Notes: generated by a model from the sequence alone, not told the origin. Positions 1 to 64,000 are shown, counted from the first letter of the stretch. The stretch is DNA of 64,000 nt from Nemertoderma westbladi (GCA_032718475.1 JAUCBJ010001846.1:496001-560000); one strand, 5' to 3'. Program-made: numbers and translations.

Positions 1-2
1 AG

Positions 3-1580
3 CAAAGCCCTAATATTGATACCACTCCCTTATCGAAGGATTTTAACGTACTGGGTCGGTCTTCTAGTAGCCAGACACGTATTGTTAATGGCAACGTTTC
101 TTCAAAAAATTTGCTTAGTTTAAGGTTAGCACCTAAGCGCTTGGGTGATTTGGTGATTCCTAAGTTGGGTAATCGGAAAATCGGTCAAACTGAGCCTGTC
201 AAGATTAAAGTGCTTCCATCTAGCCAATCAACTGTCAATGATCAGGCACTTGTTGGATCAGTGAGTGAGGATTTTTTCTTTTTACTAGATGCCTTGCCTA
301 AGTCGGTTTATGTAGGGGAGTCATTTTTGTATCGGGTGCATTTTTATGTTGCTGCAGATCGGTCAACGGATGTTACTCAGGAAAATATTGAGCCCAGTGA
401 AAAGGTAGGTGCAAAGTTGTCCAGCCGAGAAAAGCAAGAAAAAACTGTGCAGGTAAAAGGGCGTTCTTATTACCATTTAACGTATAATTATTTTCTAACT
501 GGCAAAAAGACTGGCAAGGTTGTTTTGCCCCGTGTGTATGTTGCAGGGCACTACAGCCAGCTGTTTTCATCGGGTTTTATTACCGGGCTTTCAACGCGGG
601 TGCCGTTTAGTCATTACAGCCCAAAGCATTTGGTTGAAATTAAACCGCTTGAAGAAAGTTCACTTCTGCCAAGTCGGCGCTTGAAATTAACTGAAAAATG
701 GGAAGCGCCTGATCAGTTAAGGGTGGGAGATTCCATCAAGCGTATTATTAAGGTTGAAGCGTTGGATTTTTTGGGGTTGCAAATTCCTGAAATTAGTTAT
801 CAATACCCAACTGACCTAAAGGTTTACCCGAAAACGCCTGATTTTAATACCCAGATTGAAGGCAAAAAATTGGTGGGCAGTCGTGTTCAGGCAGATGACC
901 TTGTTCCGGTGGCAGCCGGCCGTTATGTGCTTGGGGCAATCGGGATACCTTGGTGGAATACCGTGTTGAATCGAAAAGAAATTGCCACGATACCTACCCG
1001 TGTTTTTAATGTGGAAGGGGTTGCGAAGGCTCGCATTCAGGCAAAATCGGATGATCAATTTTTAGGGAGTGAAATTGATTTGCAACCAGCTGGTTCATTA
1101 AATCAGTCCGTTGATCAAACATGGGGTTGGGTTGTTTGGTTGTATGGGTTGTTAGGGGGCTTAGGTTTAGTTGTGTGTTTTTGGGTATTGAGATGCTGGC
1201 AACAGGTGTTTGGGAAAAAGCGACCTAAGTCGGGTATTGAGCGGTTTAAAAATTTAAGTCGCGCCGTTGGGCGTGATTTAAAAAGGTTGGATTATGTGTC
1301 GTTTCGGTCAAATTTGGTGGGCTGGAGTGAGCTTGTGATGGGGGTGTCAAATCGTTATAACTTATACGATGTGGCAGCACTTTTTGATCAAGATTTAGCG
1401 CCATTTTTTCGTCAGTTAGAACAGGTGTTGTATCAGTCAAAGCAAGGTATTGATCCCCAGTTGAGATCACAATTTATGCGTTATTTTAAGCAAGTACTTA
1501 AGCGGCATAAAAAGTACCGTCAAAAATCTGCTTTTGATTGGTTGGGGGGTAAAAAGGATGTGCGTGAAATTTTTAAGTAG
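3..1580 (+). CDS. BatD-like protein, 5'-partial (runs off the window start)
   Basis: Frame is open from position 3 (DFNVLGRSSSSQTRIVNG). It contains the typical BatD segments VGDSIKRII and IPWWNT and a C-terminal TM helix. Confidence 0.75.
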   Translation, partial: QSPNIDTTPLSKDFNVLGRSSSSQTRIVNGNVSSKNLLSLRLAPKRLGDLVIPKLGNRKIGQTEPVKIKVLPSSQSTVNDQALVGSVSEDFFFLLDALPKSVYVGESFLYRVHFYVAADRSTDVTQENIEPSEKVGAKLSSREKQEKTVQVKGRSYYHLTYNYFLTGKKTGKVVLPRVYVAGHYSQLFSSGFITGLSTRVPFSHYSPKHLVEIKPLEESSLLPSRRLKLTEKWEAPDQLRVGDSIKRIIKVEALDFLGLQIPEISYQYPTDLKVYPKTPDFNTQIEGKKLVGSRVQADDLVPVAAGRYVLGAIGIPWWNTVLNRKEIATIPTRVFNVEGVAKARIQAKSDDQFLGSEIDLQPAGSLNQSVDQTWGWVVWLYGLLGGLGLVVCFWVLRCWQQVFGKKRPKSGIERFKNLSRAVGRDLKRLDYVSFRSNLVGWSELVMGVSNRYNLYDVAALFDQDLAPFFRQLEQVLYQSKQGIDPQLRSQFMRYFKQVLKRHKKYRQKSAFDWLGGKKDVREIFK

Positions 1581-1863
1581 GTTGTTTATAAATGTTTAGT
1601 GGATACTAGGTGGGTTTTTTGAAGTTATTAATTCACTATTGTGTTGGATGTTTGATTTGTAAATTTAAATTGTTGGGAGTGATTTATAAAAAAGCCATGT
1701 CAGTTAACTTACTAAATGACTATGAAGTTTCATCGGCCTACTACAAAGCGGCGGGTGAATGAACAAGTAAATCGTATTGTTTAAACAAACGCTTTCTTAA
1801 CAGATGAAACAGAAACTATCAGAGTAGAAATCGTTAGGAAGACAAATCTTGAGATGTATTTTA

Positions 1864-2202
1864 TTAGCGCTTACATTTTTTATGATGGAATGGAAAGAGA
1901 CAAAAAGTAATCAAATATTTGATGGTATTGTTCATGGAGTAGATGGTAGTGGAGGTCGATGTATCTGATTTTTTAAGGTTTTGATGTGCACCATCGCAAT
2001 ACGAGGGGTTGTTGGTGGCTTTACACATGCAAATATAGGCGGTTTCAGTGTTGTCTGGGCTAAATTTTAGGGCTAAAGGGAGTACTTGATTAGACCCAAA
2101 ATACACCGTTTTTTGATTTTCCACAGGCACACCAGTAGTAATCTTCTCTTTTTCTAGGTCACAGGCTTTGGTTTTGTTGTCAAAAATAATAGGTTTTCTC
2201 AT
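1864..2202 (-). pseudogene. Degenerate two-domain CDGSH iron-sulfur protein
   Basis: Second motif CMCKATNNPSYCDGAH is in frame. The first motif (EDYYWCACGKSKN) is readable only in a shifted frame around 2100-2145. Confidence 0.65.
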
Positions 2203-2442
2203 ATGTGTTGCTCTTGGATTAAAATGTTGCGTATTGAGTTGTCTTAATTTGTACAGGTATTAATGGATTTTTCTAAAGGCTAACATGTTGGTATATGAAA
2301 TTGTATAAATGGTGAGGGAAGTGGCCTAAAATAGTTGTAATTTATTGTTTTGAATTTTTCTTCTTTATCAACAAGCATGGTTTAAAAATTTATGTTGATC
2401 GGTTGTATAATGCGTTTTTTAATGGGTTATGCAATCGGCTTT

Positions 2443-3297
2443 ATGAAAATTATTCGTTCTACCCAAGCATTGGTTCAATGGCGTTTGATGTGTGATCAGT
2501 TAGCTGCTGTGGTGGGATTTGTGCCAACCATGGGGTGTTTGCATGCAGGTCATATAGCGTTGATAAAGGCAGCAGAAAAGCGCTCAGATCATGTAGTGGT
2601 TAGTATTTTTGTTAATCCTTTACAATTTAATTCTCAGGATGACTACAAGGGCTACCCGCTTGATCTTGAAAGTGATATTTTAAAACTCAGATCGGCTGGG
2701 GTTAGTGTGGTATTTTTGCCGAAGGTAGAGGATTTTTACCCGCATGGACAGGCGGATGCTTTGTTGGTTAATAATTTACCTGAGTTTAATCGTTATTTTT
2801 GTGGCACTTATCGTGTTGGTCATTTCTTAGGGGTAGCCAGTGTATTGCTACGTTTTTTTATGTTGGTCCGCCCTCAGTGGGTTGTGTTTGGGGAAAAGGA
2901 TTTTCAGCAGTTGTATTTGGTGCGTTATTTGGTGAAGGATTTTTCATTGCCCATTGAGGTATGTGGCGTGCCAACAGTTAGGGAGGGTGATGGTTTAGCC
3001 ATGAGTTCTAGAAACAAAAATTTGTGCACCAAGGATCGTTTAATTGCCAAGGGTTTTTATCCCCTGCTGCTAGCAGCAGGGAAAAGGATTCAATCAGGCA
3101 CCTCACTTTCAGTCGCTAAACAGTATGCGATTGATCAATTACACCAAGCAGGATTTTTGGTAGAATACTTAGGGATTGTTACACATCATGATTTTAGGGG
3201 TAGTGTTGTTGGGATTGGTCAATGTTTGGTGCTAGCAGCTGTTTATTTAGGCAAGGTTCGGTTGATTGATAATTACTGTTTTTCACTAAATTTATGA
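2443..3297 (+). CDS. panC: Pantoate-beta-alanine ligase
   Basis: Motifs GFVPTMGCLHAGH, SIFVNPLQF, FGEKDFQQ, GLAMSSRN, VRLIDN. Start taken at MKII. Confidence 0.95.
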   Translation: MKIIRSTQALVQWRLMCDQLAAVVGFVPTMGCLHAGHIALIKAAEKRSDHVVVSIFVNPLQFNSQDDYKGYPLDLESDILKLRSAGVSVVFLPKVEDFYPHGQADALLVNNLPEFNRYFCGTYRVGHFLGVASVLLRFFMLVRPQWVVFGEKDFQQLYLVRYLVKDFSLPIEVCGVPTVREGDGLAMSSRNKNLCTKDRLIAKGFYPLLLAAGKRIQSGTSLSVAKQYAIDQLHQAGFLVEYLGIVTHHDFRGSVVGIGQCLVLAAVYLGKVRLIDNYCFSLNL

Positions 3298-4322
3298 AAA
3301 AGGTTGTTGAAGCCCCGCGTGAAGTACTGGTAAATTGTTTTCGTGATTTTTTTGCTTTGGTCATTTACATATTTGAAAATGATTTATTTTCAGAGGATGT
3401 AAATGTCATGATTGCAAGAATCAACAAGCAAGAGATTAGCTTGTTTAGCTGGATAGAATCTACTAAGCGCTTGGGTAGTTTTTGTCAGTCGATTTTGCAT
3501 GTAGGTTTCGAGTTGAAAGGTATTTCAAAAACCCGATCGGGTGATTTGGTGATTCATGCATTAAGTGGTGAGATGTATCGGTTCGATATTAAAAATGTTG
3601 AGCATAATTTTCGAAATATCTATCGGGGTAAAATCATGCCTCATGCAAGGACAATCGGTGTATTGTATTGGCTATTTTGTATCTTATCAAGCAATTATAC
3701 GAATGGTTTAGGTAAAAAAACAACCCACTACCATATGTTAGTCAAATTGTTTCATACCACGCTGGCATATCGTGATTTATTGATATTAGATAAGCAAGTG
3801 ATTAATCCAAGGCAATTTATGATTAATTTTCTAGGAAGGCATAGGTTGGCGGATAAAGCACTCAAAAATGATAAAAAGCAGTTACAGGCAAAACAGACCA
3901 AGGTGTTGTTGATTGATGATGATCCAGTGATGAATGTATTTATGCGATCAATCCTTGAAGGATCAGACTATAATTTGTTAATCAGTTATAATATGAGTGA
4001 TGCATTTGATATTATTATCAAAAATAAGCGGGCATTTGGTTTGTTGCCTAATTATATTCAGTGTATCCTTTTAGATTTTCAGTTGCATGGAATAGATGGG
4101 TTTGAATTTTTAAAATATTTAAAACAAGTTGAATCGCCTTTTTATAAAATTCCGATCATTATTATTACAGGTTCTTCTGATTATCAGTTTGTCAAAAAAC
4201 AAGTTGCTCAAAAGTATGACAATGTATTGGAATGTTTAAAAAAGCCTATTAATAAAGAACGCATTTTAGCATTGCTTTCTTTGGTATCTTCTAAAAGAAA
4301 TTTGAAGACTTCAAGTCGTTAA
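3294..4322 (+). CDS. Response regulator with an unknown N-terminal domain and a C-terminal receiver domain
   Basis: C-terminal KVLLIDDD...ILLDFQL..DGFEFL..IPIIIITG..LKKP. The first ~200 aa are unrecognised. Confidence 0.75.
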   Translation: MKKVVEAPREVLVNCFRDFFALVIYIFENDLFSEDVNVMIARINKQEISLFSWIESTKRLGSFCQSILHVGFELKGISKTRSGDLVIHALSGEMYRFDIKNVEHNFRNIYRGKIMPHARTIGVLYWLFCILSSNYTNGLGKKTTHYHMLVKLFHTTLAYRDLLILDKQVINPRQFMINFLGRHRLADKALKNDKKQLQAKQTKVLLIDDDPVMNVFMRSILEGSDYNLLISYNMSDAFDIIIKNKRAFGLLPNYIQCILLDFQLHGIDGFEFLKYLKQVESPFYKIPIIIITGSSDYQFVKKQVAQKYDNVLECLKKPINKERILALLSLVSSKRNLKTSSR

Positions 4323-4697
4323 GGCTGATATTTGTTTGGTAATATTAATCCAATCAGCTAATCGCTTTGAGATACGTTGCGCTATTTGGTCAGTAGTGGT
4401 TAGCTCATTAGAAAGCAATTGCATTTGTAGGTGACTAATGTCATTAACCAAGTCTGTATCTTTCATAATTGACATAAAGGGTTTGATGTTATGCATTTTT
4501 TGTCTAAAGAGACTAAAGTCGCCCGAAGTGATGGCCTGATCAGTAATTTTTACAATGTCTTGATAGTTTATATAAAAAACACAGAGCATTTTAAGGATAG
4601 TCTGTTCGCTTACTTGAGCGCTGGACGCAATAAAAGTTAAGTCTATATTTTCTATTTTGAGTAATTGATTAATTTGTTGTTGGTTTGAGAAATTCAT
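4311..4697 (-). CDS. Probable Hpt (histidine phosphotransfer) protein
   Basis: 128 aa, helical, with AITSGDFSLFRQKMHNIKP resembling the Hpt H-x-x-K motif. Confidence 0.55.
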   Translation of the reverse strand: MNFSNQQQINQLLKIENIDLTFIASSAQVSEQTILKMLCVFYINYQDIVKITDQAITSGDFSLFRQKMHNIKPFMSIMKDTDLVNDISHLQMQLLSNELTTTDQIAQRISKRLADWINITKQISALTT

Positions 4698-5398
4698 GGT
4701 CTTTTTTGATGTTGTTTGGCTAATAAAATGCTCAGTTCATAGAGTACATATAAAGGTATAGCGATAATGGTTTGAGAAAATATATCGGGCGGTGTGATTA
4801 GCATCGCAATTGAGAAAGTTAATAATAGAAAATATTTTCTTGAATGAATTAATTGATTAACATTTAAGATGTTAAATTTTACAAGCATCAAAATGCCAAT
4901 AGGTGTCATAAAAAGTAAACCAAGTGTGAATACTGAAAGGATAACAAAATTTAAATAATTTTCAATATCTAACATAAATTGAACATTTTCAGGTAACAGC
5001 CAGCTATTAAAATTTATAATCAGCGGAATGCTGATAAAATAGGCGAATGCACTACCTAGATAAAACAGCGCTGAAGATAAAAGTAATAATCCTCGCGCAG
5101 TTTTTTTCTCATTTTTATATAAACCTGGTTGAATAAAGCGCCATAATCTAAAAATAATATGGGGAATATTGATCATAATACTTAAAAAAAACGCTGATTT
5201 AATCAGCGTGAGTGTCGGTGCAAGCGGGCTGATTGCAATTAGACTCAACTGATCGTCAAGTGCAAGGTTTTGGGTAAGTAACTGGTAGGTTTCACCCAAC
5301 CAAGGTGTTAGTATAAAAAACACAATGACAACACCAATCAAAATAATGATCAGCTGATGCCTTAGTGCACCGGTGTGTAAATCAGGGTGCTTGGTCAT
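4694..5398 (-). CDS. tatC: Twin-arginine translocase TatC
   Basis: Motifs WRFIQPGLYKNE and ITPPDIFSQ, multiple TM helices. Confidence 0.93.
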   Translation of the reverse strand: MTKHPDLHTGALRHQLIIILIGVVIVFFILTPWLGETYQLLTQNLALDDQLSLIAISPLAPTLTLIKSAFFLSIMINIPHIIFRLWRFIQPGLYKNEKKTARGLLLLSSALFYLGSAFAYFISIPLIINFNSWLLPENVQFMLDIENYLNFVILSVFTLGLLFMTPIGILMLVKFNILNVNQLIHSRKYFLLLTFSIAMLITPPDIFSQTIIAIPLYVLYELSILLAKQHQKRP

Positions 5399-5645
5399 CT
5401 TTTATGGTTTTGGCTTGTTGGCTGTAATGGTTTTTTCTAAATTGTTTGAAGGTTAATTTTTCCGGTACCTGCCCTTGTTCAATTTCTTGCCTGAATTGTT
5501 GCCGAATATAACCAAAATAGTCACCTAACAGATCAATGAGTTGATACAATTGCCTTAATAGCTGTCGAAGGTCGCTCGGTTTTAATAAGACGATTGAAAG
5601 TACTATGATCAGTACAATTTCAACCCAACCAATACCTAACATCAC
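5382..5645 (-). CDS. tatB: TatB
   Basis: GIGWVEIVLI...LKPSDL, located immediately upstream of tatC. Confidence 0.75.
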   Translation of the reverse strand: MMLGIGWVEIVLIIVLSIVLLKPSDLRQLLRQLYQLIDLLGDYFGYIRQQFRQEIEQGQVPEKLTFKQFRKNHYSQQAKTIKDDQAP

Positions 5646-5649
5646 TCAC

Positions 5650-6014
5650 TTATTAAATAAAAATAGATGGGTGTTTGGTAAATCAGCGTGTTGTAATCGG
5701 TCATAGCTTTTATAATGTAGGTTGCATTTAAAAAAGCAGCTCCATTTACACCTGTGATCCCCATAAAAACAAAAAAATGTCAGCATATTAACTAGCCCCC
5801 AAGGCTTTTGAGCCACTGTTTTTTGAATAAAAATTTAATACAAAAATAAGTGTTACTAAAGAAGAAAAAAAGCCAACTAAAAAACTGGCAACTCTAGGTT
5901 AAGCATTGTGCGAGGTTCAATGCTACCCAAATGAAGCAGGTGCAAATTGATGGTTGTCATAAGTAGTAAAGCTACTCCCATCAATGCAGGGATCCATATA
6001 CCTATTTTTTTCAT
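5650..6014 (-). pseudogene. Frameshifted small membrane protein between tatA and tatB
   Basis: ATG at 6014 (MKKIGIWIPALMGVALLLMT...). Hydrophobic coding sequence continues in other frames across T-runs. Confidence 0.4.
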
Positions 6015-6024
6015 TTTAGCTTTT

Positions 6025-6222
6025 TTATTCATTTAGTGTATCTTTTGGGTCAGTTTTAACAGGCGCTTTTTCGCTGTCATCGTGACGCAAGGCTTGCAAA
6101 AACCCTTTCATAGAATGACCCAAATCTTTCCCAAAATTTCGCATGCGTTTACCGCCAAATAGCAACACAGCTAACACTAAAATAATTAATATTTGCCAAA
6201 TACTGATACCACCCAGTCCCAT
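6025..6222 (-). CDS. tatA: TatA
   Basis: MGLGGISIWQILIILVLAVLLFGGKRMRNFGKDLG. Confidence 0.93.
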   Translation of the reverse strand: MGLGGISIWQILIILVLAVLLFGGKRMRNFGKDLGHSMKGFLQALRHDDSEKAPVKTDPKDTLNE

Positions 6223-6233
6223 AAGGTTTGCTC

Positions 6234-6536
6234 CTATTTTTTTGATTGTGATCGGCTTTTTAAAATGGCCATGATTGTTTCTAATTTGATACCGTGGTGA
6301 GCCATCATGACAAGTATGTGGAACCAAAGGTCTGCCAGCTCTTGCGATAATTTTTCTTTACTTTCTGACTGCGCAGCAAAAATGACTTCAAAACATTCCT
6401 CATGAACTTTTTTTAGCACCTTTTCATCGCCTTTTGCTAATAATTCTGAAACATAAGAAGTTTTTGAAGGGGTAGCCTGCCGCTTTTGAATGATTTTATA
6501 CAATTTAACCAAACTAAACTCAGAATGTGTGCTCAT
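6234..6536 (-). CDS. hisE: Phosphoribosyl-ATP pyrophosphatase
   Basis: SYVSELL..KKVHEE..ELADLWFH. Confidence 0.93.
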   Translation of the reverse strand: MSTHSEFSLVKLYKIIQKRQATPSKTSYVSELLAKGDEKVLKKVHEECFEVIFAAQSESKEKLSQELADLWFHILVMMAHHGIKLETIMAILKSRSQSKK

Positions 6537-6562
6537 ATCAATTTTTTAACCCCATAATACCT

Positions 6563-7318
6563 TTAAAGTCGAATAGGAATACCCGCTTGTTTCATGCTCA
6601 TTTTAACAGCTGACAAACTAATTTGACCAAAGTGAAACAAACTAGCCGCCAAAACGGCATCTGCCTGTCCCTTTGTAATGCCTTCAATAAAATGTTGGGT
6701 ACAGCCGGCACCCCCTGAGGCAATAATGGGAATAGTGGTTGATTGGCTAATTTGTTGAGTGAGTTTACAATCAAAACCAGCTTGGGTCCCGTCCTGATCA
6801 ATGCTGGTTAAAAGAATCTCGCCTGCCCCTAATGAATCCACAGCTTTAGCCCATTTGATGGCATAAAGTCCCGTGTTTTTTTGGCCTGCGTGCGTGTAAA
6901 CTTGATATTCATCTTGGCTCTGTTTTGCATCAATGGCCACCACAATACATTGTGCACCAAACTGTTGGCTAGCGTGTGCGATCAGCTCAGGGTTTTGAAC
7001 CGCTGCACTGTTGATTGCAACTTTATCCGCCCCCGCGTTTAACAAATTTTTAATATCCCCTAAATCACTCACACCCCCACCCACAGTCAACGGCACAAAC
7101 ACTTTTTTGGCAATGGCCTCTACAAGGCTTAAAAAAGTTTTTCTTGATTCAAGGGTAGCTGCTATATCAAGCAATGCAATTTCGTCTGCCCCTTGGTCAC
7201 AATAGAGTTTACTAACCAACACCGGGTCGCCTGCATCTTTTAAATTTGAAAAATTGGTACCCTTAACAATTCGGTTATCTTTAACATCCAAACAAGGAAT
7301 AACGCGTTTACATAACAT
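6563..7318 (-). CDS. hisF: IGP synthase cyclase subunit
   Basis: KRVIPCLDV, PLTVGGG, GAGEILLTS, IASGGAG. Confidence 0.97.
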   Translation of the reverse strand: MLCKRVIPCLDVKDNRIVKGTNFSNLKDAGDPVLVSKLYCDQGADEIALLDIAATLESRKTFLSLVEAIAKKVFVPLTVGGGVSDLGDIKNLLNAGADKVAINSAAVQNPELIAHASQQFGAQCIVVAIDAKQSQDEYQVYTHAGQKNTGLYAIKWAKAVDSLGAGEILLTSIDQDGTQAGFDCKLTQQISQSTTIPIIASGGAGCTQHFIEGITKGQADAVLAASLFHFGQISLSAVKMSMKQAGIPIRL

Positions 7319-7324
7319 AGGATT

Positions 7325-8047
7325 TCATCCAGCCATTGCTTGGCTTAAATTAATGGTTTTTTCATACAGGGCACGTCCAACAATTACACCCTCAATGTTT
7401 GGGTAACCTAAGTTTTGAAGTGCTTGAATATCAGCCATGCTACTAACCCCCCCTGAGGCAATGACAGGGCAATCGACAGCGTCAGCCAGCTGCTTGGTCG
7501 ATTCCAAATTAGTGCCCAGCATCATGCCGTCTTTTGCAATATCGGTATGTAAAATGCCGGCTAGTTTTGTCAGATCACCAATTTTTTCAATAAAACTTAA
7601 TAAGGTGATGTTACTTTTAGTTTGCCAACCTTGAATAGCAATTTTATCATGGTGTACATCTAAGCTAAGTATGATTTTTTGGGGGTATAGGTCACACATT
7701 TCACGTAAAAAGCTGGGGTTTTTAATCGCCTGTGTGCCAATAATAATATAATGTGCCCCTGCATCTAGGTAGGCTTCTACCGTTGCTTGGTGACGAATGC
7801 CCCCGCCCACTTGTACTTCAATGTTAGGCAAGGCAGCGACAATATTTTCAATCACCTTTTGATGAATAGGGCGACCGGTTTTGGCGCCATCTAAATCCAC
7901 CAGATGCAGTCGTTTAATATTAAAAGATGCCCAGTGCTTAGCTTGTTCCACTGGGTTGGTTGAAAAAACATCGGATTGCTTAAAATCGCCTTGCCTAAGG
8001 CGGACACACTGGCCGTTTTGAAGATCAATAGCGGGAATGATAATCAT
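7325..8047 (-). CDS. hisA: ProFAR isomerase
   Basis: IIPAIDL..G.CVRLRQG, HLVDLDGA, QVGGGIR. Confidence 0.97.
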   Translation of the reverse strand: MIIIPAIDLQNGQCVRLRQGDFKQSDVFSTNPVEQAKHWASFNIKRLHLVDLDGAKTGRPIHQKVIENIVAALPNIEVQVGGGIRHQATVEAYLDAGAHYIIIGTQAIKNPSFLREMCDLYPQKIILSLDVHHDKIAIQGWQTKSNITLLSFIEKIGDLTKLAGILHTDIAKDGMMLGTNLESTKQLADAVDCPVIASGGVSSMADIQALQNLGYPNIEGVIVGRALYEKTINLSQAMAG

Positions 8048-8050
8048 AAG

Positions 8051-8671
8051 TTATAAGTTAAAAAAGTTTTGTAAAAATTGTAGGCCATGGTGGTGGCTTT
8101 TCTCAGGGTGAAATTGACAGCCCACTGTTTTTTGATGCACCATCACGGCTGGCCACATGTCACCATAAGTGGTTTGGCCAATGACATTGTGTTGATTGTG
8201 CTTGGTAACATGATAGCTATGAGCATAATAAAAGCATGAATCATTGGGGATGTCTTGCCAAATGGGGTGGTTTTGGGTTTGGTGTACTGGGTTCCAGCCC
8301 ATATGTGGGACGCGTATTGATTGATCTAAAGGTATTTTTTGAACATGGCCATCAAATACTTCAAGTGCAGGATGTGTATGGGTTTCTTCAGAGCGCGCCA
8401 TTAAAACATGCAGCCCAATACAAATCCCTAAAAAGGGTTGGTCTTGTTCAATCATTTTTTTGATCGACTCATGTAGTTTTTGTTGGTGTAGGGTATCGGT
8501 AGCCGCTTGCATGGTGCCTTGGCCAGGGAAAATGATATAGTCAGCTTCAGTTAAAATGTTTTGTTGATTTGTGGTGATGATATGGGCATTGGGCACGCAA
8601 TAGGATACGGCGTTTTTAACACTGGCATTGTTGCCACCGGGGTAAGCTAGTACAGCAATGGTTTTTTTCAT
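8051..8671 (-). CDS. hisH: IGP synthase glutamine amidotransferase subunit
   Basis: PGQG, LGICIG, VPHMGWN, QFHPEKS. Confidence 0.96.
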   Translation of the reverse strand: MKKTIAVLAYPGGNNASVKNAVSYCVPNAHIITTNQQNILTEADYIIFPGQGTMQAATDTLHQQKLHESIKKMIEQDQPFLGICIGLHVLMARSEETHTHPALEVFDGHVQKIPLDQSIRVPHMGWNPVHQTQNHPIWQDIPNDSCFYYAHSYHVTKHNQHNVIGQTTYGDMWPAVMVHQKTVGCQFHPEKSHHHGLQFLQNFFNL

Positions 8672-8679
8672 TAGCTTGG

Positions 8680-9267
8680 CTATAAAACACCTTTACTAGA
8701 AGGAATGGTTTGGGTGTGCAGTTGTGTAGTTGCCAAAGAGAGCGACACCCCAAAGGCTTTAAAAATACTTTCAACTTGGTGATGGGCATTTGCTCCTCGA
8801 AGCTGGTCAATATGCAAGGTGATGGCAGCATGGTTCACAAAGCCTTGAAAGAATTCTTTGACCAAGTCTACATCGAAATTACCGATGCGAGGGCGTGTAA
8901 AATGAGCATTGAAGAATAAACCGGGGCGACCGGATAAATCAATCACAACACGGGAGAGTGATTCATCTAGGGGAACATAAGCATGCCCGTAACGTTTCAG
9001 TCCTTTTTTATCCCCTATTGTTTCAAAAAAGGCTTGGCCTAAAGTAATACCAATGTCTTCAACCAAGTGATGATCATCAATTTCAACATCACCCGTTGCA
9101 TCAATGGCCAGCCCAATTTTCCCATGCATGGCGATCTGTTCTAACATATGGTTTAAAAAGGGAGCAGGGGTGTTGATGCTTGATTGGTTGGGGGAATCTA
9201 GGTCAAGGTGTAGGTGAATATTAGTTTCTTTGGTTTGGCGCTTTTTTTCGCAAGCTCGGTTGAGCAT
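8680..9267 (-). CDS. hisB: Imidazoleglycerol-phosphate dehydratase
   Basis: [35 protein letters not shown]. Confidence 0.97.
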
Positions 9268-9362
9268 ATTATTTCGGACAGTCCCATTAATTGATTAACA
9301 AAAACCACCCCTAAAGTAAACTTATAAGTGTTGAAGTTATAAGAAATACATTAGGTAGTAGC

Positions 9363-10045
9363 ATGAATATTATACAGGTATTTAAACAATTCCCCAATCA
9401 AGAAAGCTGTATTAAACACCTAGAAGCTAAAAGGTAGTCAAACGGCGTTACATATGCTTACTGTTCAAGCCCAAACACTTGCGAAAGAACAAGCCGACTT
9501 AAGACATCATTTAATACTTGTAAAAAGTCATTCAACGTTACTGTGGGCACTATATTTCACGACACACGCCAAAGAATCTAAGAAAAAATGATGACAGAAA
9601 CTTTCCGCAAGCTCCAAGGAGCAGAGCCACTAAAAAAGAATGTGTTGTAGGAATGGTTGAGCGCGAAGGTAATGCTAAAGCAGAAAGTGTTAATAAAGGG
9701 TGTTTAAAATCAAAAGATTTAAACGAATTGATCAGAAAAAATATCAACCCAAGTAAGTCTGTATTATTAACGGACGAATACAGGGGATATTCTAAAGTTT
9801 CTAAAATACTTAAGCATTACACCATTAATCACAACTATGAATACGCCAATGGGCAAATACATACCAATAATACCATTGAGTCATTCTGGGCGTTGCTTAA
9901 AATGGATATTATGGGGCAGTTTCACAGGGTATCAGCCAAACACCTAAATAAATATGTTGATGAGTTTTGTTTTAGATTCAATGCTAGGAATGAGAAAACA
10001 AGCAACACTTTTGATTGTGTTGTTGGCAATATGTTGATTATATAA
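9363..10045 (+). pseudogene. IS1595/ISXO2-like transposase, disrupted
   Basis: N-terminus MNIIQVFKQFPNQESCIKHLEAKR* ...FNVTVGTIFHDT has a premature TAG and an apparent internal deletion. C-terminus has TDEYRGY, HTNNTIESFW, YVDEFCFRFN. Confidence 0.88.
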
Positions 10046-10106
10046 CGGATATAAAAAACGTTATGGGTTTCAAATAAATACCGCCATAATTTTATGGAGA
10101 TTTATT

Positions 10107-10214
10107 ATGAATCAAAATAAGATTGTGCATGTGTGTTCATACATTCGATACCACTTAAAGCGCTTTGAGTATGTTCGCAAACATGCACGCGGTTTTCCCA
10201 ATCGTTTAATTTAG
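10107..10214 (+). CDS. Small basic passenger ORF inside the IS (35 aa)
   Basis: GGAG ribosome-binding site, then MNQNKIVHVCSYIRYHLKRFEYVRKHARGFPNRLI*. Confidence 0.45.
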   Translation: MNQNKIVHVCSYIRYHLKRFEYVRKHARGFPNRLI

Positions 10215-10343
10215 GATATTGTGGGGTAGCTCCATTTCTAATCAATGAATGGGACAGTCCGTATTATTTTTATGATGCGTCATACAATAGGTGCGTAGAT
10301 TTTGATTTTAACATAAGCCTTAAGATAAATAGAATGTAAGAAT

Positions 10344-12110
10344 ATGTGTGGTATTTGCGGTATTTTTCAGTTTGATGGGGCTTTGGATCAAGGGCGTGTT
10401 CACTCAATGTTATCTGTTTTATCAACTCGAGGTCCAGATGGGCAAAATATTTGGTCAGCCAAGCAAATTAGCCTAGGCCATGCACGATTAAAGGTAATTG
10501 ATTTATCAAGCCAGAGCGATCAACCCATGGTGGATGAGTTCACAAAAAACGCCCTAGTTTTTAATGGCGTTATTTTGAATTACAAAGCCTTGCGTCAAGA
10601 ATTAATTGAGCTGGGTTATCAGTTTAATTCAAGCGGAGATGCTGAGGTTATTTTAAAGGCGTATCAGCATTGGGGTGATGATTGTGTGAATCACTTAGAC
10701 GGTGAATTTGCCTTTGCGATTTGGGATGATCAAAAACAATCCCTTTTTTTAGCGCGCGACCCGTTTGGTATTAAACCACTGTATTTTTATCACTCAAAGT
10801 ATCAATTTATTTTTGCCTCCACCCTCCCAGCCTTGCTTAAAGCAGGGGAAATAGATACCACAATTGACCCGATAGGGCTACAATTTCAATTATCCTTTCA
10901 CGGGGTGATTCCACCCCCTACTACTTTACTAAAAAATATTCGAAAATGGCCACAAGCCCATGTGGGTTTTGTTGATCAAACAGGTATTCGGTGGCATCAA
11001 TACCAAGCACTGACCCCGCCTGCTCAATATTTAAGTGGTAGCTCACTAATTGATAAGATTGATGCCACCTTAAAACATGCGGTTGAAAAACGAATAAAGG
11101 CCTGCGATGTTGAACCAGCAGTGCTGCTTTCAGGTGGGATTGATTCAAGCCTGATTGTGGCTTACATGAATGAATTGGGTCAAAAAAACATTCCCACCTT
11201 TTCGATTGGTTTTGAAAGTGATGGAAATGAACAAGGTGATGAATTTGAACGCTCCTGTGCAATTGCAAAATTTTTTAACACATCACATCATCCAATTAAG
11301 CTAGGTAATCACGCTGTACTAGATGCTTTGCCAAATGCAGTGAGAAATATGGCAGAACCTATGACCGGGCAAGATACTGTGGCTTTTTATTTGCTTGCAC
11401 AAACTGTGAGTCAGTCGCATAAGTTGGTGTTAAGTGGGCAGGGGGCAGATGAAGCGTTTGCAGGGTATTTTTGGTACCCGCAGTTTTTTGAAAAAATTGA
11501 TCAATACAAAACACCACAAGATTGCTTCAAAGCAATTTATCTTGATCGCCCAATGGATGAATACCAACAAACTGTCTCTGGGCAATATCAACATTCAAGC
11601 CACTTAAATAACTGGTTGTGTGAACATTTAAAGTCACTTAACCCTGAACATTTTTTAGGGGAGATTTTAAACCTTGATCGACAATTTTTGGTCGTGGATG
11701 ACCCTGTTAAGCGGGTGGATAACATGACCATGGCATTTGGGTTAGAAACGCGTGTACCTTTTATGGATGTAGAGGTAATGAAGTTAGCCAGTAGTTGCTC
11801 ACCAAAGTGGCTGATTCAAAAGGATGGTAAGTACCCCTTAAAAGTTTTGGCTCAAAAATATTTGCCTTCATCGGTTTTAAATAAGCCCAAAGGTTATTTT
11901 CCCATGCCCGCGCTTAAAATTGTCAAAGGTGGGTTTTATGAATATATGAAAGCAATTTTGCTGTCTCAAAAGACACGTCAGCGAGGGCTGTATGACATGA
12001 GGTATGTTCAAAAGCTGCTGGATAAGCCTAACAATTGCATGACAGCTTTAAACGGCAACCGTTTGTGGCACCTAACGGTTATTGAGGCATGGCTTCAAAC
12101 CCACACCTAA
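10344..12110 (+). CDS. Asparagine-synthase-family amidotransferase, N-acetylglutaminylglutamine (NAGGN) type
   Basis: MCGICG Ntn start, RGPD, LLSGGIDSS, SGQGADE, plus subfamily-like DDPVKRVDNMTMA and KGYFPMPALK. Confidence 0.85.
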   Translation: MCGICGIFQFDGALDQGRVHSMLSVLSTRGPDGQNIWSAKQISLGHARLKVIDLSSQSDQPMVDEFTKNALVFNGVILNYKALRQELIELGYQFNSSGDAEVILKAYQHWGDDCVNHLDGEFAFAIWDDQKQSLFLARDPFGIKPLYFYHSKYQFIFASTLPALLKAGEIDTTIDPIGLQFQLSFHGVIPPPTTLLKNIRKWPQAHVGFVDQTGIRWHQYQALTPPAQYLSGSSLIDKIDATLKHAVEKRIKACDVEPAVLLSGGIDSSLIVAYMNELGQKNIPTFSIGFESDGNEQGDEFERSCAIAKFFNTSHHPIKLGNHAVLDALPNAVRNMAEPMTGQDTVAFYLLAQTVSQSHKLVLSGQGADEAFAGYFWYPQFFEKIDQYKTPQDCFKAIYLDRPMDEYQQTVSGQYQHSSHLNNWLCEHLKSLNPEHFLGEILNLDRQFLVVDDPVKRVDNMTMAFGLETRVPFMDVEVMKLASSCSPKWLIQKDGKYPLKVLAQKYLPSSVLNKPKGYFPMPALKIVKGGFYEYMKAILLSQKTRQRGLYDMRYVQKLLDKPNNCMTALNGNRLWHLTVIEAWLQTHT

Positions 12111-12754
12111 ATAACTTGGTGCAATTGAATGCGGTACTCCAAAATAGCGCGATGAACATATTCAGCACGTTTGTGTAATTGTTCGATACCTTGGTTATTA
12201 AAAATGCGTGTGCAGGGGTATGCTGAAAGTTTGCGAAATCGTTTTCGACTAAATGATTGTTGTGCCGTCATCTTTTTGGTTATCTCAAGTGAAAGTTGAT
12301 CGCGCTTTTTTAAACATTTGTGTTGTTGATGGTAGGTCGCCTGTATCACTAAAATGTGTTGTAAGAATCGGGGCATGTAATTGGTTAACCCCAGCAAGGG
12401 TATAATGGCTAAACAATAAGGGGATTTTCGGTTTTCTAGGTAGTGCTGAAATTTTTTGGAAGCAACCTGCCTAATAAGGGGGTGGAGGTATTGTTCAAGT
12501 TTGAGCTTTAGGTGGGGGTTGTTAAAAATTTGTATTCGCAGTTTATTGCGGTTGATTTGACCGCGATCATCCACAAAGGTTTTGCCAAACAATTCAATCA
12601 CCTTTTGAACACCTAGGCTGCCTGGTTTGAGTAGTGCTTTGGAAATTTTGTCATAGTCAATCAAGGGTATTTGGTGGGATTTGTGAAGGTAATTTGAAAA
12701 GGTAGTTTTACCGCACCCAATACCGCCTGTTAGGGCAATTGCTTGTGGTTTCAT
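12107..12754 (-). CDS. coaE: Dephospho-CoA kinase
   Basis: IALTGGIGCGKT, LHPLIR, downstream of pilD. Confidence 0.9.
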   Translation of the reverse strand: MKPQAIALTGGIGCGKTTFSNYLHKSHQIPLIDYDKISKALLKPGSLGVQKVIELFGKTFVDDRGQINRNKLRIQIFNNPHLKLKLEQYLHPLIRQVASKKFQHYLENRKSPYCLAIIPLLGLTNYMPRFLQHILVIQATYHQQHKCLKKRDQLSLEITKKMTAQQSFSRKRFRKLSAYPCTRIFNNQGIEQLHKRAEYVHRAILEYRIQLHQVI

Positions 12755-13566
12755 AAGCTCATTTTAATGATGGCATACCAAGTGCCTAAGCACAAAAAAG
12801 GGCCAAAAGGGAGTTTGGTGCTCAGCAAGGCTTTAAAGCTTTTTTGCTTGAACCACAATATTGGCATGATTAAAAGGGCAGATAACGCGCTGACCCACAA
12901 TATTTCTGGGAGCAGTTGCCACCCAAACCAAGCACCAGTGGCCGCAAAAAGCTTAAAGTCCCCATGGCCAATACCTTGTTGAGCTTTAATCCAGACAAAT
13001 AATTGGTTGGGAATAAAAAGCAGCAGGTAACCAAGTGCTGCCCCTATGATGGCTTGTTCTGGGCTGGTGAAGGTGTTAAAGGCGTTGAGTAGCAACCCTG
13101 TCCACACAAGTAGCAGGGTGATTTCATCGGGTAAAATAAACCATTTGATGTCGATCACGCATAAGGCAATATGACACCATGCTAAAAATATTAATCCTAA
13201 TCCCACAGGTGTAGGGTCAAAATACCAAGCTAGCAGTCCTGTGGCAAGCCCTGTGATGAGCTCAACAAAAAAATAGCGACTCTCAATGGCTTTGTGGCAA
13301 TGTTTACAGCGCCCTTTTAGATACAAAAAGCTGATAAGCGGCAGGTTGTAATACCAAAAAATAGGGTGTTTGCAATGGGGGCAGTGGGACCTAGGGGCGC
13401 ATAAATTAAAAGGTTTTTTCTGGGGGGGGGTTGTTTGGCCAAGCAAGGTGGTGCAAAAGTCATGTTCTTCTTGCTCAATCATTTTGGGTAATCGGTAAAT
13501 AAGCACATTTAAAAATGAACCAACAGCGAGGCCTGTGAGGATTGCTATAATAAAAAATTCTGTCAT
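12751..13566 (-). CDS. pilD: Prepilin peptidase (A24)
   Basis: GSFLNVLIYRLP, RSHCPHC, GRCKHC, GHGDFKL, PFGPFL. Confidence 0.95.
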   Translation of the reverse strand: MTEFFIIAILTGLAVGSFLNVLIYRLPKMIEQEEHDFCTTLLGQTTPPQKKPFNLCAPRSHCPHCKHPIFWYYNLPLISFLYLKGRCKHCHKAIESRYFFVELITGLATGLLAWYFDPTPVGLGLIFLAWCHIALCVIDIKWFILPDEITLLLVWTGLLLNAFNTFTSPEQAIIGAALGYLLLFIPNQLFVWIKAQQGIGHGDFKLFAATGAWFGWQLLPEILWVSALSALLIMPILWFKQKSFKALLSTKLPFGPFLCLGTWYAIIKMSL

Positions 13567-13601
13567 CGAATGTTTGTTTTAAGAAAAGAGTGGATTGATT
13601 A

Positions 13602-14543
13602 ATGAATATTATACTTGCAAATCCTCGTGGTTTTTGTGCGGGGGTTGATCGTGCCATTCAAATTGTTGAAAAAGCGCTTACCTATTTTGATGCGGTGTAT
13701 GTACGCCATGAGATTGTACACAACCGATTTGTGGTTGAAAGTTTAAAAAAACGGGGGGTTATTTTTGTTGAAGATATTGAGCAAGTTCCCAAAGGTAGTT
13801 TGGTGATTTTTAGCGCCCATGGGGTGTCTGAAAATATTGAAACCTTGGCCAAAGCACGTGGGCTTAATATTTTGGATGCCACATGTCCGTTGGTAACAAA
13901 GGTGCATTTAGAGGTGGTGCGTTTTCAAAAAGAAAAACGTCATGTCATTATGATTGGACATCGTGGTCACCCTGAGGTGAAAGGTACATTGGGCCGCTAC
14001 AATACCAAAGGTGGGGGTCAGGTTTATTTGGTGGAATCGGTCAGTGATGTTGAAAAATTAAACATACCCACCAAACAACCACTTGCCTATGTGACACAAA
14101 CCACGCTCTCGGTTGATGATACCAAATGCATTGCCCAAGCCCTTCAAAAAAAGTTTAACAATTTGGCTTGCCCTAAGGCAAAAGATATTTGTTATGCCAC
14201 CCAAAACCGACAAGAAGCAGTGAAAGCTTTATGCTCAATGGTAGATGTGTTGTTGATTGTAGGTTCTAACAATTCATCTAATTCCATGCGTTTAAAAGAA
14301 ATTGGCAGCGCATACCAAGTGCCTTCATATTTAATTGATTCAGTGGTGCAAATTGATCCAAAATGGTTAAAAAATATTAAAACAGTGGGCATTAGCTCAG
14401 GTGCGTCTGCCCCTGAGGTGTTAGTGGAAGAGGTGTTAAAATTTTTACAAGCCAATTATTTGGTCAAGCGTGTTACCAGCCATGTGGTTAGCGAGGAAAA
14501 TATTACCTTTTCACTGCCACCGATGCCTATGCCTTTAGCGTGA
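13602..14543 (+). CDS. ispH: HMBPP reductase
   Basis: NPRGFCAGV, DATCPLV, DICYATQNRQ, NSSNS. Confidence 0.97.
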   Translation: MNIILANPRGFCAGVDRAIQIVEKALTYFDAVYVRHEIVHNRFVVESLKKRGVIFVEDIEQVPKGSLVIFSAHGVSENIETLAKARGLNILDATCPLVTKVHLEVVRFQKEKRHVIMIGHRGHPEVKGTLGRYNTKGGGQVYLVESVSDVEKLNIPTKQPLAYVTQTTLSVDDTKCIAQALQKKFNNLACPKAKDICYATQNRQEAVKALCSMVDVLLIVGSNNSSNSMRLKEIGSAYQVPSYLIDSVVQIDPKWLKNIKTVGISSGASAPEVLVEEVLKFLQANYLVKRVTSHVVSEENITFSLPPMPMPLA

Positions 14544-14613
14544 TAGGTGGTTTGTTTGATTGCTTTGTTTCAATGTATTTGAATTTTCATAAAAGGAAAT
14601 TAGTTATGACGTT

Positions 14614-15498
14614 TTGGTTTATGATATTTGCATCATAGTTTTTAGAGATATAGGAAAAGAGATGCTCGATTTATCTGGTCTAGTTCAGAAAGTTTTACTT
14701 GGAACTATTCCTGCAATTGCTGGCATTACTTTTTTTGTTGTATTTGATCAAAAAGAACTAGACAATCAAAACATTTCGTTTTTACCTGGAAAGCCGCTTA
14801 CAGCCTATAAAACCTTATACCCTATTGATACCAAAGGGGATAATTTAGGTATAAATAAGGATACATTTATGAAAGCTGTGCGTTATTTTTCGGCTAAGCA
14901 GAACGTTTCCCCAAAAGCGATTGCAGATTTAATTTACTTAGGGCAGGCTAACAATATTTCGTTATTGTTAGATAAAGATGAACAAGTAGAGTACCGGACT
15001 CTACTAGACAATACTATTTATGATGAGGTAAGACAGATATCTGAGCATAAAGATAGGCTATTTAATGTTTACAAGGATATTGTCAACGGCATTGGTCACA
15101 CTTTCCAAGGAACAAAGATAGAAGTTATTTTGCATGATACCATAAACCCTCTGTAGTCTGTTGTTGCGATACAAAACCCAATTTCAGGCAGAAAGTTAGG
15201 TGATTCAACCACCAATTTTGGCGTTGAACTGATCAAAGATTATGCAGTTTTGGGTCAGCGAAGTAGTAGCTATATTAGTTACCCTTTAACATTAAAAGAT
15301 GGCAGGAACATTAAGTCCTCAACAATCCCCTTATTTAATGATAAATATGGATTGATTGGTTTTATATGTGTGAATGTCGACATATCAAAACTGGGTGTAC
15401 CAGTTGAAGATAAAGATGGTGAGAATTTTTTGCATCATTTTTCGGCTGCGTTTGAAAATAAAAAAATTCATGAGATCATAGAAAATGCACGTCAATAA
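14614..15498 (+). pseudogene. YheO-like PAS-domain protein with an N-terminal membrane anchor, interrupted by one TAG
   Basis: EVILHDTINPL*SVVAIQNPISGRKLGD reads in frame across TAG 15154-15156 into DGRNIKSSTI..IGFICVNVD. Confidence 0.75.
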
Positions 15499-15512
15499 AA
15501 GATAGGAGGGCA

Positions 15513-15766
15513 TATGAACAACAATTTAGCATATGAGCTAGCAAAACCTTTGCTAATATATTAAAGAAACAAAGGGGTTTTTGGCTTGCGCTTGTATTAA
15601 TGTAGAGACTTGCAATAAAACAGGGGAAGCCTGTGCCATTGTTAGTGGTGTTAATAATCACGAGCAAATGAAGGCGGCCAACATTGTTGCTTTTTCACAA
15701 AAAGCGCAACAGTTAGGGATTAATGTGGGGGATACGGGCCAATCAGCTTTAGATAAAATGCGTTAG
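15513..15766 (+). pseudogene. YunC-like (DUF1805) protein, frameshifted
   Basis: GGAGG RBS, then MNNNLAYELAKPLLI, a frameshift, then GFLACACINVE..AIVSGV..QLGINVGDTGQSAL. Confidence 0.65.
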
Positions 15767-15788
15767 TTGCAAGCTGTAATTCTTTAAT

Positions 15789-15807
15789 TCACCCAAGTCA
15801 CAATACC
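15789..15807 (+). promoter_or_regulatory. 19-bp motif TCACCCAAGTCACAATACC, copy 1 (putative late promoter or activator site)
   Basis: Exact match to 25780-25798. Both copies are intergenic, 23-32 bp before a start codon. Confidence 0.6.
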
Positions 15808-15830
15808 CCTAAATTGCACTATGTTCCACA

Positions 15831-16847
15831 ATGGAATCCATGGACGCAATCATTCTTGAAATTAACACCACAACTGAGGGCAATCTGCCCGAATGGATAG
15901 AGCTACTCCCATCTGATATCACAGGGCGTGATGGCAGAAGTTGGCTTGCCGATCACACACAAGTCTTAAATACTTTTAAACAAAGAAACGTTGATATCCC
16001 CATCGATATTGAGCATGCCAGTCAGCTGAAAGCCCCCAAAGGTGAAGCGGCACCTTCTGTTGGCTGGATCAAGGCGTTAAAAATTGAAAACAACGCTATT
16101 TGGGGACGAGTTGTGTGGAATGACTTGGGTAAAGAACTTGTTGCATCCAAACAATACCGATACCTAAGCCCCGCGATCACCTTTAATAAACAAACAAGAG
16201 TTGTCACAGGTATTCAAACAGTGGGCATTACCAACCAGCCCAATCTGCATTTACAAGCACTAAACAAAGAGCACAAAGAACACCAAGAAGAAAAACAACC
16301 AAATAAGGAGCCAGAAAATATGTCATTTAAAAATATTGCAGTCAGCCTAAACCTTGAGCAAGCGGCTGATGAGTCAACCATCATTCAATCCATTCAACAA
16401 CTTCAAACCAAAGACGTTGATCTGAATCAATATGTCCCAAAGGCCGATCATGAATTGGCTTTAAATAAACAAAAGGAACTCCAAGAAAAACTCAATACAA
16501 TCGAGCAAGACAAGCACAATCAAGCGGTTGAGGTAGCGATTAATCAAGCAATAACAGCGGGTAAAATCGCCCCAGCCAGCAAAGGTTTCTACGAGGATTC
16601 TTGCCAAGATGAAGAAGGTCTTAACCGATTCAAACAACACATTGAAAGCCTGCCCTCAATTAATGAAGGTGGCGCGACTGGATCACAACCTAAAGATCAA
16701 GCCCAAGCACTCAATGCTCAAGAGCAAGAAATCGCTCAAATGATGGGCGTGGATGAAACTGAGCTTCAAGCCTTTAAATCACCCAATCAATCACCCAATC
16801 AATCACCCAGCCAATCTAATAACCAAACACAAACAGGAGTAAAGTAA
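15831..16847 (+). CDS. Mu gpI-like prohead protease/scaffold
   Basis: PEWIELLP, GRDGRSW, IDIEH, APSVGWI, YRYLSP, TNQPNL. Confidence 0.92.
   Translation: MESMDAIILEINTTTEGNLPEWIELLPSDITGRDGRSWLADHTQVLNTFKQRNVDIPIDIEHASQLKAPKGEAAPSVGWIKALKIENNAIWGRVVWNDLGKELVASKQYRYLSPAITFNKQTRVVTGIQTVGITNQPNLHLQALNKEHKEHQEEKQPNKEPENMSFKNIAVSLNLEQAADESTIIQSIQQLQTKDVDLNQYVPKADHELALNKQKELQEKLNTIEQDKHNQAVEVAINQAITAGKIAPASKGFYEDSCQDEEGLNRFKQHIESLPSINEGGATGSQPKDQAQALNAQEQEIAQMMGVDETELQAFKSPNQSPNQSPSQSNNQTQTGVK
16320..16847 (+). CDS. Nested in-frame scaffolding protein (Mu gpZ equivalent)
   Basis: Internal AAGGAG (16305-16310) lies 9 nt before an in-frame ATG at 16320 (MSFKNIAVSL). Confidence 0.65.
   Translation: MSFKNIAVSLNLEQAADESTIIQSIQQLQTKDVDLNQYVPKADHELALNKQKELQEKLNTIEQDKHNQAVEVAINQAITAGKIAPASKGFYEDSCQDEEGLNRFKQHIESLPSINEGGATGSQPKDQAQALNAQEQEIAQMMGVDETELQAFKSPNQSPNQSPSQSNNQTQTGVK
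16779..16814 (+). repeat. 12-bp tandem repeat x3 (SPNQ SPNQ SPSQ) at the protease C-terminus
   Basis: tcacccaatcaa tcacccaatcaa tcacccagccaa. Confidence 0.8.
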
Positions 16848-17758
16848 TGGCCATTATTAAATCAGCAACACTGGATGCCCAACGCACCGTATTTTCAAAA
16901 ATTTACAAAGATGCCTATGAGGCCTCTCAAAAAGAATCAGACCATGAAAAAGTAGCGACCACCGTACCCTCAAGCTCAAAATCCAATACTTATGGCTGGT
17001 TAGGTGCCATGCCTTCTGTGCGTGAATGGACGGGCGATCGTGTACTTAATGACATTAAAGAACACAGCTATGCAATTACCAACAAAGACTGGGAATCAAC
17101 CATTGCAGTCGATCGAAACGATATTGAAGATGATAATTTAGGTGTTTACAAGCCACTGCTTTCATCCATGGGTCAAAGCGCTGCCACCTACGCGGATGAG
17201 TTGGTATTTGCGCTTTTAAAAAGTGGTTTTTCAACCAACTGCTTTGATGGGCAGTTTTTCTTTGATACCGACCATCCCATCTATCCCAACCATGATGGAA
17301 CAGGCACAGCGATTACCATTAGCAATATGCAAGATGGAAGTGCAACCCCTTGGTTTTTGTTAGATACCTCAAAACCTCTAAAGCCACTCATTTTTCAGCA
17401 ACGAAAAAAACCGGTGTTCACCTCAATGGATTCAACAACGGATGAATCCGTTTTTACCAATAAAACCTTTCGTTATGGGGTAGATGCCAGAAGTAATGTG
17501 GGCTTTGGTTTTTGGCAGATGGCGTTTGGCTCAAAGCTTGATTTAACACCTGCTAATTTTGACCAGGCGCGCAGTGCCATGCGATCTATCAAAGCCGATG
17601 GCGGTAAACCTTTAAACATCAAGCCCACACTTTTAGTGGTGCCACCTCAACTTGAATCAGCTGCCCTTCGCCTAATTAAAGCAGAGCGCGACACCTCAGG
17701 CGCCACTAACATTTATCAAAATAGCGTGGATGTGTTAGTGACATCTTGGTTGGCATAA
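16847..17758 (+). CDS. Mu gpT-like major capsid protein
   Basis: SNTYGWLG..P.VREW.GDR, DIEDDNLG, DGQFFFDTDHP, YGVDARSNVGFGFWQMA. Confidence 0.95.
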   Translation: MAIIKSATLDAQRTVFSKIYKDAYEASQKESDHEKVATTVPSSSKSNTYGWLGAMPSVREWTGDRVLNDIKEHSYAITNKDWESTIAVDRNDIEDDNLGVYKPLLSSMGQSAATYADELVFALLKSGFSTNCFDGQFFFDTDHPIYPNHDGTGTAITISNMQDGSATPWFLLDTSKPLKPLIFQQRKKPVFTSMDSTTDESVFTNKTFRYGVDARSNVGFGFWQMAFGSKLDLTPANFDQARSAMRSIKADGGKPLNIKPTLLVVPPQLESAALRLIKAERDTSGATNIYQNSVDVLVTSWLA

Positions 17759-17773
17759 TTTAGGAGATAAAAA

Positions 17774-18121
17774 ATGACAGAAAACGATTTACAAAAACAA
17801 TTAAAGCAACAAGATCAAGATATTAAAGCGCTTCAATCGAAGATCCACAATAAAGATCAAAAGATTGACGAACTTAAAAAGGATATAGCCGAATCTGCTG
17901 ATCAAATAGCTGATTTAAAAAAACAGATTAAAGATTTAACACCCGCACCTGTCAATCAAGATCAAATGATTGTCTGCAAAGTTAAAGCAAGATCAAAAGG
18001 CCAAATCAGACATAGGCTGGGACATGGTTTTAACAGTGAATTAAAAACGGTCAAAATCAAACAAGCCAATCTTTTAAAACTGAAAGCTGATCCAGAGCTG
18101 ATCGTTGAGGTCTTAAAATGA
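17774..18121 (+). CDS. Mu gp35/HI1506-like protein with an N-terminal coiled coil
   Basis: RHRLGHGF..LKADPELIVE, positioned directly after the capsid gene. Confidence 0.6.
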   Translation: MTENDLQKQLKQQDQDIKALQSKIHNKDQKIDELKKDIAESADQIADLKKQIKDLTPAPVNQDQMIVCKVKARSKGQIRHRLGHGFNSELKTVKIKQANLLKLKADPELIVEVLK

Positions 18122-18507
18122 CAAGCTTTGCCACACAACAAGATATAGTCAATCGATACGGCCAAGATGCTTTGCCTATTGATCAATCAGGTGCAATTGA
18201 CACCCAATCGATTGATCAGGCATTATCCGATGCATCAGATGAGATCACAGCGCTTTTAGGCAACTTAGAAGTACCCGCCAATGTGAAACAACTATGTGTG
18301 GATATTGCAATCTACAGGCTTTCAAATGATGCAGGAAGTCTTACCGAAGACAGGCGCAAACGTTACAAAGATGCGGTTGATTTTTTAAAGTATTTGGTGC
18401 CCAGCTCAAGTTCAAACAACAGCGCATCGAGCAGCTTAATTTCTGGCGAACAAATCATACATTCAAGTGCAGCTGATCGTCAATTTACGAGAGACACCTT
18501 GGTATGA
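18118..18507 (+). CDS. Mu gp36 (DUF1320) head-tail connector
   Basis: FATQQDIVNRYG..ALSDASDEI..CVDIAIYRL..RYKDAVDFL. Confidence 0.88.
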   Translation: MTSFATQQDIVNRYGQDALPIDQSGAIDTQSIDQALSDASDEITALLGNLEVPANVKQLCVDIAIYRLSNDAGSLTEDRRKRYKDAVDFLKYLVPSSSSNNSASSSLISGEQIIHSSAADRQFTRDTLV

Positions 18508-18950
18508 GTGCATTGGTTTTTGATATTTCCAAATTATTGCGGTTGAAAGAAAAAATAGCGTTTTTAGATAAAACCGATAAAAAAGCATTGCTTGAATCTG
18601 TCGGTGCTGAGGTTGAAAGCCAAACCCAACATCGCTTGGTGGATGAAAAAGCAGCACCTGACGGAACACCTTGGCCCGCTTGGAGTCAAAAGTATCAAAA
18701 AACGCGAGAGGCGCATCATAACCTTTTGCAATCAGAAGGTGATCTTGCCACAACCATTACCGCCAATCCGCCCACAAACAACTCAATTGAGATAGGCAGT
18801 CATGAGATTTATTCAAATACCCATCAATTCGGTGATGAGAAAAGAGGCATCCCTCAAAGACAGTTTCTAGGCCTAAGCCCCCAAAATATCAGCGACATTC
18901 AGGCATTGATTGAATTATTTTTGCAAAACCATTTACGTAAAATAGGATGA
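18504..18950 (+). CDS. Phage virion morphogenesis protein (Mu gpG-like)
   Basis: APDGTPW, HQFG, IPQRQFLGLS. Confidence 0.88.
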   Translation: MSALVFDISKLLRLKEKIAFLDKTDKKALLESVGAEVESQTQHRLVDEKAAPDGTPWPAWSQKYQKTREAHHNLLQSEGDLATTITANPPTNNSIEIGSHEIYSNTHQFGDEKRGIPQRQFLGLSPQNISDIQALIELFLQNHLRKIG

Positions 18951-19426
18951 GCGCTGTCACACTACAAAACGACATCACACAAGCGCTTTCTAGAACCAGT
19001 GCGGTTTATATTCAAAAATGCCCAGGGCGATTTGACCTAACCGAAGTCATGCAAAGATCTATTAAAACACCTGCTGTTTTTGTGGGCGTTTTGGCAAATG
19101 ATTCGCAAAACCATCACACAACCACCAACATGGCATGCTATGTGCTGACCTTACCAACAAGACAAGATGAATCCAACCAACAAGGCATAGCACTTGTGGA
19201 GCAAGTCCAGCATATTTTACAAAAAGACTTTACAACCAAAACGAACGCACAAAATCTGTATTCAGGCAAATTCAACAACCACAACATCGGGCTTTGGGCC
19301 ATTACCTTTGAGATTAAAGAAGCACTTATGCCCTTGGATGATGCGCAATTTAACCAACTTGATGATTTTGAACATTTCAACCACACAACCAATCAACTAG
19401 CAGGCGAGTTCAGCCTAGGAGAATAA
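18947..19426 (+). CDS. Mu gp37-like tail terminator
   Basis: PGRF..TPAVFV..NLYS..LWAITF, and position in the operon. Confidence 0.6.
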   Translation: MSAVTLQNDITQALSRTSAVYIQKCPGRFDLTEVMQRSIKTPAVFVGVLANDSQNHHTTTNMACYVLTLPTRQDESNQQGIALVEQVQHILQKDFTTKTNAQNLYSGKFNNHNIGLWAITFEIKEALMPLDDAQFNQLDDFEHFNHTTNQLAGEFSLGE

Positions 19427-19615
19427 ATGAAAGAAATTTTTGTAAGACCCAAAAAACATAAGCGTGTTTTAAAACGTAATGGTCAGATCATCCCAAAGAC
19501 AGGCACCACCATCATCGTAAACCCTTATTACAAACGGCTGCTCAATGATGGGGATTTAATTGCCTGCAAAAAACCTAAAACCACACCAACCGAACCTAAA
19601 ACAAATCAGGAGTAA
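19427..19615 (+). CDS. Mu gp38-like (DUF2635) protein
   Basis: IFVRP..G..IP..G..YYKRLLNDGDL, directly before the sheath gene. Confidence 0.8.
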   Translation: MKEIFVRPKKHKRVLKRNGQIIPKTGTTIIVNPYYKRLLNDGDLIACKKPKTTPTEPKTNQE

Positions 19616-19618
19616 TTC

Positions 19619-21070
19619 ATGAGTCAGATCACCTTCACCAACATTCCTGTTGGCATTAAAACACCAGGTGTTTTTATTGACATTAAAAATCAACAGCAGC
19701 AAACAGGGCTGCCGCACGCCGATCAAAAAATACTGATTTTAGGTCAACGACTTGAATCAGGCGAACAAGCCGCCTTATCACCTGTACGCATTACATCCCC
19801 GTCCCAAGCGATGCGTCTATTTGGCAAAGGGTCAAACATAGCGCTTATGTGTGATGTGGTGTTAAAAAATGCACCCATAGCGCATATCAGCGCATGTGCA
19901 GCTGACGATCAAGATGACTTTGACACATCCGTTCACGCCATTACATTTGATGGCCAGGCCGAAGAAGCACAAGCCATGCAAATTCAAATAGGTCATCAAA
20001 GCATTACCAAAAACATCAGCATTGGGGATAGCGCAGCTGATATTGCAGAATTTTTCAAAGAAATTGTTGATGATGCAGAGCATTTAAGTGTTGCGGCAGA
20101 AATTGAAGACGCTGTATTAACCTTGACCGCGAAAAACAAAGGTGTACTGGGCAACATCAATATTAAAATACCAGCCTTACCACAAGGCTTAACTGCAGAA
20201 ATTGAACAAACCACAGCAGGTTCAGGCACACCTGATATAACCGATATCTTAGCGGCGATAGGTGATGCGCAATATACATCTATCATCAGCCCTTATTCAG
20301 GTGATGAGAGCATAAGTGCGATTGAAGATGAACTTGCAGACAGATTTTTACCCGAACAACAAAAAACAGGCCATGTGTTTACGGCGAAATTTGGCACACA
20401 TGCAGCGCTGATCACTTATGGATCAGATAGAAACAGCCCACATTCAAGTTGCTTAGGACTTAAAGACAGTCAAACACCAGAATATATCACAGCATGCATC
20501 TTTGCAGCCGCGTGTCATCAAGCAGGAAGCATCGATCCTGCTAGACCTTTTCAAACCTTAAGCCTTCAAGGTATTACACCGCCTAGCATTGAAAACAGAT
20601 TCACACAAACCGAGCGTAATTTATTGCTTCAAAACGGCATATCAACCAGCACAACAGATAATCAAGGCATTCAAAGATTGGAGCGTGTGATCACAACCTA
20701 TCAAAGCGATGCGCAAGGCCTGTCTGATGAAAGTTATTTAGATCTCAATTCCAAATGGACCATTGATTATATTCGTTTTGCCATCAACCAGCGCATTGCC
20801 CAAACCTTTCCAAGACACAAACTGGCAAATGATGGCACAAACTTCGCGCCAGGTCAGGCCATTGCAACACCTAAAATCATCAAAGCTGAGATCATCGCTT
20901 TGCTTCGAGACCTAGAAGAACATGGACTGATTGAAGATTTAAATGGATCGGTTGAACAAATTGAGGTTATTAGAAATCGTGATGATGCCAGTCGCGTGGA
21001 TGCATCTATCCCCGTGGATCTGATCAATGGCATGCGCGTGTTGGCTGCATCACTTGAATTTAAATTATAA
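19619..21070 (+). CDS. Contractile tail sheath (Mu gpL)
   Basis: ITF..IP...TPGVF, FGKGS, DPARPFQTL, ERNLLL..GIST, FPRHKLA. Confidence 0.95.
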   Translation: MSQITFTNIPVGIKTPGVFIDIKNQQQQTGLPHADQKILILGQRLESGEQAALSPVRITSPSQAMRLFGKGSNIALMCDVVLKNAPIAHISACAADDQDDFDTSVHAITFDGQAEEAQAMQIQIGHQSITKNISIGDSAADIAEFFKEIVDDAEHLSVAAEIEDAVLTLTAKNKGVLGNINIKIPALPQGLTAEIEQTTAGSGTPDITDILAAIGDAQYTSIISPYSGDESISAIEDELADRFLPEQQKTGHVFTAKFGTHAALITYGSDRNSPHSSCLGLKDSQTPEYITACIFAAACHQAGSIDPARPFQTLSLQGITPPSIENRFTQTERNLLLQNGISTSTTDNQGIQRLERVITTYQSDAQGLSDESYLDLNSKWTIDYIRFAINQRIAQTFPRHKLANDGTNFAPGQAIATPKIIKAEIIALLRDLEEHGLIEDLNGSVEQIEVIRNRDDASRVDASIPVDLINGMRVLAASLEFKL

Positions 21071-21079
21071 GGAGAAACC

Positions 21080-21439
21080 ATGAAACTCACAGGTATTGCA
21101 CAAATTAAACTCGGTGGTGATTTAATCAGATCCCAATCAGGCGCGAAACTGATGTTTGGAAACGCTGAACGAAACACCATTGTGGGGGCTAAGGGCGCGG
21201 ATGGTTACACCGAAAAACCAACCGCACCTGGCGTTGAGTGTCAGATTAGTCACAGCTCCGATACCTCATTTAAAAACCTAAGTGAAACAACAGACATCAC
21301 CATCACCTTTGAATGCGATACAGGCACCATCTATATCTTACGTCACGGGTGGCTGGCTAATTCAATTGAGTTTAGCGCAGATGAAAACGGGGTGTTTGAT
21401 GTCACATTTAACGCCATGAGTTGCGAGGAGGTCAGATGA
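21080..21439 (+). CDS. Tail tube (Mu gpM)
   Basis: 119 aa directly after the sheath; GYTEKP, TITFECDTG. Confidence 0.88.
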   Translation: MKLTGIAQIKLGGDLIRSQSGAKLMFGNAERNTIVGAKGADGYTEKPTAPGVECQISHSSDTSFKNLSETTDITITFECDTGTIYILRHGWLANSIEFSADENGVFDVTFNAMSCEEVR

Positions 21440-21777
21440 TTTCATTTGAACTGAAAACAGGCATCAAAGAAGGTGAACAAATTCATAAAAGTTGTGTCAT
21501 CAAACAAGCAAGCGCTGGTGATATTATTGATGCATCAACATCAGCTGAAAAAATTGTTGCCACGCCAAACGGTTATCAATTGGTGGTATCCGCTGTGCTT
21601 TTGGATCTAGAGCTTTTAAGACGACAGATCGTCAAAATTGGCTCAATTGAAGGGCCTATTTCAATGAAGTTGATCCGTCTTTTAACGGGCGAGGATTTAG
21701 GTCTCATCCAAAACGAGCAAGTCAAACTGGATCAAGCGGTTATCAACCAAGCTGTGATTGAGTCTAAAAAAAAGTGA
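21436..21777 (+). CDS. Tail assembly chaperone (gp41-like)
   Basis: GAGGAGG RBS; AGDIIDA..AEK, LRRQIVKIG.IEGP; lies between the tube and tape-measure genes. Confidence 0.82.
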   Translation: MISFELKTGIKEGEQIHKSCVIKQASAGDIIDASTSAEKIVATPNGYQLVVSAVLLDLELLRRQIVKIGSIEGPISMKLIRLLTGEDLGLIQNEQVKLDQAVINQAVIESKKK

Positions 21778-21929
21778 TTGAGGCCAGATGCCGTGATATT
21801 ACCCAATCAATCGCATCACTTGGTCAAATTCTTCATTTTTCAAAAGCAGATTATCTGAAAATGAATGAGCTTGAAATCTGTCAATTAATCGTTCAAATAA
21901 ATAAGCAAAATGACCGAGCTCGTCGCTAA
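21766..21929 (+). other. Programmed -1 frameshift site (A AAA AAG) and chaperone extension frame
   Basis: AAAAAAAAG directly precedes TGA. The -1 frame is open for 51 codons (IASLGQILHFSKADYLKMNELEI) to TAA 21927-21929, overlapping the TMP start. Confidence 0.8.
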
Positions 21930-23769
21930 AATTACCTTGGGCTTAAATGATAAGTTAAGCCGAGGCGTTCAACGTACGGGCCGACAAATTGGTCAGTTCT
22001 CCAAGCGCTCGAGACAACAGTTAAAACGCCTGCAATCAGGGTTTGGTACTCTGGGCAGAGGCGTTGATAAACTAGCGAATCGTTACAGTGCGATTATCTC
22101 AACGGCAGCTTTGGGGGTTGCTGTGAAAAAGGTGGGTGATTTGGATGCCAGATTGGAGCGCATGGGAACGCAAGCTGGGCGTTCGACACAGGATATGCAA
22201 CAGCTCAAAGATGAGATTTTCAGCATCGCCAATCAACAAGAAATACGCACCGATCCAACAGGTATGCTCGATGCTATTGACTCAATTGTTGAAAAAACAG
22301 GCAACCTTGATTTTGCCAAAGAGAATTTAAGAAACATTGGCCTTGTCATGCAGGCCACAGGCGCACAAGGTAAAGATGTGGGGGAGATGCTGGCTGAGTT
22401 TGAGAAACTAGGCATTAAAGGAACTGATGGTGTGATGCAAGCCATTGCCATTTTAAATGAGCAAGGCAAGATGGGTGCATTTACCCTTCAAGAGCTTGCA
22501 AAATTAGGCCCTAGAGTGATCAATGCCTATGCGCCGATGGCATCGAGTATTGGTCCTCAAATGCTCAAAGAGATGGGTGCAGTGCTGCAGGTCATTCGAA
22601 TGGCAACAGGTTCATCGGAACAGGCAGCCACTTCATTTGAAGCGATGATGGGATCTTTATCTGATGTGACAAAAATCAAAAAACTGCAAAAAATTGGCGT
22701 ACAGGTGTTTGATCCCAAACTACTTGAAGAAGGTCAGAAAAAACTGCGCCCAATCAATGAATTATTTACTGATATCATCAAGCAATCTAAAGGAGACATC
22801 ACGGTTTTAGGCTCTATATTTGGAATACAAGATCAAAGAGCTTTAAATAAACTGCTTGAAGAATATGGCAGAACTAAAGGTTTTAAATCCCTTGAAAAAT
22901 TCATGGATGTACAAGGTAATGCCGCTCAAGTGTTAAAAGATTCTGCCCGAAATGCTAAAACCTTCAATGCTGCCATGCAATCACTCACCAATACCTTAAA
23001 TAGTCTGGCCAATGAGACTTTATCTAACCCAATTCAGTCATTAGCCGATGCCATCAATGACATTGACCCAGAGCGACTCAAAACCATTATAGAGCGCTTG
23101 GGTAAAATTGGCTTGGCCATCGGGGGCATTATTGCTGCCCGTGCAGTATTTCGAATGGGTGGTGGCATGTTCAAAGGACTAGGTGCAGGCAGTGCAAAAT
23201 TAGGGGGACCCAGTGCGATGAATGCACTCGCTGCTCCTGGGGTATCCATGGCACGACCCATGTATGTGTATGTGGTGAATCAGTCAGGCGATGGGTTTGT
23301 GGGCGGTGGCTCAGGGCCAGGTAAAGGCAAGCCTAAAATTGGTGGACCAAAGCAATCAAGATGGAGGCAACTAGGCGGTAAAGCACTCAAAGGCACTCCT
23401 TTGTTAGGACTTGGTTTAGCTGCAATGGAGGGTTACAACGTCATCACATCTAATACTCCTACGCAAGAAAAAATACATGCAGGCGGTGAGTTGGCAGGTG
23501 GTGGATTAGGTGCTTGGGGTGGTGCAGTTTTGGGTGCATCAATTGGTTCAGCGGTGCCCGTGATTGGAACAGCCATCGGTGGCGCATTGGGTGGGCTACT
23601 TGGCTATTTTGGTGGATCACATCTTGGTGGAGAGGCAGCTGATTGGATCACCGCCGCTGACAAAATATCAGACGCAGCAGATAAAATGGACAAAGCCGCC
23701 GATAAAGAAAAAACCATCAAAATAACCGATCAAAAAGGGCGTAAACTTAACACAGGGTCCATCCAATGA
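21910..23769 (+). CDS. Tail tape measure protein
   Basis: 619 aa, Ala/Gly-rich and helical; QGKMGAFTL..LA..GPR, EQAATSFE, Gly-rich C-terminus. Confidence 0.9.
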   Translation: MTELVAKITLGLNDKLSRGVQRTGRQIGQFSKRSRQQLKRLQSGFGTLGRGVDKLANRYSAIISTAALGVAVKKVGDLDARLERMGTQAGRSTQDMQQLKDEIFSIANQQEIRTDPTGMLDAIDSIVEKTGNLDFAKENLRNIGLVMQATGAQGKDVGEMLAEFEKLGIKGTDGVMQAIAILNEQGKMGAFTLQELAKLGPRVINAYAPMASSIGPQMLKEMGAVLQVIRMATGSSEQAATSFEAMMGSLSDVTKIKKLQKIGVQVFDPKLLEEGQKKLRPINELFTDIIKQSKGDITVLGSIFGIQDQRALNKLLEEYGRTKGFKSLEKFMDVQGNAAQVLKDSARNAKTFNAAMQSLTNTLNSLANETLSNPIQSLADAINDIDPERLKTIIERLGKIGLAIGGIIAARAVFRMGGGMFKGLGAGSAKLGGPSAMNALAAPGVSMARPMYVYVVNQSGDGFVGGGSGPGKGKPKIGGPKQSRWRQLGGKALKGTPLLGLGLAAMEGYNVITSNTPTQEKIHAGGELAGGGLGAWGGAVLGASIGSAVPVIGTAIGGALGGLLGYFGGSHLGGEAADWITAADKISDAADKMDKAADKEKTIKITDQKGRKLNTGSIQ

Positions 23770-24812
23770 GCTGGCATGATCAACTCATCCCCGCCAAAAT
23801 TGGCAACATTGATTTTTTGATCAAATCGCATGATGCACAATTTGGCAGACGCACTCAAACCCACAGCTTTCCTAATCAAGATCAAAGCTATACCCAAGAT
23901 TTAGGCAAAAGCCCAAGACAGCTCAATATTCAAGGCTATTTGTTGGGTGATGCTTATGCAATCAATCGAGACGCATTAATTGCGCTATCTGAGGCCGAAT
24001 CAAATGTCACCCTTCACCACCCCTACCTAGGCGTGATGCAAGTGGTTTTAAAATCATTAAAACTTAAAGAACAAACCGATCAAGGCCGCATTGCACAGAT
24101 TACATTAAGCCTTTGTGAGCAAGGTGATACACCTTTACTCAAAACCTCTATCAATTCCCAAAAACAACTTACCGATCAAGTTGTCATCACGCAAGCATCC
24201 AGCAGATCGGTATTTGAAGCAAGCTTTATCAACACACCATCCAATTTAATTAGATCGCATACACAAAGTCTTGCCGATCAACTGTCAGAGGATTTGGGGG
24301 TGGCGATTGACATTAGAAGCAATCTATACGATCAAATTGAATCGGGTTTGAAAGCTGTCAATAACCCCATATCCTTTTTTGGTTGGGGTGATGTTTTTCA
24401 GACCATTGAGATTTTAAGTACACCGCGCAAAATTCAAGCGCAAAACCAACAAAACCTCATTCAATCCGTGCAAACGGCAGCGGTGATTGAAGCTGTGCAA
24501 AATACCATTACACAAGATAAAAAAACAGATCAAACCATTCATACAATCCAAACCAAACTAACCGAACTGTCAAACCTTTCAACCGACCATCACCACACCC
24601 TCACACTTAATAAACTACAAGTACTTTTAAGCCAAAGCCAATTTAATCAAACCAGCAATCTTTTAGCACTTGAAGTTGCAACACAAACACCTGCATTAGT
24701 TTTGGCTTATCGTTTTTTAAATGATGCCAACCAAGACCAAAACCTAACCCAAAACCAACCCTTTTCCCACCCGCTTTTAATGGCTAAAAAAGTTAAATAT
24801 CATGTCAGTTGA
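23766..24812 (+). CDS. Mu gpN-like DNA circularisation protein
   Basis: MSWHDQL..A, GRR...H.FP..D, DLG, LHHPYLG. Confidence 0.88.
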   Translation: MSWHDQLIPAKIGNIDFLIKSHDAQFGRRTQTHSFPNQDQSYTQDLGKSPRQLNIQGYLLGDAYAINRDALIALSEAESNVTLHHPYLGVMQVVLKSLKLKEQTDQGRIAQITLSLCEQGDTPLLKTSINSQKQLTDQVVITQASSRSVFEASFINTPSNLIRSHTQSLADQLSEDLGVAIDIRSNLYDQIESGLKAVNNPISFFGWGDVFQTIEILSTPRKIQAQNQQNLIQSVQTAAVIEAVQNTITQDKKTDQTIHTIQTKLTELSNLSTDHHHTLTLNKLQVLLSQSQFNQTSNLLALEVATQTPALVLAYRFLNDANQDQNLTQNQPFSHPLLMAKKVKYHVS

Positions 24813-25773
24813 GCTGCATATCGAAGGGCTGATATTAAGTGGCTGGACGCATGTAAGCATTAGCCGCTTAACAAATGATTTGGCGGGTGAATTTGAATTA
24901 GGGCTGACCAATAAAACCTTAAATCAACTACCTGTTAAAGTTGCTCAAAAATGCTTGATCAAATATAAAAACCAAACACTTTTAACAGGCTATATTGATG
25001 TCTTTAATTGTAACTACAGCGCTGATGAACAACAAGTAAGCGTATCAGGTCGTGATGTGACCTCTGTTTTAGTTGATTCATCGATTGAATCTGTAGGTTT
25101 TTCCCAACAAACCGCACCTCAAATTATCACACAACTCATCAATCCATTTGGCATTGCTTTAATTGATCAAAGCAGCGTGAAATTTGAGCCCATTGAAAAC
25201 TTTCAAACCAACCCTGGCGATCTTTTAATTGATGCGATCAAACGCTTGGTTAAATCAAACAATATTAGCCTTTCAACCGATGGCTTGGGCAATCTTATTT
25301 TAAATAGCGACAAACCAGAACCCACAAACGCCACTCTTGAAACAGGTCGCAATATTTTAAGCGCTGAGGCAAGCTTTGACATCACCGATCAATTTTCAGA
25401 CATTACAGTACTTGGTCAAGCACAATCTGATGACTTTTTTCCTGCCCAAAATGCACAAAGCGCGAAGCATCAAATTAAAGAACCGAATGTGCCATTTTAT
25501 AAACCATTGGTGCTGATTGCCGATGACAATGCCACCCAAAGCAACACGCAAACACGTGCAGAATTTGAAATAAAAAACAGACGCAAGAATGCCACACAAA
25601 TTAATTACACTGTGTGTGGTTGGGAATCATCAGAAGGAAAAGTTTGGAAGCCAGGGCAAGCGGTGTATGTGAAAGATTCTATACTAAACATCAATTTAAA
25701 CATGCAAGTGAATCAAGTGAAGCTAGTGCTTGATGAGGGTGGGCAAAAGGCACAGATTGTTTGCGCAAAATAG
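24802..25773 (+). CDS. Baseplate hub (Mu gpP/gp44)
   Basis: SGWT.V.I.R, GYID, SGRD.T..LVDSS, G.NIL, FS.ITV.GQ, W.PG. Confidence 0.9.
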   Translation: MSVELHIEGLILSGWTHVSISRLTNDLAGEFELGLTNKTLNQLPVKVAQKCLIKYKNQTLLTGYIDVFNCNYSADEQQVSVSGRDVTSVLVDSSIESVGFSQQTAPQIITQLINPFGIALIDQSSVKFEPIENFQTNPGDLLIDAIKRLVKSNNISLSTDGLGNLILNSDKPEPTNATLETGRNILSAEASFDITDQFSDITVLGQAQSDDFFPAQNAQSAKHQIKEPNVPFYKPLVLIADDNATQSNTQTRAEFEIKNRRKNATQINYTVCGWESSEGKVWKPGQAVYVKDSILNINLNMQVNQVKLVLDEGGQKAQIVCAK

Positions 25774-25779
25774 ACTGAA

Positions 25780-25798
25780 TCACCCAAGTCACAATACC
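25780..25798 (+). promoter_or_regulatory. 19-bp motif, copy 2, upstream of the spike gene
   Basis: Identical to 15789-15807. Confidence 0.6.
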
Positions 25799-25829
25799 TA
25801 AAACCGCTCAACTTTTAGATCATAAAAGC

Positions 25830-26321
25830 ATGAGCAATCCTATCAAAAATTTAATCACCCGCTGTCTTGCCAAAATTGTGAAAGACAGCAAAGGCATCCA
25901 GCGCATGCAAGTCACAGGCTTTAGTGATGAGGTGATTGATAACGTGCAGCGTATTCAAAACTATGGTGTAACCTCACATCCTAAACAAGGTGCAGAAGCT
26001 ATTTGCATATCTCGAGGTGGTGCGCGATCAGATACCATTTGTATTGCGTGCGATGATTCTCGTTTTCGTATTCAAAATTTAGAAGAAGGTGAAGTCTGCT
26101 TATACACAGACGAAGGCGACACCATCCATTTTAAACGCGGCCAATTAATTGAAATCACCGCTCAAACAAAACTTAAAATCACCTCACCGCAAGTTGAAAT
26201 TGAAGGTGATCTAAAAGTTTCAGGCAACATTGAATCGGAAAATGATATTAAGGCAGGCTCAATTAGTCTGAAAGATCACATTCATCAAACACCACAAGGT
26301 TTCACCCAAAGACCGCAATGA
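25830..26321 (+). CDS. Baseplate spike (Mu gp45)
   Basis: QNYGVTSHP..GAE, GG.RS, GEVCLY; C-terminal ISLKDHIH metal-binding motif. Confidence 0.92.
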   Translation: MSNPIKNLITRCLAKIVKDSKGIQRMQVTGFSDEVIDNVQRIQNYGVTSHPKQGAEAICISRGGARSDTICIACDDSRFRIQNLEEGEVCLYTDEGDTIHFKRGQLIEITAQTKLKITSPQVEIEGDLKVSGNIESENDIKAGSISLKDHIHQTPQGFTQRPQ

Positions 26322-26731
26322 TGGATATCAAATCACAATTTCACCCCCTTAATCAATCCATTGACTATTCACTTGGTGTTTTGGGTTTAACACAAGATGA
26401 TGGACTAGAAAGCAAAATAATTATCTCGCTTTTTACAGACAAACGAGTGAGCCAAAAAGAAGTTGAGTTGGGCGAAGATGTGCGCGGGTTTTGGGGCAAT
26501 ACTTTTACAGGTAAAAATATAGGCTCAAAACTTTGGCTACTTAAACGATCAACCATCAACCAAACCACCCTTAATCTTGCACGACAATACACACTAGATG
26601 CACTTGGTTGGTTAATTAAAGAAAAGATTGCTCAATCAATTGACGTCACATCCACCGCTATTTCTGGCCATATTTTAGGGCTTATAGTAATCGTTGATCA
26701 AAGTACTTTTAGCTATTACGTTGACTTATGA
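26318..26731 (+). CDS. Mu gp46-like baseplate protein
   Basis: IISLFTDKR, RGFWG, IGSKLWLLKR, ALGWL. Confidence 0.92.
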   Translation: MMDIKSQFHPLNQSIDYSLGVLGLTQDDGLESKIIISLFTDKRVSQKEVELGEDVRGFWGNTFTGKNIGSKLWLLKRSTINQTTLNLARQYTLDALGWLIKEKIAQSIDVTSTAISGHILGLIVIVDQSTFSYYVDL

Positions 26732-27792
26732 CCGCCTTTACCCGCCCATCTGTCAAAGATTTAATCACCCGCAATATTGCTGAAATTAGTGCGCGATTGC
26801 CTGATGCGGATGCAAGCACCCCACAAAGCAACCTTAATGTATTATCCCATGTGCTTGCAGGTGGATTTCATGGGCTGTATGGCGCACTAGATGTTTTGGC
26901 CAAAAACGTAATGTTAGATACCTGTAATGAGGCCTACGTCCTTCGATTTTCCAACTTTTATGGCGTTGAAAGATTAAGGGCTCGCAAATCACAAGGACAG
27001 GCGACATTTACAGGCAATGAAGGTGCCTTAATTCTTGCGGGAACACAAATTAAAGCAGGTGAGCTTATCTTTCAAACCACGCAAGATGCTGTCATTCAAA
27101 GCGCAGGCAACGTAACCGTAATGATTGAGTCGGTTGCGTCAGGTCAATCTCAAAATATTGCGTCCACCACCATGCAGCTGGTTAACCCCATCACCTCAAT
27201 TAACGCAGAAGTTATCACCACACAAACCGAAGGTGGTGTGAACATTGAATCGATTGAAGCACTGCGCGCTAGAGTTCTGCTGCAACTTCAAACCCCGCCT
27301 AGGGGCGGCACACCATCTGATTATATCTTTTGGGCGAAATCAGCTAATCCAGCAGTAACCCGTGTGTGGGTGTATCCAAATGAGTTGGCTTTAGGCACGG
27401 TCACGCTTCGCATCGTCACAGATCATGCAGATTCTTTAATTGCTGATCAAATTTTACTGGATGAAGTCAAAGACTATATTGAACAAAAACGCCCTGTTGG
27501 CTCTGCTGAATTATTTGTGACCACACCAAGCTTGCGCCTTTGTGATTTTGAAATTGAACTCAAAGTGGCTGATACCCAAGCCATTCGAGAAGAGATCACA
27601 CAAAACTTATCTGATCTTTTAAGCCTTAGCCAAGCGCCAGGGGCAACGGTGCTTTACAACGATATCATCCAAACCATCTCATCAAGCGAAGGTGAGGTTA
27701 ACCACACCCTTCATCAGCCAACAGCCGACATTACCACACAGACAGGAGAACTACCTGTATTGGGTGAAATTATTTGGAGAACATCATCATGA
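26728..27792 (+). CDS. Baseplate J / Mu gp47 wedge protein
   Basis: FTRPS, GG...ES.EALRAR, PPRGG..DY..WA, VTRVWV.P. Confidence 0.92.
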   Translation: MTAFTRPSVKDLITRNIAEISARLPDADASTPQSNLNVLSHVLAGGFHGLYGALDVLAKNVMLDTCNEAYVLRFSNFYGVERLRARKSQGQATFTGNEGALILAGTQIKAGELIFQTTQDAVIQSAGNVTVMIESVASGQSQNIASTTMQLVNPITSINAEVITTQTEGGVNIESIEALRARVLLQLQTPPRGGTPSDYIFWAKSANPAVTRVWVYPNELALGTVTLRIVTDHADSLIADQILLDEVKDYIEQKRPVGSAELFVTTPSLRLCDFEIELKVADTQAIREEITQNLSDLLSLSQAPGATVLYNDIIQTISSSEGEVNHTLHQPTADITTQTGELPVLGEIIWRTSS

Positions 27793-28316
27793 GATTAAGC
27801 CATGAAAAATACACACAAGCATTGACTCAACTATTACCACAAGGCGATGCCTGGAAAGGCGAAACTTTGCACCAACTTATCAAAGCCTGGGCCGCCGAGT
27901 TTAAACGCTTTGATGCGCGAATGAATGATTTATTAGATGAATCAGACCCTAGAAATGCAAATGAACTACTGCCTGATTATGAGCGCATGCTTAATCTACC
28001 TGGTCCTTGTGTAGCTTCTTTAAGCCCAACGCAACAAGCCCGTGTGAGGTCTGTGATCAACATTTTAAAAAGAAAAGCGCCCATCACACAAAACGATTTA
28101 ATGGATGTTGCACAAAGCTTAGGCATCACAATAATCATTGATGATATAAGGCCTGCTTATTTTGGCCAGGCAAGATTTGGCATCACGCCTATTTATAATC
28201 AAATGGCCAGATGGTTTTTGATGATTAAGTCAAACGATGATATACGCATTTTAAAATGCATGTTATCTGATCTTGTTTTAGCTGATAGACAAGTTGTATT
28301 TTCGGAGGTAGCCTAA
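27789..28316 (+). CDS. Mu gp48 / YmfQ-like baseplate protein
   Basis: LLPQGDAW, E.DPR...ELLPDYER.L.LP; ATGA overlap with gp47. Confidence 0.9.
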   Translation: MRLSHEKYTQALTQLLPQGDAWKGETLHQLIKAWAAEFKRFDARMNDLLDESDPRNANELLPDYERMLNLPGPCVASLSPTQQARVRSVINILKRKAPITQNDLMDVAQSLGITIIIDDIRPAYFGQARFGITPIYNQMARWFLMIKSNDDIRILKCMLSDLVLADRQVVFSEVA

Positions 28317-29032
28317 TGGATTACCCCAGATCACAAGCACAAGCGCTACATCTTAATGCTGACAATCAATTTACCGATGGGGATATTCAGGCAGGTGTAC
28401 CTGCCAGTATTATTCCATCAATTTGGGCCAATGCATTAACTGATGAGATGCTGGAGGTCATCAGACAAGCAGGCTTTACACCTAATGAACAAAACAGCAA
28501 CCAGCTTTATCAATCAATCAGACTGATTGCACCACCTCCCGTGGGCGTTATTTTTCCATACGCATCAAATAATATGCCAGATGGCTATATTGAATGTAGC
28601 GGCGCCACCATCAGCCGAGAAACCTACCAAGACCTATTTAATGTCATTGGCACAACCTATGGCCAAGGCGATGGTTCAACCACCTTTAACTTACCCAACT
28701 TTACCAATGGCAATATTCCCATATCAACAGGCACAACCTCATCAGGTCAAACTTTAAACCTAGGCGATCAAACAGAAGGTGAGCTTCCCAACGTATCTGA
28801 TTCAACCCATCAATTTACCACACGCTCCACCTATAGCGATTCATCAGGTGCTTTAAGAACATCCGTGCAAAGCCGCGTCAACATCACATCCCCCATCTCT
28901 AACGGCTCAGGCAGCTACTCTAAACTTTCTGTTAATTTGCGAAATGCAAACACAATTTATGGCGGTCAAGATGGCAGTGCATCTGCTGTGTTGCCAAAAG
29001 GTATTGCTTGTAAATGGATCATTAAATACTAA
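28316..29032 (+). CDS. Short tail fibre protein with a collar domain
   Basis: MDYP..FTDGD...PAS..W.N.LTDE; collar motif PDGYIECSG..ISRETY.DLF.VIGT.YG.GDGSTTFNLP. Confidence 0.88.
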   Translation: MDYPRSQAQALHLNADNQFTDGDIQAGVPASIIPSIWANALTDEMLEVIRQAGFTPNEQNSNQLYQSIRLIAPPPVGVIFPYASNNMPDGYIECSGATISRETYQDLFNVIGTTYGQGDGSTTFNLPNFTNGNIPISTGTTSSGQTLNLGDQTEGELPNVSDSTHQFTTRSTYSDSSGALRTSVQSRVNITSPISNGSGSYSKLSVNLRNANTIYGGQDGSASAVLPKGIACKWIIKY

Positions 29033-29037
29033 AAATT

Positions 29038-29679
29038 ATGCAAATACTGACGTATCAAGAAATTCATAACCAAAAAATCATCACAGGTTTACAGCCTGCA
29101 CCGATCGACCCTTTGGAATCTGAAAAACAAGATGAAGATGTTTACTTGGTTCCTGCCAACTCAATGCTTACAACCATCGAGCACCTTCCAGAAACCCAAA
29201 ACAACCAAGTGTTAATTATTACAGGTAACAACATACCTGCAAGCATCGATAATATTCAAATAATAACCAGTCAAATGGGTCAAAACTACTGGACGGTGGA
29301 AAACAACCAATACATCCAAAAAACCATCCAAACCTTAGACGAACAAATCCCACAAGATGCACTCATACAACCCCCCACAGAACAACAACAATTAGCACTT
29401 TTGCCAATTGAAGCACAATACGAAATCTTAAAAGACAAACTAATTGATGCCCTTAATATTTGGCAATTCAACATCGTCAAATCCTATGACTACCGCAGCA
29501 TCACACAAGCCGTACTAGATGATGAAGCACCAGCCTTTAAAGCGTGGGATACTGCCTGCCTTGAAAAAGCACGCGAGCTAAAAGCAAAAGTTGCAGCAGG
29601 CGAACTGTCGGTTGAAATACTAACCCCAGAATACTTCATTGCACAAATGCCAAATTTGGAGGACTACCTAAATGAATAA
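29038..29679 (+). CDS. Probable tail fibre assembly/chaperone protein
   Basis: DPLES...VYLVPANS, follows the fibre gene. Its C-terminus is shared with 35086-35565. Confidence 0.6.
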   Translation: MQILTYQEIHNQKIITGLQPAPIDPLESEKQDEDVYLVPANSMLTTIEHLPETQNNQVLIITGNNIPASIDNIQIITSQMGQNYWTVENNQYIQKTIQTLDEQIPQDALIQPPTEQQQLALLPIEAQYEILKDKLIDALNIWQFNIVKSYDYRSITQAVLDDEAPAFKAWDTACLEKARELKAKVAAGELSVEILTPEYFIAQMPNLEDYLNE

Positions 29680-30019
29680 CCTTAAAACACTCATTGATGC
29701 CAACCATCACAACACCAATATCATTAACATCCCAGAACATGTTGTCACGGGCATACTGCCAGAAAACACCAACACCCAAATTGCAGTACCCACAGGTGCA
29801 AGAGTCGTTGTGTTTGGTGTAAGCGGTGAGTTTTGGTTAAGTGTAGACGCGCGAGAAGCAGCCATTCCAAACAACACAACGCCTGAAAACGGCCATTGTG
29901 TTTATTTGCCAAATGCCCGCATGCTTGATGATAGACACTTAAGTACTGACAATCAAACCAAGTATTTAAACATCATCGCACCCAGTGATACCTCATATTC
30001 AATTGCTTTTTACAAATAA
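29672..30019 (+). CDS. Hypothetical phage protein (beta-rich)
   Basis: GGAGG RBS, coupled to the upstream gene, 115 aa. Confidence 0.6.
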   Translation: MNNLKTLIDANHHNTNIINIPEHVVTGILPENTNTQIAVPTGARVVVFGVSGEFWLSVDAREAAIPNNTTPENGHCVYLPNARMLDDRHLSTDNQTKYLNIIAPSDTSYSIAFYK

Positions 30020-30077
30020 ACATGACTCCGAGTAATGGAAGCATTCGTCTTTTTGGCTGGATTAAGTGGGTAGCAAG

Positions 30078-30305
30078 ATGAACTTTAAATCTAGACAACA
30101 ACGCCGATTTTATGAGCGACGCGCCAAAAAACAAGGGTTAACGGTTGCAGAATATATGAAGGCAGAAGCCGCCAAACCAGCAATAATACATGCAAATAAA
30201 GTGCGTGGTTGTCCCACACAATATAGAACACCACATTTAGGTTGTGAAGGCGCTATGGCTTTGATGGTGTGCCTAGCCCAACGCAAACAAAGCGGGCCAT
30301 CATGA
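30078..30305 (+). CDS. Hypothetical small basic protein
   Basis: MNFKSRQQRRFYERRAKK; ATGA overlap with the next gene. Confidence 0.45.
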   Translation: MNFKSRQQRRFYERRAKKQGLTVAEYMKAEAAKPAIIHANKVRGCPTQYRTPHLGCEGAMALMVCLAQRKQSGPS

Positions 30306-32421
30306 GCATCACAAACTATCTAATCAATGACCTCGCAGCCACCCACCTATTTTTACTTGACTCAGACGGTCGAGATGGTGGCAGTGGCCAATCAACCACC
30401 CTAACCAAACACAGCGCACAAACCTACGCCGCACAACCTGTTTGTGAAGGTGTCTCAACATCACTTCAATCAACCAACACCAACAGCCAACATGCCAACA
30501 TGCCACCATTACCAACACCACCGATATTAACGATGGGGCTGATCTTTACCGATCACGCAGCATTATTATCTGGACGCGCCTGCCAGCTTTTAATAACCCC
30601 ACCTGCATATTTGAACAAGGGGGTGGCACTAATAACTTTGCCATTTGCGCAGGCCTAGGTGGGGTGTTTACCTGCCAAGCCGCAGACGCTGGTGAGCCTT
30701 TTTTGATAGTGGGCAGCCGTAACACCATACAACCCAACCGCAACTACTTTTTAACCCATATCTGGGAACACCACAGCCAGCATACAGGTGTCGGCAACCG
30801 CATTAAAATTTATGTCAACGGCATTTTACACAACACGCTGACACTTACAGGAACCGCTGCATTTCCCAACCACACAGGCGATATTGCCATCGGCAATACT
30901 AACGAATCTTTGCAGAGCTACAACGAATCCACACAATCTTATGCAGGCGTTCAAAAATGGTGTAATTTGCTTGGGTTTTTCAACGACCAAGCATTAACTG
31001 AAAGCCAAGCACGCAACATCTTTGAACGCACCGTGATCCCTGAGGTTGATATTCAAGGGACGATCACTGAGCAACAAGCACAACTTGATGCTTTAAGTGA
31101 CAACACGTATCGAGACGTTAATTGTGCAATACGTATTCGCCATGCCACCGATTCTGTAAGTGATTATCGATTAATACTGGACAACATCACCTTTATTCAA
31201 AATGCTGACTTAGGTGATATTGCGATTCAGTATGTGGGTGAACATACCTTAACCATTGAAAACGCCAATGGCTCAAATTCTGAAATTGTCAGCACGCCTG
31301 TTGAGGTGGATTTGGGTGGTGGTAATGTGCTGGTGGGTGGTGGAAGCGTTAACATGACCAATAATGTACTCAGGCTAAACACACCTCAAACCCTACAAGG
31401 TGGCAGCTACAGCAAAATTATTGCAGAAACAGAAGGTGATTATACTCTTGAGAATGTGACTGTTGAGGTTTTTGAAAACAACACCCAAGGCACCATTAAT
31501 TTGATTTCAAACTTGGTGATTGAAAATGTGATTAATACCCAAGGGGGTGTGACGCGTTTTTTAGATAGTTCTCTTAGCGTGAATGTGCCTGAAGGCTTTC
31601 GGTAATCGATTAATATTTACACAAATTTAGCAGATGCGACCAACCAAGAAAATGAAATAGGAAGCATTGCATCTAATATTGATTCTACCTTTTTATATGC
31701 CTCAAGTGATTATGCAGGGTTAGAGGTTTGGTTTAGGCTTGAGAATGGCTTAGGCGGTGTTCTGATCGATAACAAAACCATGCCACAAACACCAGGTGAA
31801 CATGAGCTTGATGTGATCAGCTCCCCGACTGATGTGGCACTTTCTCAGATTAAAAATATTGTGACGAATACGCAAGCAACGGTTGATCGTATACCCACCG
31901 CACAAATCACACAATCTGATTTTAATGCATTAATGCAGGGTACGACTGAGACTGTCAAAGACGCTTACAAAACCAGTATGGACGAAGGAAGCGGGCTGAC
32001 ACAAGACGACAGAAACAAACTGCATTCACTGACCAATTACGATGACGCCAACATTCACCAAAAACTGGACGCCATCCAATCTAAAACAGATCAGCTGAGC
32101 TTTACAGATGGCCTAGTGCAATCTGTTGCGCAAACCGTTTTAGATAAACAAGGCTACCAACTCACACAAACCGCCATGCAAGATATTGCATCAAGTGTAG
32201 AGCTTGCATTAGTGGATGAAACAGACGGTGTGGCACTGATCCAACGGCTGGTGGATGCGATTGGAAATGAAGATATTACCGCTTCTGTGATTGCGCAAGC
32301 GGTTTGGGAGTATGAGCAAAGAGTGCTTACTACGACATCTGGTTTGACGGATGAGGAGCGGGCAATGCTTGAAGATATTAAAAATAAAGGCGGCGGCGGG
32401 AGTCGATATGGTGGTTTTTAA
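30302..32421 (+). pseudogene. About 700-aa LamG/concanavalin-like phage protein broken by two lesions
   Basis: An 8-bp duplication (GCCAACAT, 30486-30501) and one in-frame TAA (31603-31605) join three ORF-track pieces. LamG-like IKIYVNG...IAIG...ALTESQ. Confidence 0.72.
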
Positions 32422-32457
32422 TAACATACCTTAAGTGGTTAAGGGAGTAGCTAAAAA

Positions 32458-32540
32458 TTGCAACAGTGTTGCACTCAGTGCAACTTATGATTCATGCATT
32501 TATCATGCGGCTAGGTGTTAATTTATCATGCGTGCGTACA
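32458..32540. repeat. Transposable-phage-type right terminus, copy 1
   Basis: 83 bp ending in CGTACA. Two ATTTATCATGCG boxes (32498, 32521). About 83% identical to 37846-37928. Confidence 0.8.
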
Positions 32541-32825
32541 GTGGATCCCAAAGAGGCTGATACAGGGGAAGATATACGTGGGTTTTGGGGCAATACCTTT
32601 ACAGGTGAGAATATCGACTCTAAATTATGGCTGCTTAAACGCTCAAAACTGACCCAAACCACCCTCAACCTTGCACGCTAGTACGTCCTAGACTCCCTTA
32701 ATTGGTTGATTAAAAATCACCTGATCCAGTCCATTGATGTCACCGCCACGGCCATCGCAGGTCATATCTTAGGCCTTATCATCTGTGTTGATCAAAATAC
32801 TTTTAGCTTTGAGGTGCGTTTATGA
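32541..32825 (+). pseudogene. 5'-truncated gp46 paralogue with a nonsense codon
   Basis: Begins mid-gene (VDPKEADTGEDIRGFWGNTFTG). TAG at 32679-32681 where copy 1 has CAA. Confidence 0.88.
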
Positions 32826-33883
32826 CTGCCTTTGCTCGCCCATCGATTGAGGATTTGATCAGCCGAAATATTGCCCAGATTCAAACCCGTTTGTCTGAAG
32901 CTGATGTTACCACCGCTCAAAGCAATCTCAACGTGTTGTCTCATGTTCTGGCAGGAGGCTTTCATGGACTGCTTGGTGCTTTGGATGTATTGTCTAAAAA
33001 CTTAATGTTAGATACCTGTGACAAGGCGTATGTGCTTCGGTTCGCCAACTTTTATGGCATTGAGCGCTTAGCTGCTAGAAAATCACAGGGACAAGCCACA
33101 TTTACAGGTGACGTGGGTGCTTTGATTCCTCAAAAAACACAAATCAAAACAGGCAATTTAATCTTTCAAACCACACAAGATGCAAGCATTGAAAGCTCAG
33201 GTTCTGTCTCAGTCAACATTGAATCTGTTGAATCAGGTCAAGCCCAAAACATTACCGCGACCACCATGCATCTGGCGAACCCTTTAGCCTCAATCCATTC
33301 AGAAGTCACCACCACCCCAACCACAGGCGGTGTTGATATTGAATCTGTTGAAGCACTACATACACGTGTGCTTTTGCAACTTCAAACGCCTCCTCGAGGC
33401 GGCACCACATCTGATTATATATTTTGGGCGAAATCAGCCAATGCCTCAGTCACACGCGTTTGGGTATACCCAAATGAGCTGGGTGCAGGCACCATTACTA
33501 TCCGATTAGTCACTGATCATGCTGACACCTTAATTGCCAATCAAGATTTGCTTGATGAGGTAAAAACCTATATTGAAAAAAAACGCCCCATAGGTTCAGC
33601 CGAGCTGTTTGTGACCACACCTACCCTTAAAGCAATTGATTTTGACATTAAACTGAAAGTAGCCGATACCCAAATCATTCGAGATGAAATCACCCAAAAC
33701 CTCTCTGATCTTTTAAGCCTCAAACAAACGCCAGGCATAACTGTACTTCACAACCACATCATTGAGGCGATTGCGATGAGCGAAGGTGAAGTTAACCACA
33801 TTTTGCATAACTCCACAGCTGATATCACCACTCAAACGGGTGGGCTGCCTATCTTAGGAACAATCACATGGAGAACCTCATGA
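32822..33883 (+). CDS. Baseplate J / gp47 paralogue (intact frame)
   Basis: Colinear with 26728-27792 over its whole length. Confidence 0.9.
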   Translation: MTAFARPSIEDLISRNIAQIQTRLSEADVTTAQSNLNVLSHVLAGGFHGLLGALDVLSKNLMLDTCDKAYVLRFANFYGIERLAARKSQGQATFTGDVGALIPQKTQIKTGNLIFQTTQDASIESSGSVSVNIESVESGQAQNITATTMHLANPLASIHSEVTTTPTTGGVDIESVEALHTRVLLQLQTPPRGGTTSDYIFWAKSANASVTRVWVYPNELGAGTITIRLVTDHADTLIANQDLLDEVKTYIEKKRPIGSAELFVTTPTLKAIDFDIKLKVADTQIIRDEITQNLSDLLSLKQTPGITVLHNHIIEAIAMSEGEVNHILHNSTADITTQTGGLPILGTITWRTS

Positions 33884-34404
33884 GATTAACCTAAGATGAT
33901 TACACCCAAGCACTTTTACAGCTTTTACCCCAAGGTGCTGCCTGGCAAGGGGAGACCTTACAAAAACTCATTGATGCTTGGTCGGCAGAGTTTGAACGTT
34001 TTGATGCGCGCATGAATGATTTACTAGATGAAGCCAATCCAAGGAATGCTAATGAACTATTAAGCGATTATGAGCGCATGCTGGGTTTGCCTAATCCCTG
34101 CATGGCTGCACTTTTGCTTTCCAAAGAAGATCGAGTTGGAGCTGTGGTGGCTTTACTTCAAAGAACAGCACCCATCACTCAAGCTGATCTTGTGCGTCTG
34201 GCTTCAGACTTAGGTATTCAAATCACCATCAAAGACATTAATCCCGCCTACTTTGGACAGGCTCGCTTTGGTGTCACACGTTTGTACAACAAACTCGTGC
34301 GTTGGTTTTTATTCATTGAATCTGATCAAGATTTAAGCCTGCTTAAATGCTTGTTTTCAAATTTAATTTTAGCTGGAAAAACAGCCATCTTTAGGAGAGT
34401 GTAA
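33880..34404 (+). pseudogene. gp48 paralogue with TAA at codon 5
   Basis: ATG AGA TTA ACC TAA, then in-frame DDYTQALLQLLPQGAAWQGE. Confidence 0.85.
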
Positions 34405-35085
34405 TGGATTATCCCAAATCTAAAGCCAGCTCACTTGATCTAAACGTTGATAAAAAATTCAGCGATGGGGATATTCAGGCAGGTATGCCTGCAAGCATCA
34501 TCCCTGCCAGTTGGGCGAACGCCTTAACGGATGAATTTTTGGCCGTAATCATGGATGCAGGTCTAACACCTGATGAACATCAAACCGATCAGCTTAAAGT
34601 AGCGGTTCAAACGCTTTTGGAAAAACCCAAAAAAGAAATTGAAAACGTGATCACAAATGCAGGATTGACTTTAAATAACACCGTTTACACACAACTTCTA
34701 TCGGCTATCAACCTACTTACCAACACCCGCCGTCTTATATTCAGCTCCCAAACAGGGGCAACCGCCGGCACATTGTCCGAAAGTACCGATAATTTTGACA
34801 CCATCCACTATTTAAATAATAGCAGACTTCATAGCTTAGGAAACGCTACACAAATTACTACATCATTTACAGACACCACCTACAGTTACAACCAAAGCTA
34901 TCAATATGTGACACAAACAACCTTCGTAATTTCAAGCACAACTTTTAATTTAGATTCAACAAGATGGACATACAAAGATACAAATTTTATGGGTGAGGGT
35001 CTATCAGTGGGAAACTATCTCATATGGTACTGTTGCTGTCCCCTCTGGATACAGGATCACTCAAATCTTGGGCGAGACGTACTAA
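34404..35085 (+). pseudogene. Second tail fibre gene, apparently frameshifted and read through into the next gene
   Basis: First ~65 aa are homologous to fibre 1 and the C-terminal part differs. The ORF runs without a stop into MHQFIF at 35086. Confidence 0.6.
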
Positions 35086-35565
35086 TGCATCAATTTATCT
35101 TCAACAAAAACAACCAACTCATTGATCTTCGAACAGATAAAGACATTGGCAGCCCACCCGCTGATTCAATTGTAATCGACGTTAAACAACCCACACCCGA
35201 ACAACTTAAAAACCCACACAACTACCAACCCAACACAAAAAGAACAGCCCTAGTAAAACAACCCATCCCTAAACCCAAAGCATTAAGTGAGCTGGAAATC
35301 AAACAAAAAAAGCAGCAGCTCAAACAACAGCTCACCAACGTATTAACCCAGTGGCAAAACCAAATAGCGATAGAACATGACTACCGATCCATTGAGCAGG
35401 GCGATCTTAAACAGTGATGCTTTTAAACAATGGGATAGTGCGGTTCTAGACAAAGCCATTGCGCTTAAAAACCAAGTGGCAGAAGGTGAAATAATACTTA
35501 AGCAAATGACACCCGAATATTTTATTAGTCAGATGCCCAAGTTGGAGGATTTTCTAGCATCATGA
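35086..35565 (+). pseudogene. Fibre assembly paralogue, frameshifted near 35400
   Basis: HDYRSIEQ / AILNSDAFKQWD..TPEYFISQMPKLEDFL matches the C-terminus of 29038-29679 across a frameshift. Confidence 0.72.
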
Positions 35566-35942
35566 TCTTCGAATTCCTCAAAACCGCCATCACCCCGATT
35601 GCCGAACTCATTGAAAACCTGCACACATCTGATGAAGAACGAATCAAACTTAAAAATGAACTGGCCAGAATTGAAGCTCAAGTGGGTACCAAGCTGATGG
35701 ACTACCACACACAAATATTAGACTCCCAAACCAAAATAATTACAGCCGAAGCACAAGGCGGCTGGCTTAAAAGCAACTGGCGACCGATTACAATGCTCAC
35801 TTTTCTCACCTTAGTTGTGGGCGATAGTTTCGACTGGCTTGCAAGCCCTTTAGCCCCTGAGGCTTGGGAGTTGCTCAAGATTGGTTTGGGGGGGGTATGT
35901 GATTGGAAGAAGTGGAGAGAAGATGATGCCCAAACTCATTGA
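35562..35942 (+). CDS. 3TM holin-like protein (GTA_holin_3TM-like); the G8 run near 35887 may be frameshifted
   Basis: TSDEER..LK, AEAQGGWLKSNWRP, WELLKIGLGG. The expected GGYVIGRSGEK ending lies in another frame. Confidence 0.72.
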   Translation: MIFEFLKTAITPIAELIENLHTSDEERIKLKNELARIEAQVGTKLMDYHTQILDSQTKIITAEAQGGWLKSNWRPITMLTFLTLVVGDSFDWLASPLAPEAWELLKIGLGGVCDWKKWREDDAQTH

Positions 35943-35966
35943 GCAGTTTAACAACAGGAGACCTTC

Positions 35967-36341
35967 ATGAACACCCTGCCTTTTCAATTGCTTAAACCTC
36001 AAAAATGGTACAAACGTGCTTGGATTAAAACTACTCAAGACATAACATTTCATCTTGATAAGCTGTACACCGTTCCCAGAGGTTTCAAATTTGATGGCGC
36101 CTCCGTTCCACGTATTTTTAGATGGCTCTTTAGCCCCTATGGTGGCTGGATGAAAGCCGCTTGTGTGCATGATTGGTGTTATCAAACACACAAAGTCAGT
36201 AAACACTTTGCAGATCAATGGTTTCGGAACAAGATTATAGAGATCGGCTGTCCAAAAATCATCGCCTGGAATATTTGGTTAGGTTTACAACTTGTTGGTT
36301 GGCTGTATTGGTTTAAAAGAAATCACGTTAAGGATATTTAG
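35967..36341 (+). CDS. DUF1353-family phage protein
   Basis: TVPRGFKFDGASVPR..W..SP.G....AACVHDWCY..ADQWF. Confidence 0.85.
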   Translation: MNTLPFQLLKPQKWYKRAWIKTTQDITFHLDKLYTVPRGFKFDGASVPRIFRWLFSPYGGWMKAACVHDWCYQTHKVSKHFADQWFRNKIIEIGCPKIIAWNIWLGLQLVGWLYWFKRNHVKDI

Positions 36342-36344
36342 ATT

Positions 36345-37400
36345 ATGACCTTACAGACCACATCATCACCAGTGAAGACCTCACCTTTGACAAAATCAAA
36401 GCACAAATAAACGGATTAAGCGACAGCAATAATAAATGCACATCTAAAACATTTGCTCTAAACAAAAAGTTGGTATTAGATGGTAACCAATCCCTAAACC
36501 TCGGTAACAACATCACCTACCAATTCACTGACACCAACCGATTCTTAAACATCAGTTCTAACTTTACCTCTGTTGTTTCAGGCAAAGTGATTGAGGATAA
36601 ACGTGTTGGGGTGATTCACCTCACACACTTTAACAACACCACAGCACAACAAGTTATTATTAACAACAGTGTTGAAACGCACCGGGTGCTTGTGGTGAGC
36701 CAAAATAACTCTAACTACCCAAGAATGCTAATTAACAACGCCCATGCTGATTCAACACTTAAAATGACCATGACCTCCATTGATGCCACTACACCTCATG
36801 TTTATTTTAAAGGCGGATGGGTCGGTAAAAATGAGGTCATTGTGGAGAACTGTTCTTACACGCCAGTCAATGACAATTGGTTTAATATTGTTGAGGTAAA
36901 CGCAGATCAACCCTTTAAAACCCTGCCAGAAGTGGCTTACCCATCAGCAGGCTACAAGTACGCCGGCAAATGCGCACAATTTGGTAATGCTAATGCCAAT
37001 ACAAGTCTGGATGGATTAGTGTCAGATATTGGCATTGGAACGTCTAATTATGTTTATCACCCTGCGTTTTCTAACCGCAAGATTAGTTTTAGATATGATT
37101 TTAAATTTGATTTTACAGGCGAATATTTAAATGGTGCTAAATTAGGATTCTTTTCAGGTAGCACAAAATATAAAGAGCAAGATTTAACTTTAAATACTTT
37201 TACAATTAACAATGTTGTGCTGCTTAAAGGCGACACAAGAGGTGGTTCAGGTGGCTTATAGCCACCTGATGCATGAAGAAATTCAACCGAAAAACAGGAA
37301 TCAAACCAAACTCTCTGATTATTGATCTCAAATGAGGTTTCTTCGTGAAGACTGGAGTAACACACATTCTGAAAACTACAAAAAGATACTAAAAACACCC
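36345..37400 (+). pseudogene. Fragmented beta-rich, Asn/Thr-rich phage protein
   Basis: 263-aa core ORF (36470-37261) with broken coding-like flanks on both sides. Confidence 0.45.
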
Positions 37401-37596
37401 CAACGTCAAACACACCAAAAAATCACGGCGATTTATCTATGAAAGAAAATGACATTGATTTTGGAAAAAATGTTTCAAAACAAGTGTAAAACACACATAA
37501 AATGTGCTTAAAACCATACATTTTCTCCACCAAAAGAAACATTTTTGAAACAAAAACGAACATTCAATACCTTTTTAAAGGGTATTTAATAGATAA

Positions 37597-37621
37597 TTAA
37601 TAACCATTTAATGGTTATTAA
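37597..37621. repeat. Perfect palindrome with 12-bp arms
   Basis: TTAATAACCATT-T-AATGGTTATTAA. Confidence 0.75.
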
Positions 37622-37710
37622 CTCTGCACGAGATGAAAATAACTTCATCCAACTAGATATCATAAAGTCGCCCCTCAACCGATCTATCTCAATTCTTTAA
37701 GATAGATCAT

Positions 37711-37803
37711 ATGAATACACTACTCCCTCAAAACTCAACACCCTTAGAAACCACCATTGATCAAACGATTGAACAATGGTTAGCTAACCTACCCATCATT
37801 TAA
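37711..37803 (+). pseudogene. N-terminal fragment of a P2 gpI-like tail protein
   Basis: MNTLLPQNSTPLETTIDQ resembles the LLP.N.SPLE start of Tail_P2_I proteins. Confidence 0.5.
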
Positions 37804-37845
37804 CGGAAAAAATCCAAAACAAACTACAGAACTTAAACTAAAAGC

Positions 37846-37928
37846 TTGCAACAGTGTTGCACTGGGTGCAACTTGTGGTTCATGTATTTATCGTGCGGTT
37901 GGTAGGTGATTTATCTTGCGGGCGTACA
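37846..37928. repeat. Transposable-phage-type right terminus, copy 2
   Basis: 83 bp ending in CGTACA. Boxes ATTTATCGTGCG (37886) and ATTTATCTTGCG (37909). Confidence 0.8.
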
Positions 37929-38757
37929 CCTTTTTAAGGCATCGTCAGTTGCTAACAGCTTTATGTGTTGTTGGCTGTTGATTTTGATTGGGCTTTTAGT
38001 AGACTCAAATTTATATGATGTCTTTATTGTTATAATTTTTGTTCTTATTTATTTTTTTCTGCACTATTCTGTGAAAGAAAGGGAACACTTAGAAGATTCT
38101 CGTGAAATAACTGGATTAGTGTTATCCAAATATCGTAAAAAAATAGATGAAGAAAGAAAAAACATATCGCGCATGCTGCACGATGCCATCAATCAAAAAT
38201 TAATTGTGACCAGACTCCTGCTACAAAAACTTAAAGAAAACCCAGCAAAAAGCCAGATTGGTGTTATGAATGATTTATTAAAAATTAATAATGAGATTTA
38301 TATTGAATCCAGAAACATCATAAGCGCAGTTAGGGTTGAGACTTTAGAAAGCCTAGGATTGATTGAAGCCATTTATGAATTAATTGATACTTATAAAAAG
38401 CTGGACATAACTATTGATTTCAATTTCCAACATTCTGGGCTGAAAAAATTCACATCAAAAATATCAACCAACGTTTATTGCATTGTAAGTGAGGCTTTGC
38501 TTAATGTTATTAAGCATGCTGGCGCAAATAGCGTGCTGATTGAGTTTAGTCAAATCAAAAAAAAGGAGTATTTACTAAAAATACAAGATAATGGCGTGGG
38601 GTGCTCAAAAATGATGTATGGGATAGGCTTAACTGACATTGAACAAAGAACCCAGGATATCGGCGGAAAAATTAAGATCATATCTTTAGCCAATAAAGGT
38701 GTTAGTCTCATTTTACATTTCTCTGCTGAAGGAAATAACATGATGCTGAATGCCTAA
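37929..38757 (+). pseudogene. NarX/UhpB-type sensor histidine kinase, 5'-truncated at the phage terminus
   Basis: EERKNISRMLHDAINQ, EALLNVIKHA, IQDNGVG, GIGL. The only upstream GTG start lies inside the terminal repeat. Confidence 0.75.
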
Positions 38758-39364
38758 TTTAGTAAAGTCAGTCACTCTTTTTAAGCCAAGTTTTTCTTTT
38801 ATTTCATGAATTACTTTGTTGACTGTTTTCATGGACAATTTTTGTGTATTTGAAATTTCTTGTTGAGTTTTTCCATTAGCAACCAATATAAATATTACTA
38901 ACTCTCTTTTACTTAAACTTTCGGTTGGGTTAGGGGTTTGTATAGAAGAAAGCGCCATTTTTTGGGCTACTTTAAGTGGAAAATACTTCTCACCTTTTTG
39001 AGCTGCTCGAATGCCACTTGCAAGCTCCTCTAAACTATCATTCTTTCTGATAAAAGCATACGCACCGATTTGATAGCTTTTTTTGATGATGTATGCTTGA
39101 TCAAATTGGCTTAACATGACAATTTTAGCTGAAGGTGCTTTGAGCAAAATAGCCTCACAGGCTTGTAGCCCGCTCTCACTTTGATGATCAAAACGAATAT
39201 CTAAAACCAACACATCTGGCTGCGTTTTTAGATACGCTTTGTATAAATTTTTTGTACTCGTTAATGTTTTTATCACACTGATGCCATGTGTTTTTTAAGG
39301 CTTCTTGAAAACCTTTGAGTAAAAGCTCATGGTCATCTACCAACATCACGTTAATATTTCTCAT
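38713..39364 (-). pseudogene. NarL/LuxR-family response regulator, frameshifted near 39290
   Basis: MRNINVMLVDDHELL is in one frame; PDVLVLDI..LSKRE..G.T..EIS is in another. Confidence 0.85.
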
Positions 39365-39933
39365 TGCGATTAAGGCCTTAATCAAATCATAACAAATTAT
39401 GTTTTTACCTAGAAAAATTCACAACAAAGTGACTCTAATAAAAGAATATTTACATGATTTATTTACATAAAGGTCAAAAATAGTGTAAATGCTTAAGCGT
39501 TTCAATTAATAAAAAAGTTAACTAAAAATGAATGAACCTCTATTTCAAGTGGGTGACACTATCTCTTATGGACTGAAAATTCAAAAAATCATATAGGGTC
39601 AAGAAACAAGCTACCCTTTAAATAACAAAAAAGTTAGTGAAAGAAAGTTAATTGCTCATCTAATTAAAAACACATCGTTTAGCACTATCGTGCAATTTGT
39701 GACGACAATCAAAAAAGGATTAGACAAGCGAGCCTTCAAAGACGCTGTCTCTATTTTAGCCTCAAATTACGAATAAACATCAACATTTAAGGGGCTGATG
39801 GGCTTAATGCTGACGTACGCCTACAAAACAAACTGCTTGTACAGCAAAAAGTACTGGTGTGTGCAGACTGGTTAAGCATTCACAATCATATTAACCTAAA
39901 ATGCATTACAAAAAGAGTTGTTAGGCACATTAT

Positions 39934-40368
39934 TTAGTGGCCAATAGATTGCTCAGCAAGCTGAATAAAAGCCTGCATTTGCTGATGGGTAACATGCCTA
40001 AGGGCACTTTGAAGGGTTTGGTTGAGCAGCCAGTTTTTCATTAAAAAATGTAATGTAAATTGAACTTTCAGCTCATTTTTTACAGGTGTTAAAAGCCACT
40101 GGCCATTTAAATGTTTAAAAGGGCCTGCGTGCAGTTTCATATCAATTTGATGGGGATTTCGGTACGTGTTTTTGGTTGAAAACTGGGCCGTCAGTGGCCC
40201 GTATTTCACCCCCAATATACCCATGCCTGAGTGCTCATCAATGGGTTGGTAACTTGAATGCGTGCAAAAGGGCAAAAAGTTTTGATAATGTTCAACATTT
40301 TGGATAATGGCATATAAATGACCTTGGTTGCATTGCGTGTAGGCGCACTCTTTAATGATGTATTTCAT
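39934..40368 (-). CDS. ratA: RatA/PasT (Coq10/START) family protein
   Basis: NVEHYQNFLPFC, F.T.N, GPFKHLNGQW. Confidence 0.8.
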   Translation of the reverse strand: MKYIIKECAYTQCNQGHLYAIIQNVEHYQNFLPFCTHSSYQPIDEHSGMGILGVKYGPLTAQFSTKNTYRNPHQIDMKLHAGPFKHLNGQWLLTPVKNELKVQFTLHFLMKNWLLNQTLQSALRHVTHQQMQAFIQLAEQSIGH

Positions 40369-41117
40369 TTTGTTTGGCAAGTTTGACAATCGCTGTCTTT
40401 TTCAAAGGGGCGTTTTTCAAAGTTCATACTGAGTGCATCAATACTCAATAATGTGTTGATGAGTTCAGCGCCGATACCTGCAAGTATTTTAATGGCTTCA
40501 ATGGCGGCTAAGGTACCGACAAGGCCTACCAGTGGGCCTAAGATTCCAGAATCGCTACATTGTTCGCTAAAGGGGTTTTCAAGGGCTGATAGTTTGTCGT
40601 ATAAACAATTATAACAGGCCGAGTGTGGGTGATCAAAGGTGGTAATTTGGGCATTAAAACCAATAGCCGCCGCCATGATATGGTAAATTTTCGCTTGATA
40701 GGCATCATCATTGATTAAAAACCGTGTTTGAAAGTTATCTGCGCAATCAATGATAAGGTTGATTTGTTTAAGGTGTGTGCGGGCTTGGCTGCTTTGGTTG
40801 TAGTTGGGTAGGGTGTGTATGATAATTTCATGGTTGAGCAATTGAAGATTTTTCTCAGTTTGTTTGGCTTTATGTTGGCCAATGTGTTTTTCTTGATAAG
40901 TAATTTGGCGTTGTAGGTTGGTGATGTCAATTTTGTCATCATCGGCTAAATAAAGCGTGCCAACGCCTGAAGCAGCTAGATAACTAGCACATATTGAACC
41001 AATTCCTCCTAGGCCAATAATCATTACCTTGCTGGCAAATAAGGCTTCTTGGCCGTCTAGGTCAATGGGCGGCAGAAAAATGTTTTTGCTGTAGCGGGCG
41101 AGTTGTTCGTTGTTCAT
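40365..41117 (-). CDS. MoeB/ThiF-family adenylyltransferase
   Basis: RYSK.I.L, IGLGGIG, TNLQRQ, DCADNF..R, CYNCL. Confidence 0.9.
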   Translation of the reverse strand: MNNEQLARYSKNIFLPPIDLDGQEALFASKVMIIGLGGIGSICASYLAASGVGTLYLADDDKIDITNLQRQITYQEKHIGQHKAKQTEKNLQLLNHEIIIHTLPNYNQSSQARTHLKQINLIIDCADNFQTRFLINDDAYQAKIYHIMAAAIGFNAQITTFDHPHSACYNCLYDKLSALENPFSEQCSDSGILGPLVGLVGTLAAIEAIKILAGIGAELINTLLSIDALSMNFEKRPFEKDSDCQTCQTK

Positions 41118-41938
41118 CGTTTGGCAGTTGTGAAACGGGGGTGATTTTGATGGTCAAGATGGGTGGTGATGTGTGTGAATTTTTTATTTTTCAAAGCTTG
41201 CCAAATAACACTTTTTTGATCGAAGCCATGTTCGATGATCAATGTTGCGTTAGGGGTAAGGTAAGGCGGTGCGTGCTCAATGATGTGCAAAATATCGGCT
41301 AGACCTCCTTTTTGAGCAAAGCGAGCACTATCAGGTTCAAAGGTGTATTCAGTGTGCTGGGTCGCTTTAGGGTCAACATAGGGGGGGTTGGTGATGATGG
41401 CATCAAAGGTTTGTAAGGGAATTTCACTAAACCAGTGGCTTTTGTAGAAAGTGATGTTTAGTTTTTGTTGTTGGCTGTTTTTTTTGGCCACAGCAAGTGC
41501 TTTTGAGCAGTGATCACAGCCGTGAATCTCCCATTGGGGGCGGTTGTGTTTAAGGGCAAGTGCAATGCAGCCGCTTCCTGTGCCTAAGTCCAGTATTTTT
41601 TGGCGTTTAGCGCCGTGGTTTTTTAGGGTATAGTCGATCAGTTGTTCGGTTTCATCTCGCGGGATGAGCACATCAGTTGTGATGCTCAGTGTAAGGTTAA
41701 AGAAATCAGCTTTTTGGGTGAGGTACTCAAGGGGTGTGTGCTTAGATCGTTTGTTGATTAATTGCTTAAATGTAGTCCATTGTGTGGTGCTAAGTGTTTG
41801 TTCGGGGTAAGCCAACAGTTGCGCAGTTGTTTTGTTTGCTATATGGGCAAGTAATGTGTGGGCATCTTGGGTGGAATTTAAAAGGTGATTAAGTGTTTGT
41901 TGGCCGTACTCGATGGCTTGGTTATAGGGTGTCGTCAT
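41114..41938 (-). CDS. prmC: Release factor glutamine methyltransferase
   Basis: VLIPRDETE, LDLGTGSGCIA, NPPY, EHGFDQ. Confidence 0.95.
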   Translation of the reverse strand: MTTPYNQAIEYGQQTLNHLLNSTQDAHTLLAHIANKTTAQLLAYPEQTLSTTQWTTFKQLINKRSKHTPLEYLTQKADFFNLTLSITTDVLIPRDETEQLIDYTLKNHGAKRQKILDLGTGSGCIALALKHNRPQWEIHGCDHCSKALAVAKKNSQQQKLNITFYKSHWFSEIPLQTFDAIITNPPYVDPKATQHTEYTFEPDSARFAQKGGLADILHIIEHAPPYLTPNATLIIEHGFDQKSVIWQALKNKKFTHITTHLDHQNHPRFTTAKR

Positions 41939-43022
41939 TTTTAAGGTCGGCCAGTTTTTGGAGTTTTTCTTCTTTCATTAAAGGAATCAACAGTATGTCA
42001 AGATCGCCTTCAAGCACGGCGTTTAGTTGGTGTAGGGTGAGTTTAATGCGATGATCCGTGATTCGAGATTGAGGAAAGTTATAGGTTCTAATTTTTTCAG
42101 ACCGATCTCCACTGCCCACTAGTTTTTTGCGAGATAGGTCATGGGAGGCTTTAATTGCGCGTTGGCGATTGTCCATGATTTTACTGCTTAAAAGGGATAG
42201 GGCTTTGGCTTTGTTTTTGTGTTGGGAGCGCTCCTCTTGGCATTCAACCACAATGTTTTCAGGTAGGTAGGTGATACGAACAGCGGAATCGGTTTTGTTG
42301 ATATGCTGCCCGCCTGCACCACTTGCACGAAAGGTGTCAACGCGGATGTCTTTAGTGTCAATCTCAACAGATTCGGCAGTTTCCATCTCAGGTAGTACCG
42401 CCACAGTACAGGCTGATGTGTGCACGCGGCCTTGGGATTCAGTGGTGGGGATGCGCTGAACTCGATGGGTGCCCGATTCAAATTTGAGTTTGGAGTAGAC
42501 TTGATTTCCTTCAATGTTGATGACCGCAATTTTATAGCCGTTTTGGTCAGAGGTTTGGGTATTAACAATATGTGTTTGCCATTTTTGGATGTCGCAGTAG
42601 CGAATGTACATTCGCATGAGGTCTGCCACAAATAAAGCAGCTTCCTCACCCCCTGTGCCTGCACGTATTTCTAAAAATACGTTGCGTTCATCATCGGGGT
42701 CTTTGGGTAACAGCAGTAGGTTGAGTTGGTTTTCTTGGTCTTTTAAGGTGGTTTGAAGGTGCTTAATTTCATCTTCAAAGAGTGTCTGAAGTTCGCCGTC
42801 GGTTTCGCTTATCAGCGAGGTTTGGGTTTGATGAAGTTCTTGTTGTGTGCTTTGGTAGTTTTGGTAGTGGTTGATGATGGGTTTAATTTTAGCCAGCTCT
42901 TTGGCTAGTTTTTGAAATTGTGCTTGATTATCAAGTGCGTCTTGTTGGCTAAGTAGGTGGTTTATTTCTTCTTGTCGTTCTGCTAGGTGGTCTAGTTTGA
43001 CAAGTAGTGAGGGGGGGATCAT
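41922..43022 (-). CDS. prfA: Peptide chain release factor 1
   Basis: EIRAGTGGEEA, HRVQRIPTTE, GAGGQHIN. Confidence 0.97.
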   Translation of the reverse strand: MIPPSLLVKLDHLAERQEEINHLLSQQDALDNQAQFQKLAKELAKIKPIINHYQNYQSTQQELHQTQTSLISETDGELQTLFEDEIKHLQTTLKDQENQLNLLLLPKDPDDERNVFLEIRAGTGGEEAALFVADLMRMYIRYCDIQKWQTHIVNTQTSDQNGYKIAVINIEGNQVYSKLKFESGTHRVQRIPTTESQGRVHTSACTVAVLPEMETAESVEIDTKDIRVDTFRASGAGGQHINKTDSAVRITYLPENIVVECQEERSQHKNKAKALSLLSSKIMDNRQRAIKASHDLSRKKLVGSGDRSEKIRTYNFPQSRITDHRIKLTLHQLNAVLEGDLDILLIPLMKEEKLQKLADLKNDDTL

Positions 43023-43043
43023 AAGCGGGTAAAGGTGTTTGTT

Positions 43044-44264
43044 TTATTTGGATGATTTATTAAGTAGCATGAGTGTTTTTTTATCGTCATCTTGGCCGGG
43101 GCAGTAATTGAAATATTTTAATGTGGGGTGCATAAGCTGTTGGGTGAGTTTTTTAACAGTTTGACGCAGAATGTGTTCAGGTGTTTGGTTGTTTTTAAGT
43201 TGTGTGAGTGCTTCGTCAAGGATGTTTTGTTTGATGTGTTGGCATTGGGTTTGGTAGTGGTCAAGCAAGGGTTTGAATTGGGTGGATTCAAGCCATTTCA
43301 TGTAGTCTTTGGTGTGGTGTTGGATGATATTTTCTGCTTGGTTGAGTGCTTTTTGTTGTGCTAGGTGGGGGTGCTTGGCAGCCACTTGCAGGCGGTCAAT
43401 ATTAATAACGGTTTTGTTGGGGTTTTCAATGATGGTGGGGTTAACATTTCGAGGAATCGCTAAGTCGATCATCAATTGCTGAGTGTGGGGGGCAAGCATT
43501 TCGGGTTGGATGATGGGTTCAAAGGCGCTTGTGGCTGAGAATATAGTGGAGGTGTTTTTGATCAGTTGATATCGATCTGACCATGGCATGGGCGTTAATT
43601 GATATTCGCCAGCAACTTGTTTGGCGTTATCATCCGAGCGATTAATAATGATAATTTGTTGGGTATTGAGTTTACTTAGGTGTAGGGCGATGTTTTTGGT
43701 GGTATCCCCCGCGCCGATCAGTAAAATAGGTTGCTCGCCTAAATCACTTTTATGTTTTTTTGCCCAGCTAACGGCAATGGAAGCGACGGATGTTTTTTTA
43801 GACCCAATGGGTGTTTTTGATCGTACTTGTTTAGATACATGAAAGCTTTTTTGGATGAGTTTGTGTAAGTATTTTTTAATGCTTTCTGCTTGCTGGTGCA
43901 GTTGATATATTTCTTTGCATTGGCTAAGGATTTGTGTTTCACCCAATACCATCGAATCAATCCCGCAGATAACGCGAAAAAAATGTTTGATGGCTTCTTG
44001 ATTGGTCATTTCATAAATGTAGTTGCGACTGACCCCTTTGGATTGAAGATATTCACTGACGTGCTGAAAAAATTTGTTATTATCACCAATGGCATAAAAC
44101 TCTGTTCTGTTGCAGGTAGATATGACAAAATATTCGGTAATATTGTCAACTTCTTTAGAATAGTTTAAAAAAGTTAGTAAGTCTGTATTGCCAAGTGATG
44201 CGCGTTCTCTGATTTCGATCGGTGCGGTTTTATAATTGATGCCGCTGGCGTAGATTGTGATCAT
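43044..44264 (-). CDS. hemA: Glutamyl-tRNA reductase
   Basis: STCNRTE, DSMVLGETQI, IGAG, DLAIPR. Confidence 0.95.
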   Translation of the reverse strand: MITIYASGINYKTAPIEIRERASLGNTDLLTFLNYSKEVDNITEYFVISTCNRTEFYAIGDNNKFFQHVSEYLQSKGVSRNYIYEMTNQEAIKHFFRVICGIDSMVLGETQILSQCKEIYQLHQQAESIKKYLHKLIQKSFHVSKQVRSKTPIGSKKTSVASIAVSWAKKHKSDLGEQPILLIGAGDTTKNIALHLSKLNTQQIIIINRSDDNAKQVAGEYQLTPMPWSDRYQLIKNTSTIFSATSAFEPIIQPEMLAPHTQQLMIDLAIPRNVNPTIIENPNKTVINIDRLQVAAKHPHLAQQKALNQAENIIQHHTKDYMKWLESTQFKPLLDHYQTQCQHIKQNILDEALTQLKNNQTPEHILRQTVKKLTQQLMHPTLKYFNYCPGQDDDKKTLMLLNKSSK

Positions 44265-44276
44265 GGGGCAAGCATA

Positions 44277-45956
44277 ATGAATGTAAAATTAGCCATGTAT
44301 TTTCAAAAACCAATTGTTAGTCTTTTTTGTTTGTCGGTATTTTACTGTACCTTGGCATTTGATGAAAAAAATAATTTGCCCAATTATTTATATTTTAATT
44401 TGATAGAGACGCGCCTGGAGGCTTCGGCAATACATTACCTTAGGGATCATAATGGTTTATCAATTCAGTTGAATCAAGCAGCTTTTAGTCTTGATGCGCA
44501 AGGTATTAGTGTTTATTTGGATTTATTAATTCAATATAGTCGTCAGGGTAATAGTAAAAATGTTCAGTTTGCGCTTGAGTCGCTCGTTGCTCATTTTGTA
44601 GATCAGAATATGTCCGTTAAGCAACAAATTGCTGCCATAACACCGGTGATGAGCCATGTTTTTAGTACATTAAATAACCCACAGCTGTTGGGTTTATACA
44701 ATGATTTTATGCGTCGTATTGATCGGTGGCGCTCATCGTCGATTGCAGTCGTGTATTTTTTACGTACCAGCTATCATATTGGTCGCTTAGATTTATTCAA
44801 TTGGTCGTTTGAGAAAGTGTTGCAAAGTGATTATGCCTTGCTAGCCGCTGTTGATTATTTTGATTTATTTTTTTATCAGCGAAAAGATGTTAAACATGCT
44901 TTGGCCTTCTTGCAAAAAAACTTGTATCAGTTTAGCACCCTGAACGCTGAGTTATTTTTAATTTATTTAGATGTCTTGCGTGCGGCGGCTAGATTGAATC
45001 AGGGTTTAACAACTGATCAGTTAGCATTTTTAACCCAATTGGTTAAACCAATAGCCAAAGAAGAGCCAACATTATGGGTTCATTTAATTGAGTTTTATCA
45101 TCAATTGGGCCAAGAAAAGTTGCAATTAAAAGCACTTCACATACTTAGTCGTGATGATAAATGGGCAGATTTTGCGTATGAGAAAATTGCATCCTTTTAT
45201 GAATATCAGGGTGATTATGAAGTTGCCCTCAATTATTATCAAAAGATTCAAAGCGAGCCTTATCTATTTGCAGCCAGACAAAAAATGTTGTTATTAAGGG
45301 ATATTGATTTACTAACGCTCAGTGATCAAATTAATAACTTGCGGCTAATGTACCCCAAAAAAATAGCGGATCACTTTTTGTTTTTAAAAGCAATAGCCTT
45401 GCAGCGTTTGGGTCAAAGCTATACTGCACTCGATATATTGAATGGTTTATCTGAAGGACTTAGTAAGCGTCCTGATGTGTTGTTTTTAAAGGGTAAAGTG
45501 TACTTAGATTTACAAGAACAAAAAAAAGCCTGTCAGTTTTTACAACAGGCTGTTGATGCTGAAAAAGCGAGCCAGCGTCTTAATTTATTGTATGAAAGTG
45601 CACTGGGTGAGTGTTTGTTGTTATTAGAACAAGTGGTATCGGCTAACACTCAACAATTAATTACGCAGGCATATCAAGCAAAACCAACGAATGTCAATTA
45701 CTTAACTAATTTTGCATGGCTTCGTTTTGTTCAAAACAATTACAATGAAGCCATTGATTTGCTTAAAAAGGCTAGGCAATATACCTACAATGAGCACCAG
45801 CAAGTTAAGGTTAATGCACGCTTAGCAAAGGCGCTGTTTTATGTGGGTCAAAAAAAAGATGGCTATCTGGTTTTAAAAAAAGTTTATGATAATTATCCGA
45901 CCAATCGTCATTTGTTAGCGGTTATGAGGCAATTACAGGCTAGCTTTGATCAATAA
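44277..45956 (+). CDS. Exported TPR-repeat protein
   Basis: Signal-like N-terminus and helical TPR-like repeats; divergent from hemA. Confidence 0.7.
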   Translation: MNVKLAMYFQKPIVSLFCLSVFYCTLAFDEKNNLPNYLYFNLIETRLEASAIHYLRDHNGLSIQLNQAAFSLDAQGISVYLDLLIQYSRQGNSKNVQFALESLVAHFVDQNMSVKQQIAAITPVMSHVFSTLNNPQLLGLYNDFMRRIDRWRSSSIAVVYFLRTSYHIGRLDLFNWSFEKVLQSDYALLAAVDYFDLFFYQRKDVKHALAFLQKNLYQFSTLNAELFLIYLDVLRAAARLNQGLTTDQLAFLTQLVKPIAKEEPTLWVHLIEFYHQLGQEKLQLKALHILSRDDKWADFAYEKIASFYEYQGDYEVALNYYQKIQSEPYLFAARQKMLLLRDIDLLTLSDQINNLRLMYPKKIADHFLFLKAIALQRLGQSYTALDILNGLSEGLSKRPDVLFLKGKVYLDLQEQKKACQFLQQAVDAEKASQRLNLLYESALGECLLLLEQVVSANTQQLITQAYQAKPTNVNYLTNFAWLRFVQNNYNEAIDLLKKARQYTYNEHQQVKVNARLAKALFYVGQKKDGYLVLKKVYDNYPTNRHLLAVMRQLQASFDQ

Positions 45957-45980
45957 ATATGTTCATCAAGTAATTTTAAC

Positions 45981-46054
45981 AGGCGTGTAGCTCAGCTGGT
46001 TAGAGTACCACCTTGACATGGTGGGGGTCACCGGTTCGAGTCCGGTCACGCCTA
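45981..46054 (+). tRNA. tRNA-Val(GAC), CCA not encoded
   Basis: AGGCGTG/CACGCCT acceptor stem, CCACC-TTGACAT-GGTGG anticodon arm, GGTTCGAGTCC T arm. Confidence 0.95.
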
Positions 46055-46061
46055 TATTTTT

Positions 46062-47984
46062 ATGTTTTCTGTCACTTTTAATAAAAAATCTCAATCGTTT
46101 GACGGTTGTATTAGCGTTATTGAGGCCATGGTAAGTTTTGGTGATACACTACCGAAAAATCTGGTAGCGGCTCGACTTGATGGCAAACTTTGTGACTTAT
46201 CTGTCATGGTTGATCAGGATGCGTTATTGACACCTGTTTTATCAACCGATCCTGAAGGGCTTGAGATTATTCGACATTCCTTTGCTCACTTATTTGGACA
46301 TGCCCTCAAGCAATTATACCCTCGTGCACAAATGGCCATCGGCCCTGTGATTGATCATGGATTTTATTATGATTTTCACATTGATGGGTTGAGCTTATCG
46401 GATAAAGACCTTGATTTGATTGAGAAACGCATGACCAAGCTGGCCAAAAAAAACTACTCAGTTAAACGTATTGAAACCCCTATCAATCAAGCCATTGAAA
46501 TTTTTAAAGATCGAAGCGAACTCTATAAAGTACATTTGATTGAAGACATTATTAAAAATAATCCAGTCGTTGATTCAGTGGGTTTGTATCATCACCAAGA
46601 GTATGTAGATATGTGTCGGGGCCCCCATGTGCCCAACACGCGCTTTTTGCATCATTTTGCACTACAAAAAGTTGCTGGCGCTTACTGGCGGGGTGATTCA
46701 AAAAATGAAATGTTGCAACGTGTTTATGGGGTAGCCTTTTTAGATGAGCAAGCGCTTCAAGATCACTTAACTTACCTAGAAGAAGCAGAAAAAAGGGATC
46801 ATCGAAAACTTGCCAAACAAATGGATTTATTCCACATTCAAGAAGAAGCCCCTGGGAGTGTTTTTTGGCATCCCAATGGTACCTTTATTTACCAAGCCAT
46901 TGTGGCCTATATTCGATCGTTTCTGAAAGCATTCAACTATCAAGAGATACAAACCCCCTTTATGATGGATCGCTCACTGTGGGAAAAATCAGGCCATTGG
47001 GATAAGTTTTCAGAGATGATCTTTTCTGTCCATTCCGATCACCGTGAATATGCCATCAAGCCCATGAATTGCCCAGGGCATGTTCAAATATTTAACCAAA
47101 ACTTACACAGCTATCGTGATTTACCCATTCGATTAGCTGAGTTTGGGATTGTTCACCGTTATGAACCTTCAGGTACACTGCATGGGTTGATGCGGGTTCG
47201 CAGTTTTACACAAGATGATGCCCATGTTTTTTGCACAACGAAGCAGCTAGCGGCAGAGATTGATCAAATAATTGGGCATGTTTTTGATGTGTATCGGGTG
47301 TTTGGGTTTAATGATATTGCAGTGAAGCTCTCCACCCGCCCAGAAAAACGCGTAGGGGCTGATAGCATATGGGACTTGTCCGAAAAAATACTTGAAGACG
47401 TATTGAACGCTCGGTCAATTGACTGGGTGCTTCAAGCAGGTGAGGGGGCATTTTATGGACCAAAAATTGAATTTGTGCTAACAGACTGTTTGGATAGGTC
47501 ATGGCAATGTGGTACGATTCAGCTTGATTTTTCAATGCCTGACCGTTTAGGTGCCCAATATATTGATAAAAATAGTAAAAAACAAGTACCTGTGATGATT
47601 CATCGGGCTATTTTAGGTTCTTTGGAGCGTTTTATTGGTATTTTGCTAGAGCATTATGCGGGCGAACTACCCTTATGGCTAAGCCCTAAACAGGTAGCCG
47701 TACTTAATGTGACTGATCAGCACGTTGGTTATGCATCCAAAATGTCTGGCATGCTTGAATTAGCTGGTATTCGCGTGCTTCAAGACCAACGAAATGAAAA
47801 AATTGGCTACAAGTTACGTGAGGCTATTTTGAAAAAAATACCCTATTTGGCTGTATTAGGTGAGCGGGAGCAGGCCAGCAAAACAATTAGTTTAAGAACA
47901 CGCTCAGATAAAAATTTACAAGTATTTAACATTGGGCAATTAACTGAATTTTTGCAAAAACAAATTAAAACCAGTTATTTTTAA
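46062..47984 (+). CDS. thrS: Threonyl-tRNA synthetase
   Basis: [42 protein letters not shown]. Confidence 0.98.
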
Positions 47985-48019
47985 CGATTTATTTTAAAAG
48001 GAGCATTGATAGTTTATTT

Positions 48020-48565
48020 ATGGGACGACAATATCACAACCAAAGAAGAAAAGAAGATTTTATTGTTGCCAATCATTACGTTGAAGCACAAAATATTCGT
48101 TTGATTGATCAGCACAATAACCAACTAGGTGTTGTTTCAAAAGACCGAGCCATTGAACTTGCAAAAGATGCCCATTTAGACCTTGTACAACTTTCAGTAC
48201 AAAATGATATTGCAGTTTGTCGCATTGTTGATTTAGGGAAATTTCGGTATGAAAAAAAGCGCAAAGAACAGCAATCGAAGAAAAAACAAAAGACTGTTCA
48301 AATGAAGGGCATTAATTTTAGAATCAATATTGAGGACAGTGACTATGCAAGAAAAAAGCATAATATTGTGCAGTTTCTTGAAAGTGGTGATCATGTGAAA
48401 GTGATGGTGCGTTTTTTTGGCCGAGAAAACATTTACCCTGAAGTTGGGATTAACTTAATGAAAAAATTAATTCAGGACCTAGAAAATGTTTCAAGCCATA
48501 AAGGGGATTTAAAAAAACAAGGCAATAGCATCACTGTTATTTTCATGCCTAAATTGGCCAGTTAA
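48020..48565 (+). CDS. infC: Translation initiation factor IF-3
   Basis: IRLID..QLGVV, LDLV, D.GKFRYE, FL..GD.VKV; position after thrS. Confidence 0.93.
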   Translation: MGRQYHNQRRKEDFIVANHYVEAQNIRLIDQHNNQLGVVSKDRAIELAKDAHLDLVQLSVQNDIAVCRIVDLGKFRYEKKRKEQQSKKKQKTVQMKGINFRINIEDSDYARKKHNIVQFLESGDHVKVMVRFFGRENIYPEVGINLMKKLIQDLENVSSHKGDLKKQGNSITVIFMPKLAS

Positions 48566-48627
48566 TATTTGCTTGATTGCCAGAGAATGTGTAATATACA
48601 ACCTTTAAAATTATAAACCTGACCGCC

Positions 48628-48816
48628 ATGCCTAAAATGAAATCACACAGCGGCGCTGCCAAACGTTTTAGCCTAAAAAGTTCTGGAAAAATTAAGCGAG
48701 GCTTTGCTTTTCGTAGCCATATATTGACCAAAATGAGCACCAAAAGAAAACGGGGGCTTCGCTCGCCTGGTTATATGTCTCCCGCTGATGCCAAAGTGAT
48801 TCGAAAAATTCTTTAA
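48628..48816 (+). CDS. rpmI: 50S ribosomal protein L35
   Basis: [14 protein letters not shown]. Confidence 0.96.
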
Positions 48817-48831
48817 AAGTAGGTACAGATT

Positions 48832-49191
48832 ATGGCAAGAATTAAACGAGGGGTGATAAAGCGTCGCTCACATAAAAAAATATTAAAACTGGCCAAAGGT
48901 TATTATGGTGCACGCTCTAGAACCTTTAAAGTTGCCAAACAAGCCGTTATTAAAGCGCATCAGTATGCTTACCGTGATCGGCGGCAGAGAAAAAGAGAGT
49001 TTCGCAGGCTTTGGATTGTTCGCATTGGTGCAGCGGCTCAGCTACATGGCTTAAATTATAGTCGGTTTATTCGGGGTATTCATTTGGCCAATATTGAAAT
49101 TGACCGAAAAATGTTGGCAGAACTTGCTGTAAACAGTCCCTCAGCTTTTAAAAAGGTTGCAGACCTTGCCGAGCAAGCACTGGCTGCTTAG
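48832..49191 (+). CDS. rplT: 50S ribosomal protein L20
   Basis: [23 protein letters not shown]. Confidence 0.97.
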
Positions 49192-49196
49192 CGTCA

Positions 49197-50237
49197 ATGA
49201 ATCAGTCACTTGGTGACATTGAGACCTTAAAGTCCCAAGCCTTAGCGGCTATTTCAGATGCTCGTAGTTTGGATGAGCTAGAAGCTTGTCGTATTCAATT
49301 TTTGGGCAAAAATAGTCTGCTTGTGCAAGCCTTGCGAACCGTGGGGCAGCTGGACGTCGCACAAAGAAAAAAAGCAGGGCAGTCGCTAAATGTTGCTAAA
49401 GCAGCGGTGAAACAGTGTATTGAGCAAAAAAAACAGGTTTTATTTGAATCAAGCTCAGGTGGGTTGATTCAGTCGGTAGATGTCACCATGCCGGGTCGGT
49501 TTTTTCATCAAGGTAGCTGGCACCCCGTATATTTAACCTTAAAGCGAATCGAACATATTTTATCAAACTTAGGCTTTTCATCTGTTTTTGGGCCTGAAAT
49601 TGAAAATGATTACTACAATTTTCAGGCACTGAATATCCCAGCGCACCACCCTGCACGTGCGATGCATGATACCTTTTATTTTTCAAAATCCTTACTCCTT
49701 AGAACTCATACCTCTCCAGTGCAAGTACATGTCATGGAAAGCCACAAGCCCCCTTTTGCTATTTTGGCTAGTGGTAAAGTGTATCGATGTGATTCAGACC
49801 TAACCCATACCCCCATGTTTCATCAGGTTGAAGGCTTGTTGGTGGATAAAACCATCAATTTTGCACAACTTAAAGGCTTGTTGGTCAATTTTTTACAATT
49901 GTTTTTTGAAAAACCGCTGCCTGTGCGTTTCAGGGCGAGCTATTTTCCGTTTACCGAACCCTCAGCTGAGGTCGATATTGGTTGTGTTCAATGCCAAGGT
50001 GAGGGCTGTCGGGTATGCAAACGAACCGGTTGGTTAGAGGTACTGGGTTGTGGCATGGTGAATCATAAAGTGCTTTCAATGTCGGGCATTGACCCAGATG
50101 TGTATCAGGGCATTGCATTTGGTGCAGGGGTTGAGCGCTTGGCCATGCTTCGCTATGGCATTGGGGATTTGCGTCTGTTTTTCGAGAATGACAGTCGTTT
50201 TTTAAAACAATTCGCTGGGGTAAGTTTGGGCGCATGA
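49197..50237 (+). CDS. pheS: Phenylalanyl-tRNA synthetase alpha subunit
   Basis: HHPARAMHDTFY, RTHTSPVQ, FPFTEPSAE. Confidence 0.98.
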   Translation: MNQSLGDIETLKSQALAAISDARSLDELEACRIQFLGKNSLLVQALRTVGQLDVAQRKKAGQSLNVAKAAVKQCIEQKKQVLFESSSGGLIQSVDVTMPGRFFHQGSWHPVYLTLKRIEHILSNLGFSSVFGPEIENDYYNFQALNIPAHHPARAMHDTFYFSKSLLLRTHTSPVQVHVMESHKPPFAILASGKVYRCDSDLTHTPMFHQVEGLLVDKTINFAQLKGLLVNFLQLFFEKPLPVRFRASYFPFTEPSAEVDIGCVQCQGEGCRVCKRTGWLEVLGCGMVNHKVLSMSGIDPDVYQGIAFGAGVERLAMLRYGIGDLRLFFENDSRFLKQFAGVSLGA

Positions 50238-52624
50238 AGTTATCTTTAAAGCGTTTAGCGCGTTATTTGCCATTTGATTGGAACAAGGGTGTTTTAACCA
50301 CGGCTGGGCTTGAAATTGATGAAGTCATTAAAAACAAGGCTAAATTTTCGCAGGTTGTAGTAGGACAGGTGGTTGATATTAGCCCACATCCCAATGCGGA
50401 TCGTTTGCAGTGTTGTGTGGTTGATAGTGGGGATCAAAAACTTGAAATTGTCTGTGGTGCAAGCAATGTAAAGGTGGGGTGTTATTACCCGGTTGCTAAA
50501 GTGGGGGCAGTATTGCCCGGTGATTTTAAAATTAAAAAATCAAAAATACGGGGCGAAGCCTCTTTTGGAATGTTGTGTTCAGCAGCTGAGTTAGGGATTG
50601 ATTTAGGGTTAGGGGGTATTTGGGATATCACCAAAATAAGCACAACCCTTGGAAAGCCGTTTGAGTTGGTCGTTGATTTATCTGATGAGATTTATGTGTT
50701 TGACTTAACCCCTAATCGAGGGGATTGCTTGAGTTATTTGGGTATGGTACGCGAGATTGGTGCCTTGTATGATAAACCTTACCATTTTGATGCATTTGAT
50801 CATGCAGTTGATATTGATTCCTTACCTGAAACTGATATCAGTTTAGCTATTCAAGTGCCTGAAGTATGTCCCCATTATGTGGGGGTGTTGATTGAGCAGG
50901 TGAACAATACAATCGATACACCCTTTGAAATTGCCCATATTTTGCACCAATCAGGCTTTCGTGTCACCAATAACCCCGTTGCTGATATTACCAATTATGT
51001 AATGCTTTTATGCGGGCAGCCCCTTCATGCATTTGATCAAGCCCATATGGGTGATCAATTGTGCATACGTTATGCCAAAAAAGGTGAGAAACTTGAGTTG
51101 TTGAATAATCAATCTATTGACTTACAAACCCATAGTTTGTTGATTGTAGGCGATGATCAGCCGATTGCCTTAGCAGGGGTAATGGGGGGGCATTCCACAG
51201 CTGTTAATAAATCCACACGCTCTATTTGGCTAGAAAGTGCTTTTTTTTCACCCCAGGTGATTGCAGTTCAGGCCAGACGTTATGGGGTGAAAAGTGATGC
51301 GGCCCATCGTTTTGAGCGGGGGGTTGATTTTATGTTACAAAAAAAAGCGGCGGCTTTAACAATCAAGCTAATAACGACATTTTGTGGAGGCAAGGCATGT
51401 GCTAAACGCATTGTGTGTGATTCATCTGTTTTGCCTAAGCGTGTGGCAGTTGAATTATCAATCGATCGGATGAATCGGCTGTTGGGTACACAGCTTGATG
51501 CTGAAAAAGTTACCTCAATTTTGAAGCGTTTTGGTATGGAGGTAGCAGATAATGCTTATCAAAATTTGTTGGTTAAGCCGCCATCTTTTCGTTTTGATAT
51601 CAATTCATTGGGTGATCTGGCCGAGGAGGTGGCCCGTGTAATTGGGTATGATCAAATTCAAACCCAATCGATGATTTTGCATTCAGATTATCGATTGAAT
51701 CACGATTTTTCTCGCCCCTTGGCAGATGTTTTGGGTGAGGTGTTGGTTCACGCTGGGTATCAGCAGTGTATTAATTATAGTTTTATTAGCCCCAAGATAC
51801 ATCAGCTGTTTTTTGAAGGTATCAAGCCTATCAGGCTTTTAAATCCGATTAGTATGGAGCAATCGGTCATGCGCACGTCGCTGTTGCCCAGTTTGTTGGC
51901 AAATGTTGGGTATAATTTAAATCGCCAGCAGCATGATTGTCGTTTTTATGAGATGGGGTGCTGTTTTTCTCAAAAAAATGGCCAGCAAGGCATTGAGGAG
52001 TCTCAAAAAATGGCGGGTGTTTTGTTGGCCGAGATAAGCCCAGCGAAAGCTCATTGGTTGAAACAATCTATCGTTGATTTTTTCACATTAAAGGGTTATT
52101 TGTGTGCTTTGTTTAACCAAGTTAGTCAACCGATTGTTTTTGAACCTGTAGCACACAACTGGTTGGTTGCTGGACAATCGGCTCAGTTAATATTGAATGA
52201 TCAGCCGTTGGGTTTTTGTGGTTTATTAAAGCAAAAGTATTTGAAGGGGTGTGATTTACATAAACAGGTTCGTGCTTGTTTTGTATTTGAGTTTGATTTT
52301 AAGCTGCTCAAAGCATATCAGCCATTTTTTAAACCGCTTTCAAAATTCCCCACTAATCGTCGAGATATATCGTTGCTGGTGGATCGCTTGGTATGTTTTG
52401 CTGATATGGTTCAAGCAATTGAGTCGGAATTGATTGATGTGCTTAAAGCGGTGCATTTGATTGATTGCTATGAGGATGACGCGTTGGGGGATAATTTGTT
52501 TGGCATGACCTTGAGTATTATTTTAGAAGCTGATAGAACATTAAAAACTTCTGAAATTGATGAGGTTGTTCAGAAAGTTGTGTTAATATTAGAAGATAAA
52601 TTTAAGGTTAAACAACGCGTTTAG
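50234..52624 (+). CDS. pheT: Phenylalanyl-tRNA synthetase beta subunit
   Basis: HPNADRL, TPNRGDCLS, GQPLHAFD, RFERGVD. Confidence 0.97.
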   Translation: MKLSLKRLARYLPFDWNKGVLTTAGLEIDEVIKNKAKFSQVVVGQVVDISPHPNADRLQCCVVDSGDQKLEIVCGASNVKVGCYYPVAKVGAVLPGDFKIKKSKIRGEASFGMLCSAAELGIDLGLGGIWDITKISTTLGKPFELVVDLSDEIYVFDLTPNRGDCLSYLGMVREIGALYDKPYHFDAFDHAVDIDSLPETDISLAIQVPEVCPHYVGVLIEQVNNTIDTPFEIAHILHQSGFRVTNNPVADITNYVMLLCGQPLHAFDQAHMGDQLCIRYAKKGEKLELLNNQSIDLQTHSLLIVGDDQPIALAGVMGGHSTAVNKSTRSIWLESAFFSPQVIAVQARRYGVKSDAAHRFERGVDFMLQKKAAALTIKLITTFCGGKACAKRIVCDSSVLPKRVAVELSIDRMNRLLGTQLDAEKVTSILKRFGMEVADNAYQNLLVKPPSFRFDINSLGDLAEEVARVIGYDQIQTQSMILHSDYRLNHDFSRPLADVLGEVLVHAGYQQCINYSFISPKIHQLFFEGIKPIRLLNPISMEQSVMRTSLLPSLLANVGYNLNRQQHDCRFYEMGCCFSQKNGQQGIEESQKMAGVLLAEISPAKAHWLKQSIVDFFTLKGYLCALFNQVSQPIVFEPVAHNWLVAGQSAQLILNDQPLGFCGLLKQKYLKGCDLHKQVRACFVFEFDFKLLKAYQPFFKPLSKFPTNRRDISLLVDRLVCFADMVQAIESELIDVLKAVHLIDCYEDDALGDNLFGMTLSIILEADRTLKTSEIDEVVQKVVLILEDKFKVKQRV

Positions 52625-52626
52625 TT

Positions 52627-52926
52627 ATGTCCGCTCTTACCAAGGCAGATCTTCAGAAAGTTTTGATGCTTTATGGTTTTAATCGAACAGAGTCAAAGTT
52701 ATTCGTCAATGATTTTTTTGACATTATTGCTGAGGCATTTGTGAATCATCAAGCGGTTCGTTTGTCTGGTTTTGGTGTTTTTGGTGTATTGACAAAAAAG
52801 CAGCGCATGGGTCGCAACCCACGTTCGGGGGAGGAATTTGTGATTTCAGCAAGGAAAACGGTTTCTTTTAAGCCCTCAGTTGTTTTTAAAAATAGATTAA
52901 ATGAGCGGTCAATAGATGATCACTAG
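52627..52926 (+). CDS. ihfA: Integration host factor alpha subunit
   Basis: LTKADL, LSGFG.F, GRNPRSGE; follows pheT. Confidence 0.92.
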   Translation: MSALTKADLQKVLMLYGFNRTESKLFVNDFFDIIAEAFVNHQAVRLSGFGVFGVLTKKQRMGRNPRSGEEFVISARKTVSFKPSVVFKNRLNERSIDDH

Positions 52927-53260
52927 CCTAGATGTATCCGTTAAAAAGCGTTATTTTTCACTAAAAGAAGTCAGTGGTTTGCTAGGTGTTGCAAGCCATG
53001 TAATTCGTTATTGGGAAAAGAGTATGCCATTTGTTCAACCGGTTAGTCGGGGCAGTCGACGTTATTATCAACAAGGGGATATTGAGCAGTTAAAAAAGGT
53101 GAGTATTTTAATACAAGAGCAAGGTTATACCTTAAAAGGTGCTTTGGATTGTTTGGAAAAAACTAATCGAATGGATAAAAAAGATTCGAATCTTTTTGAT
53201 ATCACTCATAGAATTGATCAGGTTATTGATTTATTAGAAGAATCAATTAACGGGGCGTAG
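52916..53260 (+). CDS. MerR-family regulator
   Basis: KRYFSLKEVS..HVIRYWE..RRYY..GYTLKGA; conserved position after ihfA. Confidence 0.9.
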   Translation: MITSLDVSVKKRYFSLKEVSGLLGVASHVIRYWEKSMPFVQPVSRGSRRYYQQGDIEQLKKVSILIQEQGYTLKGALDCLEKTNRMDKKDSNLFDITHRIDQVIDLLEESINGA

Positions 53261-53324
53261 CGCAGTCTGGTAGCGCACCACAATGGGGTTGTGGGGGCCG
53301 CAAGTTCAAATCTTGCCGCCCCGA
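53251..53324 (+). tRNA. tRNA-Pro(GGG), CCA not encoded
   Basis: CGGGGCG/CGCCCCG acceptor stem, CCACA-ATGGGGT-TGTGG anticodon arm, GTTCAAAT T loop. Confidence 0.93.
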
Positions 53325-54275
53325 TTTTTTGCTTGATAAAATGACTTGTCCCTAAATTTATCATTGTTTGTTTCTGTTTATCTTGATGTATTAATGATTG
53401 GGCGTACTATGACTCAAGGTAAAAGACCATGATTAGTACAGAAACAATAATAACCTTGTGTTGTTTAGGGTTTTTTATAGGTGTTGTTTGTCTGATTGGA
53501 GTTGTTTTTTTCATGTCCTTAGCGAAATGCTTTAAACTTTCTAGCAAGATTTTTTTCCTCACAAAGTTGTCTTTTTAATTGTGTAAGCCTCCATCTTATT
53601 GGGACTAATTGAGATCGATAATTTTGTGCCTCAAAGCCATTCCAGAGTTTATTTAGCGTATTCAAAATTGACTGAAGTCCTATAACAGACTGCTTGGGTA
53701 AATTTCTCTGGGGCGAACACAAAACCTGATAGCCAGTGTCCTGATAGAATGAACTACTAGTTTAGTTGTACTTGTGTAATGAAAGGAGGACCACCAATCC
53801 CGCTTGGGTAATTTAGTAGTGGATATTAATCAATTACGCTTTTGACTTGGTACAGAAAACTGACCATCTTTTTTCTTAAATCACCCTTCAAAAAGTCATG
53901 CTATAGGTTACGAAGCTTATTATTTTTAAGCGTTATTTTTTTCAATATCTGCAATGGCATATACATTCAGTCGAAAATTATTAATTAACCATGTTTTTTT
54001 ATCAATCTCATTTTTAATGAAATTAATTTGATCAAGCGGTAGTTCTTGTTTTGTGTATACGTCCTCGTTCCATTGATGAAGTCGGTAAGGTGCTGAGGTA
54101 ATTGATTTATTAGTAACACTTTTAAACTCACTATCTACCTAGCTATTAATATTTTTGACGAACAAGGTTTTTTTGATCTGTCAATGTTGATTGAAGGCGT
54201 TTGATTGATTTTTGAATCGAATTTTTTAGATACTGAATTTTCCCCATCATAGGTTCGTCATAAAATTGGAAGTAT

Positions 54276-54662
54276 TCATCCAAAAAAGCAAAACAAGGTA
54301 TTTAGCTGTCTTTGGTTCGAAATGCGTGTATTAAGTTCATAGTAAATTATGAGCTGTTCATCCAATAACCGCTGCGTATTATTAATCTGCTGATCAATGG
54401 TTGAAGAGAAAAGCACCGTATTTGCATTGCTGCCTTCTTGGGGCAAGCTGTTGATTTCACCGATCAATTGGCTTATATTTTTGCTCAGGTTTTGAATATT
54501 TTCAACGTTTTTGGAAAGTGCTTCCCTGTGTTTTTTGATATCACTCACAATGCGCTTTATCAATGGGGTAGCTAACCACGGAGTAAGGACACTAGCAATA
54601 ACAAACCCAACCCAATGCCCTAGATTACAATAATATCTAGCCTGAGCGGCTAGATGATTCAA
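54276..54662 (-). other. Hypothetical TM plus coiled-coil ORF fragment in a degraded region
   Basis: 128-aa frame with a non-ATG start and broken flanks. Confidence 0.3.
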
Positions 54663-55238
54663 GACATTTTGGTGGTATGCTTTTTGCTATAAATTTGCAT
54701 TGAAATGAGTGCGAGCAGTACCCAAAGCGTGCTGTTTGGCTAGTATGACTGAATGAATATGGGTAAGAAGGGGCTGATTGTATTACTCACAAAATACTTC
54801 GAGCGCTCCAACTGATAAGACAAATACTTTTTTGTATCAGAGAGACTAACTGCAAAAAAGCTGCACTCTCCATGTAAAGCCTTTGAAAATAATGCCAAGT
54901 CAAATAATGACACTTATCAAACAAAGCCAATTTTTGATGCTTGAACGCATCAAAATCAACGGAACTCATTTTGATTGTTTTTTTAGTAAGTGAGAACTTG
55001 TTTTGATGCTTAATTTTTTATTGTAGAGATAGGTTGTGTGGTGTACCTGTCAACATCAGAGACTACTGAAGTCTATTTAGGGATCATCTAAGCTGTTATT
55101 ATAGCGCGATTGATACTTGTATATAAGTATTAGATTATTAAGAACAAGTATGTTACACAATATTTGTATTCAAATGTGTAGCTAACGGGTGGTTAAGATA
55201 AGATTGTTTTTGATTTTTTTATAGTGGATTAACGTATT

Positions 55239-56209
55239 TTAAGTGGGGCTATCAATGAGAAGATGAAGGGCTTGTTCAGGTTGGCTGTTAATATCAAAGT
55301 TGATGGCTGATAATAGCAATTGCAACCCAACAATAACCGATAGCACGGCAACCATAATAGTCCCCGTTGGGGTACTTGTTTGTGTTAAAGTTGATTGCAA
55401 CCAGTGGTAGGTGCCAAAAATTGAACCAAACAATAACAAAGCTGGCCCTAACACCCATTCAAACGAGGCCACACTAAAATTCCGTAAATAATAATTATAA
55501 AAAATCCGTTTCAATGTATTGCGAATATGGCCAAATAAAAATGGGAACATCACTGTTGTTGCACATAGATTTGATTGTTCGTTTCCATACACCGCTTTCA
55601 TGGGCACATCTAACACAACGGCTTGCACGGTGTTTAGGCGAAACAACAGATCAGTTTCAAAAAAGAACCGGTGGGCAATTTTTTCTTCTTTAATTAATTC
55701 AAATACACTTAAATGAATGGCGCTAAACCCATTGGTCGGGTCCATGATCTTCCAATACCCGGTTGAGAATTTCGATAAAAAAGATAACCCCGCATTGCCA
55801 ATGATTCGATGTAGTGGCATGGAGCGGATCATCCGAGGGGAGAAAAAACGATTCCCCTTGGTGTAATCACACAGCCCCTGTTGAATGGGTTTAATAAGTT
55901 TTAAGGCATTTTGGGGGTTCATTTGTCCATCCCCATCAATTTTAACCGCAATTATGCAGCCATCAGAGATAGCTTTTTTATAACCTGTCATCACCGAAGC
56001 CCCCACCCCAAGGTTTTGGGGGTGGGTCATAATCTCAAGCCGCGGGTCTTTGCAGTTCGCTTTTAAAAAATCCCCGAACCTTCGAGGCACCCATCATCAA
56101 TGCAATAAATTTTATCAAACACATTGGGCATGTTTTGGATCACCCAAAGAATGTGAGGCTTAACTTTGAACATGGGAACAATGGCAGCAATCAAAACGTT
56201 ATACCCCAT
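55239..56209 (-). pseudogene. GT2 (DPM-synthase-like) glycosyltransferase, frameshifted near 56075
   Basis: N-terminal IAAIVPMFK..IYCIDDGC is in a different frame from NLGVG..KIDGDGQM..KGNRF. Confidence 0.82.
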
Positions 56210-56273
56210 AATAAATGTAAAATCGCCCCATCAATGCCCACTGTATTGAGGGTGGTTTGCTCGCTAGTGCCTT

Positions 56274-57670
56274 TCATTTTTCAGTATTTTTTTTAGAAAA
56301 ACAAATCGCCAGCCAAATGGCAGGTAACAGTGCATAACTTGCAATTAAAATTTCGTTATAGCGCGGGGGGTTGACCGATACAAACCCATGAAAACCCAGC
56401 ATAAACACCGCTGGGAACACATACATCAAAAACGGAGCCAGTTGGTTTCGTTTTTTAAACCATTGAATAGCCGGCCAAGTTGTTAAAACCGCTGGGGCGA
56501 ATAGCAGGTGTCCTGCCAATATACCATGCGAGATAACAGGGAAAGTCACCATCACATGCCAGAAAAAATTGGGCAATAAATCACTTTTAATTACATCAAG
56601 GGCACTTTGGCCGCTATGGGCGATTTGAGGGATCAAAACAGCTGGTAGTAACTTTTGCTTTCATTGTGTACCAAGTTGAGGGTGGTTTGCTCATCAAAAA
56701 GCGCTCGGCAAATATCGCCACCGATGCGCGGCAACCAGCAGAAAAAGCTTGCGACCCACTCATAAAAAGTCATGGCATTAAAGCTGAGTCGCTGCACGAG
56801 TATAAGCGGTGCGTAGCCTTGGGTGATGGCCCATGTGTCAAAGTAATAAAAGTTTCTTCCCAGCCAAGGCAGCAAGACAACCAGGGCAGCCAAGCCCAAA
56901 ACAAGGCACTGTTGAAAGGCAGTTTGTAGGGGTGTTTTTTGATAAAAGTAGGCATATAAAAAACACACCGGTATCAAGCCATAGAGCATGTAAAGATAAG
57001 CCGGTCGGGTGAGGATTAAAAGCCCAATTAAACCCCCCGATAAAACATACAGCCATCTACTTGTGTTGCGAGTGAGACAAAAGGTATAGCTGGCGAGAAA
57101 CGCAAAAAATAGCACCAGCACTAAGTTTTCAGTCAGGACTAAATAAGCAAATTTTTGAAACACCAAACACAGGCTGGAGATGATCATCGAAAGCCATGCC
57201 ACATGCTGTGACTTGGTTAAAAACCACACCGATAAAAAAATAAAAAAAGCACTCAAGCCCGCTAAAACAGACTGAACCAATTGCAAAAAATTGAGTTGAT
57301 CCAACGGGCAATTCGATGAAATGCTGGATGTATTGTGTTTTTGGTTGGCAATGCAGTTGATCACTGTTTTGGTATCATCATTTATCATGGCAACAAGCGC
57401 CACAAATGCCGGGTAGAGCGGGGCAAAAAACATGCCTTGTTGTTGGTAGTCGATTATTTTTTCTTTTGAATAAGCGCCTGTAAAGGTATGTTGGGTGATC
57501 AAATTATTGGCAAGGGTGGTGTAACTAAAGTCATCCAATGCAGGGTAGTGGTCTAACAAGGGGCTTGTGATTGCGCTTAAAAGTAGTGATAAAACAATGG
57601 CAACTGCCAAGGGCATTAAAATAAAATGATGGTGGGCTAATTTCATGTCGCTTTTAAATAAAATAGGCAT
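56274..57670 (-). pseudogene. ArnT/PMT-like (GT-C) membrane glycosyltransferase, split near 56635
   Basis: DD..Y...A, PLYP.F, LTE.L, LTRP, PW..RN; continues as 56274-56636 (PRY motif). Confidence 0.65.
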
Positions 57671-57790
57671 TTTTATATTGGTTCAATGTTTTGAAGTGCA
57701 ATAAGCCCCTGTCAGCAGGGTTGCTTTTAAATAAAATAATTATCTCATCCAGTCTTTAGCAATTGCAAAAAAAGGTGGCCTTGTTGCGTA

Positions 57791-58279
57791 TCAATTTGAA
57801 TGATGATGTTGATGGGCATGGGGTGTTTGATAAGCGCCCACCGAGATGATGTGCCCTGTCGTATTGAGTAAACATCCATTTGAAAATACCCACCGCACCT
57901 TTATTTTTTTAGTTTCAAGCAATTTGACATCAAATAACATTAAGTGCATATCGCCTTTTTTTAAGTGCAGGGTGGTTTGCGCAGGTATTGTAAATTTTTC
58001 AACGTGCTGCATGGTGGCAACACCTTTTTGTTGTAGGGTATGGTGTATTTGCGTGGTGGCTGACAAATTGGTTGAGGCATCAATTAGCTCAAGGGTTTGC
58101 TTGTTATGGTTTTTGATGGTGGCATAAACGGCCCCTGTGCCCAGCGGGGTGAGGCGTGCTTGCACGTTTTTAATGTGAATATAATCGCAGTTAAGTGCTT
58201 GGGTTGGCTCAAATTTAACCGCAAAAAGGGGATGAAACGTTAAAATGCTAAGAATTAAAAAAGACAAATATTTTTTCAT
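57791..58279 (-). CDS. PCu(A)C copper chaperone
   Basis: Signal peptide, GAVY.TI.N, H..(x)..M, L..G..HLML, His-rich tail. Confidence 0.88.
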   Translation of the reverse strand: MKKYLSFLILSILTFHPLFAVKFEPTQALNCDYIHIKNVQARLTPLGTGAVYATIKNHNKQTLELIDASTNLSATTQIHHTLQQKGVATMQHVEKFTIPAQTTLHLKKGDMHLMLFDVKLLETKKIKVRWVFSNGCLLNTTGHIISVGAYQTPHAHQHHHSN

Positions 58280-58897
58280 ATGCTGGGTCAGTTTTTTTGT
58301 TCATCACTTAGGGTAGTTATAGCAGTTGGCGTGCTTTTTGGTCTAGTTTGGGGGATATACGTGATTTTCTTGATGCCATCTGGGGAAGCGCTGCCTTTTC
58401 ACCGTGAGGGCGGGCATGATGTTTTTAGAACCATTGAGTTAATCGACCACCACAGCCAACCATTTGATGCAAAAAGTCTCACCCAAAAAACGGCTGTTAT
58501 TTATTTTGGTTACACCTTTTGTCCCGATGTGTGCCCAAATGAGCTGGCTTTGCTTTCTAACGCGCTTGATAAGCTCGGTAGTAGCAGCCAAAAATTCCAG
58601 CCTATTTTTATCTCCGTTGATCCCAAACGCGATACCCCTGCTATCCTCAAGCAATATCAAATATTTTTTCACCCTCAATTATGGGGGCTTGTACCGGCTG
58701 ATCAGGTATCGCTTAAGACATTGACTGATTATTTTGGGGTGTATTATCAGATAGATGATCAATCCATAAATCAAAACCATTATTTGATCAACCATTCCTC
58801 ATTTTTTTTGATTATCAAGCCTGATGGTAGTTACAGGCCCTTTTTTGGTATTAAACAAGTTAGCGAGCTTGTTACGCTATTAAAGCAATATTTATGA
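58280..58897 (+). CDS. SCO1/SenC-family protein
   Basis: YFGYTFCPDVCP, ISVDPKRD, Y.INHS. Confidence 0.93.
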   Translation: MLGQFFCSSLRVVIAVGVLFGLVWGIYVIFLMPSGEALPFHREGGHDVFRTIELIDHHSQPFDAKSLTQKTAVIYFGYTFCPDVCPNELALLSNALDKLGSSSQKFQPIFISVDPKRDTPAILKQYQIFFHPQLWGLVPADQVSLKTLTDYFGVYYQIDDQSINQNHYLINHSSFFLIIKPDGSYRPFFGIKQVSELVTLLKQYL

Positions 58898-59598
58898 GTG
58901 CACAAACGCTTCGCTGGAATAATCACACGCTGCGTTTAGCGCGGATGGATCGAAAAACCATTGGTATTTATGTTAAAAATACAGGGACTGAGGTGCGTAT
59001 CCCTAGGCGGTTAAGCCAAGGGGAGCTGATGCGATTTTTGCAGCAAAAAAGCGACTGGATCGAAAAAAGTATTCGCAAGCAGCAGGCAAGGCAAGGCACC
59101 CCTAAACAATTCGTCAATGGGGAATATTTTTTATACCTAGGGCGGCGTTATCGGTTGTGTATTGAAAAAAACTTGGTCAATCAAGCTGTGTTTAGGCAAG
59201 ATCAGTTGTGGGTGGGGCTTGAGCAGCCTGATAATCAATCACAGGTGATAGGTTTAATTCAATCAAATTACCAGCGTTTATCGACTCAATTTTTAACCCA
59301 ACAGGTCAATGTGTATGCCTCTATTGTAGGGGTTTGGCCAAATGAGGTACGTATTCGGGGCTTTAAATCCATGTGGGGTAATTGTAACCATTTGGGGCGT
59401 TTGCAACTAAACGCTCGGCTGATTATGGCACCGATTGAAGCCATTGATTATGTGGTGGTGCACGAACTTGCCCATTTAATTCACCTAAATCACAGCAAAC
59501 AGTTTTGGGCAGTGGTGGCGTCGGTTTTACCTAACTATAAAGCGCAGCGTCAGTGGCTTAAAGAAAACGGACATACTTTGCGTATTGACATAGGGTAG
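58894..59598 (+). CDS. YgjP/DUF45 (SprT-like) metallohydrolase
   Basis: GE..LYLG, WGNC, DYVVVHELAH..H.NHS..FW. Confidence 0.9.
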   Translation: MSAQTLRWNNHTLRLARMDRKTIGIYVKNTGTEVRIPRRLSQGELMRFLQQKSDWIEKSIRKQQARQGTPKQFVNGEYFLYLGRRYRLCIEKNLVNQAVFRQDQLWVGLEQPDNQSQVIGLIQSNYQRLSTQFLTQQVNVYASIVGVWPNEVRIRGFKSMWGNCNHLGRLQLNARLIMAPIEAIDYVVVHELAHLIHLNHSKQFWAVVASVLPNYKAQRQWLKENGHTLRIDIG

Positions 59599-59629
59599 GT
59601 GAGTTTTTGGCTATTGGTTATATTTGAGT

Positions 59630-59640
59630 TACTTATAGTC
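59630..59640 (+). promoter_or_regulatory. C-box-like operator
   Basis: TACTTATAGTC differs at one position from the GACT-N3-AGTC C-box consensus and lies 22 bp upstream of a C-protein gene. Confidence 0.55.
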
Positions 59641-59662
59641 CATTTATAATAATCATATCAGT

Positions 59663-59896
59663 ATGAATGCCAATGCAAAAACCCCCATCACTATTTATTT
59701 TGGTAATAGAATTCGTGAGCTTAGAAGATCGCGAGGTCTCTCACAGGAATCTCTTGCTGGTTTTGCAGATCTAGACCGCAGTTACATCGGTGGTGTAGAG
59801 CGTGGGGATAGAAACATTCGTTTGAATAATATTTAAAAATTATCAAATGCTCTCAACGTTAACATTGCTGAGTTTTTTAAGGATTTAAATGACTAA
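59663..59896 (+). pseudogene. R-M controller (C) protein, XRE HTH, with a premature TAA
   Basis: FGNRIRELRRSRGLSQESLA..ADLDRSYIGGVERGDRNI.L.NI*KLSNALNV. Confidence 0.85.
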
Positions 59897-60660
59897 TTTA
59901 TCGGATACTTTTAAATACATATTTCATTTTCGCCATATAGGTCATCAAGTAGGGCGAAAAGTGGGTGACATGCTTGAAGTGCTAACCTATGCAGCCATTG
60001 CTAGAGATGCCAACATGCTTTCATAGTTGCATGTTGAACCGAAGTTATATGGTTTTTCAGGGGCGGGTCATAAAGTAGCGTTTATTTTATTCTCCTCTAC
60101 CAACTTTGATGAAGATGGGAATCCGAAGGTTATTCATGGAGGTTCAATAGCTGATTCATCAAAGGTTATTAGCTTCATCGAATGCAAAAGGTAGGTGTAG
60201 AGCAAACGGTTAATGGTCAGTTTAAAAAAACATTCCCCAAAAATGGAAATAATAAAAATTATAAAGTTCCATACGATACTGAATTGAACATTTCTTTTGC
60301 GCCTCATGGCGGAGAGCGACACACATGCAAAGTTTCTTTTACAGCTGATAGAGGTATAAAATCACAAGAATGAAGACCCCACCTTTCTATTTCAAGAAAA
60401 TTTGATTGATGATAGTCGAATTATTTTCACGCTCAATACTGAAGGGGCTTTAGAGGCAATTGGTAACGCTAGAAGTTTGCAAGATGATGCCCTGACATTG
60501 TTTAATTGCAGGATTTTGGAGATAGTATCAGTCAACGATGATGGCGTAATCGCTTTGCTAAATGATTGCTTGTCTGGTACTCAAACGCTAGAAAAAGCGA
60601 AGCAATCCTCTTTTGTTATGTTAGATGCAAGAAAAAGCCTTAACAGACAATCCCTTTGCT
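59889..60660 (+). pseudogene. Probable type II restriction endonuclease, fragmented
   Basis: Overlaps the end of the C gene. GRKVGDMLE..GHKV.F..FIECK/KVGVEQT is PD-(D/E)xK-like. Contains stops and frameshifts. Confidence 0.6.
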
Positions 60661-60678
60661 ACAGTTTCTTAAAGATTA

Positions 60679-61856
60679 TTATCCATCTTTCTTTTCTGCT
60701 CGATCATTGTGGTAATCCGCACGGTGGTTATAGGCATATTTTTCTAATCCGTAATGAGTGGTTCTATAATGTATTGCTTCAATTTTGAAGCCAATAGATT
60801 CAACAATTTCGATGGTTTTATCAACAACAGGTATTAACTTTCCATTTCTTGTGCAATTACCCATTACAACAGCTAAAATCCCACCTTTTTCTTGTATTTT
60901 AAAAGTTTCCTCATAACACAACTTTAAGTGATTAAAGTATTTTTCTGTAATACTTTCAATTAGCAGGATGTGCTTTCATTTCTGTTTTATATAGCTTGTT
61001 TTTTCCTTGAGCATATTCATTTTTAAAAACCTGCCCCCAAAAATTCCATATTAAAAACGGGTGCATAATTAAAGCTATTGAGATATGGCAAGTAGCTAAT
61101 AGCCAGATAGCACTTGCCATCATAAAATTTCAGGGAGGTTCAAGTTGTTGCCTAGGTAACACTTAGCAGAAACTTCTGATGTATTTCTTTGGAACTGATC
61201 GTGATCGATGCACATATCATTCACTTTTTTTGAAAAAGCCCAAATTACATTGCGTTGCTTTTTCTTTTTATTGATATGTAGTCTTACCTCACCATCATGT
61301 GTTTTTGACACCCTTCTAACAATACCAATCAATGCAATGATTAAAAAGTCACATACATCAGATGTCTCTAACTTCAAAAGATAATCCTGTATGACTAGCA
61401 AATCTCTTGGTAGTTTCTTCGAACCATTTTTTTAGTAAAATCATCATTTGGTACACTACAGCAGTCTTTGTTTTTCTCGAACCAGATAACTAGCCTATTA
61501 AGTTCTTTTTTTACATTATAAATAGCTAGGGTCGTGACTTTTACATTTGAAGCCAACACAGAAAGCCAACTTATATATCTAAACCATAAGACTTTTAATC
61601 CCTTAATTTAGCCTCAACAATGTCTGCCAGACCTGCAAAAGTTATCTAGGATGTAACGTTCTTTTGAAGGCAGTGCATACTGCTTAAGTATTTGGCCAGC
61701 TACAGCAGAAGGAAATTTTCTATCATATCTGTAATGACTACGAACAAAATAAGATAATGCTTTAATAATATACGGAATATCCCACTCATTTATTTTTGGT
61801 GTCTTTTTATTTAGGCAGGTGATAATAGGAAGATGTTTTTTTGAATACCTGCTCAT
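60679..61856 (-). pseudogene. DNA amino-methyltransferase (probably N4-C), fragmented
   Basis: Y..KFP..VA..IL, ILDNFC.SG (motif I-like), and LAVVMGN..RNG..IP are spread over several frames. Confidence 0.68.
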
Positions 61857-62177
61857 TTTCAGAGAATAAATCCAAATATTTTGCTTGTTTAATCACATGT
61901 ATGCGGCTTTAAGAAATAGTACTGAAAGTCATCATAAAATCGTGAGCGTTTTTGGCAGCCATAGGCTATTAATTTACTAGAAATATAAAAACAATTAACC
62001 AGCTCAATGGGTTCTTTTATTTAACAAAAAGGTGTTTTTTCAAAAATTGGCTTCCTTAATGGTACATGCGAATAACAGTTTGAGGCATTAGTAGTGCTTG
62101 ATCATAAAGGTTAATTAGTATACACAATGGTTATGACTTATCAGCAAGTCAAGCATTGGCAGCAATCTATTGCAGCT

Positions 62178-62969
62178 TTAAGTAGCTAAATAATCAGGCA
62201 ATATTTCATTTGATCGACGCGTGAGTATTTCAGGCCCATTGTCGGTCACCAAAATAGTATGTTCCCATTGGGCAGAAAGGGCGTGGTCTTTGGTAATCAC
62301 AGTCCACCCATCGCCTAACAACTTCACATGGCGCTTGCCTAAATTTATCATCGGTTCAATGGTAAAACACATTCCGGGGCGTATAATCTCGCCTGTATTT
62401 TGCTTGCCAAAATGCAGTATTTGGGGTGGTTCATGAAAATTTTTTCCAATGCCATGTCCACAATATTCATGCACAACAGAATAATGATGCCCATAAGCGT
62501 GCTGCTCTATTACATAACCAATATCGCCCAAGGTTTTGCCCGGCAATGCTTGCCCAATACCCAAATACATGCACTGTTGGGTTACTTCACATAATTGATT
62601 GGCAGATTCATGCACTTTTCCCACAGTAAACATGCAACTGGTATCGCCATGGTAGCCGTCTTTAAGCACAGTGATATCAACATTAACAATATCACCCTTT
62701 TTTAGGTAGGTATCATCATCGGGTATACCATGGCAAACTTGGTGATTAATAGAGGTGCAGATTGATTTAGGGAACCCATGGTAGTTCAGTGGGGCGGGAA
62801 TAGCCTTTTGTTTTGTAACAATATAATCATGGCAAATTCGATCAAGCTCACCGGTACTAACACCAGGTTTCACAAAAGAGACTATCATTTCCAATACCTC
62901 AGCGGCCAGTCGCCCGCTTATACGCATTTTTTCAATATCTTTTTGGCTTTTAATCAGACTATGGTTCAT
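62178..62969 (-). CDS. map: Methionine aminopeptidase
   Basis: SICTSIN..CHGIP, DGYHGD, GHGIG..FHE, FTIEPM, SAQWEHT. Confidence 0.97.
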   Translation of the reverse strand: MNHSLIKSQKDIEKMRISGRLAAEVLEMIVSFVKPGVSTGELDRICHDYIVTKQKAIPAPLNYHGFPKSICTSINHQVCHGIPDDDTYLKKGDIVNVDITVLKDGYHGDTSCMFTVGKVHESANQLCEVTQQCMYLGIGQALPGKTLGDIGYVIEQHAYGHHYSVVHEYCGHGIGKNFHEPPQILHFGKQNTGEIIRPGMCFTIEPMINLGKRHVKLLGDGWTVITKDHALSAQWEHTILVTDNGPEILTRRSNEILPDYLAT

Positions 62970-62976
62970 ATATTTA

Positions 62977-64000
62977 TTAAATGATTGATGCAGGTAATTC
63001 ACCTACCAAATCAGGGGCAATGCCAATATAAGTGGAGGGGGTAAGGGCTTGTAACTGTTTTTTATCCGCGTTGGGAATAGACAACCCCTCAACGAATGTG
63101 GCAATGGTTTGTTGGTCAATCGTGTGGCCACGCGTTAAGTGTTTAAGCTTTTCATAGGCATCTGCGATGCCATGCTTTCGCATCACAGTTTGAATAGGTT
63201 CAGCCAATAACATCCATGCACCTGACAGGTCTTTTTCAATCGCTTTTTGGTTAATTTCAAGTTTATTTAACCCTTTTTTCAGGCCAAAAAAACCAAGCGC
63301 CATATAACCTGTAGCTGTTCCCATGTTACGAATGGCGGTGGAGTCAGATAAATCACGCTGATAGCGTGAAATAGGTAATTTTTCAGATAGGTGAGAAAAA
63401 ACAGCATTACTTAACCCTAAATTACCCTCTGCATTTTCAAAATCAATGGGGTTTACCTTATGGGGCATGGTTGAAGAACCCACCTCGTTTGCCTTTAATT
63501 TTTGGGTAAAATAATTCAGCGAAATATACCCCCAACAATCACGTGATAAATCCATTAAAACACTATTAATACGAATACAAGCATGCCCAAATTCCGCCAT
63601 GTAATCGTGCGGTTCAATTTGGGTAGTCAAAAGTTGTGGGTACAGCTTTAAACTTGCCATAAATGATTGGCTAACTGATACCCAGTCAATTTGGGGGTAG
63701 GCCGCCACGTGGGCATTAAAATTACCCACTGCCCCATTGAATTTACCATAAATCTTTACCCTTTTTAACAAAAGCGCTTGGGTATACAAGCGTTTGGCAA
63801 ACACAGCAATCTCTTTACCTAGCGTGGTGGGTGAGGCAGCTTGGCCATGGGTGCGAGAAAGCATAGCCACATTTTTGTGCGCATGGCTGAAGGTTTTAAG
63901 CTGTTGGTAGATATTTTCAATATCAATTAGCAGTTGGTCACACGATGCTTTTAGCATCAAAGCATGCGAGACATTGTTGATATCCTCAGAGGTGCACGCA
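62977..64000 (-). CDS. purB: Adenylosuccinate lyase, 5'-partial (runs off the window end)
   Basis: RTHGQ.ASPTT.GKE, GSSTMPHKVNPIDFEN, SRYQRDLSDS. Confidence 0.97.
   Translation of the reverse strand, partial: ACTSEDINNVSHALMLKASCDQLLIDIENIYQQLKTFSHAHKNVAMLSRTHGQAASPTTLGKEIAVFAKRLYTQALLLKRVKIYGKFNGAVGNFNAHVAAYPQIDWVSVSQSFMASLKLYPQLLTTQIEPHDYMAEFGHACIRINSVLMDLSRDCWGYISLNYFTQKLKANEVGSSTMPHKVNPIDFENAEGNLGLSNAVFSHLSEKLPISRYQRDLSDSTAIRNMGTATGYMALGFFGLKKGLNKLEINQKAIEKDLSGAWMLLAEPIQTVMRKHGIADAYEKLKHLTRGHTIDQQTIATFVEGLSIPNADKKQLQALTPSTYIGIAPDLVGELPASII

Follow-up and report, generated by a model that had tools for sequence, protein, structure and literature searches.

The window, by which we mean the whole 64-kb stretch of DNA analysed, carries on its plus strand at 15831-30019 twenty consecutive open ORFs of Mu type, which run from the head protease and scaffold to the tail fibre without a single stop or frameshift (Table 1). 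The original prediction of about 20 unbroken structural genes over 14 kb is thus confirmed. A profile scan with Pfam and PHROGs, covering the 35 ORFs of 13602-38757, named 17 of the 20, the gp37-type protein and the tape measure being recognised by PHROGs alone. Thirteen of 39 Mu proteins matched the window, all inside 15894-34655, in a search of limited sensitivity that missed gp36, gp37, gp38 and the tape measure, all of which the profile searches found. The Mu-type head genes (I, T, gp36) and the contractile tail genes lie in Mu order, the contractile tail and baseplate set is complete, as an R-type tailocin requires, and the virion proteins are derived from Caudoviricetes by Pfam/PHROGs and PDB. 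As far as the window goes, a head and a contractile tail are present without replication genes, as in a PBSX-like particle.

Table 1. Features of the operon and its surroundings, in window coordinates
Feature	Coordinates	Strand	Basis
Leftover 3' end, likely nrdA (ribonucleotide reductase alpha), C-x-x-C-K-L-stop	15757..15779	+	motif
18-bp motif copy 1, predicted late-promoter activator site, Mu PI-like position	15790..15807	+	exact repeat
Head protease I with in-frame scaffold start (Met164 at 16320)	15831..16847	+	PF10123, phrog_328
Major capsid protein T	16847..17758	+	PF10124; PDB 8rkc, 9jod
Small protein, Mu gp35 position	17774..18121	+	unknown-function PHROGs only; assigned by position
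Head-tail adaptor gp36	18118..18507	+	PF07030
gpG-type tail completion protein, after gp36 as in KS10	18504..18950	+	PF05069
gp37-type tail terminator	18947..19426	+	phrog_490
gp38 / DUF2635	19427..19615	+	PF10948 (below cut-off); phrog_208
Contractile tail sheath	19619..21070	+	phrog_165, E 8e-151
Tail tube	21080..21439	+	PF10618
Tail chaperone gp41, stop at 21777	21436..21929	+	PF23746
Tape measure, 619 aa (Mu 690 aa)	21910..23769	+	phrog_973
Tube initiator gp43, 348 aa (relatives 435-495)	23766..24812	+	PF07157
Baseplate hub gp44	24802..25773	+	Pfam GpP domains
18-bp motif copy 2, 5' of spike gene	25781..25798	+	exact repeat of 15790..15807
Spike gp45, H-x-H near C-terminus	25830..26321	+	PF06890; PDB 9ki1
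Baseplate wedge gp46, gp47, gp48	26318..28316	+	PF07409, PF04865, PF10076
Short tail fibre with collar domain	28316..29032	+	PF07484, phrog_1858; phage fibres PDB 8kec, 9cuy
Likely fibre assembly chaperone	29038..29679	+	Atlas look-alikes are phage proteins; no Pfam/PHROGs match
115-aa protein	29672..30019	+	weak phrog_32570, E 0.0017
Broken large LamG-domain gene (frameshift, then TAA at 31603)	30248..32421	+	frames; X1 contig matches without difference
88-bp repeat copy 1	32453..32540		82% to 37841-37928
Second, decaying tail-tip cassette: gp46, gp47, gp48, fibre, chaperone	32540..35565	+	Pfam/PHROGs
3-TM holin, out of frame at G8 run 35888-35895	35562..35970	+	PF11351, phrog_3427; break unconfirmed in X1 tables
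DUF1353 protein, open	35967..36341	+	PF07087
Protein fragment, residues 41-344; two relatives of 663 and 677 aa	36345..37261	+	comparison with relatives
88-bp repeat copy 2, right end of reversed-skew block	37841..37928		repeat search; base skew

Alignment with relatives showed that the protease keeps its DIEH and YLSP motifs (His/Ser), and an AAGGAG ribosome site lies 5' of the scaffold start. The adaptor gp36 has retained its C-terminal arm and has lost the G-K-x-S-L-G stretch of its relatives; in Mu this arm binds the portal, as stated in PMC11915804. The same paper gives Mu gp37 as the tail terminator, and the 'portal' label of phrog_490 was rejected because RefSeq puts it on Mu gp37 (159 aa) as well. 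The gp41 gene has an A-run slippery site and an open -1 frame reaching the tape measure, from which we infer that the site may be used for frameshifting. In an alignment, the C-terminus of gp44 is 6-10 residues short of the shortest relatives. The capsid protein has 62% identity to the best of the 120 relatives listed and sits on a long branch (0.53 changes per column) with no close phage relative in a tree of 51 rows made by a quick method; this tree left it unplaced and gives no support to descent from loci of KS10 layout. For the ORF at 29038-29679 the nearest named Atlas cluster is Caudo_TAP_N (0.88, on 26% of members), which is a lead only, and the ORF at 29672-30019, likewise unmatched in the profile scan apart from the weak phrog_32570, has no relative at E 0.001.

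Mu (NC_000929.1) shares with the operon the order I/Z, T, 35-48 and fibre, the sheath being 36% identical to Mu gpL over its full length and the capsid 46%. Activator-type sites precede the head and baseplate genes of Mu (PI and PP, as far as described in PMC2582627), and they are likewise predicted here, but here the second site is before gp45 and not gp44, gpG has moved behind gp36, and there is a single short fibre. A gpG-type gene is downstream of T in 29 of the 78 loci that possess one. By its published description, the Burkholderia transposable myophage KS10 is similar: its terminase, portal and MuF lie outside a unit that comprises a protease with embedded scaffold, a capsid with a MuG homologue behind it, a FluMu41-type chaperone and some 14 kb of genes for a contractile tail (PMC2628397). 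KS10, however, is complete and forms plaques, and Mor immediately precedes its unit; in our case the end of a host-type gene takes that place, and the window does not contain the other arm.

The 18-bp motif is exact before the protease and before the spike, and two matches were found in none of 100 shuffles. A search of IMG/VR with 16 of the 18 bases gave 14 matches, about chance level and none near Mu-like genes. Scans for sigma-70 promoters and terminators gave shuffle level, and Rfam found nothing in 9000-42000.

Portal, terminase, gpF, MuA/B, repressor and Mor/C were absent from the 64-kb window (15.8 kb upstream and 34 kb downstream), in agreement with what had been claimed for the surroundings of the operon. 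The 26 of 39 Mu proteins without a match in the window include c, A, B, Mor, C, lys, terS, terL, portal, gpF, gin and mom. Likewise, the 7,282 ORFs of 160 Mu-like loci matched the window only in 15879-34625, and four portals, four gpF and two terL proteins gave a best E of 0.58 against it. There is thus no single element of about 37 kb linking A/B, repressor, Mor/C, terminase, portal and gpF, and the operon, unlike a PBSX-like block, has no internal terminase and portal. No endolysin or activator was recognised in the 64-kb window; the holin is present but out of frame.

Extracellular contractile injection systems of the Afp, PVC and MAC type have no capsid, and their AAA+ ATPase and effector genes are linked. 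Here a capsid is present, no ATPase or effector family was recognised among the 35 ORFs of 13602-38757, of which two small ones have no assignment, and the fibre is of the phage collar type. For the injection device that had been suggested earlier, nothing points to eukaryotic targets.

Decay is seen on both sides of the operon. The yheO-like gene has an in-frame TAG at 15154-15156 and the yunC-like gene a frameshift near its start. In the second cassette, which has 72-74% DNA identity to the first, gp46 is clipped and has a stop, gp47 is open, gp48 has a TAA at codon 5 and the fibre chaperone is frameshifted; a response regulator gene is frameshifted as well. The breaks first described for the flanking genes, the LamG gene and most of the second cassette are confirmed, but a break in the histidine kinase was not demonstrable. 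Short-read contigs of the sequencing run X1 agree with the window over 25193-32830 (no difference) and over 6001-15797 (one difference, no gaps), which means that the breaks there did not arise in assembly; the pieces compared did not include the holin break. Atlas gave no usable match for 31606-32418, and P0241 had none in viral contigs. The 14,022 bp of the operon hold no lesion as against six in the adjoining 6,838 bp of phage-derived DNA; with borders chosen after inspection of the data, the chance of all lesions falling outside the operon is 0.0012, or 0.011 when only tracts unique to the window copy are used. The base skew of the window copy is reversed (-0.30 versus +0.13 in host plus-strand genes), and GC at four-fold sites is 0.43 in the operon, the host range being 0.42-0.49.

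The 23-bp stub at the left junction overlaps the final 10 bases of the yunC-like gene, and its C-x-x-C-K-L-stop has a single occurrence on either strand of the window, with 0.025 expected per strand. The pattern E-C-x-S-C-K-[LI]-stop gave 15 matches in IMG/VR; a scan of 12 of them identified 11 as NrdA (about six distinct sequences), and the remaining three had open frames of 4-14 codons. The exact back-translated E-C-V-S-C-K-L-stop gave none there. A second copy of the operon in X1 extends upstream in the nrdA frame, open and acidic over the 30 letters shown, and the nrdA call is based on these letters of one loose end and the 23 window bases. None of 51 phage loci has nrdA upstream of the protease. 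The original prediction had the operon start at a promoter motif after a host-type gene. The motif does lie 23 bp after the yunC stop, but the DNA in between is probably the nrdA 3' end, whose stop is 10 bp from the motif, and not a yunC spacer. It is likely from these sequences that the older locus of the operon is behind nrdA and not at ispH, which the original prediction gave as its locus. An assembly chimera at the junction was rejected: an X1 short-read contig from the host genes to 15797 carries the join, although it overlaps the shared sequence by 30 letters only, so that the join is in the graph but barely bridged. No tRNA lies at the element ends; the two tRNAs of the window are at 45981 and 53251.

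The second copy in X1 is mosaic and has the same left start as the window copy. Both sit behind the 3' end of the likely nrdA, of which the window keeps only the stub; motif copy 1 has no listed difference between them, and neither visible copy has packaging genes upstream. Their depths of about 31 and 34 sum to 65, a total that hardly allows for a third copy preceded by a portal, and in none of the loose ends inspected, six of nine, does an X1 contig connect the protease gene with gpF or portal. From the listed differences (40 of 316 and 40 of 568 rows), the protease has a dS of 0.38, a dN of 0.03 and a ratio of 0.08 over 123 codons, with 15 of 16 differences in one tract silent versus 22% expected, and gp44 has a dN/dS of 0.15 over 49 codons. 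Neither ratio of this comparison, which had been proposed at the outset, is near 1. In the diverged tracts dS is 0.3-0.8, and X1 has identical and diverged tracts side by side. At the gp44 end the second copy has 815 other letters, and it regains likeness exactly at 25780, beside motif copy 2. The sample holds at least four related versions: the first cassette, the second cassette, the 30-40x copy and a 4.9x homologue of gp43-gp44; more distant capsid homologues and extra holin/DUF1353 copies are also found in X1.

In this one sample the operon is likely, judged from its sequence, to have been kept by selection. The arguments are the lesion contrast, the silent-biased divergence, the second, diverged copy that begins at the same point, and the details that have been preserved, namely the protease motifs, scaffold start, gp36 arm and chaperone frameshift site. 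To this extent the earlier reading of selection stands, injection device apart; the break at the promoter site is less surprising than it then seemed, since in KS10-type phages the operon is separate from terminase, portal and gpF (PMC2628397). The silent divergence may, however, predate domestication or reflect tracts from live phages, since at least four related versions coexist. It is possible, if doubtful, that the operon is half of a recently disabled KS10-type prophage, of a family still active in the lineage, whose other arm was lost and whose remainder was duplicated and has not yet decayed. The several versions with their adjacent identical and diverged tracts would fit this, as would the KS10 layout, in which protease, capsid, MuG and tail lie about 11 kb from terminase-portal-MuF (same source), and the four of 51 relatives whose protease is not preceded by a packaging gene, three of these having portal and gpF elsewhere in the record. 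The reversed skew fits recent arrival here, and so less time for decay, and early decay may be seen in the short gp44, a gp43 about 90-150 aa shorter than relatives, the lost gp36 stretch and the out-of-frame holin. Against it, contiguous phage-derived DNA has at least six lesions and the operon none; the two visible copies have the junction with the host gene in common, although their diverged tracts, under purifying selection, are a dS of 0.3-0.8 apart; and the motif follows the nrdA-like stop after only 10 bp.

We tentatively prefer, at a little under an even chance, that the operon encodes a domesticated, head-bearing contractile particle similar to PBSX or a gene transfer agent (GTA), made from the late operon of a Mu/KS10-type transposable phage that became split from control, replication and packaging. 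This is favoured by the long capsid branch without a close phage relative, by a four-fold GC inside the host range, by the same nrdA-like end behind which both copies lie, and by the 18-bp motif, whose two occurrences are identical and one of which stands where the likeness of the diverged copy returns. The ancestral prophage would have split at the natural boundary 5' of the protease gene, and the operon would have settled 10 bp behind the likely nrdA stop. A short stretch common to both places may then have let a copy with 23 bp of nrdA move to the yunC-like gene's end, after which the two copies would have diverged and later exchanged tracts. A Mor/C-like activator encoded elsewhere would bind both 18-bp sites; protease, scaffold and capsid would form proheads, while the tail, roughly as long as that of Mu, would be built from sheath, tube, tape measure and baseplate. 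The heads would be filled by portal and terminase from another locus, probably with host DNA since no Mu ends or transposase are linked, and the particle would act on related bacteria as PBSX or a GTA does. The fuller version, a DNA-carrying particle whose operon was fixed behind nrdA and duplicated, with concerted evolution, exchangeable tips and packaging and activator genes elsewhere under the same 18-bp site, is more speculative and, though possible, doubtful.

That the head genes persist merely because they lie between promoter and tail genes of a nascent Mu-derived R-type tailocin is unlikely. The tail and baseplate set is complete, spare tip cassettes could vary targets, and Mu-like tails have been co-opted in Pseudomonas syringae, whose R-type syringacin has, like the operon, a Mu-like contractile tail without replication genes (PMC4542187). 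As had been remarked, however, the syringacin has lost all head genes, whereas here protease, scaffold, capsid and adaptor are intact. Tail genes need not suffer from a stop in a head gene, yet the protease is under strong purifying selection, and its motifs, the scaffold start and the portal-binding arm, needless for a tailocin, are kept. Least probable of all is a helper-dependent module, in which a complete related phage or prophage would give activator, portal and terminase and the copies would add heads and alternative tail tips. The gp43-gp44 and capsid homologues and extra holin/DUF1353 copies of X1 could belong to such a helper, but no contig among the six of nine loose ends inspected links protease to gpF or portal, and there is no apparent reason for selection to keep a non-replicating copy for the sake of a helper.

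The host bacterium is likely a symbiont of an animal. A search of GTDB (15 of 64 parts) for IspH relatives kept 80 of 570 loci, with 50-58% identity and none close; the closest ThrRS relative found had at most 58%, and none of ten window proteins had an exact match in the protein collection. If the domestication reading holds, the operon would add one more independent domestication, that of a Mu-derived head with contractile tail which selection maintains away from the packaging genes; KS10-type phages, already holding the operon as a separate unit, offer a simple path to it. We found no description of such a Mu-like head-bearing particle in the literature searched, which covered few subscription papers. 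In a host-restricted bacterium the particle could move DNA between cells or kill competitors, and as a GTA with a contractile tail it would give an otherwise gene-losing genome a route for recombination. The tail of RcGTA is non-contractile. Those of BaGTA and BhGTA are too, and for none of the three is a Mu derivation described in the available text of PMC9662315. By analogy, PBSX of Bacillus subtilis and Bp15.1PLP are the closest functional precedent: they are chromosomal phage-derived particles with head and contractile tail, as the one here would be, and PBSX packs random host DNA and kills relatives (PMC8347963). The PBSX-like region, however, is not Mu-derived and contains, within a single block, a terminase, a portal and regulators of its own (Table 1 of that paper). 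Among the published domesticated particles covered by these sources, either the head was dropped (R tailocins) or head and packaging motor were kept together (PBSX), and the GTAs described are non-contractile. In RcGTA, BaGTA and BhGTA a phage-derived structural cluster is fixed among host genes, with genomes often spread over several loci, and the GTAs share the 3-TM holin family PF11351 with the holin linked to the operon (PMC9662315).

The original prediction of an unbroken structural run held: 20 plus-strand ORFs follow one another with zero breaks. They stand in Mu order, the head and neck genes (protease/scaffold, capsid, gp35-position protein, gp36, gpG-type, gp37-type and gp38) being followed by those of the tail (sheath, tube, gp41, tape measure, gp43 to gp48 and fibre) and then by a probable fibre chaperone and an unassigned gene. 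The absence of packaging, replication and control genes was confirmed by three query sets. Neither 39 Mu proteins nor 7,282 ORFs of 160 Mu-like loci detected packaging, replication, control or endolysin genes in the window, ten portal, gpF and terminase queries detected no packaging genes there, and the window contains no activator gene. The operon does not qualify as a functional Mu prophage, an R tailocin or PBSX proper. We tentatively favor a domesticated head-bearing particle to which portal, terminase and activator would be supplied in trans, and which may act like PBSX (PMC8347963) or a GTA (PMC9662315). A helper-dependent module seems to us quite improbable. R-syringacin is without head genes (PMC4542187), whereas this operon has protease/scaffold and capsid, and we regard a nascent tailocin as unlikely. 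An injection device acting on animal cells found no support, the fibre being of the phage collar type and no effector families being recognized. No description of a Mu-derived head and contractile tail apart from packaging genes was found in the literature searched, including passages of PMC8987985.

Several functional details are retained. The protease has its DIEH and YLSP motifs, and in-frame Met164 of its gene is preceded by a ribosome-binding site, like the Mu scaffold. Still present in gp36 is the C-terminal arm that binds the clip of the portal in Mu (PMC11915804), and gp41 ends in an A-run at which the -1 frame is open. An 18-bp motif is exactly repeated before the protease and spike genes, and two matches were obtained in 0 of 100 shuffles; since protein C acts on Mu late promoters through a 16-bp site (PMC2582627), this motif is a putative activator site. 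Counting against full retention, gp44 is 6-10 residues short at its end, gp43 is shorter than in relatives, gp36 has lost its G-K-x-S-L-G stretch, and the holin gene is frameshifted.

The operon is present in two versions among the contigs of X1, one public sequencing run that contains the window DNA and may come from its source sample; in some tracts the two copies are nearly the same, in the others they share about 80%. Depth in X1, which is not copy number, is about 31 in the host DNA on the left, reaches 65-68 at 15768, splits into 25 + 40 over 17557-20459 and 17 + 30 from 25193, and is 43 and 33 at the right-hand flanks. Upstream of 15757 the second copy differs in sequence. The pattern C-x-x-C-K-[LI]-stop occurs once in the window, both strands counted (0.025 expected per strand), and 0 times in 6.7 Mb of other loci, and in the second copy the same frame continues, open and acidic, through the 30 upstream letters listed. 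When E-C-x-S-C-K-[LI]-stop was sought in IMG/VR, 11 of 15 matches (about 6 distinct sequences) ended ribonucleotide reductase alpha subunits. We infer from sequence that an older operon position was 10 bp behind this gene, nrdA, and that 23 bp of it came with the window copy, where they overlap the yunC-like gene in its final 10 bases. The four-fold GC skew of the operon on the plus strand is -0.30 (negative in 19/20 genes) and resembles that of minus-strand host genes (-0.35) rather than plus-strand ones (+0.13). This fits an operon that has moved, the alternative being a bias intrinsic to the phage. The copies may lie in one genome or in two co-occurring bacteria; a second, diverged prmC-prfA stretch in X1 at 38x is compatible with the latter.

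Preservation by selection, as originally suggested, agrees with dN far below dS between the copies, based on the differences listed (40 of 316 in one comparison and 40 of 568 in another). For the protease (15873-16241, 123 codons) dS was 0.38 and dN 0.03, and for gp44 (49 codons, the preceding gapped stretch left out) 0.79 and 0.12; no stop codons arose from the differences in these stretches. Between the operon's own tail-tip genes and the decaying second cassette, the ratios were 0.13 for gp47, 0.18 for gp48 and 0.20 for the fibre N-terminus, with dS near saturation. With borders chosen post hoc, the operon has 0 lesions in 14,022 bp, whereas the phage-derived genes next to it have 6 in 6,838 bp (chance 0.0012); with yheO and yunC included, the count outside is 8 in 8,003 bp (0.0003), and the test on tracts unique to the window copy gave 0.011. 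If both copies derive from the nrdA-linked one, selection would postdate the split from the packaging genes; if the diverged tracts came from live phages, it would not be after the split. A recent remnant from an active phage family is an alternative we rate as somewhat less likely than the domesticated particle. The evidence for selection is real but rests on a single sample.

The window's housekeeping genes (his genes, ispH, prfA, thrS, pheST and others) are bacterial and intact. ThrRS has its closest match at 58% identity (best 120 of 7,998 scored), and IspH identities were 50-58% across the 80 loci kept. Since these genes are without a close relative, the host appears to be a long-branch organism; it is probably gammaproteobacterial and likely a symbiont. 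The operon's neighbors, said to be pseudogenes, were indeed broken, except that breakage of the histidine kinase could not be demonstrated.

Coordinates of features in the window
Position	Feature	Observation
9400-10045	IS1595-family transposase	broken; between hisB and N-acetylglutaminylglutamine amidotransferase-like gene
15759-15779	end of frame	translates C-V-S-C-K-L-stop
15790-15807; 25781-25798	18-bp motif	exact; before protease gene and before spike gene
15831-30019	operon	
16770-16816	three 12-bp tandem units	scaffold C-terminus ~20 residues longer than relatives'
25754-25780	gp44 to second motif	815 other letters in second copy, space for one gene absent from window copy
32453-32540; 37841-37928	88-bp direct repeats, 82%	internal palindrome; bracket second tail-tip, holin, DUF1353 cassette; further version in X1 at 37x
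36345-37261	gene fragment	full-length protein about 670 aa
37434-37733	likely small high-copy repeat/IS remnant	matched by X1 contig at ~250x with several loose ends
41621-42177	prmC-prfA	second, diverged stretch in X1, ~38x; local duplication or co-occurring relative
53260-57800; 59600-62170	low-coding	5'-clipped glycosyltransferase, HTH fragment; more gene decay

Known phage layouts make a packaging-free operon less surprising. Of the 160 Mu-like loci, 51 distinct ones extend 5 kb or more upstream from the protease; the portal lies in that stretch in 47 and is absent there in 4, of which three have portal and gpF at another place in their record and the fourth is a 38% fragment. The contractile transposable phage KS10 also has its protease operon split from portal/gpF and resembles the window operon in this and in gpG position (PMC2628397); the KS10-type split falls at a natural boundary, and therefore a single break gives this operon. 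The capsid tree showed no tie between the window capsid and the four loci without upstream portal. In three uncultured Mu-like phages (L083, L084 and L134) the protease-capsid-tail operon is separate from portal and gpF, the two being in opposite orientation in L083 and L084. Among the matches listed, the viral relative with the most similar capsid (L081, 60%) has portal and gpF separated by a diversity-generating retroelement (Avd, reverse transcriptase), at 2667-6580 of that locus.
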